Shown piece by piece: positions 1-64,000 of a DNA stretch of 64,000 nucleotides. Every line of letters begins with the position of its first letter. Position 1 is the first letter of the stretch. The DNA is from Adineta vaga (Eukaryota; Animalia; Rotifera). The notes below the pieces were generated by a model, which worked only from the letters and a program-made list of their open reading frames with translations, was not told the DNA's origin and ran no database searches. The DNA is taken from positions 1,178,001 to 1,242,000 of the forward strand of contig CP075492.1 in the NCBI GenBank assembly GCA_021613535.1, written 5' to 3'. Both the position numbers and the translations under genes were made by a program.

Positions 1-35
1 CAATATTTACACTACAAGCATTTATATATTTCTAG

Positions 36-685
36 GACATGACGACGAAACATTTTCATGGTTACCGTTAGCATATTTCTGGTCCGATGTATTTGAAATG
101 AAGTCTATTGATACCGCTGATTTGAATCATGATGGTTATCTTGATATTATTGTCTCGACTGCATTAGTTGGAGGTATTACTGCAATTCTAGGAGATGGAA
201 ATGGAACTCTTGGAAAAATGATGTTCTCCTACACTCAAAGCGCAGTGTTCGATGATGTTCTTATTCGAGATTTCAATGGTGATACTCGATTAGATCTCAT
301 TGTTTCGTCTAAATCTTTAAACGATATTCGCGTGATGTTGGGATATGGTAATGGTTATTGTCATTTGAATAAAACGTTTCACATTGAAAGGCCTACGCAT
401 CCATTTAAAATTGCAACTGGTGATTTCAACTGTGATGGTCAACTAGATATTGTTTTCAGTCAATCTGATCCATTTCGAATAAGTGTACTAGTTGTTGGTT
501 TAGGAAATGAGATTTTTGATATACAAACAGTGTTGTTGATGGAATCCAGACGTGACTATATTTGGATCGATGTCGATGATTTCAATGGTGATAGTTATGA
601 TGATATAATTGTTGTTGATGGATCATCTGGTTGTATCTTCATTCTTTTAAATGTCTGTGAATGTTGCATACATGAAAATCTATAG
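36..685 (+). CDS. Last exon of an FG-GAP/VCBS-repeat (integrin-alpha-like beta-propeller) protein; 5' part lies outside the window
   Basis: Repeated Ca-binding motifs DLNHDGYLDI, DFNGDTRLDL, GDFNCDGQLDI, DFNGDSYDDI, plus LGDGNG turns; acceptor tttctag at 34-35 is in a compatible frame; ends with Cys-rich LLNVCECC. Confidence 0.85.
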
Positions 686-1325
686 ACAAAATGCCTTAAT
701 TTACTTATCAATTCAAATTGCACACATTTGTGTACATGATTATATCTAATTTCTTTAATTTTTATGTTCTATTCTCAATTTTTTCAGTATTATTCATTTA
801 TCTCAATATATCTATATGTTACTTTAAAACATTAAACGATAGCACCAGCCACAGCCATTCTCAAGATGCAGATACATATCTTTCGAGTCCAGAGATAATT
901 CACTTACAGGATGCTATCGACAAAATGAACGAAATAAAAAAACAAAGGATAAATCAACCAGTAGCCATCATTCGTTTCTCCTCGACAATAGCGAAAATGC
1001 TTCCGGAGAGGATATGTGTATTGATGAATTTGAATCCATAAATGCTCACCCACACCCACACCCTACTTTCCCAATAAACATGACAATCTTTTAGTTTTAT
1101 TATTATTGGATTTATTATGCAATTCGTTTAATGTATTGTATTCCTTCAATATTCGATGAGTCATAGATATACGTTTTATTGCACAACAAGGAGAAACTTT
1201 TCCGTTCTACCATAAATTGTACATGAAAGCCAATGAGACGAACAAATTTTGTTTTTTTTCTGTGGATGACATCATGTTCTTTTGGTAGACACGATGCATA
1301 TATCATTGATTATACGTTTTTAGAA

Positions 1326-1817
1326 ATGCGTCTTACGATTGCACATGTTTACAGTAAGGTACGTGCACAACTTGAACCATTTATAATTGATATTGATCCA
1401 TCATACACAATCTTACAAATAAAAGAGAAAATTACACAACAGACATATGTACAATCATATGATCAGTTTTTAAGTGTCGATGGTCGAACACTTGACGATG
1501 AACATACTATTTCATCATATGATTTTATTAAAAGTGGAAGTAAAATAACTTTAGTGGTATTTCCTAATGTTTTGCGTGAAAAGTATCGTATATACGTTGC
1601 TATTCAAGGTCCAAACGAAGAACATAAGACTATTGATTTAGACATTTATTATTATGATACTGTTGCTCAAGTCAAACAAACTATTTTTGAATGTACACAA
1701 ATACCAACAGGCAAGCAAAGACTTATTTTTGCTGGTAAACAATTATCAGATGAACGAATTTTCTCGAATTATGGTGTTCAGAAGGAGAGTACAGCACTTC
1801 TATTTACTAGAGACTAG
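1326..1817 (+). CDS. Tandem (two-domain) ubiquitin-like protein lacking C-terminal diglycine
   Basis: Two Ubl folds (TILQIKEKI..Q.LSVDGRTLDDEHTISSY; DTVAQVKQTI..IPTGKQRLIFAGKQLSDERIFSNYGVQKEST). ATG 1326 follows a tttttag acceptor; AATAAA at ~1846. Confidence 0.85.
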   Translation: MRLTIAHVYSKVRAQLEPFIIDIDPSYTILQIKEKITQQTYVQSYDQFLSVDGRTLDDEHTISSYDFIKSGSKITLVVFPNVLREKYRIYVAIQGPNEEHKTIDLDIYYYDTVAQVKQTIFECTQIPTGKQRLIFAGKQLSDERIFSNYGVQKESTALLFTRD

Positions 1818-3915
1818 TGTCAAAATTTTGTTCATTTTTTCGCTTAATAAATAATATTTATCTACCTTGAGGGTGAGGATGTATGTGTGTATGAACAAAA
1901 AGTATTCACACCCTTTTCAAAATACTCATATCGATATCGATCAAGCAATACATAGTTTTTCATAATCTCTGAGGTGCGGGTGTGAATATGCTACACTCAC
2001 CTTTCTTTTTTTAAACATATATGAATCGACTTAGTTTTAACGCTGATTCCGAATCTGATATTGGTTTTGAGTCAAATCGTAGTTTTCTAATGAAAAAATG
2101 CTTGTAAAAGGTCTCAAAATGCGCCAAAACTGTATTTTAACACCGAATTGCCTAAATACATCTCAGATGACCTGTAGTTTGGGTATTTCCCAAATGCTTG
2201 GTTTTGTAGCTAGTCAGAAAGACTTATCAAAAGGGAAAAACCTGATCTCCATAGCTATTGATATTGATGATCTATTATGAAAATGTTGATATGTGTATCT
2301 ATTATGGATCCCTTATAAATCCATGAGATTGCATATGACCATTATTCCGATAGATTCAAACATAAAAATTCATTCAAAAATAAGTCATCAGAAATCTTGT
2401 TCATCGAAAAATTTCTCGTGGTAATTTTGTTCCGTAGACATTCTAGAATGATTCATTTATCTCATACACTTTTTTGCAATACACATAACTCTCGAATAAA
2501 ATCCAAAGCTTCCGCATTTATTTAATATATATCTTTTAGAGAAATAATATTCTGTTGCTCCATAAGATGTTAACATTGTTAGTAAGATCGGTCATTGACA
2601 GTTAAATATCATATGATATCTGAAAGGAGAAGAAAAACTATAAGACAAAATAAGTCGATTATCATGGTATTGTCGTCTTCAGAAAGACATAGTCTTTTCT
2701 AAAAATAATTCATGTAAAAAAAACGTTATCGTTTTTTTTTAATTAAAGGAATTCTTTACTACTTTGTGTACTGAAATAGCATAAAAAGAATTAAGTTACA
2801 TTGCATCAATTACAGTTGGAAAGAAAAAGATTTTGATTATTTTACATACTCGTATATTACATTTATAATAACTGAAATAATTAAATATTTGATGAGTATT
2901 AATATGAATATAAAGTAAATAATGTTTCTTGTTCGCATTACTTGTTACATTACATTTTGAAAGACTATATTAGTAATATAGAACAACTTATGTAAGATGC
3001 ATGTAAGTAAGTCTACTTGCAGAGGAAGGGAATGTCAATCTCCAATGGTTTAAGTTCGAAAAGCAAGGGGCGCAACACCGCCGTTTGCTCAAATCTCGTA
3101 TCCCAACACTTCTAAAAACTGTTTTTATTCGACTTTATTGACCGAAAGTTTCTAAAACAGGGCATTAACCAGAAATGCCAGATGTAAAGGTATCAGCTTT
3201 CAAAATTATATTAACAATATCTTCATATATTGTTACAAAATAAAGCATATTTTAGTTACATAACAGAAAGGAAACATAAATAACTTAGAAATTTTATTAT
3301 TTACAGTTAATTGACAAATAAATTTTTGTTTGAACTGAATAGAAGGAGAGACAAAGTATCTGCACTAACATCAAGAAACAATTGGATTGAACTTTTAGAA
3401 AAATTGTTAAAAGGAAATATTAAACTTCTACGAAGTTATTCGCAACTTTTCAGAATGCTAAAACAACTGAAATATAGATGAAATAAAAAGTGCAACTAGT
3501 TCGGAAACCGAAAGTTTCGAAAGAAATTTGGAAGTCCGGAATCTTTCCGGTAATTCCGGGAGTAACATCCTACGCGCCCACTCCTCTTTCAGATCGTCCC
3601 TTAGGCATGCTAATGCCGCAGATAGACATCAACTGTAATCTTTGAACGTCACATAAGGCAATCAAGATAATTACAATAGAGAGATCACTCGTTTGTCATT
3701 TATGTTTTTGAAAAAGAGATATAATCATTAAAAATATAATGAAATATCTACGAGAAGAAAATGACGTTTCATATTGGTTAAAAGTGAGAATGAGAGAGAA
3801 GAGAAGTGAAGAGTAGTACCTTCACATCCTCATACTATTCTTTCTTTTTAATCAGAATCTATATTAATATTTAATAATTATAGAATTGTTTTACATATAA
3901 TTTCTTCTTTTCATA

Positions 3916-4914
3916 ATGTCAAGATTCAATAATACTAAGACAACAACGATTGTTTCTTTTATTCCTACTAGTCGACCTATTCAATTTAGTATTTTATTAA
4001 CAATTGCAATACTTTCTTTACCATGTTTTGTTTTTGTTCTTCATCATTTCTTAACAAAAAAAACACTTTATCGTGCTCTTAGCAATCATGTTATTATTCT
4101 TTTACTTATAAGTAATTGTCTTCAAACTTTAACTGATGTTCCAGTTCAACTGAGTTACTATCTCTTAGGTATAAATTGGCCTCTAACACTCAGTTATTGT
4201 TATTATTTTTATTTTATTGATTTTTATTTATTTACAGCATGCTTTTTACTTTTGACATGGTCATCATTTGAACGATATATTCTGATTTTTCATGGACATG
4301 TCTTTCTTACACATCATAAACGTATAGTTTATCATTATATTCCTTTAATGTTTTGTATAATTTATCCAATGATTTATTATGTTTACTTTATATTTTTCTA
4401 TCCATGTGAGAATTATTATGATGAATATACATCATTTTGTGTTCCAGCTTGTTATTTGAGAACAAATGCTGTGATGGCTTTGTATGAACAGATTGTTCAT
4501 GGATTTGCTTTAATGTTTATTATCTTCATTGTTAATGGAATATTAATTGTTCGAGTTGTTCGACAAAAAACTCGGATGGGTAGACAAATGACATGGAAAA
4601 AGAATCGTAAAATGGCAGTGCAATTATTCAACATATGTTTTTTGTTTTTTCTGACAAACAGCGGTTATTTCGTCGTTCAAATAGGACAAATGTTGTATGA
4701 TCAAAATTTTGGAGTAAGCTTCAGTCAATGGGCGACTCCAGTGGCTATGACTATGCCACCACTCTTTCCGTTTGTATGTCTTAGTACTTTGAATGATTTA
4801 TATGTCAAATTGCAAAGAATAATTCCGTGGCGGAATCGTCGTATCGTAGTACCTGTTACAAACATAAAATTACGACGGTTTTCAAAGAAAAATTTGAGAC
4901 ATCGTGATGTTTAA
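3916..4914 (+). CDS. Rhodopsin-like (class A) 7TM GPCR, orphan, single exon
   Basis: Seven hydrophobic segments, SFERY (DRY-equivalent) after TM3, Cys in ECL1/ECL2, basic ICL3 (KKNRKMAVQL), PFVCL in TM7. Confidence 0.85.
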   Translation: MSRFNNTKTTTIVSFIPTSRPIQFSILLTIAILSLPCFVFVLHHFLTKKTLYRALSNHVIILLLISNCLQTLTDVPVQLSYYLLGINWPLTLSYCYYFYFIDFYLFTACFLLLTWSSFERYILIFHGHVFLTHHKRIVYHYIPLMFCIIYPMIYYVYFIFFYPCENYYDEYTSFCVPACYLRTNAVMALYEQIVHGFALMFIIFIVNGILIVRVVRQKTRMGRQMTWKKNRKMAVQLFNICFLFFLTNSGYFVVQIGQMLYDQNFGVSFSQWATPVAMTMPPLFPFVCLSTLNDLYVKLQRIIPWRNRRIVVPVTNIKLRRFSKKNLRHRDV

Positions 4915-7278
4915 AAAAATAGTTCTTTCGATATCTATCAACTATTCGAATAGATGTCATCAATATTGTTTCTGTTAGTTTAATGAAAATATTAGTTATT
5001 TGTATATTTTTTCTTCTATTTATCCTATCCTCATTTTGATGTTGTTATTGCCAATAATTAGTTTGTTGTTACTTACAAGAAATAAATATATTGCTATCTA
5101 TTCCTATTCTCGTAGGAGGATCTAGTCCTAGTATTTCTTCGAGTTTTAATTCTCGTTTTTATAGTTTACTGGCAGAGTTACCCGCTGCAAATTAAGAAAT
5201 ATCTACATAAAAAAACATCACAAGTTGAAAAACGACAGGAGATGTAGATACGAATATCCTGAAAAATGAAGTACTATCAAATTCATTTTCTGAATTTAGT
5301 TCTATAGAACTGTTCATTAAAATTTGTTTTTTTAATCGGGGTTTATCCTCAGCATTGCACCTTCATCCATACACATATACTTCACTTTTACTCTAATCCT
5401 GATCCACAATCTTATATTGATACATCTTTGACGGATATGAGATAGACGAAAATAAATTCGATGAAATATTTCAAAGTAGACTATCAATCGAAATCATCTC
5501 TTGTGATTTCATTCACTTATTTAACATTGTTTAATTCTGATCAAGAAAATCCATAACAAATTCTGCAACTTCCCAGAACAGACGCATATGTTTCAGCGCC
5601 ATGGAGAATGTGAATCTGGGAACTTTTGTATAAGTTCGAAGAATCTTTTACATTCATTTCATGATCGACAACTTTGTTAATACACATTTACTTCTGTGAT
5701 CTGTGTCGTCATCTACTTAACAAAGTGACAAAATGTGATTGTTTTATGAGGTATGGATATGTGGAGATGGATCATTTTTCGTATCTCAACAAGCATTTCC
5801 AGCGTCCCCAATCTGCAGGATATGTGACATCACTCGTGTACTTCATTCCTAAATTTGTCTTTGAGCACTTTTAATCTTTTGCAAAAAAATCTGATAAAAT
5901 GTGGAAAAATTAAGAAAAGATAATTTTTATTTATTCCTTTTCCATAAAATAATATTCAATTCTACATTAAATAAGCAGAAATAATTTTTCCATCTGTTCT
6001 TTAAATTTACAAAAAAAATATATTCTCACTTAATTGATTGAACAAAAAATTATGAAAAAATTAAAGAAATTATTTTCAATAAAACTTGATCAGCGACGAG
6101 TAATTAACATTTAGGAACTCAAATCTGGTTTTATCTCTATAGATTATTTTGTTATACAAAAAAATTTTAATTTGACAAAAAGATTTTGATATTGAAGAAC
6201 TTTACGACATGAAAAGTCTACACATTTTATCTTCTCCTATTCAATATTCTCAATTGAATCGTCTAGATGAACATAATAGACAGACATAGGACCATTGTAT
6301 ATCCTTCGAAATTTGCAGTTTTAGGAATAAAGATTTTGTTCATAGTTCAGAATAATTATTTCTATGTGAAAGAGAATATACCAAATCTCATATTGTCCTA
6401 GACAAATGACGGATTGAGACAATAAGTATTCTTAGAACTTTACAATTTAAAAAAATAGTACATATTTGTTCATCAATGAATTTCACTGACTAATTGATGA
6501 TATTAGTACACACATTGACATTATTTTATATGAAATCAACAATAGATATCATAATCCGACAATGCACGTATTCTGAATTTAGAAGCTGATGTATACATCA
6601 ACATGATCGATAAGAAATGTTTAGTGATGGCGATATTTTGATCCATTAAATAAAAGTATTCATAACCTTAGGAATATTTCAGTGATTTCGGGGAAAAAAG
6701 AAATATGTCAATACTCTGAAGTTATAAGTGAGAACAGATTTGAAAGTTTAAATTATATATGATTAGAAATGTTCTTAAAGAGTTAAATAAATATTCTAGA
6801 CGAATTTATGAGAATTATATCGAAAATATCTTCTACATAATTGTTTCAAAATAATGATATTAGAAGCAAAATAAAATAAAATATTTCTATCTTTGTCTCA
6901 TTGAATTCTTCTACGTATGATTTTTTGTTGTGTTTCCTTTTAACTCCTTTCCTGTGACGCACTATTCTATTTAACATGTCTGAATAAATAATTTGTAAAA
7001 ACATCAAAAATCAAAAAATAGAAACTCCTCAAATATATTATCAATTATTTTCTTATCAAATAGACGTCATAGATTTTGTATATAAATTTTCTTTGTAATT
7101 AATGATTAACATAAATATCGACAAAGTGATTGTCTTTCACAAAACGCCGACTTTGCTTTGAAAAATTGTGAATTTCCTCGAATAAAATATTTCATTAGTT
7201 TCCATATGTTGGTTAATTTATGATAAAAATGAATAAGAATCGTTTATTTCATCGATTTTATGAACATTTATATAATTA

Positions 7279-7400
7279 AAATTTATTTATGCCTGAAGAA
7301 AATCTTTATGATGATCATACTGATACTGTGCATGAAAAATGTTCGACGATTTTGAAACAACAAAAATATTCAACTTGGTTGTATATCTTTTTACTCATGG
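7279..7400 (+). pseudogene. Orphan exon fragment: N-terminus/TM1 start of the 2-TM Cys-rich module
   Basis: Translates NLFMPEEN...LKQQKYSTWLYIFLLM followed by donor GTGAG at 7401; matches the 'NLF...Q+xSTRLY' start of the other modules; in-frame TAA just upstream; no continuation seen. Confidence 0.55.
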
Positions 7401-8379
7401 GTGAGACACATTAAAAAAGGTTGTAACTCTCATGGTGGAAAGGTGACATCGCCGAACTTTCCTTAACTATTGGCAGCCTAGATATCCTTTTTAACAACCA
7501 TTCATTTCGGCTATTATCGTGATTGCTCTCATTTGTATCCACGCATGAATATATAAATAGCTGTCGTCGAAGATTAGGCGATCGAAAGTAAAATCCTCGA
7601 AATGTATATTGGCGAAAGTACCTTAACCGAACGCGTGTATGATCGAAATGCCTATCGTCGAGTTGTTTCATAGAGAAGAGAATTCATACCGAATATAAAT
7701 GTCAAAACGCCGGAGGTCTTAGAATCTCGGGACTGTTAACCAATGAATGAGTGTTGCGTTTGTGTAGGTCAATTGATGCTAATGTTTCAGTTGAGAAATA
7801 GATAGAGTTAGGAATATGCAGCATCAACGTATTGACTATACCGATAATAATACATTGACATTCACTGCATCAGTGGTGACACTAGTACTGCCTGTCCAGA
7901 AAATAGTGGACTCGAGTATTTTTGTAATAACACAAGAACAGAAAGAGCTAGAGAGCTTTGATTTTCACCATTATGTAGGTAACTCAGTACTCTATATATC
8001 TGTCAATATAAGCTGAAAATTGAGGAGTAGGATGACTGCTCGTCTGAGCCTGGTCGAGTCCCCGTTATGTCCGCTTCCAAAAAAATATGGACCCGCGCAC
8101 TCCCTATTTATAAATCAATTGGCTGTTTTTTGTAACTTAGTAACTCATTTCTTTTTGCTCATCATATCTAGTAGTTGATTTTTTAGATTTATGTTTATTC
8201 TATTGAATTATTTTACATTTTATTTGTGTTTTTAAAGAGAAAAATAATAATATAATGAGACTTAATATTAATGCAATAGTTGGAAATCTTGATGTTCGAG
8301 AAACTATATTAAATGTATAGATCTATAAGCTAAAATAGTTCTTCATGAGAAACTGGATATAATAGAATTTGTTGATTAA

Positions 8380-8912
8380 CCCTTAGAAGCCGAAATGTCT
8401 CTTCCAAGGGACATTGCATTAATCGCTATAGAAAAATGAAGGTCTTAGAATGTGTAACTTTTTAAAGCACAATTGGTTACTCGGATACTTCTATTTTCTG
8501 ATAGATACAATATGGATTTTGAGTTATATCATTAGAAATAAACGTAAGTTATAATTTAAAACAGTTCAGCTTTATTGAAATTTTCCTACTAAGGTATTCT
8601 CACGTTATGAAAAAGTACCATTTGATGGGCATTTCTAGACATAGTAACCAGGGTTATTATGAATTTTTCACTCAATAGATAATTTGAGATATCTTAAAAT
8701 TCCATCAGAATGAACTTACAGTGATTCTGAATCATATTAGATACTCACGAGAATATGAAGGCCATAGTTCACCCAGACCATCTGAGTGGAAGAATGTTTT
8801 AGTCACACCTAGCAGTTCCAACCACGGTATGTACATATTGAGGATGCAAAATCTCTATCTTTGTAATTAAATTTTCCTCTACTTCACAAAAATCCCCTTC
8901 GATTTTTAAGGA
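8380..8912. mobile_element. Degenerate piggyBac-like non-autonomous element
   Basis: TTAA at 8376-8379 and 8913-8916; ends CCCTTAGAAGCCGA vs reverse complement TCCTTAAAAATCGA (10/14 identical). Confidence 0.45.
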
Positions 8913-9121
8913 TTAATGCGAACGTGACGTTACTTAGTGATGTTTATCTGATTGTACTCATCTAAAACTTCTGACTGGCTTTAGGTTAAAAAGCAATAGG
9001 AATAGTTAAGATGCCTGTAGAGAAGTATAGAGATTGATTTTTGATCAACAATTTTTACTTATCCATGTGAAACGATAAGTTAACTAACCACTTTTTTTCA
9101 GATAAAAATTAACGCCAAATT

Positions 9122-10211
9122 ATGTTAATCATCGTTTATTGTCGTTCTTTTCTAAACTTTCTCAAAAAGAATCTACTTGACTTCAATTTGTTCAATGACG
9201 GTAGTAAAGATGAAGTTATCAAACAAAATCAACGTTGATCAACTCGTTTATATTTATTTCTTTTTATCTTATCAATATCTATTATATTACTTTATAATAT
9301 GATTACAGTTCATGTTCAAACAATATTTATCAAATCTCCTTCTTTTATGAAATATTCTTCTCTAGCAGAACAGACATCATTGCAATGTTCTTGTACAAAA
9401 ATAGCAATAAAATATAAAGATTTTATTAAAGTTGAATCTTCTTATCATGAATTATGTCAAAGTGATCTTATTTCTGATGAATATATCAAACAACTTTATA
9501 TTCTTTATGAGAAAACTATGCCTGAATCTGTATCAACTGATTTCCATCGAATAGCTGTTTATCAATTTGCAGCTCTTCGTAAATTATGTCAATTAACGAA
9601 AGAAACAGTTGAAAATCATCTTCAAACATTTTTACAAACAGATTTTATTCTATCAGAATTAATTTCTGAACAATCTCTTCATATTCAAATAACTTCTTTA
9701 TGAAGAGATTTCATTGATTTTACACCAAAAACATTCTTAATAACATTAACATTTATTCAAAATATCACTGCACAAAGTTCATTAATGACAGGTGCTTCAG
9801 TAACAAGTGTTTTACCTGTACAACAAAATGAAAAAGCTATATACGATATTATGCCTTATAATGGAACAAATTACATGTTTACCGATGGTTCATTTTGTAC
9901 ATGTTCAAGTTCAACAAGTACAACTTGTATAGGTTTATCAACATTTGAAAATAATACTGTTCCCGGTTTTCAGACAGGTTGTTATATGTTAAGTGCACTT
10001 TTCAAATCAACACTTTAAGTATTTTATAATCAAACATTTATTAATCTTCTTACTAATTCATCAAATCAATATCGAAAATTAAATTCTTCATTTTCAAATG
10101 CCACAATTGAAGAATTACTCAATCAAATGTTTGTTATTAAATGGACAAATGAAACATTTTTTCAAAAATACTTTTATCAATGTGCACTTGATTATTGTCA
10201 ATATACAATTA
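9122..10211 (+). pseudogene. Pseudogene of the 2-TM Cys-rich module, truncated by a Helitron
   Basis: One frame with in-frame stops at 9236, 9701 and 10016; motifs FNLF, STRLY, LQCSC, YHELCQS, PGFQTGC, STL, FYQCALDYCQY; TM2 is missing where the Helitron begins. Confidence 0.8.
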
Positions 10212-11268
10212 TCTATCTATCTATATATATAAAGAAGAAAGTTTGTCTGTCTGTCTGTCTGTCTGTTCGCTATGCATTCAGTCGCTGTAATAGCCACGAT
10301 CACCAAACTTTCTACGATGCTTCCTAAAGTCCCAGGAAAGGTCGACATGGGGTTAGAATGGTCATCGGGGGGTGAGGGTGAGGAGCGTGGGTAGCGGCGG
10401 CGCCAGAATTTCCACTCAGGGTGGGCTAAGCCTATTCAAAAAATATTCAAGGTGGGCTCAACTATAGAAGTTGTGCCTTTTTGTAATATAAAAATCAGTT
10501 TTTTTCAAAAGTTTTTTAAATCAGGGTGGGCTCAAATGATTCCAGGATGGGCTCAGCCCACCCTAGCCCACCCTTGGCGCCGCCACTAAGCGTGGGTGAA
10601 ATTTCACCCAGGCAGTTCAGTGATAGCTGACATTCCCAAACTTTCCACAATGCTTCCCTCGATCCAGAGGAAGGTCGACATGGAGTTAGAATGGCCATCA
10701 AGGGATGGGGAGGCGGCGTGTGTGAAATTTCGCTCTCAAGATGGCATATGGGAATCAGGGTGGGTGTGGGTGTCTGCATCCAGGATAGACAACTACAAAG
10801 CGTGGTTTGGGTTCTCAAAAAAACTGAATCTGGAGTGAAATGACTACTCTACCTGTATAGAGTAGAAGTGAAGTTTATAAAGTAGAGAATGACTTGCAGC
10901 GGGACAGTGGGTGTGGATTTAAAAGGACCAGAGCTGTATGTCGTATGCATAGCGAGACAAAATCAGTAGGAAAGAACTAATGAAGAGCTGCGAAAAGTTC
11001 TCAAAACAGGGCCTGGTGCATGACGCGAAAAGGGATATAGGAGGAGCCTCAGTGCGGAGGAGAAAGACGCGTGCAAGACAGGTAACGCGCGCTGAGTGAC
11101 GACCTAAAAGATCACACTAGCTAAGGCAGGATGGGAAAGGGGGGTGTGAGGATTTTTTGATACACGACGGGTAAATACCGACGGAAAGATTCGGTGGGTG
11201 ATGAGAACAGCACTGTTGTAGATGGAAAACGTAAATTGTGTCCTCTTTGCAGCGGGTATCTCCGCTAG
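10212..11268 (+). mobile_element. Non-autonomous Helitron
   Basis: Inserted A|TC...CTAG|T; 5' TCTATCTATCTATATATATAAAG followed by a (GTCT)n microsatellite; 3' GC-rich stem AGCGGgtatctCCGCT overlapping the terminal CTAG; more GC-rich than flanks; internal ~135-bp duplication. The 5' boundary is uncertain by one or two TCTA units. Confidence 0.75.
10392..10588. mobile_element. hAT-type MITE (197 bp) nested in the Helitron
   Basis: TIRs TAGCGGCGGCGCCA / TGGCGCCGCCACTA (13/14); perfect 8-bp TSD AGCGTGGG at 10384-10391 and 10589-10596. Confidence 0.9.
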
Positions 11269-11284
11269 TTTATTATAAATGTGT

Positions 11285-11527
11285 TCTGTAAAAAAAAGGT
11301 GTCATACTGAACCCTTTTTCGGTACTATTTTCAGAACCCTTTTAGGTTCTAGTAAAAAAATCTAGAACTTAAAATGGTTTTAGACTTTTCTTCTAGAACA
11401 AAAAAAAAGGGTTCTGAAAATGGTACCCAAATTTAGAACCATAAAAAGTTCTAGACGTTCGTAAAAAGTTCTAGCTCTAGGGTAAAACCTTTTATGGTAC
11501 ACTATTATCCGTTTTTTTTTTAGAGTG
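11285..11527. mobile_element. Palindromic MITE remnant (CACT-type terminus)
   Basis: Right end TTTTTTTTTAGAGTG (CACTCTAAAAAAA on minus strand); internal inverted pair TTTTCAGAACCCTTT / AAAGGGTTCTGAAAA and repeated GTTCTAG/CTAGAAC; left end degenerate. Confidence 0.55.
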
Positions 11528-11920
11528 TATTTGCAAGTGAGATTCTGTTCAAGAAATGAATAAATAAGCATCTATTAGCGATGTCTTCACTCGAGAGACG
11601 AAACTCAATCTGTTTATTCGAAACGATATGAAAGAGAATGTGTATAGAAGATAAGAGAAACAGATGAAGAAGAGTATGTGAAAGCATGTGTATGTACATG
11701 TCTGTAACAGCATCCATCCAGGAAGATTTTCTCAAATCTTTCTTTTTAATCCGTGATAGTTTTAACAATAAATGGAATTTCAAAGTTCTTAGATGAATTA
11801 CTTCGACTAACATTTGATAAATATGTCTGTACCATAACAGTTATTGATGTTGCCAATTTAATTCGTATTCTTGAAATATTTGTTGAAAATGGTTGTTTTA
11901 AATCAACAATCTGATGTGCG

Positions 11921-12150
11921 CAATGATGCTTTTTAGTTATTCTGCTAAAAAATCATTACCGTTTAGAGAAAGACCACGTATACCAGATGCTGTGCCTGAT
12001 TGAGAGAAAACTCACTTTCTTTCATCGAGTTGAGTAGCCATTTGATATTCAGAAGAATGCTTTTTAGCTATTCTGCTCAAAAATCATTACCGTATAGAGA
12101 AAGATCACGTATAGCAGCTGTTCTCCATTCTTCAAAGAAAACTCACTTTG
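11921..12150. repeat. Imperfect tandem duplication, unit ~130 bp
   Basis: ATGCTTTTTAG(T/C)TATTCTGCT(A/C)AAAAATCATTACCGT(T/A)TAGAGAAAGA(C/T)CACGTATA occurs at ~11925 and ~12057. Confidence 0.8.
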
Positions 12151-13041
12151 TTTTGTCGTACTAAATGATCATATGAAATGAAACAAGGTAGGTGAAAGAC
12201 ATTTATGGGTGACCGCTTAAGAAGAGATGCATAGCTACGTTAAATGGAGCATTGTTGAGAAAACATTTTTCAGTCTGCTGCTCAAGCTTTCATTAGGAGT
12301 AAAAACATATTTGAGTGCGAAGTTTCCATTTCTAGGATGAACTTAGCATAGCTAGTTCGAAAATGTGCTGCTGATATTTATCGTCGCGAGTGAAAGATTG
12401 TCCTGTTGTCAATTCAATTTGTTATCAGAAATGATGTAACAAGTGAGTATTGATATTGAGACCTTACAGATCATAAAGGTGTACCTACTTTGAAAAAGCC
12501 TTTTGCACAGTCACTGTCAGATGAAAATATGAAACATAATGGTGTTATTCGTATCTTGGAAGGAGGATTAATGAATATATGTTTCGGTATACAAGTTCCT
12601 GTCGATTATTGTTGAATTTCGGTGATAAACGACATCTATCGAAGTTTATTAGGATCTGATGAGTTCAGGTTTTATTTTAAGTAATAGGAACATGAAAGTA
12701 AAAGTTCGACAAAAAGACTATCATCTACATGATTCTAGTTTCTCAATGATGTTCATTCGGTACTCTAGTGACACTCCGTTCTCTAGATCATCGCATCACT
12801 TAAAAGGAACTTTGCACGCCTTCTCGAGAAACAGAAATAACTAGATAGCATCTCGACTTCGCCTAAAATGCAAGAAGAGATACGAAGTGTATCACATGCT
12901 CAAACGTTTAGTTTTGTCGAAAAAATCAAGAGTGAAATTTGTCATTTTTAAAGATACTTTATATACGAACGGAATGCCTTGATTAAGTTTGGAAAACAGA
13001 TGATAATCATTTTGCTAATTTTTGTGCTTCAGATATAAAAG

Positions 13042-16000
13042 ATGTGCGCCGCGAGGGAAGAAAGGAAGTGCTTTGATCGTCTTCGTCGTTTTGGAAAGTT
13101 TTTTATCGAGTGTAATTTATTCAAAACGGACTCTACGGATAGAGAGACGGTTTACATTCAACAATGGTCTACACGGATCTATATTGCTTTACTTCTTTTA
13201 TCCATGTCCATTTTGTTAACCTATAACGGATTACATAATACCATGGAATTGGTTGAACTGCAAAATCCTTCTGTAGAATTCTACTTACAATTGCAGAAGA
13301 CCCACAATGATGTGAGTTGTCCGTGCACTCAAATCTCTGTTGCATATGGGTCATTCGTGGAATTAAGTCCCATTTATCATGCGATCTGTTTTAGTGATTT
13401 TATCTCACAAACATGGATCGATCTACTCGTCGATAATAGGACGGCCATGCGTTACCCAATAGACTTTCGTTCTTCGGCCAGTCTGCAATTTCAGGTATTA
13501 CGAGAATTATGTAGTCGATCGCGCACGGTTTTAAATAATAATATTCAATCATTTTATAATACAAAGCTCATCTCCGGCTATTTGACGAGGGAAAATTTAT
13601 TACTTATTGATACAGAGGCGGTCATAGATACGCTTAAAAAACGTATATTTGAAGATTTTCAGCAGCCAATTCTATTTATTCGCCCATTAATGATAGACAA
13701 TCTAATAGCGTCTGGAATTCAAACAGCAGGTCTTTTAGGTTATTACCCGCAGAACAATATACCTGACGCCATCTTTGTGATCACTAACTATCACAGAGGC
13801 GCATCTTGTGAATACAGCTGCACTTGTGATAACGCTGACACTTGTGCTGTGCCGGCAGTCTTCTACAACGACACCTTATTCAGTATTCAACAACAATTTT
13901 GCTATATTGATGGAGTAACAAGAACGCCATTTGCAATGAAAAACTGGTTTGTAGGTTGTTGGGCTTTAGGTTCACTTCTACTCTCATCAGTAGAAAGCAG
14001 TTTTTTGAACAATCAAACTGCCCTTGAATTGATTGCTCTGCATTCCAACTGGTCGTCCAGTTTGATTTTGCCAACTGTTTTAAACCTGAACGTATCGCAA
14101 CAGGCAAATAAAAGCAATAATACTTTCAATGATCTTCTTCAGAATTTATTCGTTGAGGAATTACTGCCGGTGATCAATTATTCCCTTTATTTTACAGAAT
14201 GTCGACCACGATCATGCTTTTATTTGATGACGCGAAGTTCAAATATTCTCTATATATTTACTTCGCTTCTTGCTCTCTACGGAGGCCTATCGATCGTTCT
14301 TCAATTTCTCGTTCCATATATAGTCACTTGATCGAACGCTTGAAACATCAGAACGTGCCAACAGTCGATACTGGTGAGTTTACAGCAATCCTTTTTGAGT
14401 ATCATTAACGTTCGTTTCTAATATAGCATTATACTCTAATTTTTCTGATACTTATAAAATGAATCATTTCTTACTTGATTCTGTCTCTCTTTTCTAAAGC
14501 CGCCTTTAAGATCGATAACTAGTGCAAATCTAAGATCGTTTTCATCTAATAAGACGGTCAAACATAATTTATCGTATCACACCTGTCACTTACCGAGATA
14601 AATTTAGCTATGAGGAATTTCATAATTTGCAAATAATATCTGTTGCTAGTGTTACGAAAGTTCATTTTCTCTTTTTTAACTCTAAATTATTTATTCTGAG
14701 TAGAAGTGATGGAAAAAAGAACTTCGTGGCGACAACAAATACGTGTCATGACTGGTTCCTTATGGGGTTTACTTACCAAATTGAATATGTTCAAATCCTC
14801 ACATCGACAAGAACCATCCGACATCAAAGAACAACGTTGGACGACGCGAATCTTCATTATATGTCTCGTTATTGGATTTATCATTCTTACATTTTATACG
14901 ATGCTGAGTGTTCAAACAAAACTGATTGAAGTAAAGAAGCCATCACTTGAAACCGTACTCTACTTGAAATCACAGCGCGAATTTAATTCTTCTCTTCAAT
15001 GCCCATGCACACAGATTAATACTCCTTATGGAAAATTTCTACAACTTCAACCGTCTTATCATCAAGTGTGTTCAAGTCTATTCATAACGACGCCATTCTT
15101 GTATTATTTGCGTGCTTTACTCCAAATTCCTCCTCTATATATGCGCAATAAACCTGATTTTCGTTTCACTTTTCAATTACTTTTCTTGTTGCAAAATTTA
15201 TGCAAGTTAACGAACAACACGATTTACAGTTCACTCGATACATTCCGTCAAACTCAGTTAGTAACAGCTGATCTCCTCTCCGTCGATATCTTTAATTATC
15301 AGATGAATACTACCATTCAACAATTTAAGTCAAGATTGGGGGATACTTTTGTAAGTTTTTTTCAACTTATCCGTAATATCAGCTACGTCAATCAAATTCT
15401 TGTTAATTCAAATAATCCTCATTACAATTTCATTGGTTCATTTCCCAATATTATTACTTTTAGTATTAAAAGTTATAGCGGTGTAAGTGGTAATTCGTCG
15501 TATACATGTTCGTGTGCAATTGATATCGATTGTAAAACAAATGTAGCCTTATTCGGTGCAGATTCTAATCGGACCCCTAAATATCTAGTACCTGGTTTCT
15601 ACAAGGCCTGCTCCCCTCTTGAGTCACTACTCCATTCAACCCTCGAATGTTTCTATGATAATAGCAAATGTTTCACCGACATAATCAATTTTTACAATGC
15701 AGCATGGTTTCAGTATTCTACACGACTCAATTCATCTTTATCTAGTCGATTTATAACAAATAGTTCGATAGGCATTCTACTGTTCGAACTCTTTATTGAA
15801 AATTGGAGTCAACTATTGAATTACTCATCCTATTTTAGTCAATGTCAACCAGCATCATGTTCCTACAAGATTCTAGGGCGTAATAGTTTAGTCGAAACTA
15901 TTACGATAATCATTGGTCTTGTCGGCGGACTTTCGGTATCTCTGCGTATCACTGTTCCCTTCGTCATGATGACTTGCTTTGCGATTATTCATCGACGAAC

Positions 16001-17354
16001 ACGCCAAGGTGCGGCTACTCCGCCGAGTAAGTAAATCTGTTTCTATTCATCGAAATAGTCAAAGAAAATAAGAATCTTTTTTAGTTTCTATCTTGGCGCG
16101 ACTTGTAGCAGTCCTCAGGCAAGTTCTACATTGGTTGAAAAAACTAAATGTTTTCGATAATTCGACTCTAAACACACCTAATCATGTCAAACAACAACAA
16201 CAACAAGCAACGTACGTCTATTTAATTCTTCTTTCTGTTGCATTAATTATTCTTGTGATTTACAATTCGCTAACGTATTATACAACAACATTCACAGTGA
16301 TCAATCCATCTCTGGAACAATATAAGCAGTTGGAACAACAATATAGTATGGATAGTATCGATTGTCCATGTTCTCAGTTAGCGATCTCATATTCATCGTT
16401 TATTGAGTTCGAATGCAATTTTCATCTGGTGTGCGAGAGTCATTTTATTTCTCAAGAATATTTACAAGAACTCTTTTTACTGTACAATTCACTAGACGTA
16501 GAAAATGCAGCAGCAAACGCATTTACACTTCACGGCACAATCTTTTCACATTTTCAAGTGCTCCGGTCTCTGTGCAATCTCGCTAAGGATGCTATCAATG
16601 TTGCTCGACAAAACTACCTCATTTCATTCTTTATCTCTGCCTCGTTGATCAATTATAACCTGTTCGATAAACAAATGAATGCGTCTTTGATCAGTTTAAA
16701 TCAACATTATCCGATCATTATTTAAATAATCTTCAATTAATTCGCGGTATGATGCAAAGCAATGCATTTGTGTCACTCTACTCGACAAATTGGTATCCTG
16801 TCTTGAACAATTGGAGTAATTGGAATTATTTTTCAACAATTTATATGAAACCACAACATTATGGTAACTGCAATTGTTTGACATCGTCTGCTTGCAATCA
16901 ACCATCAGTACCTTTCATTCAAGGATATCTTGTTGGATGCACTCCACTCGAAGCAGTTCTTCATAGTTCGATTGAATGCATGTACGAACAAGCTTGTATC
17001 GATCGTTTAACTATGTACTTGAATCTGTCTTCCTCCACACCGACACCGTTGAATCAGAGTGAAACTCGCTTTTTATCAAATGATACTGTTGATTCAATTG
17101 TTCAGCAAATGTTTATAGAAACATGCTCATCAAATGTATCGTATAATCAATTCTTTCAACAATGTCGTCCTCTTTCATGTTCAGTTACGCTTATCAAACG
17201 AAACAGTTTAACTGTTGTTATCACCGCACTACTGAGTCTTTATGGAGGACTGACAACTTTTCTTAAACTTGTTGTTCCTGTTCTTATCTTTTCATTACAC
17301 AAGTTAGTCAAAAAATGGAAACAAAGAAGAGCAATTCAAATATACACGCCCTAA
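13042..17354 (+). CDS. Multi-pass membrane protein of three tandem 2-TM Cys-rich modules; exons 13042-14373, 14704-16026, 16085-17354; two apparent 1-nt frameshifts (~14325, ~16690)
   Basis: Each exon encodes NxF..STRIY-TM1-CPC..YHxxCxS..FQxLxxLC..CxC..GC..STLEC..QCxPxxCxY-TM2(GGL..VP). Both introns are GT-AG phase 1 and join in frame once the frameshifts are corrected; AATAAA-like signals follow 17354. Confidence 0.8.
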
Positions 17355-17857
17355 TTTAAAATGTGCTTACGTGTAAATAACAAAACAAAACGCTTATGCT
17401 TATGCTTATTGTCAATTATTTATCGATAAAATAATAAATAGACGCACTAAAACTTGTGAATGCTATCTAGTAATACATAGACATTGAGACGATTAAAAAC
17501 AAATGATCTTTTTTGTTCTATAACAAGTTTCAAATAATTAAACATATTGACAACATACAAACATGTACTAGTACAAAAAGTACTCTTGGAGTTTTTGAAT
17601 CCCATGCTTTCTTTATTTTCTGCAATCGTTCTACTAATGGTCATTCCAGTGACCAAGAGGAGGGGGGGGGGGGGTAAAGGGTTAATCGATAATCTAATCT
17701 TAGTCGACTAGACATGTCAAGATCTATTGTTTATTGAAAGTTTAAATATAAGCAAAGATTTCTATCACAGGGTGAGTCCAGCATGCCAAGATCCAGATTT
17801 CATCCCAGCTAAAAGAATCATCAGTTGGCTTTAACTCTGCTACAGTCGTTCGAATAA

Positions 17858-19030
17858 TTCCCTCGACTGTAAGGAGGGTCATATGAAAAAAAATAGTTTG
17901 TTTGTTTGTTTAAGTCAGGGTCACAGGTCAAAGGTCACACCCATAAAAAATCTTTTTACAAAGTTTGACCGAAGGTTTCCGGGGGTGGGGAATCCGAATC
18001 TATCATTAGTTTTCTAAAACTTTGAAGTGAGTCCTTCAGGTTAGCATTGGGTAAATATCATCCTCTCTCAGTTGGCTATTATTGCTAATATTTCTGGTAG
18101 CGTCATCATTCCCATCGAAAAAAGGATTTGAATGTCTGTTATAGCAATAAATAATTATACTATATAATGAAGAGATCTCAATGTCACATCAAATAGGAGC
18201 AATCCATGTACACTTTCAAAATAGTGTCTAGAATGTCTTTTATAAGTGACATCCTGCTGGGCATAGGTCTAGAAGAAATTAAACTTATTCTGTTTTATTT
18301 TTCTGTGGTTGTATATCTTCTACATTAATCAGAATATGAATTATTAGGGTAATATATGAGGGTGAGGATCATGGTGTGGGTATGAGGGTGACGGTGTAGG
18401 TATAAGAGTGAGGGTTTGATGTTGAGGGTGTGGATATAACGGTGAGGATGTAGGTATGAGGGTCAGGGTGTATATATGGGGTTCAGGGCTAAAGTGACTA
18501 AAAGGATTAAAGGCGCCAAAAGAGATTTAAAGGACTAAAGCTACTAAAGGGGACTGCACGGACTAAAGGCTTAATTAACATGGACAGAAAACTAAAACAG
18601 GATGAGTTTGATTTCTCGTGGACACCTCCTGCTGGAAGTTAAACGAAACTTCACCGTAAAGAAAATGATGGAAATAGAAGATGATGAGGATATTCATATG
18701 AAAATGAGGATGCGTGATGAAGAGAATTCTTTTGATGACAAAATGTTAATAATTGAAAATATCTGGTCAAGTTAGAGCTGTTATGATGTATTTGAAGTCC
18801 CATTAGACTGAATTCAGAACAGACGAATAGTGGAAGTGTTTATATATTGTATATATATATATATATATATGTGTATATTTTTTAAAATTGGACGATATCA
18901 GCATAGGATTTTGTATTGCTCATTCAGATAAAACTGCTGGATGAGTTCTTCCGATACCGACAGATGCGAAGAGTAACTCTGCCTTCCACAGTCGAGGGTT
19001 AAGTGAGTCGAAGCGACGAACGTTACTTGT
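17858..19030 (+). mobile_element. Helentron-associated (DINE-1/HINE-like) non-autonomous element
   Basis: Subterminal IR CCCTCGACTGT (17860-17870) / ACAGTCGAGGG (18988-18998); (GTTT)n near one end; short stem-loop GTCGaagCGAC (19007-19017) and terminal ACTTGT at the other end, the same layout as DINE-1; no TSD. Confidence 0.7.
18355..18490 (+). repeat. Degenerate telomere-like (TGAGGG/TGTGGG) hexamer tract inside the Helentron-like element
   Basis: tgagggtgaggat..ggtgtgggtatgagggtgacggtgtagg..gtgagggt..tgagggtgtgga.. with 6-bp periodicity. Confidence 0.7.
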
Positions 19031-19067
19031 ATATATAGATAAATATTTATTATTATTCTTTGATTAG

Positions 19068-22000
19068 CTTCGACTTGTGTTCGTATAAAAAAAATCTATT
19101 TCAATCAATCAAACAAATAATAAAAGAATTAAATATATTTAAAAGTATTCCTCCATCAACAAATGAAGATAAACTTCGTCGAGAATGTTATATAACCAGA
19201 ATCTATATAATGATATTAATTTCAAGTATAATGATTATTATTATTTCTACAATAACTACCGGACAAACAGCTTATTTTCGTATAAAATCACCATCTTTAA
19301 ATGATTTTATATCTCTTAATCGTCAAACATTTGAAACAAAGGAATTTTATTATCGAAGATTTCAAAAGAACAATATCATCATCATTTCAAATAACATTAA
19401 ATTTAATTAAAACAAACTTTGAAATTAATCAATTCATAACACCAATTAATTCACGATTTTCATATTCAATAAGAGGTGCAGTTGATCTTGCATTAGGTAT
19501 AGTTGAATACTCTCAACAAGACACATTTCATTGTTTATCATTACAAAATAGAAATGTTTCTCAATGTAAATGTCATGCAACATCTCCCGATGTATGTTAT
19601 CGACATAGAAGTATATTTGAAAATGATACTTCTAATCCTATTCCAGGAATGTTTCAAACATGGTTTCCTCTTCAATCACTTTTAATGTCAACATTGGAAT
19701 ATTTATATAATAAAACATGTCTTGATCAAATTCAACAATTGATAATTTCATCAAAGAATTTAACTTTATTAAAATCATTTACATCATCAAATATTGATAC
19801 ATTAGCAAATAATCTTTTTATTCAATCAAGGAATAATCAAAGTTTATTTGAATCTTATTTTAATCAATGTCATCCATTAACATGTCAATATACAGTTTAT
19901 ACTCGATTAAATTTTATTTATATTATTACAAAAATTCTTGGATTAATTGAAGGTATTAATATTATTCTTTGTCTCTTTTTACCATTTCTAGTTATCTTTT
20001 TTCTTAAACTTATCAATATTATTCGACAAATTAAACGTACCGGAATACGACAAGCAACTGTATTTCAAAGACGACGTAAGTAATTTAATAGAAAATGTTT
20101 ATAATAACTGATTTATCTTAGAATTAATCAATCATATTCATTCGATCTTCAAATCTACTAAACAATATTTAATTGAATTAAATCTTTTTCCAACTATTCC
20201 ATCATCACAAGACCCAATTATTCTTGAAAGAAATCGACATACAACTCGAATATATTTAATTTTATTAACTACAGGATTGATTATTTTAACTCTATATGGA
20301 TTATTAAGACAAGATACGAACATAATCATTATTAAATCTCCATCAATTTCAAAATATCATGAATTATATTCTCGATATCCTCTTACATTGAAATGTCCTT
20401 GTAGTAATACAGCAATTAAATACAAAACAATTCTTACTCAAATTCAACCTCGATATCATGAAATATGTTCAAGTATTTTTGTTTCATCTCAATGGCAAGA
20501 AAGCATAGACACAGGAGTGTATCAATTTCAATCGGATTTCTCCAATCATATTGATTATCGTAAGTTAATTCGTATTCAATTTCAAGTATTAGCACAATTA
20601 TGTACTTTATCTCAGACAACAATAAATGCATCATTAACAAGATTTGGACAAAATAATTTTATTACATCAGTTCTCATTTCATCTGCTGAATTTCATTTTC
20701 GAATAGAAACTATACTTGAACAATATAAAATATCAATATCTCAACAATTTATGGAAACAATAAAATTAATTCCACTAACAAATTATGGAAATCAACTTGC
20801 AACAGGCTTTTTATCGAATTGGATATTTACTGCCATACATTTTGTTCATGAGTATAATGTGTCTCTTTATAACGGGCAAACAATACTTGTATTTACTAGA
20901 CCACGAACATATGATGAAAATGCTTGTTCATGTAGAATACAAACAATTTGTTCAACACTATCCTATATTGTGGTTTCTATTTATGGTTCAAGATATAACA
21001 TAGCGGTACCAGGATTTCATATCGGTTGTCTTTTTTTTTGATTCTCTTCTTCAATCGACTTTAACTTGTCTCTATAGTCCATCATGTTTAAGTACTATAC
21101 AAGCAAATATTTATCAAATCAAACCCAATAAAGCAAACATTCTGACGTATTCTTCATTATCACCACCAAATACAACTATTGAAACATTACTTAATCAACT
21201 TTTTGTTTCTCAATGGCTTCAAAACACATCATTTGATCATTATTTCAATGAATGTGCACCTCAATCTTGTCAATATTCTTATTTAATACAATATAATATA
21301 ATTTATGTAATTACAATGTTAATCGCTGTTTTTGGTGGTTTAACTAAAGGATTACATTTCATTGTGTATTGTTTAGAATTAATATTCAGGAAGTTGATTA
21401 CAAATCGAAAGAAAACAAATTCAATAAAACCATGTCCAGATATTGAACAGTCAGTTGATTCTATCATATCAATTTCTCAGGTGATTATCTTTTTTGATTG
21501 AGTATTTTCTCTAAGTTTTGCAATTTCTTTTTAGGCTGATACGATTCCGATTCGTAATTCAATGAAATTTGTTCGACAAAGAAAATATATAAATCGAACA
21601 ATTCTAATCTGTTTGATTCTGTTCGCTATTGGTGCGTTAATAACAATTTTTGTCATGTTACTTAAAAATCAAAAGAAAGAAGAAGAAGAAATTATTCCAA
21701 CAAGTACACAAACTACTTTTATAACAAGCAACAGTACTGATACTATCACGGAAATATCAAGTATGTTTAAATAAAAAGACAAATCCGTTGATGATAATTG
21801 ATCCTTTTTTTTTAGATACTTGTTATATGACGTTAAAACATGAATTTAAGACTTATCCAATTGGAGGTATAAATCCCGTATCAATGATTACGGGTGATTT
21901 CAATCGAGATTCAATGATAGATTTAATTGTGGCTAATTCAGATTCAGATTCATTGAGCATAATGTTAGGAAATGGGGACGGAACATTTCAAATACCTTAT

Positions 22001-22858
22001 ATTTTTTCGATAGGAAATGGTTCTCGTCCACAACAAATCAAAACAGCTGATTTTAATAATGATACGTTACCCGATTTGAGTAAGTGCTTTTTCTTTTAAG
22101 AGAAAAAAAACAAAACAAAAAAGAAACTTTCTTCAAACTTATTTTCAGTTGTTACATTAGAAGGAACAAATGAAATAGTGATTTTCTTTGGTATTGCAAC
22201 AAGCAATCTATTTAATTTATCATCTTATATTTTTCCTTTCTATAATTACAGCAAAATACCGAATGCAATTGAAGTTGCTGATATGAATTTTGATGGATTT
22301 ATGGATTTAGTTATTAGTTCTCCGGAAAAAAATTCATCTTATCAGGATAAATTGAATATTTTCGTAAATAATGGTGATGGATATCAGTTTGATCTTGCAT
22401 TTGCATATATTATTAGGGATTACAATAATATTTTAGGGATAGCCATTAAAGGTATCAATGAGGGGAAAATTGGATTTCATGTCTGCAATGGTAATAGTTT
22501 TGTACAAGAGTTTATTTCTTACAAGGATAACGATCTGATAATCTATACACACAATACTCAACATTATCTTTATGGACATCCAACGATGATTATAAAAGGA
22601 AATTTTAACAATGATTCACTTGATGATATAGCTGTTTTAACATGTAATGGTACATTAACTGTATATCTCGCATTGAGTAATCAAGTATTTGATACAAATT
22701 ATTTATCATTCAAGATGAATACAAGTAATAATTATAGTCAATGTTTTCATTCATTACGAATAGTCGATTTGAATCAAGATGCTAAAGATGATATCGTTTT
22801 TATTGATACAGAAATGAATCAAATACGAGTTCTATTAGGTTCTCCCTGTGCTGAATAA
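19068..22858 (+). pseudogene. Two 2-TM Cys-rich modules + TM anchor + Ser/Thr stalk + FG-GAP propeller; 5'-truncated and damaged. Exons ~19068-20076, 20123-21480, 21535-21760, 21816-22079, 22149-22858
   Basis: Module motifs as in 13042-17354. The first module lacks the CPC..LC block (deletion and frameshift at ~19340); frameshift in a T-run at ~21035; then TILICLILFAIGALITIFVML TM, T/S-rich stalk, and GDFNRDSMIDL, ADFNNDTLPDL, ADMNFDGFMDL, VDLNQDAKDDI repeats. Splice sites join in frame. Confidence 0.75.
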
Positions 22859-24900
22859 TTATTGTTGTACTTTTCATTAAATGTTGTATCTCACATGTCC
22901 TATATAAATAAACTTCAATATATTTATGAATAATAATTTAGTCAAAGATACTATAGTCTTTGACATAAAATGAGACCAAGGCTGTGGGTGAGTGAAGGAA
23001 GAGTCATATATATGCATAGTTTTAAATTATAATAAAAAGTAACCAAAATAAAACTATTCCTATTCTTACAGAAAAACATTAAATGTGAAATATAGTCGCA
23101 TATAGATAAAAGAAAATCTATTCCTGTTCTATGGAAAAACTCTAACTCAAGTTTCGTGATTTAATTTGGAAAAGTGATATCAAATAGCTGAATGTCCATT
23201 TATGTTCGAATTCGAATTAGGCAGCTCATGGATAAAACATTATAAACTGCATAACATCTTTGATACCTTTAGCATCTTTTATATATTTTTGCACTTATTT
23301 AATATGTGAATAGTGGATCTTATTTTTCAATTTATCTTTTGCACTTTTAGACTGTCGATATCGATGTTAGTTTTTTAGAGATAGAATGAAAGGAAGAAAA
23401 ATTGTTTCCTTTCTTTATTGTCCGTAAGAAAAACGATGAATGATTCAAAGAAATCATTTCAATCTTTCATTACAATGAATTCAACGTCAGATATTATTTG
23501 CTTTCATTTTTGCATCTTTAAAAAAAATGTTATCGATTATCATCATTAGCTTCGGCTATTCAATCGATTTCGTAAGAATTCAAGTATAAACAAAACAAAA
23601 GAAAATATTTTTCATGATATTCGAGATGTTCAACATAATGACTCTAAAGAACATTGCGGTCCTGGCGAAGAATTATGTTCATGAATATATCGATCAATGA
23701 AAGGTTATCTATTTCTCCGTCCTGCTACCTACAATATAGATTATGCGACGAAATAGGTGTATTCATCATCGCCTCATTACTCATTTAGATCTCGTTTATT
23801 AAATTAGTTATACTTCTGGTAATAGACATCCAATGAAAAACAACCTGGGCGTGGATGTCGTATATTTATTCATCAATCCGATGCACACCCACACCCATCC
23901 GCAAACTTTTTGCTCAATGTAGTATAAGAACATAAAGAGGCGCTTTTGATTGACTCAAACTAATTGTCAATCTCGGCACAGATGCCAGTAGATCAATGTT
24001 TGATTTCAGGGTATCAACGAACAACACAGAGGAATTACTTAAGATAATTTAAAGATTTTTATTTTTCAACGGGAATTTATAATGCTTGTAGTAATGTTGA
24101 AACCATTCATATTGTGATTGACAAATCTGTGCACTACGAAGAAAGTTCCAAATGTACAACTTTTAATGGTAATCTTAGCTGACGATCACGATCTTCTCCG
24201 AACATTAGTTTTCCTTTACAATCTAGAAGTAATCATCACCTATGTTTTCTTTTCTTAACTTCGGTATAAAATAATTGTTGTATGACGAGTTTTGATGAAA
24301 CAAATGCTTCCGTCAATAACATTACTCTTTTCTTTATTTCTTGTACTCAAAAATCGCATTCTTTACATATAAAAACAAACGAAACAAAAAAGAACGACAA
24401 GGACAAACAGATGAGAGAACGATATAAATGAAAGAATGAGAAGAAACAACAAAAATCATTAGATGTTGATATATGTTTTTTTGATTACTCTAAATAGATG
24501 TCTTCAAGTGACACATATTATCAATATTGATGTAATACATAGAAGGAAAAAAATAACTCACTCATTTTTCATATTCACATGATTTACACGTTAAAAAAGA
24601 ACATTTAAGCAATTGGTATACAGGGTGTCGTGTATATGTCTGTGAGGGTGATAATCTGCATGTGATTATTTCTCTCTCACCCTCACCCAACAATACGTTC
24701 TGCAGAAGCAGAAAGAATGTTATTCGATAGCATTCTTTCATATACTTGACGAAGAAACGAAAGAAAAACAAACACAATATGATCGTTAAAAGACTGGTTT
24801 GCATATATGAAACATAAAAATCTATTTATTTATCTTAATTTAAGAAGAAAACAAGACTAATTTTGACGTCTCATGATTTCAAATCAATTAAATTATTAAT

Positions 24901-27660
24901 ATGAATGATGATACAACATCTTCAATTGATTGTCAATATTTGAGACGATATATAGCTCAAGATTATTTACTTATTTGGCTTAATAATGATATTGATGAAG
25001 CAAATGAAGAATATCAAAATATATTAAAACATTTACGAACTATAGTCGATACGATCGATATATTTACCAATCTAAATGAATGTGTTGATTTTTTAACTGA
25101 ATTTAACGATATAAAAACATTTTTGATAGTAAATGATACAATAGGTGAACAAATTATTCCTCTTATTCATGATCTACCTCAACTTTATCAAATCTATATA
25201 TTTTCTCATAAAATCTGTTTGTCTGATGAATGGACAAAAAAATGGTCAAAGATAAAAAGTACTTTTTCTGAAATTACACGTCTATGTACTAAATTGGAAC
25301 AAATGATCAGACAAATCAATCAAGATTCTATTGTTATCAGTGTTATTTCACACAATGAAATAAATGAAAATAAAAATCTAAATGAATTAGAACCATCATT
25401 TATGTATTCACAGATTTTCAAAGATATTCTCTTGAAAATGAATTATGATAATAATTCAATTGATGAATTTATTAAATTTTGTCGAAATAATAATTCTGGA
25501 TCAACAATAAATATTGATAAATTTGAAAAAGAATATTATGCTCGATCATCTATTTGGTGGTATACATGGCCAGCTTTTATCTATTCAATGGTCAATTACG
25601 GTCTTCGTACTTTAGAAAGTGATATTATTATTAAAATGGGTTTCTTTATCTATGATTTACATAAACAAATTCAACAATTATATAATGAACAACGTGATAA
25701 TTATAATGGAAAATCATTTAAAGTTTATCGAGGACAAGGATTATCTAAGGAACATTTTGAAAAAATTATTAAAGCAAAAAATGGTTTAATATCTTTTAAT
25801 AATTTCTTATCAACTAGTACAGATAAAGAAGTTTCTTTATTATATGCATTAAGTGCTTTGACAGCTCCTGATAAAATTGGAATACTTTTTATTATATCTA
25901 TTGATCCTTTGATTTTATCAACACCATTTGCATCTATTCAAAAACATAGTTTTCTTGAATCTGAAAAAGAAATTCTCTTTTCTATGCATACGATATTTCG
26001 TATTGGAGATTTGAAACAAATTGATAATTATGATCAACTTTATGAAATAGAACTTCAATTAACTTCTGATAATGATAAAGAACTTTGTATATTAACTGAT
26101 TGGTTATCAAAAGATGTTCAAGATGAATTTGGATGGAAACGATTAGGTAATTTATTAATAAAAATTGGTCAATTTGATAAAGCTGAAGAATTTTATAATA
26201 CATTACTTAAACAGACAACTAATGTTGATGATATGATACATTATTATGGTCAACTTGCATTTATCAAATTTAATCAAGGGAATGAAAAAATGTCCATGTG
26301 GTATCATTTGAAAATTACAGAACTTAACAAGAAAATAAATTCTTCTGATTCTAACAATGATCAAATTAATGTAGTAAACAAATATTTTAGTGAAGATAAT
26401 AAAACAATTATATCTTATAAGAATGATTTAATATTTGATTTAGAAGAGATTAGTAAATGTGATATTCAACATATAGAATATTCTCAAGATAAAGAAATAT
26501 CTTCAGATACATTATTATTCTATGAGAAATCACTTGAAGATTTCGAAAATAAATTATGTTTAAATAATTCTTATTCAATAATTTCATGTAAAAATCATAT
26601 CGATTCAATTGAGGACGATTTAAAAGAATCATATCCATTACTTTGGTATCAAAGAAAAATACTTGAAATTCGACAAAAATATCTTCAACCAAATCATCCT
26701 GATATAGCTCAATCGTATAGTAATGTTGCTTCATTATATGAGAATAGAAAAGATCATTATCAAGCACGTTCATTTTATCAAAAATCAATTGATATTTATG
26801 AAAAAATTCTTCCCTCAAATCATCCGACTTTATCTTGTTATTATAATAATATTGGTATGACATATGAATTCACAGATGAATATTCACAAGCACTTTGCTT
26901 TTTTAAAAAATCACTTGAAATTGCCGAAAAGACTCTTCCTCCATATCATCTCAATTTAAGTATTATTTACTTTAACATTGCTGGATTATATGAAAAATTA
27001 GATGATTATTCTAATACAATTTTCTATTATAAAAATTATAAAACAATAATAGAAAAAAATCTTCGTACCAACGATAATGATTATACGTTTTCTTGTACAA
27101 AAGTTGGATCAATATATCGCATGATGAAACAATATTCCGAAGCACTTCTATATTATAAAAAAGCACTTACTAGTCAAGAACAAATACTTTCGTTAGATAA
27201 TCCTCAATTAATTGATTATTATACAGAGATTGCTTCATTGTATGGTGAACTCGAAGAAGATACAAATGCACTTTTATTTTATCACAAAGCTCTGAACATT
27301 GTTGAAAAATATCTTTCTTCAGAGTATGAGAAATTATTTACTTATTATGATACAATCGCTAGATTATATGAAAAAAATGAAAATTATTCTCAAGCAGTTT
27401 TATTCTATGAAAAATCACTTGAAATTTGTGGAAAAATGTATACTTCAAATAATATGAATTCGGCGGTTTGTTATAATAATATTGGTATTGTATATATCAA
27501 AATGAATCAGTATTCAAAAGCATTGTTCAATTTCGAACTTGCTTTGCATATGAAGCAAATATGTAGCCCTGGAAATGATTCACATTGGAAAGATATTCAA
27601 GATGTTATCGATTATCTGAGAGAGCTTGAAAATAACGATGTGATTGAGCCTGTCGAGTAG
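24901..27660 (+). CDS. Receiver-like domain + ADP-ribosyltransferase (R-S-E clade) + TPR-repeat protein, intronless, 919 aa
   Basis: VYRGQG, NNFLSTS and ESEKEILF catalytic motifs; N-terminal alpha/beta segment (LLIWLN..FLIV..IYIF); C-terminal kinesin-light-chain-like ~42-aa TPRs (HPDIAQSYSNVA, YYNNIG..Y). Confidence 0.9.
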   Translation: MNDDTTSSIDCQYLRRYIAQDYLLIWLNNDIDEANEEYQNILKHLRTIVDTIDIFTNLNECVDFLTEFNDIKTFLIVNDTIGEQIIPLIHDLPQLYQIYIFSHKICLSDEWTKKWSKIKSTFSEITRLCTKLEQMIRQINQDSIVISVISHNEINENKNLNELEPSFMYSQIFKDILLKMNYDNNSIDEFIKFCRNNNSGSTINIDKFEKEYYARSSIWWYTWPAFIYSMVNYGLRTLESDIIIKMGFFIYDLHKQIQQLYNEQRDNYNGKSFKVYRGQGLSKEHFEKIIKAKNGLISFNNFLSTSTDKEVSLLYALSALTAPDKIGILFIISIDPLILSTPFASIQKHSFLESEKEILFSMHTIFRIGDLKQIDNYDQLYEIELQLTSDNDKELCILTDWLSKDVQDEFGWKRLGNLLIKIGQFDKAEEFYNTLLKQTTNVDDMIHYYGQLAFIKFNQGNEKMSMWYHLKITELNKKINSSDSNNDQINVVNKYFSEDNKTIISYKNDLIFDLEEISKCDIQHIEYSQDKEISSDTLLFYEKSLEDFENKLCLNNSYSIISCKNHIDSIEDDLKESYPLLWYQRKILEIRQKYLQPNHPDIAQSYSNVASLYENRKDHYQARSFYQKSIDIYEKILPSNHPTLSCYYNNIGMTYEFTDEYSQALCFFKKSLEIAEKTLPPYHLNLSIIYFNIAGLYEKLDDYSNTIFYYKNYKTIIEKNLRTNDNDYTFSCTKVGSIYRMMKQYSEALLYYKKALTSQEQILSLDNPQLIDYYTEIASLYGELEEDTNALLFYHKALNIVEKYLSSEYEKLFTYYDTIARLYEKNENYSQAVLFYEKSLEICGKMYTSNNMNSAVCYNNIGIVYIKMNQYSKALFNFELALHMKQICSPGNDSHWKDIQDVIDYLRELENNDVIEPVE

Positions 27661-27844
27661 ATCGGGATCGGACGGGGTCTAAAGAAAACTTATACGATGA
27701 AGATTCTTTTTCTGTTTTCTTTTCATTTTCAATCATTTATTCAAAAAAGAATTTCTCCCGATGAATCGTTTTTTTTAAGTTTAAAGAAATTTATAAAACT
27801 AAGTTTGAATATTTTAATACTTCATTATCATCTGTCAATCCTGT

Positions 27845-27900
27845 AAATTGAGAGTGTGGGTATCGATTCTTATTTCATCCTATACCCACACCCTCAATTT
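27845..27900. repeat. Inverted repeat of telomere-like motif (best-preserved member of a dispersed family)
   Basis: AAATTGAGAGTGTGGGTAT (27845-27863) and ATACCCACACCCTCAATTT (27882-27900) are 18/19 complementary with an 18-nt loop. Confidence 0.85.
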
Positions 27901-27927
27901 CTTTTCAATTTTATTTATTTATCTAGT

Positions 27928-30900
27928 GTATTTTGTTTTTTGTACAATATATCGCGTATATTAGTTTGATTGGTATTGCATTTCAAACACTTTCAGAAGC
28001 TCAAGATTCAGCATCATCCGTTTTTCGACTTATTGATGAGGTATTGTGTTTAGTGAATTCTAAATGTCTTTTAGAAAAGAATTTATTAATATAGAGAGAA
28101 AATTGTGATGTAAATGAAAAACATATAATGAATAAAGAAATATCAAATGAAGAAAAAATAAGATTAAATATGATTAGTGATATTGAATTTAATAATATTA
28201 ATTTTATTTATCCATCTCGAAAAGAGATAACAGTTTTGAATAATCTCAATCTAATTGCTCGTGTTAATCAAACAACTGCTCTTGTTGGATCAAGTGAATG
28301 TAGTGATTTAGTTTTTCTTATTTATTCTTATATTTTTATATAATATATTTCTAGGAAAAAGTACATGTATATCACTTCTTCTTCATTTTTATGATTCATT
28401 ATCAGGTGAAATAATGATCAATGGTCAATCAATAACAGATTTTAATTCAAAACAATTTCGTCAAAATATTGGAGTTGTTAGTCAAGAACCTGTAAGATAT
28501 TTGATCTTTACTTTATTTATGATTAATAATATAATAAAATAGGTTTTATTTGGTACAACAATTTATGAAAATATTCGTTTTGGTAAATTAAATGCCACAC
28601 AGAAAGAAATTGAAGATGCAGCACAACAAGCAAATGCACATAATTTCATTATGAACTTACCGGATGTGAGTATTGAATATCTTTTATTTTATCTTGATAT
28701 ACATATAAATGAATAATTATTTAGAAATATGAAACACTTGTTGGAGAACGTGGTGTACAATTAAGTGGTGGTGAAAAACAACGTATTGCATTAGCACGTG
28801 CTCTTGTTAAACAACCTTCAATACTTTTATTAGATGAAGCAACAAGTGCACTCGATAATGTTAGTGAAAGAATTGTTCAAGATGCTCTTGAACGAGCAAG
28901 CTCGGTAAGATCAATTTTTATTTATTATTGATTTGTTTTTATTGTTTTTCTTTAGTTATCTGTTGATGTTATTCATAATATTCGTACAGTCAAACAATTA
29001 TCAATTGAAAATGAAGTTTTTCAAGAATATTATCAATGTAACAAGCAATTATTTAAGTTAGTTTTATGATTTCTGACTAAGATAACGGATGAACTAAACA
29101 GAATGACGGTCTCGAAGTATTTTCATAGTTTTCTTTTTCTTCAAAAGATTCAACGTTTAATTCTCTACAAATTAGTTTAATAGACGTAACAGTAGAAAAA
29201 TAACTTAAACAATACTCCGAACATACAATCTGAACAACTTATTTCAAGACAACATACAGTTCTCTTGTGTTCATTTCCTTAAGATTGAATAATAAAAATG
29301 TTCAAATACAATTAAAATATTTTTATCTAATCAGAATTTAGTCTTATACTATCACCTTTGATTATTCGACAATATTCACATTTTCAATGAACTCTCAATT
29401 TCTTTCTCTTTATTAGTGGTATAATTAAAATCTTTATATATTAATCGTAGTCTCTGTATTTCTATTCTGTCAATAGAACGTGTAGACATTTTTGAGTGAA
29501 TATGACAAGATGATTTGGCCTGCGTTTTAAAGATTTCTGAGTAGACCAATTATCAAATCCAATTAATTAGCTAATGCGATTCTACTATCCTTCTTTTGAC
29601 TACGTCGAATTATCATACACGCATGAAAAATAAGAGAATATTACAAAAATAGTGAGACCATCGTTCTTTATGATATATCCGTTATATTCTATTTATCGAA
29701 CACTATATTATTTTTCGTAGTTTGTTTTGTAAACTTCATTTGATTATTTCGCTGATATATGGTGTATTCTGGACAATAAATTCATTATTTCTTGCATGTC
29801 TATATTGGCGTACTCTTGTTCTTTGTGAAAGACATGAAATTGATATAAATAGTAGTATAACGTAAGTGAGACGATTATATTATTATAAAAATTTGAATAC
29901 AATTCTATTCTTTCAATTTTGTTTATCAGGATTTTAGCATTTGCAAAATTTGCAATAGGTGCAATACAGACCTTGGGCACAGTGTAGGAATGTTAGTATC
30001 TGATTTTCTCTATATTTCATTAATTTTACTTTAGTTGTGAACATGTTGGAAAATCTATGGCAAATGCTGAAATATTTTTTGAATTATTTGATCGAATACC
30101 AGTTATTGATAATACTTCTACTAAAGGTCAAGAATTGGTAGGGAAAATGTTAAGATTTATTATTGCCATTGAATTATCTATACCCATATATACATGTAGG
30201 CTAGATTTGCTGGTAATATTCAATTTGATAAAGTAAATTTTGCTTATCCAACTCGACCAAATGTTCCTGTTGTCAATCAACTTCAATTAACTATCAAATC
30301 AGGTAAATCAAATACATTTCAGTCTATATCTCAATATATCTCTCAATTCTTTTTATAGGTCAACGTGTTGCTCTTGTTGGTATGTTATAATATGCATAAT
30401 TTTATTCTCATATAGCATTTACATAATATGCAATCGTTATATACGTAGGTTTATTTGGATGTGGAAAATCAACAATTATTCAATTGTTAGAAAGATTTTA
30501 TGATGTTTTAAATAGTCGAATAGTAAGTTGATTTTTCTCTACGTGTACTTTTGAAATAAATAAAAATAAAATTAGTTATTCGATGATGTGGACATTCGAC
30601 AATTAAATTTTCAATGGATTCGTTCTCGTCTTGGTCTTGTCGGCCAAGAACCAATTTTATTTGATCTAACAATTGCAGAAAATATCACATATGGCTTAGA
30701 AAATATTCCAATGTCAGAAATTATTGATGCATCGATTAGAGCTAATATTCATGAATTCATACAACAATTACCAGAGGTTAAATTTTTGATGAAATCATTT
30801 TGTATGTTCAGTTTCGTTGTACGATTATGTTTAGGGTTATAAGACGAAAGTAGGAATCAAAGGTGAATTCTTGTCAGGTGGTGAGAAACAACGTATTACT

Positions 30901-31243
30901 ATTGCTCGAATTCTTCTTCGTCGACCAAGGATCTTATTATTAGATGAAGCAACAAGTGCTATGGATTCATATAATGAACAAGTTTGTCTTTCTTTTCTTC
31001 TCTTTTCTATCGATATCTATAGTCATTATTTGAATTTAGATTGTTCAACAAGCACTTGAGCAAGCTCAAACAGAAGATCCAACTCGTACATCAATCATTA
31101 TTGCGCATCGTTTGTCTACAATTCGTTCATGTGATTTAATTTGTGTCATTGACAAGGGATGTATTGTAGAAAGTGGTACACACATTGAACTAATTCGACA
31201 ACATGGAATTTATTATAATCTTTTAGCTCAAAATAATGCATAA
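27928..31243 (+). pseudogene. Truncated ABCB/P-glycoprotein-type transporter (multi-exon)
   Basis: Two NBDs ([26 protein letters not shown]; [32 protein letters not shown]) and Q-loops VSQEP/VGQEP. TMD1 is absent; NBD1 jumps directly to a mid-TMD2 exon (NIRTVKQL); Walker A of NBD1 is damaged (GSSEC). Confidence 0.8.
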
Positions 31244-33022
31244 GCTTTATCTAACCGAATATAATGTAGCAAATATTGAAAAAAAACTTGATTATGATTA
31301 GAACATAATTTCGTTTGTTTTCACAGTATTTTAAAATATACTCATTTTATAATACAAATTTTCTCAATATAAACCGTTAGTTGCCTAATTCGAATTATAA
31401 TATAAATGGACATACAACAGTCATATATAACTTATAAAATAAATAGATATTAACACTAGGAATAGATTTAGATTTAGATATAGTTGTACATAGGTACTCA
31501 TGTTAGCATGAATTGCCTAATTATAGTTATAATATAAATGGGCACTTAATAGCATCATTTCATTTCGAATAGAAATATATATATAGTTCACCCGCACCCT
31601 CAAGAAAATTCCAGTTTCTGTGGATAAGAAAATCATTGCTGTTTTTATTCAAATGTGTTGGGAACAAATAGTAGAAATATGATTCTGTTAACGACATGCA
31701 AATAAAGAAAGAAAGATACGAGTGTACAAATAATTGATATGAATAGATTTAAAATTAATGAAAAAAGTTCTATTGAAAATGAATAACACAATGTTCAATA
31801 GATTTAGTATCATTTTCGATTATAGAGAGAATTATGAATGACTTTACTTTGAAATCGATCATTTACATAATCGTATAACAGAATTAAGAATTATTATTAG
31901 CATAAAAAATTCGAAGATTTTTCAAAATCAATGATCGTTATTGTTTTTTGATTCTTTTTTTCAGATCGATCATATGGAAAATATAGAAGTCATTATGTGT
32001 CATTCTGATAAGAAAAAAATCAAAATACACATATATTCAGATCCACTGATCTGTATTACATATTGTAATCTAAAGAAATCATCAGAACGCGATTTGTGTA
32101 AAATATATATGCGAATACATTAGATTTAAATTCGAGTGTTGTGTATACTTCAAAAAGTGAAAATATATATTCGCTTTGTTTTTTTATGATAAATCACAAA
32201 TATGAATAGCTATCGAGTTTGGATATTTACCTTTCGATAGTGCTTTTGACTACTTACAAAACCAGCCAATTGGGAAACCTCGAAACTACTAGCATATGAG
32301 ACATGTCTACGCACTTTTTGAGCATGTTGAGACCTTTTTTCAGGCAATGTTTCATTAGAAAACTACGATTTGGTTTACAACTAATGGCAGCCTCGGAATC
32401 AACGTTAAAAATTCAGTCGATTTACATGTTTTGAATAATTTTGAGAAAAAGTTTTTTTGAAAAAATCTCTCTACTGATCCTCAGGAGTACTTTGCTCACT
32501 AATGACAATTTTTTGATAACTTATTCATTTCTTGACGGATCTTTCTCATCTTCGAATTCAACCGAGATATTGATGAGACAACCCTGTCCAAAAATTTCAG
32601 CTTAGTCAAATGTAATAGTTAAAAGTTATCGTGTAAACGGACGGGCACACTGAGCGATTCTAAAGTGTACTCACTTTACCAGTTGGCGATGTTGTCAACG
32701 AAGAGTTCTAAGAAAACCGTTTTCGATTATGAATAACAGATCATATTTGATTTGTAGATAAATCATACTCATCAACAAAATATGAAATCGATATCGAATA
32801 ATAATCCATAAAGAAGAAGTAGATTTATTGTTAATAAAAGCAAATAATGACAAAATAAGTAATAAATAATGTGTCATAAAGATTTTGAAAAAAGAAACGT
32901 ATGATATGATTATTCAATTCAAAATAAAAAAAGCTGACAAAATAATGAATATATAAATGATTTAGAACATTCAATCTTATGCGTCAAGTTATAGAATGAA
33001 AGTGTTTTATAATAAAACTCCA

Positions 33023-36000
33023 TTAATAATATTCAGCACTGTTCAAGCTACCACCAGTGTTAGATCCACCTGCAACTAACACTATTCCATTTGCTAAAAC
33101 GGATGCTGTGTGAGATCCTCGTATCACACTCATATTTCCTATTGTTGTCCAAGTACCTGTTAACGGATTATATAATTCAGCATTCTTCAAGTAACCATCA
33201 TTACCATATCCACCTGCAACTAACACTGTTCCATCTGATAAAACAGATGCTGTGTGTTCTGCTCGTAAAACACTCATATTTCCTGTTGTTGTCCAAGTAC
33301 CTGTTAACGGATTATATAATTCAGCACTGTTCAAGTTAGCAACACCATCAGATCCACCTGCAACTAACACTGTTCCATTTGCTAAAACAGATGCTGTGTG
33401 ATGTGATCGTAAAACACTCATATTTCCTGTTGTCGTCCAAGTACCTGTTAACGGATTATATAATTCAGCACCGCTGAGGGAACTACCACTACTATATCCA
33501 CCTGCAACTAACACTGTTCCATTTGTTAAAACGGATGCTGTGTGATATCCTCGTATCATACTCATACTTCCTGTTGTTATCCAAGTACCTGTTAACGGAT
33601 TATATAATTCAGCATTCTTTAAGTAACCATCATTACCATATCCACCTGCAACTAACACTGTTCCATTTGTTAAAACGGATGATGTGTGATATCCTCGTGT
33701 CACATTCATAGTTCCTGTTGTTGTCCAAGTACCTGTTAACGGATTATATAATTCAGCACTGTTCAAGTAACCACCGTTATTAAATCCACCCTCAACTAAC
33801 ACTGTTCCATTTGATAAAACGGATGCTTTGTGATACATTCGTAACACATTCATATTTCCTGTTGTTGTCCAAGTACCTGTTAACGGATTATATAATTCAG
33901 CACTGTTCGAGGAAGCAACACCATCATGTCCACCTGCAACTAACACTGTTCCATTTGCTAAAACAGATGCTGTGTGACGTACTCGTAAGATACTCATATT
34001 TCCTGTTGTTGTCCATACTAAATAGAGCAAATACATAAAAAAACGTGTTTCTGAATATTTTCAAAGCATTTGTTCGAGAATACTTTTACTCCGCGATGTT
34101 ACTTATCATTCAATTCTTGTTCTATATGAGTTATGAGATTGTTGATTCAAATTTTAGGATAAAATAATAGTTCATTATCGAATCAAAAGTATCTTTGATC
34201 TCACATGAGTGATATAGTAATAATGTTTATCAATGATAAAAGTGTAAAAAGAGAAAGACGGATCTATTCTTCTTTCATAATTCAATCGCATTTTTATCAA
34301 TCTTAACAACTTTGAATGTCCTCTTGGAAAATTGATATCTCAATCAATTTTGTTAATGAATTCAGAAAATGAAATGATGAAACAGAAAAAAATCAATGAC
34401 ACTTCATTCGACAACTTTTCCGATATTCATTACTCTAAATTTCTCGTAAGTTCATCTTGATCGATTATTGATCAAATAAAAATCCAATCAATTAAATACA
34501 ATCGTAATATTGTGAAAAGATAGTTTGTTTTTCAAAATCTGCTCTAACCTTAAATTTGAAAATTCTTAATTGTTAAAATATTGATGACTAGAATGTTTAG
34601 TTTGGTCCATTCCTCATAGAAATGAACAGTATTTTATATAGGTTTTGTTTCCCGGGTGGGCAAATCGAAGTTTAGGCTGGCCTATGTCCTCCTTAACTCA
34701 TAGTAGGTGGACTAATGATCTAGTTTTACAGGCTTGGCTGTAAGTTTCGGAGAGGATGAATCAAAATCTTGGGTGGGCGACGCCCATCCTGCTCACCCTA
34801 TAGATAAATCACTATGAAAATGAATACACACATGACTTCGAAATTAAGATTTACTGAAAAAGATTAAAATAAACTAAAAAAGGAATCGATGCAACTGATT
34901 GATCACTTTCTCAACGGAAGGTACAGAGTCAAAAGCTTTTGACCATGTTAATTTCGAATGCGAATATAAAAGTTGCTCATAGATTATTCTAACACGCTCA
35001 TCTGTAAAACTACTTTTTTTAGCCATATTAGTGTATTGTGAAATTTTTTTCCTTGCAAAAATGTTATGGGATGTATCCCTCATATAAATTCAATTAGATA
35101 CATATCTCAGAAAAAATCGATATGAAGTAGAAACAAGTCTGACTTTATAGCCAATTCAATATGCTCTAGAATAAATTTGCTAAAATTTTAGTGAGGTGAA
35201 AAATTAGTCTTACAGATAATCACATGCTAAAGACCTAGCAGTGTTTCTTATATTCATATGCGAAATCATTATAGTCGATAACCTCCGACTGTGTGAGTTC
35301 CATTGAAAAAGAGATTAATCGGTTGTATTATGATTTTCTCGCTATAGTTTTTACCATTTTTTCAATGAGAATAACTGTTGCTAAATAAAATAAAAACTTG
35401 GTCTTAGCAATCGGTTTCAAGAACCTACTAAAAGAACTGATAATTATCTCATTATATTACTAACCGCGTGGTGCTTCTGTTGATGTTGTTGTTGATGCTG
35501 ATGTTGTTGACGATGAAGTTGATGATGATGTTGTTGTTGACGACGATGAAGTTGATGATGATGATGATGATGTTGATGTTGATGACGATGAAGTTGATGA
35601 TGATGATGATGATGATGTTGATGATGATGTTGTTGTTGATGATGACGATGAAGTTGATGTTGTGGATGATGATGTTGAAATCGCGGTTAGATCTATTTTG
35701 AAAATAATTAGTTTTATATAAATCAAAAAATTAGAAAGTGTTTTATTTATAGTTAACTTATTCTTTTTGTGTCTCTAGTAATAGTTTTTTTACTGCTGCA
35801 AAAAACCACTTCCGTAGAATTACACCCGAAGAGCTGGCATATTTTAATATTCAGAAGAGAGTTTAGTTATCTAGTCCTCCTATCCAATAAGACAAGAATT
35901 GCCAAACACGCGTGTAAACGCCCAAAAATGCGTGAGAAAATGGAAAACAGTGGACGTGTTTCGCCTTTAATCGCGGTTCCCAATTGTGAGTGAACACGTA

Positions 36001-36511
36001 AAATAAAGACAGAAAGTGACCGCATTTTTTATAGACGAGAGATGTAACCATGATGATAGGCACAATTCTCACCGATTAAAGATTCGGTCACTTTTCGTCT
36101 ATATTTTATGTGTTTACATGCGTGTCTGGCAATTGTTGTCGACTAGTCGGGTAGTATGATTTCTATTTCATACGAACCTAGTGGATATCGTGTTCCCAAA
36201 ATCGTAATCATTGTCACAACATTCATTTCATATGACATGTTCGCATTTTGATTGATTGAATTATTAAATAATTGACATTGTGAATTTGATTTATAAAACG
36301 TAGCAACTATACATTCATTTCGATTTAAACAATTTATTTGACATTCACGAATATTTGATGTTGTCAGATTATTAAATGGTAAACAAGTTGACTGAGCACA
36401 TTGAAATATGTTATCATTGATTATTGTCATTTGAACAGATCGAATATCATCTGCCATTGTTTGTATAATAAACATTAGTAAAAATAGTAGACAAATATTT
36501 CTTGAAGTCAT
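33023..36511 (-). CDS. Secreted protein: signal peptide + PAN/Apple-like domain + Ser/Thr stalk + 7 Kelch repeats; exons 36511-36178, 35692-35465, 34017-33023
   Basis: Hydrophobic N-terminus; CQINC..EC..ATF..CQLF pattern; poly-S/T exon; seven 48-aa repeats (R..HTASVL.NGTVLVAGG....AELYNPLTGTW). Both introns GT-AG phase 1, in frame. Confidence 0.88.
33030..34015 (-). repeat. Seven ~144-bp near-identical coding tandem repeats (Kelch blades)
   Basis: TCCAAGTACCTGTTAACGGATTATATAATTCAGCA recurs unchanged every 144 bp. Confidence 0.95.
34627..34814. mobile_element. Degenerate hAT-like MITE in intron 2 of the Kelch gene
   Basis: Ends CAGTATTTTATATAGG / CCTATAGATAAATCACTA; internal GGGTGGGC..GCCCA motifs as in the 10392 MITE; flanks GAAATGAA / GAAAATGAA resemble a decayed TSD. 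Confidence 0.45.
35877..36157. mobile_element. Palindromic MITE in intron 1 of the Kelch gene
   Basis: GACAAGAATTGCCAAACACGCGTGTAAAC pairs with GTTTACATGCGTGTCTGGCAATTGTTGTC (26/29); inner pair AAAGTGACCG / CGGTCACTTT. Confidence 0.65.
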
Positions 36512-39500
36512 CGTCAAAGTGTCAATTCATGAAATGAATGGAACTGAAAAGAAAAGATTCTACAATAAACAAAAGTGTAATATTTTCTCTCATTCCCTAC
36601 CACTCCCACTCTCTCTCTATTTTCTATATTTATTCCATTAGTTAAATAAGAAACTATATACGTTCATAATTTTCATTGTATTTATTCAAATAGAAAAAGA
36701 AACAAAGATCTTATGAAATAATTTAGTTTAGAAAATAACTAATTCGAAATGAAAAATCAATCGAATGTTCATTCTATACTTATAGATATGACAAAGAAAA
36801 TTTTAGATAAATATCAATTTTTTTAACTCAGATCTTTTTATTTCACCATGATTTTCGATTGTTTTCCTAGAGTGAAGAAGCTAGAATTTGGCAGAAAGTC
36901 TAGAAATACTGCTAGGAACAGCCATCGGACGTCTTCTTTTATAGTACTAAACGAAAAATGCCAAAATTAGAGTATTTCTGAAAAATTTTGGTTATCAGAA
37001 ACTGTTTTTCTTTCTTTTTCTGCTAGAATATAGTGGAAAAGAGCTTGTAATCTCGACTGATGGCAAGTTTTAGCAAGAACTTTTCGAAAATTTCGTATAA
37101 ACAAATTTTATTTTTTAAAATTATGCTTGAATCTGGCTCCTCGCAGCTCTCCTTTCCTAGATCGTCGATCATGTATTCCGCTATGATGATTAGTTTACTT
37201 CAATCATTGCTAAGCACCTACGAAACAAAAGGAATTGATTAGAAGAAAAACTCTGACAGCACATAGTTTATGAGCGCAGCTATTGTCAACTATAATAATA
37301 AAAATCACCGAGTTTCAATAAACAAATGTCTTTTAAATCCTGACAACAGAAAAAAAGTCGTTTAGAAACAATTACATTTTCATAATGAATATTAGAAGAA
37401 CGGGAAAAAAGAAAAGGCAATTAATAATTAAAAATAATCTTATGAATTAGTTTTTCTCTTATTCATCGCCATATTTACCATCTATATTATTGAAATATTT
37501 CAGTTTCTCATTCTCTATACGATAAGAAAGAGATCAACTGATGATCATGTTAGAATCTATTGGTTACCATAGAAGTATCACATAACATTTGTGTAAATTA
37601 GATAAGACTATCTCGAATAACTTTTATTAGTCTTTCCAAAGTCTCGTGAGAGAATAATTTTTTTAAAGATTATTCCGATTCATCTATTTGAATATTGAGA
37701 TCTTGAACAATTCATATGAATTCTTCTGTCGATTTAGACGTATTCTCATATATTTCAGAATGACTGTTGTCTCTCTTGTTTTATAGGACAAGATCGGTGT
37801 TATTAAAGAAATATTATCCTAAAATATTTTATAGTAAAACATTAAAATAGAAAATATGTGACTATGGATATAACTAAAATAAACAAAAATTCTCTAATTG
37901 AAAGGAAGATAATCAAATAATATGACATTTTTCGATTGATTAAGAGTATGTATGAGATTGTTATACTGAAAATGTTGAAGACTATGTGTTCTTATTGAAT
38001 TGAGTTATTATAAACTTTCAATTTAATGTCATTTTAATTGATAACTGGAAAGAAAAACAGAAAGATAATTTTAATTTATCCAACAAAATCGTTCTATTTA
38101 GATAATTTCAGTGTTCTCTATCAAATGAAATGTAAATGAAGAGAATCGGAATAAAATAAAATAATGAACATATTATCATTCAAAAAAACATGTATTTCAT
38201 TTGACTAAGAACTTTTCATCTAAATTATTAAAAAAAATTGAGCAGAAAATATATACACACGAAGAGAGAAAAGAAGAAAGAAATGTTTCCGTTCTTTTTT
38301 TTGTTTCCATAGAGTTTATTCAGAAGAATGAGAAGTATTTAATGAAAATAAATTTAAAAGATGAACTTTTTGCTTTCTTCATTAGTTTAGAAGCGAGCAA
38401 CTTCCTTCTGTTTCGATTCGTTTTGTAAAATGGAGAGATGAAATTATAAAGGAGAAATGACAAGCGTGTACACTTTTCTTCTTCAATAATTACTTGATTG
38501 AAATTTCTTTTCTTTATATTCAACAAATTTCTTTACGATATTCTAGAAAAATTGTTATGACAATTTATCAACAAGTTTTTAAATAAAAATATGGATTATG
38601 TATTCTTCTTGAGGGTGTGGGTGAGAGTTAAGAGCGTAGCCTAATGTACACCTACACCCACCCACCCTAAATATTGTTATCAGTTGATAATGCATTGTTT
38701 GAATGTTTTATTCACTGGAAGAGTTTTTTCAATAATCTTCTCTATCAATTTTATTCTTCGGAAACTATAAATTAATAAAGACTACACATTTAACACGTTC
38801 ATTTAGAAAAAGATGAGTGAAAATTTTTCGGTTAACCATTAATTTGATTTCTTATTTATAGTTATCATCAAAAAAGTTGGATTTTGTTTTTATAAAAAAA
38901 AATTGACTTTAAACGATTTTGTTTTACACAATAATTAAGATCAAAGACGTTTCAATATCTTTTTTGTTTACTGATGAAAATTGCAGATCTCCAGTACTTT
39001 TCGTTCTTGAGTTATTTCAAAACAACTACCGATGGCCATCCTTTGTTGTTGACATATATTAGAAGCCTGAGGTTTTCTCCGTTGGAAATAGATGATGAAG
39101 GTGCAAAGAAAAACTATATGAGAAAATCTTTTTAACTATTTCGAGTGACATGTCTTATGTCTTTTTTTCACTAATACACGACTCTCTCTCTCCCTTACTT
39201 CCTGTTTTTTTGTATTCTTTATCTTTCTTTAAGATATTCTAAAAATATAATTAGTTGATAGTTATATAGAGTAAGACACACTCGAGAATACCAAAACGCA
39301 ATGTTATTCGAAATCATTTTGAATTTATACACCAAAATTTGATAAAATATCCTTTTTTTCTAGCGTAGTTCTTTAATGTCAGGATTTAATATAGTATATT
39401 CTTTTCTATTTTCATATCTTTTTAAGATTTAGATATTTTCCCTGATCCTGTCAGTCGACTAGCTTTATTATAAGATAAAAGTTACAACAATGAAAAGTAT

Positions 39501-39853
39501 TCATGTATCGCCGATAGATTAAACCATCAATTTCAAAGATTCGTAATCAATTAATCACCGTTGATTTTCTCATTTTGAGTCATATCATATCATTCACACT
39601 TAATAAAATATAAATAAAGTAAAATCATCTACGATTTTGATGAAAGTTTTCTTTTTTGAATATCATATTTGTTACAACACACTTGCCTCTTCCTATTCGG
39701 AAATGCACTCAAAAGGAAATCCGTCCGTTTGTGTTTTTATCTAATGCATTAAAATAGGAAAAAAAACAAAATGCATGCACATATGTTTGTGTCAATTTAG
39801 TAAAGAAAAGCTCTGTTTTATGTAAGAATATTTTTTCATTTTTTTCTAAAATT

Positions 39854-42800
39854 ATGATTATATTTAAGGTGATCTTCGTTCTCAATCTGTGTATATCAGT
39901 AAATGCTTCGTATCTACTTTACGATTCGAATATTCCTCAAGGTTCTTATCGAACATATGATTGTCTTTATGCTCATTTAATCGAAAGTGGAAAAGAATTT
40001 GGAAAAACTTATTTACAAAACTATCATTTGATTCCCTATTGTCGACGACCTGATGATAATGAAGAAGAAGATTATGAAATTCAATATCCTATTCGTGAAA
40101 ATATTGCGCAAACATTAAGTTTTAAACAATTGAAAAGTGAACAAGTGACAAGTGAAAAATTACTTCAATGGTTTTCTCCGATTAATATTGCAGAAAATTA
40201 TGAAAGATTTCTCAATGATTCTGATGTTTTTCATAATTGTTCATCACCTTGGTTTGGTTCAATGTGTCAATATAAATTTCCTTTTGAACAAAATGTATCA
40301 TTCGAAAAGATTATTGAAATAACCTTTGAAAAACAATATGATATTCAAGTTAATATTTCTCATGGAACATGTTATCGATTTCTAACGAATTGTAATGAAA
40401 GATCATGGCCATTATGTCTTGATTGGCATGATATTTGTGATGGAAAATTTGATTGTCTCAATGGTGAAGATGAAGAATTTTGCGAAGAATTAGAAATGAC
40501 GAATTGTAATAAGAATGAATATCGATGTCATTACGGCGGTCAATGTATTTCACGAAGATTTTTAAAAGATGGTAAATTCAGTATTGATTGTCTTGATGGC
40601 AGTGATGAAGGTCAAGATCCTGATCGTTTTATTGAATTGGAAAACATAAATTGTCCGTTACAATCCACATTTCGATGTCAAGAACATATTGGTCGATATA
40701 CAAATTCTTTTCAATGTGGTGATGGTGATTATATGCTTGGTATTACTCTACCAAATAGTGTAACGTATTGTTCAAATGAAAAAGATAAAAAAGTATCTCT
40801 TTCTTTACTTACGAATATGGAACATATTTTAAATATTCATTGTCAAAAAGCATTCTATTGTGCACTGCATGCCAATCGAAAATTTGGCTATGGAGTTACA
40901 CTTGGTTCAGGTATTGAATTATTTCCAATTTTGGAAGATATTAGAGATGAAGATTGTGAACTTTTATCTGAACATTGTGAATTAGAATGGCTGGTAATAC
41001 CGGCTGTTCCTATTTTATTCGGATTTTTTCAATTTGTCTATTTTACTAATCGATCAATTAATGATTTTAAAATATCGATAGAACCTGATCTCATATGTTT
41101 TCATGAACGAGCATGTCCTTCATTGTTAATGGATATACTTCCTATTCAATATATTAATGGATTAACATGTTTTTCTCCTGTAAATTTATCATTGATTTAT
41201 GAATTAAGCGATTTTAATGATGCATTTACTGCATTTTCACATTACAATACGTATTGTCGAACGAAAGGTACTGATTTGTCGTGTACAAATTCATTGAATT
41301 TCTTTTGTAATCAATCGATGAAATGTATTTCATATAATCGTGTTGGTGATGGTAACGTTGATTGTTATTATCGCGAAGACGAACAATTTAATGCATGTCA
41401 TTTGAACGATTCAAATCGATTTCAATGTTTATCAGATTCAACAAAATGTTTATTACAAGTTGCGATTGGTAATCAAATGATCGATTGTCATGATGATGAA
41501 GACGAACTATTTGCTTATACTCAAGATTTGTTTGTATTAATACCTTATCCATATATATGTAATCGAGATTCAAACTTTTTTACTTATTCCTATTCAATGA
41601 ATCATACAGATGAATCGAATTGTCATTGGTGGCCTTGTAATAATCCCTATACACGTTGTAATCAACTTTTAGATTGTTCAAATGGTATCGATGAACTTAA
41701 TTGTCCGAATTCGAAATGTTCTTTCAATGAATATGAATGTTATAATGAACAATTGGAATTATTTTATTGTATATCATTAATTGATATGTATGATAAATAT
41801 TCCAATTCATGTAATGAAATACCTGTTGAACGTAATGTTTACTTTTATAACGGAACAAATGATATTAGTAGAGATTACTTTTCGTGGAATAATAGTCAAT
41901 GTGTAAATTTCGAGATACTCTGTCGATTGAATTTCTCTTTCGAAGAAAATATTTGTCTCTATTCATTAATAGATAATTTCTATTGGATCATTGACTACAA
42001 TGTCAAACTTATTCCAAATGACGAAAATCTTTGTAGATTTCGTTTTGATTATGATTCAAATACACTTCCTTATTTTAAAACAACTCAATTAGGATATTTT
42101 CCATCATTATCAATAAATCATTCAAATTCAATTCTATCTCAAACGAATCCCACGAAAAGATTCATCGTATCGGATAAGAATGTTGAATCAGTTTTCTATT
42201 GTCATCGTGGTATTCTTGTGTTAAGTGGTTTAAATCAAACAAAAGCATGTTTTTGTCCACCAAATTATTTCGGATCGCAATGTCAATGGCAAAATCAACG
42301 TATCAGTTTAACAATTCAGTTAGTATGGCATAGTGTAACATTTCAAATGATCATATTTGAATTGATTATCATGCTTATTAATGAACAAGGACAAATTGAA
42401 CCATATCATGAACGAATTACTTATATGCCCGATCGAGATTGTAATACAAAATATAATCTTTATTTACTTTATCCAGATCGACCTAAATCTTTATCGAAGA
42501 ATTATTCAATTCGTATTGATATCTATGAAAAAACAAATTTAATCTATTGGGCAAGTTGGTATCTACCTATACCTTTTCAATTCTTACCGGTTAATCGAAT
42601 TGCTACTCAAATATCGATTCCCGAACAACCGAATCGCGAGTCATGTACTCTCTCATGTGGTGAACATGGTAAATGTATGAATTATATCAATAATAAATCA
42701 TTCAATTTTTGTCTATGTAATAATGGATATTCCGGTCCTTATTGTAATGTTAAACATCAATGTTATTGTGCTGATAATTCATTCTGTTTAACTTCATCGA

Positions 42801-44566
42801 TATGTATCTGTCCGTTGAATAAATTTGGTTCATATTGTCATTTAAAACATTCGATTTGTCAAGTAAAGACGAATAATTCATGTGAACATAATGGAATTTG
42901 TATTCCAAAAGATGATCGAATTGATTTAAAAGAATTTACTTGTTTTTGTCCTGAAGACTATTCAGGAAAACGATGTGAAATTCGTAATAGTCGTGTTGAT
43001 ATACAATTAAATGAAGAAATAAGATCTATTACATCATTATTATTAATACATCTGATCACAGCATTTCATTATGCTGAACATGAACGACGAACTTTATTGA
43101 AAAAACTTTCTCCAAATCAGAAAATTTTAACAATTTATATGACAAAACCATTTCATCTTGTTTTCGTACAAATACCAAATCAATTTTATTATTTAACAAT
43201 CCTTCGAGAAGTATATCAACCTTCGGAATATATTCGTACAGAAATACAAATGAAGAAACGTTGTTTTTCAAGTAATCAACTTCTTAATGAAACACAACAA
43301 CACTATGATTATTTTCGTCAAGTTAAATATTATCCATTATTATGTCGAAAAAATCTCAAATTAGAATGTTTTTACGATCAAGAACATATGTGTATATGTG
43401 ATCAAGATCGATTTGCTAATTGTTTTCTATTTAATCATACAATTTCTAATGATTGTTCAGATTATAATTATTGTGAAAATCAAGGTCAATGTTTTCAAAA
43501 TAATGCAACATGTCCAACAAAATTAACTTGTATCTGTCGAGATTGTTATTATGGTGGTAAATGTCAATTTTCAACGAAAGGTTTTATATTTTCACTTGAT
43601 ACAATTCTTGCTTATCATATTAAACCAAAAGTTTCACTAAGTCAACAATCATTCATTATTAAAATAAGTATTTTCATCAGTACAATTCTATTTTTAATTG
43701 GATTAATTAATGGTTTATTAGCATTTGTTACATTTCGTCGAATTAAAGTCAGACGAATGGGAAGTGGATATTATCTTTTATCTTCATCAATTGTTTCTAT
43801 ATTTACAATCATTACATTAACATATAAATTTTGGTTTTTAATTATTTCTCAAACATCTTTTATAACAAATCGATCTTTACTTCATTTAAATTGTATTTTA
43901 ATCGATGTTCTTCTTCGAATACTTCTTGCATCAAGTGAATGGTTGAATTGTTGTGTATCAATTGAAAGAATGTTTAGTGTTATTATGGGTACTCATTTTC
44001 AAAGAAAGAAAAGTATTCGATTTTCTAAACGAATCATTGTAATTATATTTATCTTAGTAACATCGACACATATGCATGAAGCACTTTATCGTCAATTAAT
44101 TGATGATTTTGATATCGATGAACATAGAATTTGGTGTTTTGTTCGATATTCATCTTTGATTCAAAAATATAATTCATTTATTACTCTTTTTCATTTTCTT
44201 ACACCTTTTTCAATTAATATTATCTCGTCGTATTGGATGATTACTCAATTAGCTTATAGACGACATGATGTAGAACGTGGTCAAACATTAAAAGATCATT
44301 TGAAACATCAAATTCAACAACATCAACATCTTTTATATTCACCTTTGATATTAATATTATTAAGTTTACCTCGTTTGATCATTTCATTTACACATACTTG
44401 TATGAGATCAACACAGGAACCATGGTTATTTTTAATCGGTTACTTTCTTTCATTTGTTTCGTCAATGTCGATATTTATCGTTTTTGTATTACCATCAAAC
44501 ATGTATAAAGCAGAATTCAATGCAGTCGTCGAACAAATCTTAAAAAAATTTCGTACAACTCAGTAA
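39854..44566 (+). CDS. Large receptor: signal peptide + LDL-receptor class A repeats + EGF-like repeats + C-terminal rhodopsin-like 7TM; intronless, 1570 aa
   Basis: CDGKFDCLNGEDE, DCLDGSDE, DCSNGIDE (LDLa); CxCxxxYxGxxC (EGF); seven TMs with SIER motif and WC in ECL2. Confidence 0.9.
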   Translation: MIIFKVIFVLNLCISVNASYLLYDSNIPQGSYRTYDCLYAHLIESGKEFGKTYLQNYHLIPYCRRPDDNEEEDYEIQYPIRENIAQTLSFKQLKSEQVTSEKLLQWFSPINIAENYERFLNDSDVFHNCSSPWFGSMCQYKFPFEQNVSFEKIIEITFEKQYDIQVNISHGTCYRFLTNCNERSWPLCLDWHDICDGKFDCLNGEDEEFCEELEMTNCNKNEYRCHYGGQCISRRFLKDGKFSIDCLDGSDEGQDPDRFIELENINCPLQSTFRCQEHIGRYTNSFQCGDGDYMLGITLPNSVTYCSNEKDKKVSLSLLTNMEHILNIHCQKAFYCALHANRKFGYGVTLGSGIELFPILEDIRDEDCELLSEHCELEWLVIPAVPILFGFFQFVYFTNRSINDFKISIEPDLICFHERACPSLLMDILPIQYINGLTCFSPVNLSLIYELSDFNDAFTAFSHYNTYCRTKGTDLSCTNSLNFFCNQSMKCISYNRVGDGNVDCYYREDEQFNACHLNDSNRFQCLSDSTKCLLQVAIGNQMIDCHDDEDELFAYTQDLFVLIPYPYICNRDSNFFTYSYSMNHTDESNCHWWPCNNPYTRCNQLLDCSNGIDELNCPNSKCSFNEYECYNEQLELFYCISLIDMYDKYSNSCNEIPVERNVYFYNGTNDISRDYFSWNNSQCVNFEILCRLNFSFEENICLYSLIDNFYWIIDYNVKLIPNDENLCRFRFDYDSNTLPYFKTTQLGYFPSLSINHSNSILSQTNPTKRFIVSDKNVESVFYCHRGILVLSGLNQTKACFCPPNYFGSQCQWQNQRISLTIQLVWHSVTFQMIIFELIIMLINEQGQIEPYHERITYMPDRDCNTKYNLYLLYPDRPKSLSKNYSIRIDIYEKTNLIYWASWYLPIPFQFLPVNRIATQISIPEQPNRESCTLSCGEHGKCMNYINNKSFNFCLCNNGYSGPYCNVKHQCYCADNSFCLTSSICICPLNKFGSYCHLKHSICQVKTNNSCEHNGICIPKDDRIDLKEFTCFCPEDYSGKRCEIRNSRVDIQLNEEIRSITSLLLIHLITAFHYAEHERRTLLKKLSPNQKILTIYMTKPFHLVFVQIPNQFYYLTILREVYQPSEYIRTEIQMKKRCFSSNQLLNETQQHYDYFRQVKYYPLLCRKNLKLECFYDQEHMCICDQDRFANCFLFNHTISNDCSDYNYCENQGQCFQNNATCPTKLTCICRDCYYGGKCQFSTKGFIFSLDTILAYHIKPKVSLSQQSFIIKISIFISTILFLIGLINGLLAFVTFRRIKVRRMGSGYYLLSSSIVSIFTIITLTYKFWFLIISQTSFITNRSLLHLNCILIDVLLRILLASSEWLNCCVSIERMFSVIMGTHFQRKKSIRFSKRIIVIIFILVTSTHMHEALYRQLIDDFDIDEHRIWCFVRYSSLIQKYNSFITLFHFLTPFSINIISSYWMITQLAYRRHDVERGQTLKDHLKHQIQQHQHLLYSPLILILLSLPRLIISFTHTCMRSTQEPWLFLIGYFLSFVSSMSIFIVFVLPSNMYKAEFNAVVEQILKKFRTTQ

Positions 44567-45103
44567 TCTCGTAAAAACTCGCTTCTTTCTCTTTTGTTGT
44601 CGTCATGTTGATTCAATTCAGTTTTACAGAGTGTTATCTAATGAACTAGAGTTCATGTATACTTGTACGTATCAGCAATTTAAAAAAAGTTATTTCAAAG
44701 ATATTTGCGACATATTGTTATATAATTCTCTAACATTTTTTACTATCCTAATAAATTGAATAAACTTGATCTCATTCTTCGTTATCTGTATCATTTTTCT
44801 TTCTTACGAGCTTAAAAACATGAATAATTACCAAATTTCACTATTTTTATGATAAACACTTTACGAATAAACATTCTCTGGTATTTTTATTGTCTAGAAT
44901 GAAAAATCATAAACGTCAAAATTCTTTTGACATGTTTTGAATATAAATAAAAATTATTAAACAAAAAGAAAAAGAAAATGAGAATCATTCTCAATAAAAT
45001 TCAAGTTGAAATAAAAATAAAACATTTTAATGGAATAAATGAAAATCATAAAAGCAACGTTTATTCCAATCATTTTCTATTCATATTATATAGAGTATAC
45101 ATA

Positions 45104-46023
45104 ATGTCGATTAAATTATTCTTATCTTTGATTCTTTTTTCTACAAGTTAGATTCATTTCCTTTTTGTTGTTGATATTTTCAAAATTTCTATAATCTAGA
45201 TCAAACTATCAATGCATTGAATTATTCATGTAATAAAAATGATATTGGTATAGGATTTATATTATCTTCATCATTTCATTCGACATGGAATTCAATATCA
45301 AATTGTTCATTACAACAATATAATATATATTCATCAAATAATGCGACTTATTGTCGTTTACAATCAACACCTTGTTTTGATTATCGTACAATGAATAATA
45401 CAAGTTATTGTGCACCTGGAATTGAATGTTCAATCTTAGCACTATGTGATAATATTACTCATACATGTACATCAAATCAATCAATATGTATTATTAACTC
45501 ATGTTGTTCATCACAATTTGTATGTTTACCATTAATAGCAATGAGTTTTTGTCGAACATACGTATAACAATTTTATAATAATCAACTAAATTTCCTTGAT
45601 ATGATGTTAATTTTAGGATGGTTTGATACTGGACGTATGAATTATGCACGATGGTATCATACAGCATCGGTATTATCTAATGGAAAAATATTAGTCGTTG
45701 ATCAATGGGGTTTTGGTAGTTTATTGAATAAATCTGAAATATATGATTCATCAACAGGTATGTGGACATCTTTTAGTTACTTAGCTAATAGAACATTTTG
45801 GCGTGTTGAAGCAGTATTGTCTAATGGACAACTTCTAATAGTTGATGGTTATTATAAAATGCAGTTGTATAATCCATCAACAGACAGTTGGACGTTGATC
45901 GGTGATAGAAGCAACATGCCGACTGGATACATACCGTATTTATTAAATGATGGAAGAATTTTAATAACAGGTGGACATGATGTTAATGGTACTGCTGTAA
46001 ATCTTGCACAATTATATTATTAA
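45104..46023 (+). CDS. Small secreted Cys-rich domain + 3 Kelch repeats; exons 45104-45146, 45200-45561, 45617-46023
   Basis: Signal-peptide exon joins exon 2 in phase 1; Cys-rich block; RWYHTASVLSNGKILV, LYNPSTDSW, GRILITGG. The exon 2 donor (phase 0) and exon 3 acceptor (phase 1) disagree by 1 nt, so the gene is damaged or mis-sequenced. Confidence 0.65.
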
Positions 46024-47023
46024 TATCATTCTTTATTTTATATTTGAAAAACTATTCAATTGTCTTCTATTGATCTTTTAAATCTGTTTAGTATTTTTTC
46101 TCTAAAATGTAATTCACTAAAACGCTAAACTATTATCCTACGATAGTAAAAGATAAACACACTTAGAACCACAATCCATATGTACAAGATTATTTTTCAT
46201 AGCATCTTCTTAAGTCAAAAAATCTTAAAGTGATCAGAACAACTTTCAAAGATATTCTTCAAATAGACTAATAAATATCGAATATCAAAATTAAGTTCAC
46301 TTTTTACCAATTTTCTTTTGTTTTGCATTATTAAATGACTAACAGATAAACAATATTTATTCCCCACTGTTAACACATAAAGACAATAGAACGAACAAAC
46401 TTATCATTACGAAAGTAACTGCAGTTTTGTCCTTCTTCTATCGGCAGTGTGTCACATTTAATAAAATGCAATTCTTACGTAATAGAAATGAGTAATGGGA
46501 ACCAACGACTATAAACGTGATAAATCTTATCTAACTTCTTATCCAGGATGAAAATTACCAATAAATAAAAGCATATATAAATAAACACGTTTTGTAACAA
46601 TATTTATCATAACAAACAAATAATTAGTAATATAAAATAAACACCATGCAATCAGGAAAGAGACTACATTGACAGGATTATATATTACAAGTTTTGTGAT
46701 GTATGATGTACTTATTTGGTTGCGAACAAATTACGATGTGGAAGAATATATACATTCAATTTTGAGATTGTTTATGGATTGTTTCTAAGTAGAACACAAA
46801 AAAATCTAACAACAGGTATCACTTATAATCTTAATATTTGAAACATAAAATATTTTTCAGGAAACTTTAGGAACGACTGAAGTTCAAATACGACTCTCTC
46901 AATCTTAGCCAAAAGTGAATCTGACATTATTACTTCCCATACAACCTATAAATATAAAATGAAAGTTTTTAGTTAAGGATCATAATTTATCTATTTTTTT
47001 TTAACTATTTCTTTCTAGATCAA

Positions 47024-47879
47024 ATGTCGTATTCATATAATCCTAGACAGGATAGATCTGATTACACGATACCTATTGTTACTCAAGATGAATTTTATAA
47101 AAAGAACTTTTTCAAATGTTATGATCAGACGATACGAAATTTTGACAAAGCGTTCGTTATCAATTCGCTTCGTGCTTTAGAAGATGGTTCTGGTAAATTC
47201 TCCAGCATAATTCAAAGTATAGAAAATGAATCCGACGATTACGATGTAATTCGAACATATAGTTCAGATATGTTTGTTCATCATCAAAAATTTTATTGTT
47301 ATGTAAATCAACAACTTTGTGCAGATAATATGGAGACAATATCAAAACTTATGCCTATGATTCGTAGAGCTACTCGTCAAATTAACTATCAAGCACCAGC
47401 ATCAACATTAGTTGTATATCGTGGTATGACTTTGAATGATAGTCAGAGAGCTTCTTTATAACTGGAACTATATTTCGATTTCCAGGATTTACTTCAACAT
47501 CTACATCGATATATAATGCACAGATTTTTGGCAATACTTTATTTGAGATTCATATTTATGCTGGATGTGTACAAGTAAGAAATATATATCAAATGTCTCG
47601 TATTATCCAGGTGAAAAAGAATATTTATTTTCTCCTTTTTCATTGTTTGAAGTTTCCGGTAGATATGACAATCGAATTGTATTAAAAGCAATTGATAATA
47701 TGAGCAAAATTGATATGAATAATTCACAAGAGAATACACAAACTGATTCGATATTTCCAACGTATAATCCACAAGAGAGTGTACAGAATTATTCGGTATT
47801 GCCAAAGAATAAGTCAAAATTGAATGTGCACAATGATTCGATATTCTCAAAGGAGAATAACGGATGTACATTATTATGA
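47024..47879 (+). CDS. Stand-alone ADP-ribosyltransferase (R-S-E clade) with C-terminal CaaX; two apparent frameshifts (~47457, ~47585)
   Basis: VVYRGM in the first frame, FRFPGFTSTS..FGNTLFEI in the next frame, SYYPGEKEYLFSPFS in the third; ends GCTLL*. Shifts fall in a T-run and an (AT)n run. Confidence 0.75.
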
Positions 47880-48264
47880 GCGAATTAATTTTCTGATTTT
47901 ACTATTTAAGTTATTTATTCATAATAAACGTCTTTATACGACATAGAATGAATGTTAATCTTTTACGAAAGATGAAAATTAGATAATATTTTCGAAGATC
48001 TATCAGCAAAAGTCGAGCAACTTTCACACATTTAATCAAAATCTGTGCCAGCAGTCATCGAATAATCTCGACATTTTCCCTAATTATTGAGACTTTAGAT
48101 TAAACGAATTTTCACATTCTCACTCTCAAAATGTTTTTAATATAGAAATTTTAAAATTAATAAAATAATGACGTCTTGAGGATGTGGGTGTGAATTTTAT
48201 GATTTAAATCCTCATCCATACTCTCGAGAAACATCGTACATAGAAATTTTGACAATAAAATCTG

Positions 48265-49942
48265 TTAGAGACGTGAAAATTTTTGTATTCTATGGTTTCC
48301 ATAATCAGCTACGTATACATTAAATTGAGCGTCGACAGTTAGTCCATAAGGCGTATTTAGTTGAAGAGAACTGCTACCTGCCGAATATGTAATACCAGCT
48401 ATCGTCGTACCATTCGACTGACCAGCTAAGAAAAATTGTATTCGATGATTCGTTGTATCGGCGACATATATATTGCCCATGGAATCAAGTGTTACATCTG
48501 CAGGGTAATAAAGTAACATTGATGTAATTCCAGGTGATCCTCCAATACCAGCTACCAGTGTCCAATTACTGTTTCCCACTATCCAACGAACAATATTGTG
48601 AGCGCCAAAATTTGCAATAAAGAGACTGTTTGATGACGAATCAAAGTAGAGACCAATAGGATGATATAACTGTGTATTACTGTATCCGGGACCGTTTCCA
48701 CCAGCAACAATACTGCCCGACGATGCGCCAGGTAAATATTGCATCACACGATGATTATCATAATCTGATACATATAGTATACCTGTGTTCGAATCATATG
48801 CAATGTCTTGGGGTAGGTTTAGTTGATTATTTGAAGATCCTAACGCACCTAGAAAATATTTACACATACATATTTGATTAATACAATAGAGAGAATAAGA
48901 AATTGTATGGATTTAAAAAAAAAACTTTGTACATATTATCTTTATCTAAAGCAAACATTTCTTACCAGTACCAGCTACCAGTGTTCCTGAAGATCCATTC
49001 TGAGCCCAAAACAGAACTCGATAATTATATATGTCAGCTATAAACATATTACCACTAGAATCGATTACTACACTGCCCGGTTGATTCAAATAATTCAATC
49101 CAGAACCTGATATTCCATTGAATTGTCCCGCTAGGGTTGTACCATTAGAAGCGTTCGAGAACCATTTCTGAATACGATTATTATAACGATCAGCAATAAA
49201 AAGTGTATTCGATGTATCCACTGCCAAACTAAATGGACTATAGAGCTTGTTACTAGCTGTACCAGAATTACCAGCAATGCCAGCTACGGTTTGACCTGTT
49301 GTATTCCATACATACGAGAAATTGCTTTCTGCAAAGAATAGAACCATCTTTGTTTATCGAATGTATTTTTGATGACAATATTAAAGGACAACTGTATCTC
49401 TTCACCGTTTTGGTCTTTATGAAACTAGTCTATATGATCAAAAAATACTTTGTACCTTTACTAATACAAATAAACGAGAAGTCAGTCATTAAAATCCATC
49501 GAAAGATATTAGAAAAACCTTATTCTGACTCAAATGATCTCATATAAATCATTGAAAAGCTGAAACGCTATATAATTTCAATTGAACATAAATGTATATG
49601 GTATTTTTTTTAAATATAAATAAACTTACTATTTGACTGAACACTATTTATTGATATTACTGTTTGATTTCTAAATATAAAAGACGAATTGAAATTCAAT
49701 GAGATTAAAACGGAACTGTTAGCAAAGCTAAATGATTGACAAGTATGATTTGTGTGAAAATAGTTCAAAGCAGAGAATAATAATGGATTTAATTGTACCA
49801 TTTGACATATACATTGAGCAAGAGTTATATTTACTAATAAATTATTTGCTGATACACCAATCATTATATTATTATCTATTTTACCAATCATAACAGAATC
49901 AATCATAGGAAATAACGATAAAATAATAAATATCCAAAACAT
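48265..49942 (-). CDS. Secreted protein: signal peptide + PAN-like domain + NHL-repeat propeller; exons 49942-49630, 49328-48966, 48848-48265
   Basis: Six NHL repeats (P..LAVD....LFIADRYNNRIQKW; IYVADTTNHRIQ; VYVADYGNHRIQKF); CICQM..ALNYF..NHTCQ; both introns phase 1, in frame. Confidence 0.88.
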
Positions 49943-50874
49943 ATTTCTTTGCTTTCTATTTGTCAATGTTTCTTATATTTATTTGAATAACAACTGTAAT
50001 TGTTGATTTTTCTTTCTGTGTTTAATGATGGCTTGATGCTAATATTTTGTCAGAAGAGAAAAAACGTCATACGTTTTGCATTAGTTATTTACAAGCGAAA
50101 AAATAGTTGCCAGATATTGATGAGAACGACAAAGAAAAATATTCTCACCGTAGTCTTTGTTCATTTTAACGGCAGTCAAAGAAATGTTGATGTTCTCAAG
50201 GAAAAAGCAATATCCATCTTTTGTGCAATCTAGTTCTCTTATTAACTTAACTACTTTTTCAAATATTGGCAGAGAGAAGAAAGAACACTCTTTTTAATAG
50301 TTTTGTTCAAAGTACATCTTTGCTGAGTACATTAATGACGTAGTTAGAATAAAACATGCATAACTGCCGAGTGGTGTTACATGTTCCGCGTATCGAGGAT
50401 GCATCATCATCTCCCAATAAAGACCAGCTCGACTCCTGCGAAAGATAAAAGTGCGCGTTTTGAAAACGCGGAATATGTGACACTGCTGTTAAATTGTTGA
50501 CAAAGATGAATAAGGAATCGAGAGGTTGAAAGAGTCATGCAGGAGCATGAGTACTGAAAAAAAAAGAAATATAAATGATTTATGTAGTGTGCATCTAGTT
50601 TTTGTTTTACGACAGTAATTTCATGAAAAAACAGCACAAAAATCATAAAATTACGTAAGAAAGCAACTGAATCAAATTGATTTATAAGAAAATTATTAAT
50701 AGACATTAATCGCCGGTTTGGTTCCTGGCATCTGAGCGGGTTTTAGTATTCTAATCTTAATATGGTCGTGGGAAGTGAACCAAACAGGCAAGCCGAAGAA
50801 ATGTGGTTCACTTCATATAGAAAAAAATGGACCAATCCGAATACCAGCTGTTAATGAATCGCAACTTAACAATT

Positions 50875-51075
50875 TTCTCATAATAAAATAGAAGCATTCA
50901 GTACCCGGAAGTAGTTCCCAAAAACAGAACAAAATTACTCACAACCGGAAGTGAAATTCCTATAACAGAACACAATTGTCCTGTTTTAGAAATTTCACTT
51001 CCGAGTTGTGAGTAGTTTTGTTCTGTTTTTGGGAACTACTTCCGGGTACTAAATACTTTTATTCTATTGTGGGAG
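50875..51075. mobile_element. ~200-bp fold-back (palindromic) MITE
   Basis: AGTACCCGGAAGTAGTTCCCAAAAACAGAACAAAA pairs perfectly with TTTTGTTCTGTTTTTGGGAACTACTTCCGGGTACT; pairing extends over nearly the whole element. Confidence 0.85.
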
Positions 51076-51502
51076 TCATATTTTCAGTAGCAGCAGTAGA
51101 GTACCATATATTTGTATGGGTATAGTATGGACTACTGGACTCCGCTTTGGCTCACGCTAACTTTGGCTGATTTCATACGACCGTAATTTTCCAACTTCGA
51201 TTAAATTGTTTTTTGTTTGATTCATTAAGAAATATAAAACATGAGCAGATGAAAATCATGATAGTAATTAGTCATAAATGATTGCTGATTTTTTACCTTT
51301 TTCATGCACTCTTCCTTTTCATATTAAGAACCGACAAATTTCAATACATGATATTGCATACCTTGGTAGTTGGAAAAAACCCCAAACCATTTTCGTCTCT
51401 ATCTTTTCAAAGAATATATATATAATGGACAAATTGCATTTTAAAGTATTCAAAACGTTGTACACAAACAAATTCAGTAACTATTGATCAACTGTCTATA
51501 CA

Positions 51503-52040
51503 ATGGGCAACAGAGGTGTGAAGCGTGCAAGAAATAATCAAAATAGTCGTAACATACCTCAAGGACCTTGGGTAGTAGATTATGTGACAACCACGGTGAT
51601 GCCCGCAGTCCCTATACAACATCATAATCGTCCTTTGATGATGCAAGGTAATGGTAATAATTGAACCATGCTTAGACTGATATTACCTTTTCCAAATAAT
51701 CGTATATTTCGTAGAAGAAAATTAAATACTGTATCATGTTTTAAATCTTATCATTATTGTATTTTGTGATAGAAAAATCGAAGAACATTTAAAAGAGTAA
51801 ATACTAAAGACGATTTCGATTTGTAAAAATAATTCAGCATTAACTAATATTATTGATAACATGTATTTTTTATTCGAAGGTTCTCAAAGAAACAATCAGC
51901 ATTTCAATAGACATGGACCTTCCATCGAACAACAACATCCACAAAACAATAGGGCCTTTGTTCCAGCGAGAAATAGGATGAGATTTCCTTCTCCTCGTGT
52001 ATATGGTCTTACAATGCCTGATATACAGTCTAGATCTTGA
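51503..52040 (+). CDS. Putative small low-complexity (N/Q/R/P-rich) protein, 2 exons (51503-51647, 51880-52040), ~101 aa
   Basis: ATG..MGNRGVKRARNNQ..; CAAG|GTAATG donor and GAAG|G acceptor join in phase 1; no recognisable domain. Confidence 0.4.
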
Positions 52041-53158
52041 AGATTTATTAATAATTTCAATCCACCAAATGATATTTTTGGTTCAGGTTTGCCACACATT
52101 GGTGTTGGTAGTACGTTTTAATATTTCTTTTCATTGTCTTTCTACACTCATTCCAGTTTTTTTCCATCAATATGTGAGATAAAATGTCTAGTATTTCTAC
52201 TAATTTAGTTCTGATTTCATATTGAAACTATTCTATACAATAAAGAAAATTAATATTTATCAGAATAAAAAAATACAAACACGAAAAACTGAAGTACCTA
52301 ATCAGAAAATTTATCTATGATTTTTCGTAATACAAAACCGTTTAATATTATATACTCTCAATTACAATGTCGAGAAGAAAAAACATCATTTCAGGAATTT
52401 TAATTCTAATTAAATTTCAATATAAATATCAAAACAAACCAGTCGAAGTCGTATTACAGATTTCATCCATACAAAAGCCAAGTGTTGCAACAATCGAAAT
52501 AAAGTCTTGTAATTTAATATGATATTTGTAGGAAATTTTCTGGCTTAAGAATTTCGTGAAACACAATCTGAAAGAGAGTGTTGACGTGTTTAAGGTATCT
52601 TCGGATATCCAGTCGGGTATTTCATCAATTAAACTATTTGATTTTCTCTTCTCACTAATCGACGATCTTGCCCTATTCTTTCCAGGTTCTTGTTTTTCTT
52701 GACTTTCAGACAAGATTCTTCTTCTATTCCTTCTGTACAAGATTCTTGCCTGAAAAATATGATCTTGCCTTTCTGGTACGGTTCTTGTAGACCGAATCTT
52801 GTCTGATGAGGCAAGAAAATTTTTTCAGACAAGATTCTTGCTTTCTTGCTTTCTTGTCTGATTCTTTTTTTTCTTGACTTCTTGCCTGATTCTTGTTTTT
52901 CTTGATTTTCTTGTCTGATTCTTATTTTTTAGTTTTCTTGCCAGTTTCTGATTTCTTAGGATTCTTGACTGATTCTTGTCATATTAAAAATGCTTTTCCT
53001 ACTTTAATAATACTTCTTTCATATTGCTTTATTATAAGCTTTATACAACACGTACAAAAAAGTAAAAGGACAAAAAAATACTTTAAGTTTCACGCATTCA
53101 TGAAGTGGTTTCAGTTTTTAGTACAAAAAAACAACATAAAGAAGATACTAATCTTTTT

Positions 53159-54653
53159 TTAAATTTTATCATCATTGTGAACGTCGGGAATTTGTTGATT
53201 TGCTGTTGAATTTCGCTTTGATGATTGAGTTGGTGTTTGCTTTTTATTGTCGTGTTTCATTTGCTGTAACGAATTTTTTATTGCTTGACTATTTGCGAAG
53301 GCAGTTGCTGGATGAAGTCCATGAACGTATGCTAAATAACCTTAAAAACAAAGAAAATCTAAATATTGAAATTAACCAAATTTGGAAATGTATCTTACCT
53401 AATAAAATGTCAAATTCACCTGGTTGTAGATCGTTAAAAGATGCCATGTCACCATATGCAGCGCGTACTAAAGCTCGAGCAGTCGCATTTAATGATGCAC
53501 CACGTTGAACATGCGACACATCAATTCCATTCAATTCCTTTGAGTAGAAAAAAAGATCGATGAACAATATTTTTATTCTGTGAGATTGAGAATTCTCTTT
53601 ATAAAACAGAACTAACACAGTCGTGAATACTCTGATTTGATTTTTGTACTTACGATAGAAAGATTTTCTTCGTCACTTTGTTGTCGAGCTTGTAGTACTT
53701 TTGATTGCTAAAAGGATAAGAAAATATCGGTATTGATTTAATTGATATTCATCATTACCAAATGTATCGTATGAAATAAATGTTGAGTAGCTTTTTGTAA
53801 TTCACGTGGAAAATTAGCTAATTCACGAGTTAAATTTGTTTGTTCAGTTAATATTTTCAATACTTCTTTTGTTAACTGATTTGTTTCTTCACATAATTTC
53901 ACAATGGGTTTGATGATTTGGGTTAATCCTAAAACTTAAATAGTAAATATAATCATGTAAAAAGATCCTATTTAAATTTTAATAACCATTTTGTGATGCT
54001 TCTGAAATCGATTTTACACCAGCAGCTGTACTTCTTGAAGAAGACGTACTTATACCAATAGCAACATTTTCTATTATTTTAAATCAAGATAAAAACGTTT
54101 GATATATACAAATAAATTATATAAGCTTACCCATCAGCGATGCTGCTGTATTTTGAAGAGTAGAATCAAATCGTCGTCGAACAGGTGGAGCAGATAAAGG
54201 TGGATTGGATTGAGCAGGATATGTTCGACGTCGTTTAGCTGGTGAACCTACAAATGAAATTTTTGATTTTGAAAATACTACATTTTTACTTACCTATAGC
54301 AACAACAGATGATGCACAATTATTTTGATTATTTGTACTTGCATGGATTCTTGTAGACGATGGATCATTAGAAGATCGATGATTATCAACTGTTGGATTA
54401 CGTTGAGTAGATATAGTAATGGACCATCTAAAAGAAAAATGCATGGCTTACTTCAGAAAATAATTTCACAATCATATATCGTTGACAACACTTGTGGAAA
54501 CATTTACTTACGAGAATTAACATCATCAGCTGAATATGAAACTGGTGACAAATGTACAGGTTGTAATTCGTGATATGAGGAATGTCCATACTCTTGAGAT
54601 AAATTTCGTTGTGTATCATCAGCATTATTGATCGTCGAAAAATATTGATACAT
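53159..54653 (-). CDS. Second gene of the CACTA element (TnpA-position accessory protein), multi-exon
   Basis: Chain of short exons with canonical GT-AG sites from MYQYFSTINN.. through a low-complexity/coiled region to ..TARALVRAAY..GYLAYVHG..DDKI*; lies between the transposase and the TIR. Confidence 0.6.
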
Positions 54654-54751
54654 AATAGAAATAAATCTGAAAAAAGTCAAACATTAATCATAGCAAAAAA
54701 AGATATTTCAACAATATTTCAAATAGGACAAAAAAAACCAACATCACCAAG

Positions 54752-57597
54752 TTAGTCTTGGTCTAAATCATAAAAAATTTCCGATAATAATATATAATCA
54801 CGTATTTGTATAGCAATACACTTGTGTAGTACTGAAGAAAAAGGAACAGAAATGAACTTTTTCGTAGAAAGATTACATTTGTTATAGTACTTATCAAGAA
54901 ACTTAATTACTGAAGGAGAAAACGACCACTTTTTTACATAATCACTTAAAGAAAAATAATTTTTCACAATATCGTACATGTTCAAGAAGGCGTAAGATTT
55001 ACCAAATAATTCAAAGAAGAAAACTATCTGCCCAAAAGATTTGTTATTACTATCGTCATGAAATGATACTATGAAACTTTGTGTATTACCACGTCGTTTA
55101 TAAGATAAGGAATGATATTCAGATATTCCTCTACATGCTCGACAAAAGAAGCGTAAACTAGGCTCATTCGATGAAGTAATCATATTTTTCACTGAATCAA
55201 AAAATTGCGAACTATAATTCGAAACATACTCTCTATCTAGGTAATTATCAATGATCAATTTCTCATCTAGAAAAATATTACTAATAGATAATGTTTCTTT
55301 CTTAAGTGTACAGCGAAACTTCTAGTGAGCTACAAATCTGGCGTGCTAACGATCTATTACCTGAACGTAAAGATCGAAGAAATCGTACAAAACTTTCGTT
55401 AGGAAAACAATTATGAAAACAAAATGCGCCATGATTGATTACCTTTTCTACTAAATGTAAATGTGCATGTGACGAATATAGATAGAAAGCATTACCATAA
55501 ATATGTCGAGCATGTTCACAATAGATTTTAATCAACGGTTCGACTTCAAGAACTTCTTGAAGATCATGATAGAAATACAACGTCCGAAGAAAAACAAAAT
55601 ATAAGGAAAAATGCGACGAAATATTCTCTGGAAAAAAAGAAAAAACAAATGGAAACATAACATATAAGAAAAATGCACGATAATCATGGGCCTTCCAATA
55701 CGTTCTATCTGACAACGAATGCAACTCAACATTGAAATTGTGAGGCCATTTTATTTTCTTTAAAAAATCATTACCTGATGACCAACTGTGTTTAACGATG
55801 ATTTTTTCCCATTTGGATAATAAGAAATTACAATGTCCAATAAAACATAAATGCATTATGTCAATATCAATTTGATCCGGAATATCCAATACTTTTCTCA
55901 GTGGACTAATACCTTTTACACCACAGTAATTATCACGAGATAATTGTTGATTAACTTGTTGAGCACATGAATCAAAATGAGTTGATGAACGATTATTCAT
56001 TTCATGTGGAATATATGGATATATAACGATTCGACCTTCTTCATACCAAATTCCTTGTTGGTCACATTCAAGACAAGCATAATATCCATTATGGTTGACA
56101 TGTTTTGTAGCTAATGCACGAGCTGGTAAATCGGCTTTAAATAATAATACATCAATTGTAAACTTGATACTATCAACAATGATCGTTTGCTTAATTCTAT
56201 CACAAATATCTTGTAGTAACGAATTTGCATCTGGTTTCAGCGAGCTATTCCTAAAGATGAGAAAAACCATACTTTAAATTAATATTTGTCCGAGCATGTT
56301 TGTCACAAGAATAACGAAACATATGATGAAAATATAAAAATCCTACACTCGAGAGAGTGGAGAAATAGTGGTTTAATTGAAAATAAAATCATACGTACCA
56401 TAAAGACAGCAAAATCATGTTTAATTTGTTCTCTGTAAGTGGTGGTGGAATTTCAGCTATTGATGCCGTTACTAACCATGTGTGCTTCTTGGTCCAATGA
56501 ACTAATGGGAAACCATCGATGTGTATCATTAAGGTGATAGGATGTGTTCCATTTGATGACTTCAAATTTTTGACCTTCTCTTGATAAATTAAACCAGAAA
56601 TAACATCACATGGAAATAGATTATTTACAACTTGTGGATAATGCAATATTGAATGGATATTTCGATGAATAACTTCAATCAATTGTTCATATGAACGATT
56701 AACAATTACATGTTCTACAATATCATCGACTCGCCGGTCACATTTGTTTTGTTTACAAATAATGGAACAAGAATTCGTTTTATCAATTATTCCTAAACAA
56801 TACTTGCATTTAAGAATTTGAGTAAATGTTGACGTCGTTTCAAAGACAGATAATAACTTTTTATAGGATCGTATTAACTTATTATCGATCGGTAATGCGT
56901 TCCCAATTAAGTTCAATAGTTTATTCATATTCGAATCACTTAATTTCATTGAATTACCAAAATCCAATATTTGTGCATGATAAGATTTAAATGTAACAGG
57001 TGCTCCAGGATATAAGAGTTCATCTTGTTGAACAATCATTTCTAAAAAGAAAAAGAAGTTACAATCACTTTTTTTTAATATTTAAGTGAAAAATGAAACA
57101 ATAAATTATTATATCTTACCATTTGATTGAACCGAATTCGAGTTAAAATCAAAACTATGGTTATGTTCGTCGTCATCAAGTTCATACTCATCAGCTAGAA
57201 TATCATCATTAAATGCACCACCAGCACATGCGATATCAACAAGAGTATCTTCCATAAGTATATCATGAACATTTTCACAATTTTCTTCAATATCAGGTGA
57301 AATTCGATGATAATCATTCTAAAAAAACTAAAATTTGCTAATTTAATGTGGTAATAATAAAATAAATCATATACAATTTGTCCAACTGGTAAACGATGTA
57401 AATACAATTGAGCATGGTGGTTTTGATTTTTCTTCTTAGCACGCCATCGACGTTGTTTATCTGTATGTGGTGATGGTTCTAAACAAAATGATACGTGATT
57501 GAAGAAAAAGGACATAGAGTCGATATTAGATTTTACCTATACCAAGAGTATTATCAAACGATATATTTTCAAACGATTCACCGTTTTCTTCTTCCAT
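54752..57597 (-). CDS. EnSpm/CACTA transposase (TnpD-like), multi-exon; one apparent +1 frameshift near 55317
   Basis: CKYC..C..C zinc cluster, LMIHIDGFP..W, ADLPARA..HNGYYACLEC, IDIMHL, WKAHDYRAF, HAHLH, CFPNESF; in-frame GT-AG joins. Confidence 0.88.
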
Positions 57598-58492
57598 CAA
57601 ATGAAATACTTTTATCGATATTGAAAAAATCTAGAAAGAATAGAAAAGAGATCGAAGAATTCAAAAAATATCGAAATGTGTTCAATTAGAATTGTTTTTC
57701 GAAAACAATGGAAAAAATGGATATTATGTATTCCATTGTTTTCTTGCTAAGACGTAAACTTTTACAATCTGCCATTAAAATAATAACTTACTAGATGTCG
57801 TTTGAATTAAATGAAAGTTTTAAGAAAGTAAATAATGGACATGAACTCGTATGTTATTGAATCACTCCAATAATGATTACGAACAAATAATGTTTTATTT
57901 ATCGATTTACACAGACATATATATTCTATACAAAGATCACATCACGTGCTGTTGATCTTGAAAAGCTGGCCAGATTCTTCTTTCTTTCTCATTACAAGAA
58001 TCTTGTCTGAAAACTAAGAAAATAAAAATATCTTGTGTATCTTTCCAGTTTCTTATATTTCAGGATATTCAGACAAGATTCTTTATATCTTGAACTTCAG
58101 TCAAGATTCTTTTGGAAAGGAAAGAAAAAGATTCTTGTCTGAACATTAACGTTATCTTGAACTTCTTATAATTCTTGCCTGATTCTTACGTATCTGATTA
58201 ATCGGACAAGATTCTTGTATTCTTGAAAATCATGTAAGATTCTTTTTACTTTCCTGTCGTAAAGAATCTTGTCTGAACACAAGAATCTTGTATGAAAACT
58301 AAGAAAAACAAGAACCTGGAAAGAATAGGGCAAGATCGTCGATTAGTGTTTGGTATAATCGGATGTATTTGTAATCTTGAGGGTGTAGATAAGAATAAGA
58401 TGTAAATCTACATCCACACCCGCACCCTCACGCAAAGAAAAGACAACTGAAAAGGTTTTCTTATTTTATTTTGTTTAAATTATCAAGATGAA

Positions 58493-59661
58493 TTAACTAC
58501 TTTCGGGTAAATCAAAAATTTCTCCATGTTTAATAACAACAAATGCATTTGGATTCAATCTGTTGAATTCTACAGCTGTTTTAAGCTTTTCTCTTGGTTC
58601 TAAATAGAACTCGTTAGCTAAAGCCCATGTTCCCCAATGTATACCAATCGATTTCTTTGATCGAGTATCAATATGTATTTGTACAGCTTCATCAGGTGAT
58701 ACATGCTGATCTTCCATCATCCAACGAGGTTCATATGCACCAATTGGTATAGCACTTAAATCAAATGGACCATATTTTTTTCCAATTTGTCTAAATATTG
58801 GAATATTATCAGTATAACCTGTATCACCAGCAAAATAAAATCGATAATTTTCATTCCATATGGCATAACCACCCCAAAGAGATCGATTTAAATCATTCAA
58901 ACCACGACGTGACCTAAAAGATAGAACAACAAAATCCCATATCGAAATGAAAAGTTTTATTTTACCAATGTTGAGCTGGACAAAATGCTATTTGAATATG
59001 TTCTTTAGTCTAAAAGAAAAATAAGAACAAAAATTTTCCAGCAAAAAAAGTTTGTTAATTTTCCTACTGGATGTTTCCATTCTTGCCACCAATCAAGTTC
59101 GATAACATTTTTTATAAAACAATCACGAAACCATTGTCTTCCACCGAGACCACAAAACCATGTTAATTTATCTCCATAATGTTCATTTAAACTTCTAACA
59201 CTTGGAAGATCAAGATGATCAAAATGATTATGTGATATAAATATTGCTTCAAGTTCTTTAGGTAAATCTTCAACTGTTAATGCAGGTGGACGATAACGTT
59301 TTTGTCCGATTTGTGGTGTTACACCACATCGCTCACTAAAAACAGGATCAGTAAGAAACACGAAATTGTCTATTTGAACAAGACATGATGCATGGCCAAT
59401 CCAGAGAAATCGTAAACCAGGTGATTTTTTTAATATTTCTTCTCGTTTATGTTCTATTATTGGTAATGTTTCATTTAATTCTTCAGGATTTGTTGGTAAA
59501 TTTGTATGATTTTTTGAAAATAACCAACGAAAAGCTTTGAGTTTTTCTGGAGCGAAAAATTTAGGATTAAATGAGTTAATATAACGATCATCTTCCATCA
59601 CAGATGATTTGATTGGCTCGTCAATATCAGAATTAGTTGTGATCGATGTTGATTCTGTCAT
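58493..59661 (-). CDS. NAPEPLD: N-acyl-phosphatidylethanolamine phospholipase D-like metallo-beta-lactamase; exons 59661-59068, 59009-58966, 58913-58493
   Basis: WIGHAS, LTDPVFSER, ISHNHFDHLD (HxHxDH), ELDWW, PAQHWSRRG, LWGGY, YFAGDTGY, IPIGAYEPRW, IHWGT. Confidence 0.9.
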
Positions 59662-60467
59662 TCTATTCAATGTATTTCACGTTAATGACGAATATTCAAC
59701 TATGATAAATTCAAGTATCATTTACTATACTGTTTTTATAATATTTTCATTCAGAATATGCAGACTTTCACGTAATAAAACATTGTTATTATAGTCTGGG
59801 TAAAAAATCGATCGAAGGAAAGGAAAGGAAAAAACACATAAAAAACATAAATGACGTCATTTATTAGAGGAGATTGACTAAGAATGAGAGAAAAACAAAC
59901 AACAAAAATATAATATAATCATTTGATCCGGTCTCTCTTGGAATAATCTATGACTCAATACTTGATTGCGATCGATTGGATAAAAGTATTTAAACTAACT
60001 TATCTAGTCTTCTCAAATATTGCACGAAATAGAATATTGTCATGAAAGCATTCGCTCTGTAACTGACGCCCTTCCGATTATTTTACTGTTGAGCAAATAG
60101 ATATTGGTCTAATATCACTTTTGATATCTTTTTCAAGGAAAACTCCCAAACATTTCTCAAGATATCTTGTCAAAAAAGTAGTATATACAGAGGACAATGA
60201 ATTTTTGCACTCAAGTGTATGATTATTTCTTTGCGTTCTTTTGTCATATGGACGTTTCCATCTTTTTTTTCTTTTCTTTTCTTTCTATGCATGTAACGTT
60301 ATTCATATGTCAACGTGGAATTTTCCGTTTCTTTTTCATTACATATGTATGTGCTCTCTTCGAGAGAGAGAACAAGTAAGCGAACATTCCAAGTATATGT
60401 AAAGTAAAATGATTCGACAAGACTTTTTCTTTTAGATAGTTTTTGAAATAAAACCTTTTCATTCACT

Positions 60468-60838
60468 ATGAATTCATTTCGACGTCAAGTTGATATCGCA
60501 ATTGCCAGTGATCCATTGAAGGGCAATCTTGTTAGTAAAGAATTTGCAGTTACAGGGTAATTTTATTCATTTAAATTTAATTTTTAGTTTTATAAATAAT
60601 TCAATGATTTTAGAAGTGGTCGAAATATCGCTTTTCTCGTTACTTCAGTGGTTTGGTACGCTCTAAGAGTTTATATTGAAGATCGAGATAACAATCATGT
60701 TGTTCAACATGCTCGAACTGAACATCTTACGATGGAAGGAGCTCGAGTAAATATTTGATTTTATCTTTCTTAGTTTAACGAATATTTTGTTTATTTTTAT
60801 TTTAGGAACAAATGGAAAAATTTAAACGAGAAATGTAA
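60468..60838 (+). CDS. Small 84-aa protein of unknown function; exons 60468-60556, 60614-60746, 60806-60838
   Basis: Three exons with canonical ~57-59 nt introns join in frame (MNSFRRQVDIAIASDPLKG...EQMEKFKREM*); an upstream UTR intron at ~60376-60435; divergent from NAPE-PLD. Confidence 0.7.
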
Positions 60839-62869
60839 AATATTTTCCCGTACAAAAAGGAACGAAATTTGAAATACAAAACTCAGTTTATCTTTCTTCT
60901 TTTTTTTGGAATGTAATTTCTATGATTTCAATAATTTTTTCTTTGCATATAACAACAAAAGTATCAGAATTTTTATCTATACTCTGGAAGAAAAAGTGAA
61001 GAGTAACTGACGGTAAAACTGAATTCTGATTTATGAAGCACTTCAAAAATAAAAAAAAGCGTTCATTATACGTTGTAAAGTCAAAAATCCTTTTTTCTAT
61101 AGAAAATTATTTTTTCACAAACCGAATTTATGAAGAACTATGGGAAAATATCATAATAATATTTCGAATCAACATAATAAATAACCGTACTTTCATTATT
61201 ACCAAGATATACGTATCGGCAAAACCAGCGTTACGGAATTTCGTTTTTTCAAATTGTAGTCGTCATATCTCCTCTCTTGTAAATATTGTTCGTTACGGAA
61301 TTTCAATCGTTACGGAATTGCATCCTTTTTTCGAGGTTCTATGAATGAGGGTGTGGATCTCTAAAACTTCGAAGTATCAAAGCAAGTACCCAATATATCA
61401 GTAGTACTATGGCACCTCTACGACTCAGAAGTGTTAGTTTTTATTCTGCTGTAATCTACATCAGAGTATATCGATACTTTTTGGAGAAAAATGACATTTT
61501 TCAACCATCAAAAACAAAATTTTTTTAAAATTTAGCTAGAGAAACGTATTATTTGAGTTTTTAAAATGGTATGTTGTTCACGAACAAACTTCCGTAGAGA
61601 TTTTAATATGTTTCAGACTCTACTCATGGCACACTTTGGTTTTAACGAAAAGTTTTGCGATTCAAAACCTTCCCCATGCGAGGGTGACCGCTGGCTGGTT
61701 TTGCCCATATGTTATAATGTTATTTTTCTTTGCATTCTTCTATTACATAGAGATATCCAAGACTTTTTCTTTTCTTTCTATGTATATGACGTTAATCGTA
61801 TAAATATTTGAAGTTTTTTATATTGTATCATAGATATGCTCGTTTCTGGGAAGAGAACAACCCAGGTAATTCATTCCGAACGGTTGATCTGACGGGAAAC
61901 CGTTGGATCTGACGTCGAAACACGTCGTAATTCGCAGGGTACACAGGTAAAACCGGTCGGATCCACCTGTATGACTCGATTGAAACTTGCCGGATCCAAT
62001 CGCAACAAAATATCGAAACATACCCGGATCCTGCATGAAACGACCGGTTCTTGTCGGATACCGGTACCTCACTATAATTTTATACGATATGAATCAATCT
62101 TCAAAAAGATATTTGATGTTGAAAATTTTATTTATATATTTTTAAAATCTAAATTGAACCGATCAAAATTAAAAATCATAGATATTTGGAACAAATTGAA
62201 TGATAAGTATCTAAGTAGTTAGTAGTTTTGCTTCATCAAGTTCAATTCTCACAACATCGAAACCTTGTTCAAGTGTAAATAAAATTGAGGGTGTGGGTGA
62301 GTGTGGATGAGGGGTGGCCCATAGGATATCAGAGTAGATTTCATCTAGATAAAGAAATCCAGATGAAAGATATCACAAGATATATTAGAACGAGGTGTCA
62401 TACATCTAATATGACAAAGTATTCATCGAAATTAACAAAGAAACAATGAAAAAGAAATACATAACAACATAATACATGATATCCAACAGATTACTATTTC
62501 AAACGAGGGTATATGTTGACGTCTTTCTAGACTACAAATACCGCGTGTATCTCAGCATAAAGTGTCGTTCAACACCAACTATATCTTCGATGAAGTCCTT
62601 GAAATCGTCTACCTTACTAACATTATTCCCTGTAAAACCGTTTAAATCTCACATAACCATTTATGTAAGTTCTAAGTTTTTTTCTCTTTTTCCCCTTCTA
62701 GATTCCGATGAAGTCAAGTTATAACTTGACAGAAACTAGTCAATAAAATACAAAAACAAATTATATTATTTTTTATTTATATATATTTCGAGAGAGTGTA
62801 CGGGAGAAAAACAAGATTATATCTTTAAAAACAAAGAGTAACCAATTACTCTTTGTTTGATATTTCTGA

Positions 62870-63060
62870 TGGATTTTGTTGAATCAAATTGCGCTAAACT
62901 ACCATTGATAATTTCTTCTGTTAATTCACATAATGATATAAGAACTTGAAATCGAGCTCGTGCTGTTGCCTAAAACTCTCGGTTCCTTTCACTATAGTAA
63001 TTATATACATAATCAGTCCATTTTTGACCAATGAAATCTGATGAACAAATGCTTCATATG
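62870..63060 (-). pseudogene. Internal fragment of the 2-TM Cys-rich module
   Basis: Minus strand reads SICSSDFIGQKWTDY..EF*ATARARFQVLISLCELTEEIINGSLAQF, matching the module core CSSxF..W..DFR....FQxLxxLC. Confidence 0.7.
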
Positions 63061-63142
63061 CAATGATTAGCGTGCGGGTGTGGGTACAGAATGAATGTCA
63101 CACCCACACTCTCTATTTCAGTTTAACCTACATCACTGGGGC

Positions 63143-64000
63143 TTATTTCAGCAGTGCACTAGAAGCAAATAATTGTACGAAACATGTGGGGATTTCTAAA
63201 GCAGTATTATTGAGTGCATTGATCGCAATTGGTTCTCCGAGGCATAATTCTTCCCGTTGATATAAATCGGCGAAATGATTTGTGGTAAGATATCGGAACT
63301 TTGTGCGCATGTTCAGACTTTTCAGAGAACGCGACCACTCTTCGGGCTGGAACGAAGTCAATTGTTCCTCCATTTCGTACTGAAAGTGCTCGATATCCTT
63401 CCAATAGAGCAGTTTGAATAATACGTCTTCGCCAAAATCACTGGTAAAATGACTCGTGTCTCGTCATGTGATGATATGGACATTGAATTCTCAGAGAATG
63501 GAATATTCCGTTCTTGTGCGATGTAATTAGCTACCGCAGCCACATCATCTTTGTGTAAACCGAACGAACGTACAGCGATAGAATCAGTAAGTGTTGACCA
63601 GTTACGTGGTGGACATGGTTCTCGGGTATAAAACATCACTTGCAGTCCTGCATTTATTAGTGGTGCTATATATTGCTGTAAGAAAGCTTCTTCTGTGAAT
63701 GTTGACGAACGTGAGAGCAGTTCGTGCAGGACGGATTGACAACTGATAAGAACAGTCAATATTTCACCTTGTTCGTGCCAATTGAGCAGGTTGTAATACC
63801 ACTTTTGCTGCAGCATCCATGACATCATCTTCGACGACAACAGCAATACCTTGAGCACGAGCTTCAGCTGCTGCACATGGACTAATTTCCACAAGGATAC
63901 CATACTGAGAAACTAATGCGTCCATTAGTGCAAATAGATCTGAACCATCCGCTCCTCCTATCGACACCACTGCTGTAGAGCTGCGTATGTTTGTTAAATC
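63143..64000 (-). CDS. Class I SAM-dependent methyltransferase-like protein, 5' end outside the window; two apparent frameshifts (~63800, ~63430)
   Basis: VVSIGGADG (motif I), LVEISP (acidic end of beta2), VVEDDV, CQSVLHE, then ..YEMEEQLTSF..EW; no introns in the visible part; higher GC than neighbouring genes. Confidence 0.55.

Follow-up and report, generated by a model that had tools for sequence, protein, structure and literature searches.

A bdelloid rotifer gene that very probably fuses three two-transmembrane subunits into one chain, and a tentative class of trimeric ionotropic receptors

The DNA considered here, referred to as the window, is a stretch of 64,000 nucleotides of the Adineta vaga genome (contig CP075492.1, positions 1,178,001 to 1,242,000). 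On its forward strand, at 13042..17354, lies a gene with three modules, A, B and C, spread across three exons. Each module has two transmembrane (TM) helices flanking a large Cys-rich ectodomain, with both ends cytosolic, as seen in hydropathy, Cys counts and an AlphaFold2 model. Open reading frames (ORFs) run over 13039-14331, 14700-16034 and 16072-16725 together with 16671-17354. The modules were delimited from these ORFs, from hydropathy and from the Adineta ricciae orthologue P0099, which is co-linear with the gene: its modules A, B and C are 66, 63 and 67% identical to their counterparts, against 27-31% for the other pairings. Exon 1 (13042..14373, module A) comprises a cytosolic NLF motif, TM1 (~13177-13233), the Cys-rich ectodomain, TM2 (~14245-14301) and a linker. 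Exon 2 (14704..16026, module B), for which models were also used, carries TM1 (~14850-14906), the ectodomain (~14907-15887) and TM2 (~15888-15989); the end of a 44-residue helix and the short strand after it fall at 15345..15401 (profile positions 201-219). Exon 3 (16085..17354, module C) carries TM1 (~16207-16263), the ectodomain, TM2 (~17208-17297) and the stop codon (17352-17354). Two putative GT-AG introns, both in phase 1, would separate the exons: intron 1 (14374..14703, 330 nt) was placed from splice signals and the P0099 protein, and intron 2 (16027..16084, 58 nt) from splice signals.

Pairwise identity among the three modules is 29, 29 and 31%, and hydropathy and residue counts give each of them two hydrophobic peaks, 14-15 Cys and 7-10 N-glycosylation sequons. 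The initial annotation had described three homologous units, one per exon, joined by phase-1 introns, and its coordinates and anatomy agree with the ORFs, splice sites and identities. The cytosolic segment that it wrote as NLF..STRxY is present in module A (NLF..STRIY) but degenerate in B (NMF..TTRIF) and C (NVF..ATYVY). With introns inferred from splice signals, the gene probably encodes one chain of about 1,300 residues composed of three homologous two-TM modules.

The gene contains two frame breaks, at 14328 in exon 1 and at 16690 in exon 3. Both had been flagged earlier as frameshifts; they are present in the window sequence but absent from contigs built from short reads. At 14328, contigs from three of four runs hold 4 extra bases and the contig of the fourth shows a 4-base gap in the same stretch, while at 16690 one extra base is found in all four runs. 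The extra bases restore the reading frame at each site, and in P0415, a relative with a name from A. vaga, the frame continues across the first break. Because both breaks are missing from the short-read contigs, the gene is probably intact. Four RNA runs contained no piece over the gene or its exon junctions, a result that does not bear on expression.

The family to which this gene belongs amounts to 4,162 clusters at 50% identity, in a library that carries no organism names; the analysis covered the best 150 of these 4,162 matches. Among the matches listed, every named family member is a bdelloid. Annotated A. vaga entries number at least 24, and bdelloid genomes carry dozens of such genes. 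In the ESM Atlas, the neighbours at 0.92-0.97 are rotifer clusters without a name, and a cluster from ciliates, with PF27811 in 43-45% of its members, scored 0.78, under the lead threshold. The family sequences show 12 conserved Cys positions per module, a fixed module order and cytosolic linkers of about 60 residues. No description of the family was found in the openly accessible literature searched, so that a mention in a gene-family table is possible.

Among the best-scoring long relatives, three is the usual and the highest number of modules per protein. Of 244 distinct proteins of this kind, 210 have three modules, 33 have two and one has four fragments; summed coverage reaches 2.97 module lengths at most, so that none exceeds three. 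As the exhaustive search was ranked by score and its rows extended down to 658 bits, a four-module protein with at least 165 bits per module would have shown up. It had been anticipated that module counts would peak at one and at three: the peak at three is there (210/244), but a second one at single modules was not seen. Records with one module have the appearance of lone exons or of incomplete gene models. Of 35 two-module records that were classified, 27 map to A+B or B+C of known triples; since the other 8 do not, some two-module chains may be real. Finally, P0107 holds all three modules in one intron-free ORF of 1,273 codons, found in L001 and L002.

These counts bear on the view that the locus is a pseudogene or a row of three separate genes, and that the chain of three modules arose as an annotation merge. 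The distribution of one exon per module, the two frame breaks in the window, the public gene call at the locus (P0406, a 362-residue piece of module A) and the existence of records with one and with two modules would all suit such an explanation. However, the breaks do not appear in the short-read contigs, P0107 encompasses three modules without an intron, merging of tandem genes would not halt at three modules, and the A-B-C order is kept across species; we consider this view very improbable. A viral origin was considered, since P0107 turns up repeatedly on contigs about 158 kb long, and was rejected: the locus carries GPCR-like and other rotifer-type genes at 28-35% GC. Searches of PHROGs, phage genomes and IMG/VR contigs gave no match to the family. 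At the P0107 locus, an FG-GAP gene stands head-to-head with this intron-free member.

About a third of the members gain a seventh TM, often together with an FG-GAP or NHL propeller: among 176 three-module proteins whose last module is complete, 60 have an extra hydrophobic segment, and FG-GAP-like motifs follow the segment in 41. The propeller tails of relatives match the Pfam families PF01839, PF13517 and PF01436. The window itself contains a second, decayed member of the family on the forward strand. ORFs and hydropathy place its module A, with in-frame stops and without TM2, at 9146..10213; module B (with an internal deletion), module C, a seventh hydrophobic segment and FG-GAP repeats occupy 19093..22858. 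The former is most similar to A modules of an FG-GAP-tailed subfamily (52-58%) and the latter to B and C modules of the same subfamily. Fast expansion and decay of this kind fits recognition proteins as well as channels.

The module was modelled with confidence by AlphaFold2 (pLDDT 89). In the model, the ectodomain of 327 residues has 147 residues in helices (45%) and 80 in strands, with two long helices of 31 and 44 residues and 10 scattered strands of at least 3 residues, and a two-strand stalk leaves TM1 and enters TM2. Pfam returned no ASC, P2X, TMEM206, ERGIC_N or COPII-coated ERV match for the window modules at E<=1, for 49 members at E<=0.1 or for TM pieces alone at E<=10, and no Pfam family matches the module itself. 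The modules match no PDB sequence, and the only NCBIfam match to the family was a sub-threshold one on a TM. Foldseek found no match for the module among PDB or viral structures. With VIA-align, comparison of the ectodomain with 48,161 chains gave nothing at Z >=5, the best match being an unrelated helical bundle (Z 4.0, rmsd 2.9, 90 residues). The whole module retrieved helical hairpins only (best Z 8.0, rmsd 7.2, 99 residues), and P2X7 aligned over 76 residues (Z 4.5, rmsd 4.2), roughly the size of the TM hairpin plus stalk. The predicted module fold appears to match no solved structure.

The initial annotation saw no direct sequence identity to named channels, in agreement with the Pfam and PDB sequence searches, and suggested structural comparison with ASIC/ENaC, P2X, PAC and Erv41/46. 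None of these is among the ectodomain fold matches listed by Foldseek and VIA-align, although absence from such a list does not prove different folds. Kinship with these proteins is not supported, given the lack of a sequence match and a predicted ectodomain that is nearly half helical, with long helices on the axis, and not a 12-stranded beta-domain. The family could still be a highly diverged offshoot of the ENaC/ASIC/PAC/Erv41 group that was rebuilt, retaining the frame of TM1, stalk and TM2 but with helices in place of the beta-domain. The common topology, the stalk, the predicted trimer and the G-x-S/T in TM2 of half the modules are what this possibility would lead one to expect; the missing Pfam ASC, P2X, TMEM206 and ERGIC matches, the missing PDB sequence match, the helical ectodomain model and the short P2X7 alignment speak against it, and it is judged very unlikely.

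The arrangement of the modules was approached by predicting the complex of the P0099 ectodomains A+B+C, taken without TM helices. This complex scored 0.75 (runs 0.78, 0.74 and 0.75), versus 0.54 for the best control and 0.00 and 0.00 for the others, in three-chain jobs that lie outside the calibration of the score; in that calibration, the mark was passed by 51 of 78 solved pairs and 2 of 108 mismatched ones (in eukaryotes, 39 of 65 and 2 of 126). The runs share at least 87% of contacts, with a partner pLDDT of at least 82. Since near relatives of a genuine partner pass as well, the score is no proof that these modules pair with one another inside a single chain. The predicted contacts are cyclic: 41 of the 43 A positions and 34 of the 40 B positions touching C are interface positions of C (background 25%), the two interface faces share just 7 positions, and position 209 contacts its own counterpart in each of the two neighbours. 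On the predicted three-fold axis, profile positions 201-219 of the three modules come together, and the interface is made mostly of the 31- and 44-residue helices. The ectodomain axis is predicted to be filled by mostly hydrophobic residues (positions 209, 218 and 219), and ions would therefore need side openings.

A cyclic trimer of three subunits is thus a predicted feature of the ectodomains. Together with the ceiling of three modules, the intron-free ORF of P0107 and the co-linear orthologue P0099, it supports the earlier proposal that three subunits are concatenated: very probably, one gene specifies a single-chain pseudo-trimer of three fused two-TM subunits.

The TM segments and their cytosolic flanks are relevant to what such a pseudo-trimer might do. 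TM2 positions 380, 383 and 384 are small or polar in 98-99% of modules. Conservation extends to all three module positions for NxF (283/322), TRxY (218/338) and GG (283/346), and G-x-S/T occurs at profile 384-386 in 177 of 357 modules. The GG pair is indeed in TM2, but about 12 residues inside the helix and not at its start, as an earlier comparison with ENaC had it. Helical periodicity of the small residues gave p 0.084, which alone is not significant. Gly-rich TM faces also serve plain helix packing. HG occurs within the N-terminal 45 residues in 5 modules out of 357, NxF being kept instead. Structural work on related topologies describes TM2 helices of PAC that cross at a conserved Gly (PMC7904269), and, for ASIC, a GAS belt and a conserved pre-TM1 loop with a His-Gly motif (PMC7308080). 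A central pore lined by the Gly-rich TM2 of the three modules is a suggestion from sequence that we regard as evenly balanced.

In the explanation that we prefer, to which we assign a probability of about one half as a whole, one chain would fold as a cyclic pseudo-trimer and act as a cell-surface ionotropic sensor, in which a ligand, or a mechanical stimulus, acting on the outer domain opens a central pore lined by three TM2 helices. In the model, the three 44-residue helices converge on the axis, each packing on the 31-residue helix of its neighbour, and the axis is capped by three short strands, one per module. The small-residue face of TM2 (T-xxx-S/G-xx-GG) would line or cross the axis, the cytosolic NLF segment may support the inner pore, and the propellers may be attached recognition domains. 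With three different subunits fused, each gene would specify a single asymmetric receptor, and the repertoire would comprise dozens.

The same structural evidence (module ceiling, trimer and cyclic contacts) is shared by a non-conducting pseudo-trimer, a scaffold for recognition, adhesion or innate immunity in which the glycosylated trimer and its propellers would capture microbes, matrix or chemical cues while partners signal. Swappable FG-GAP and NHL propellers, the FG-GAP neighbour of P0107, the birth-and-death pattern, of which the decayed paralogue in the window is an instance, and the roles in defence, chemosensing and signalling proposed for bdelloid FG-GAP, NHL and 7TM expansions in one study (PMC3846280) point in this direction. 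Nevertheless, the cytosolic parts are short linkers (median 60 and 66 residues) in which no signalling domain was found, and NxF, TRxY and GG are kept in all three positions, more than an anchor needs; such a scaffold is possible, though rather unlikely. Three long helical hairpins around an axis carrying hydrophobic residues could also suggest a passage through which lipids or small solutes move, or a fusion-like protein that remodels membranes. Both ends of each module are anchored, however, the modules show no third hydrophobic segment fit to serve as a fusion peptide and Foldseek matched no viral structure, which makes this very unlikely.

In the boldest reading, these genes would represent a class of trimeric receptors, ionotropic and hitherto unrecognised, that bdelloids possess, with a novel fold of the ectodomain, a single chain, an exactly-three assembly reached more than once, swappable propeller sensors and a large chemosensory or immune repertoire; we put this forward tentatively, at slightly below even probability. 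Dozens of genes per genome are in this lineage devoted to a membrane protein without a named relative or matching solved fold, with the stoichiometry of the complex written into the gene. If it conducts ions, it would be a new channel class and a natural concatemer, with subunits that can be mutated one at a time; otherwise it remains a large family of bdelloid cell-surface proteins, so far undescribed, and a candidate sensor of surroundings or pathogens. A single cDNA supplies the full assembly, which makes its structure and function accessible to direct tests.

Few folds, those of ENaC/ASIC/PAC and of P2X, are known among trimeric two-TM channels, whose heteromers are built from separate chains. 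P2X receptors resemble the family as trimers of two-TM subunits with a Cys-rich ectodomain; they differ in that their subunits are separate chains, that alignment is limited to the 76 residues of P2X7 and that no Pfam P2X match was found. The Erv41/Erv46 (ERGIC2/3) cargo receptors likewise have two TMs, a large lumenal domain and a Gly pair in TM2, but that domain is a beta-sandwich, and no Pfam or fold match to them was listed. DEG/ENaC/ASIC (Pfam ASC) and PAC/TMEM206 share with the window gene two TMs that flank a large ectodomain, glycosylated and rich in disulfides, strands leaving TM1 and entering TM2, a trimer, which in the window gene is a predicted one, a Gly-rich TM2 and a conserved cytosolic segment about 23 residues before TM1. 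According to work on PAC, they have in common a core of 12-stranded beta-domains around a three-fold axis (PMC7904269). In contrast, each module of the bdelloid family is predicted to give two long helices to the core, placed on the axis or surrounding it, without such a beta-domain; the HG motif and any sequence match are lacking, the subunits are fused in one chain, and a seventh TM and propeller are optional. Among the matches listed in a literature search, no natural three-repeat version of a two-TM trimeric channel was found. The four-repeat Nav/Cav and two-repeat TPC/K2P channels are oligomeric membrane proteins made single-chain by internal duplication, with repeats that diverge by position; with an unrelated fold and symmetry, the bdelloid family shares this concept alone.

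The feature at 13042-17354 on the + strand is real and consists of three long reading frames, each encoding one module (A, B and C, in exons 1, 2 and 3) with a first hydrophobic peak at about residues 45-65, a second close to the module end, 14-15 cysteines and 7-10 sequons. The modules share 29, 29 and 31% pairwise identity in trimmed alignment columns, and two phase-1 introns predicted from splice signals, of 330 bases (GT 14374, AG 14703) and 58 bases (GT 16027, AG 16084), both on the + strand, connect the frames into one. This agrees with the initial annotation, which had described three homologous modules joined by phase-1 introns. It had also reported two frameshifts, and these are indeed present in the window, but short-read contigs of four runs, each from a different study, restore the frame when compared with window 8500-23500. 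At 14328 contigs from X1, X2 and X5 are longer by 4 bases, with likewise 4 gap letters in an X3 contig across 14133-14832, and at 16690 contigs from 4/4 runs are longer by 1 base; each addition brings the frame back. Because further single-base differences from these contigs are scattered along the window, its letters at both breaks are probably assembly errors rather than a rare allele. In A. vaga, the entry P0415 shares 62% identity with module A and passes the first break with its frame unchanged. The gene is thus probably intact, and the public gene call at the locus (P0406) is just a 362-residue fragment of module A.

Fusion of the modules does not depend on splice prediction, since P0107, a more distant member, carries three full modules in a single uninterrupted reading frame in two metagenome contigs (L001, L002). 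The co-linear Adineta ricciae orthologue P0099 (1,290 residues) is 66, 63 and 67% identical to modules A, B and C respectively, and only 27-31% in off-position pairs. The two linkers, counted from the proline behind TM2 up to the following TM1, measure 60 (n=109) and 66 (n=116) residues at the median. A length-limited protein search (850-2,425 residues) listed 120 of 142 matches, with three modules in 108, two in 11 and four fragments in 1. When 1.84 billion representatives were searched exhaustively with a profile, 4,162 proteins matched at E<=0.001, and the best 150 comprised 121 with three modules, 28 with two and the same four-fragment protein. Merging both listings gave 244 distinct proteins (210 with three modules, 33 with two, 1 with four fragments), in which summed coverage never exceeded 2.97 module lengths and reached 2.49 in the fragmented protein; in these listings a ceiling of three modules per protein is firm. 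Some two-module records may be genuine two-module chains; by best match, however, 35 such records that were classified are mostly B+C (14) or A+B (13), with 4 A+C and 4 others, so that most are compatible with partial gene calls. Three subunits in one chain, as initially proposed, is therefore very probably correct, and the single-chain pseudo-trimer is well supported by this ceiling, P0107, P0099 and the predicted ring described below; the listings themselves, being ranked by score, favour many modules and say little on the frequency of one- or two-module genes.

Module B is predicted to fold confidently (pLDDT 86.6, pTM 0.70; 89.2 and 0.84 for the ectodomain alone). In the model, TM1 continues as a strand of 9 residues, whose matching partner leads into TM2, with helices of 31 and 44 residues and two hairpins between them; the ectodomain is helical in 147 and extended in 80 of its 327 residues. 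Twelve cysteine positions per module are each kept at 85-99%. The fold check proposed initially for one module returned no Foldseek match to the module or ectodomain model among PDB and viral models at E<=0.001. With VIA-align, the whole module matched generic helical hairpins only, and the best match of the ectodomain among 48,161 chains had Z 4.0 (rmsd 2.9, 90 residues).

The three P0099 ectodomains (residues 68-409, 511-845 and 930-1247), folded as separate chains with the membrane part excluded, gave a trimer score of 0.75 (runs 0.78, 0.74 and 0.75), compared with 0.54 for the best control, in which modules B and C stay together, and 0.00 for each of two controls with an unrelated partner. 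Runs share at least 87% of contacts, with partner pLDDT of at least 82. The score mark was passed by 51/78 solved and 2/108 mismatched pairs (39/65 and 2/126 in eukaryotes), counts that apply to three chains only roughly; the alignment was left out. No similar complex turned up among solved structures, which makes recall of a memorized trimer by the predictor unlikely. A and B both contact C, through nearly separate faces (43 and 40 family-profile positions, 7 shared), and C's own interface includes 41 and 34 of these, respectively, against a background of 25%. Like meets like at 209-209 in both pairs, and also at 205-205 and 219-219. These predicted contacts are what a closed ring would give, its axis being occupied by the long helices together with their following short strand. 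The C3-like packing anticipated in the initial annotation is thus predicted for the ectodomains.

In a 213-module tree drawn from 71 genes, modules cluster by position within each subfamily, as they do in a smaller tree of 60 rows, and the window's three modules group with their same-position counterparts in the relatives P0091, P0095, P0098 and P0099; across subfamilies this clustering breaks down. The modules of P0101 and P0132, six in all, fall together (SH-aLRT 98 in the 60-row tree, 81 in a further tree), and an AU test (30 modules, 10 genes) rejected a single clade for position C (p 0.0017) and position A (p 0.0005). As the ten genes were chosen after the first tree was seen and many branches are long, this no more than suggests that modules have repeatedly been duplicated or replaced while their count was held at three. 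In 99% of tallied sequences (near-identical cluster members included), position C has kept an Asn at 216 of the profile, which speaks against full interchangeability.

Remnants on the + strand at 9146-10213, 19093-20023 and 20142-21420 best match A, B and C modules, respectively, of one FG-GAP-tailed subfamily, and a hydrophobic segment (seventh TM) and FG-GAP repeats follow to 22858. Together, 9146-10213 and 19093-22858 look like one decayed three-module member, in which a block of about 8.8 kb, home to the studied gene, separates A from B. Two repeated elements border this block (about 10210-11269 and 17870-19030), and many contigs run off at 11269 and 19030. Their microsatellite close to the 5' end and their short hairpin ahead of a CTRR-like 3' end would fit non-autonomous Helitrons, and they may have moved the gene. 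Two further short remnants of the module, at 7241-7399 (+) and 62865-63053 (-), best match other subfamilies. At 16878-17197, a 280-base contig in 4/4 DNA runs shows 17 differences from module C and lacks 40 of its bases (17048-17087); judged by sequence, it is a decayed paralogue sited elsewhere in the genome. A long Cys-rich, EGF-like, 7TM receptor-like reading frame occurs in the window (39758-44566) and on L002 (314-4984). Translation-only genes at 24892-27660, 33023-34060, 48265-49353, 54752-57081 and 58493-59676 are taken to be a TPR-repeat protein, Kelch and NHL repeat proteins, a transposase-like region and a metallo-beta-lactamase-fold phospholipase D-like gene.

A ring of three modules would place six TM helices beneath the ectodomain. 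TM2 carries small or polar residues at positions 376 (78%), 380 (98%), 383 (98%) and 384 (99%), followed by Lys/Arg at 390 and Pro at 394; TM1 has acidic residues in just 4/357 modules, and 23 profile positions ahead of it 283/322 modules carry a cytosolic NxF motif. A conserved Gly marks the crossing of TM2 helices in PAC (PMC7904269), and ASIC has a GAS belt supported by a conserved pre-TM1 loop (PMC7308080); by analogy with these, not homology, a central pore has about an even chance of being present. Its main rival, a non-conducting receptor, is less likely. Where the last module is complete (176 three-module proteins), 108 chains stop directly after it and 68 continue, with a further hydrophobic segment in 60, FG-GAP-like motifs in 41 and NHL repeats in 2; the extra segment would set such a propeller extracellularly, beside the trimer. 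P0107 has an FG-GAP gene about 0.1 kb off, head-to-head, and this pair (L002 8774-13822, propeller gene and intron-free three-module gene) suggests a split version of the fused proteins. In P0282 an FG-GAP propeller is N-terminal of the modules, and in P0273 a seventh TM precedes a tail of 900 residues built from repeats about 115 residues long. The tails and the FG-GAP neighbour point to a role in sensing or recognition, with or without ion flow.

The gene belongs to a large family for which the libraries searched gave neither a named relative nor a Pfam entry. Relatives with a species name in three protein searches belong without exception to Adineta or Rotaria, which marks the window as bdelloid rotifer DNA; none of the solved structures in the libraries searched matches the fold, and a description was not found in the literature searched. 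The family is not placed with ENaC/ASIC, PAC, P2X or ERGIC, since defining features of these were looked for and not found. P2X7 aligns with the module model over 76 residues (Z 4.5). ENaC/ASIC and PAC have in common a 12-stranded beta-domain (PMC7904269), whereas the rotifer module is modelled without one. Despite this separate classification, the family may work like ENaC/ASIC, PAC, P2X or ERGIC.
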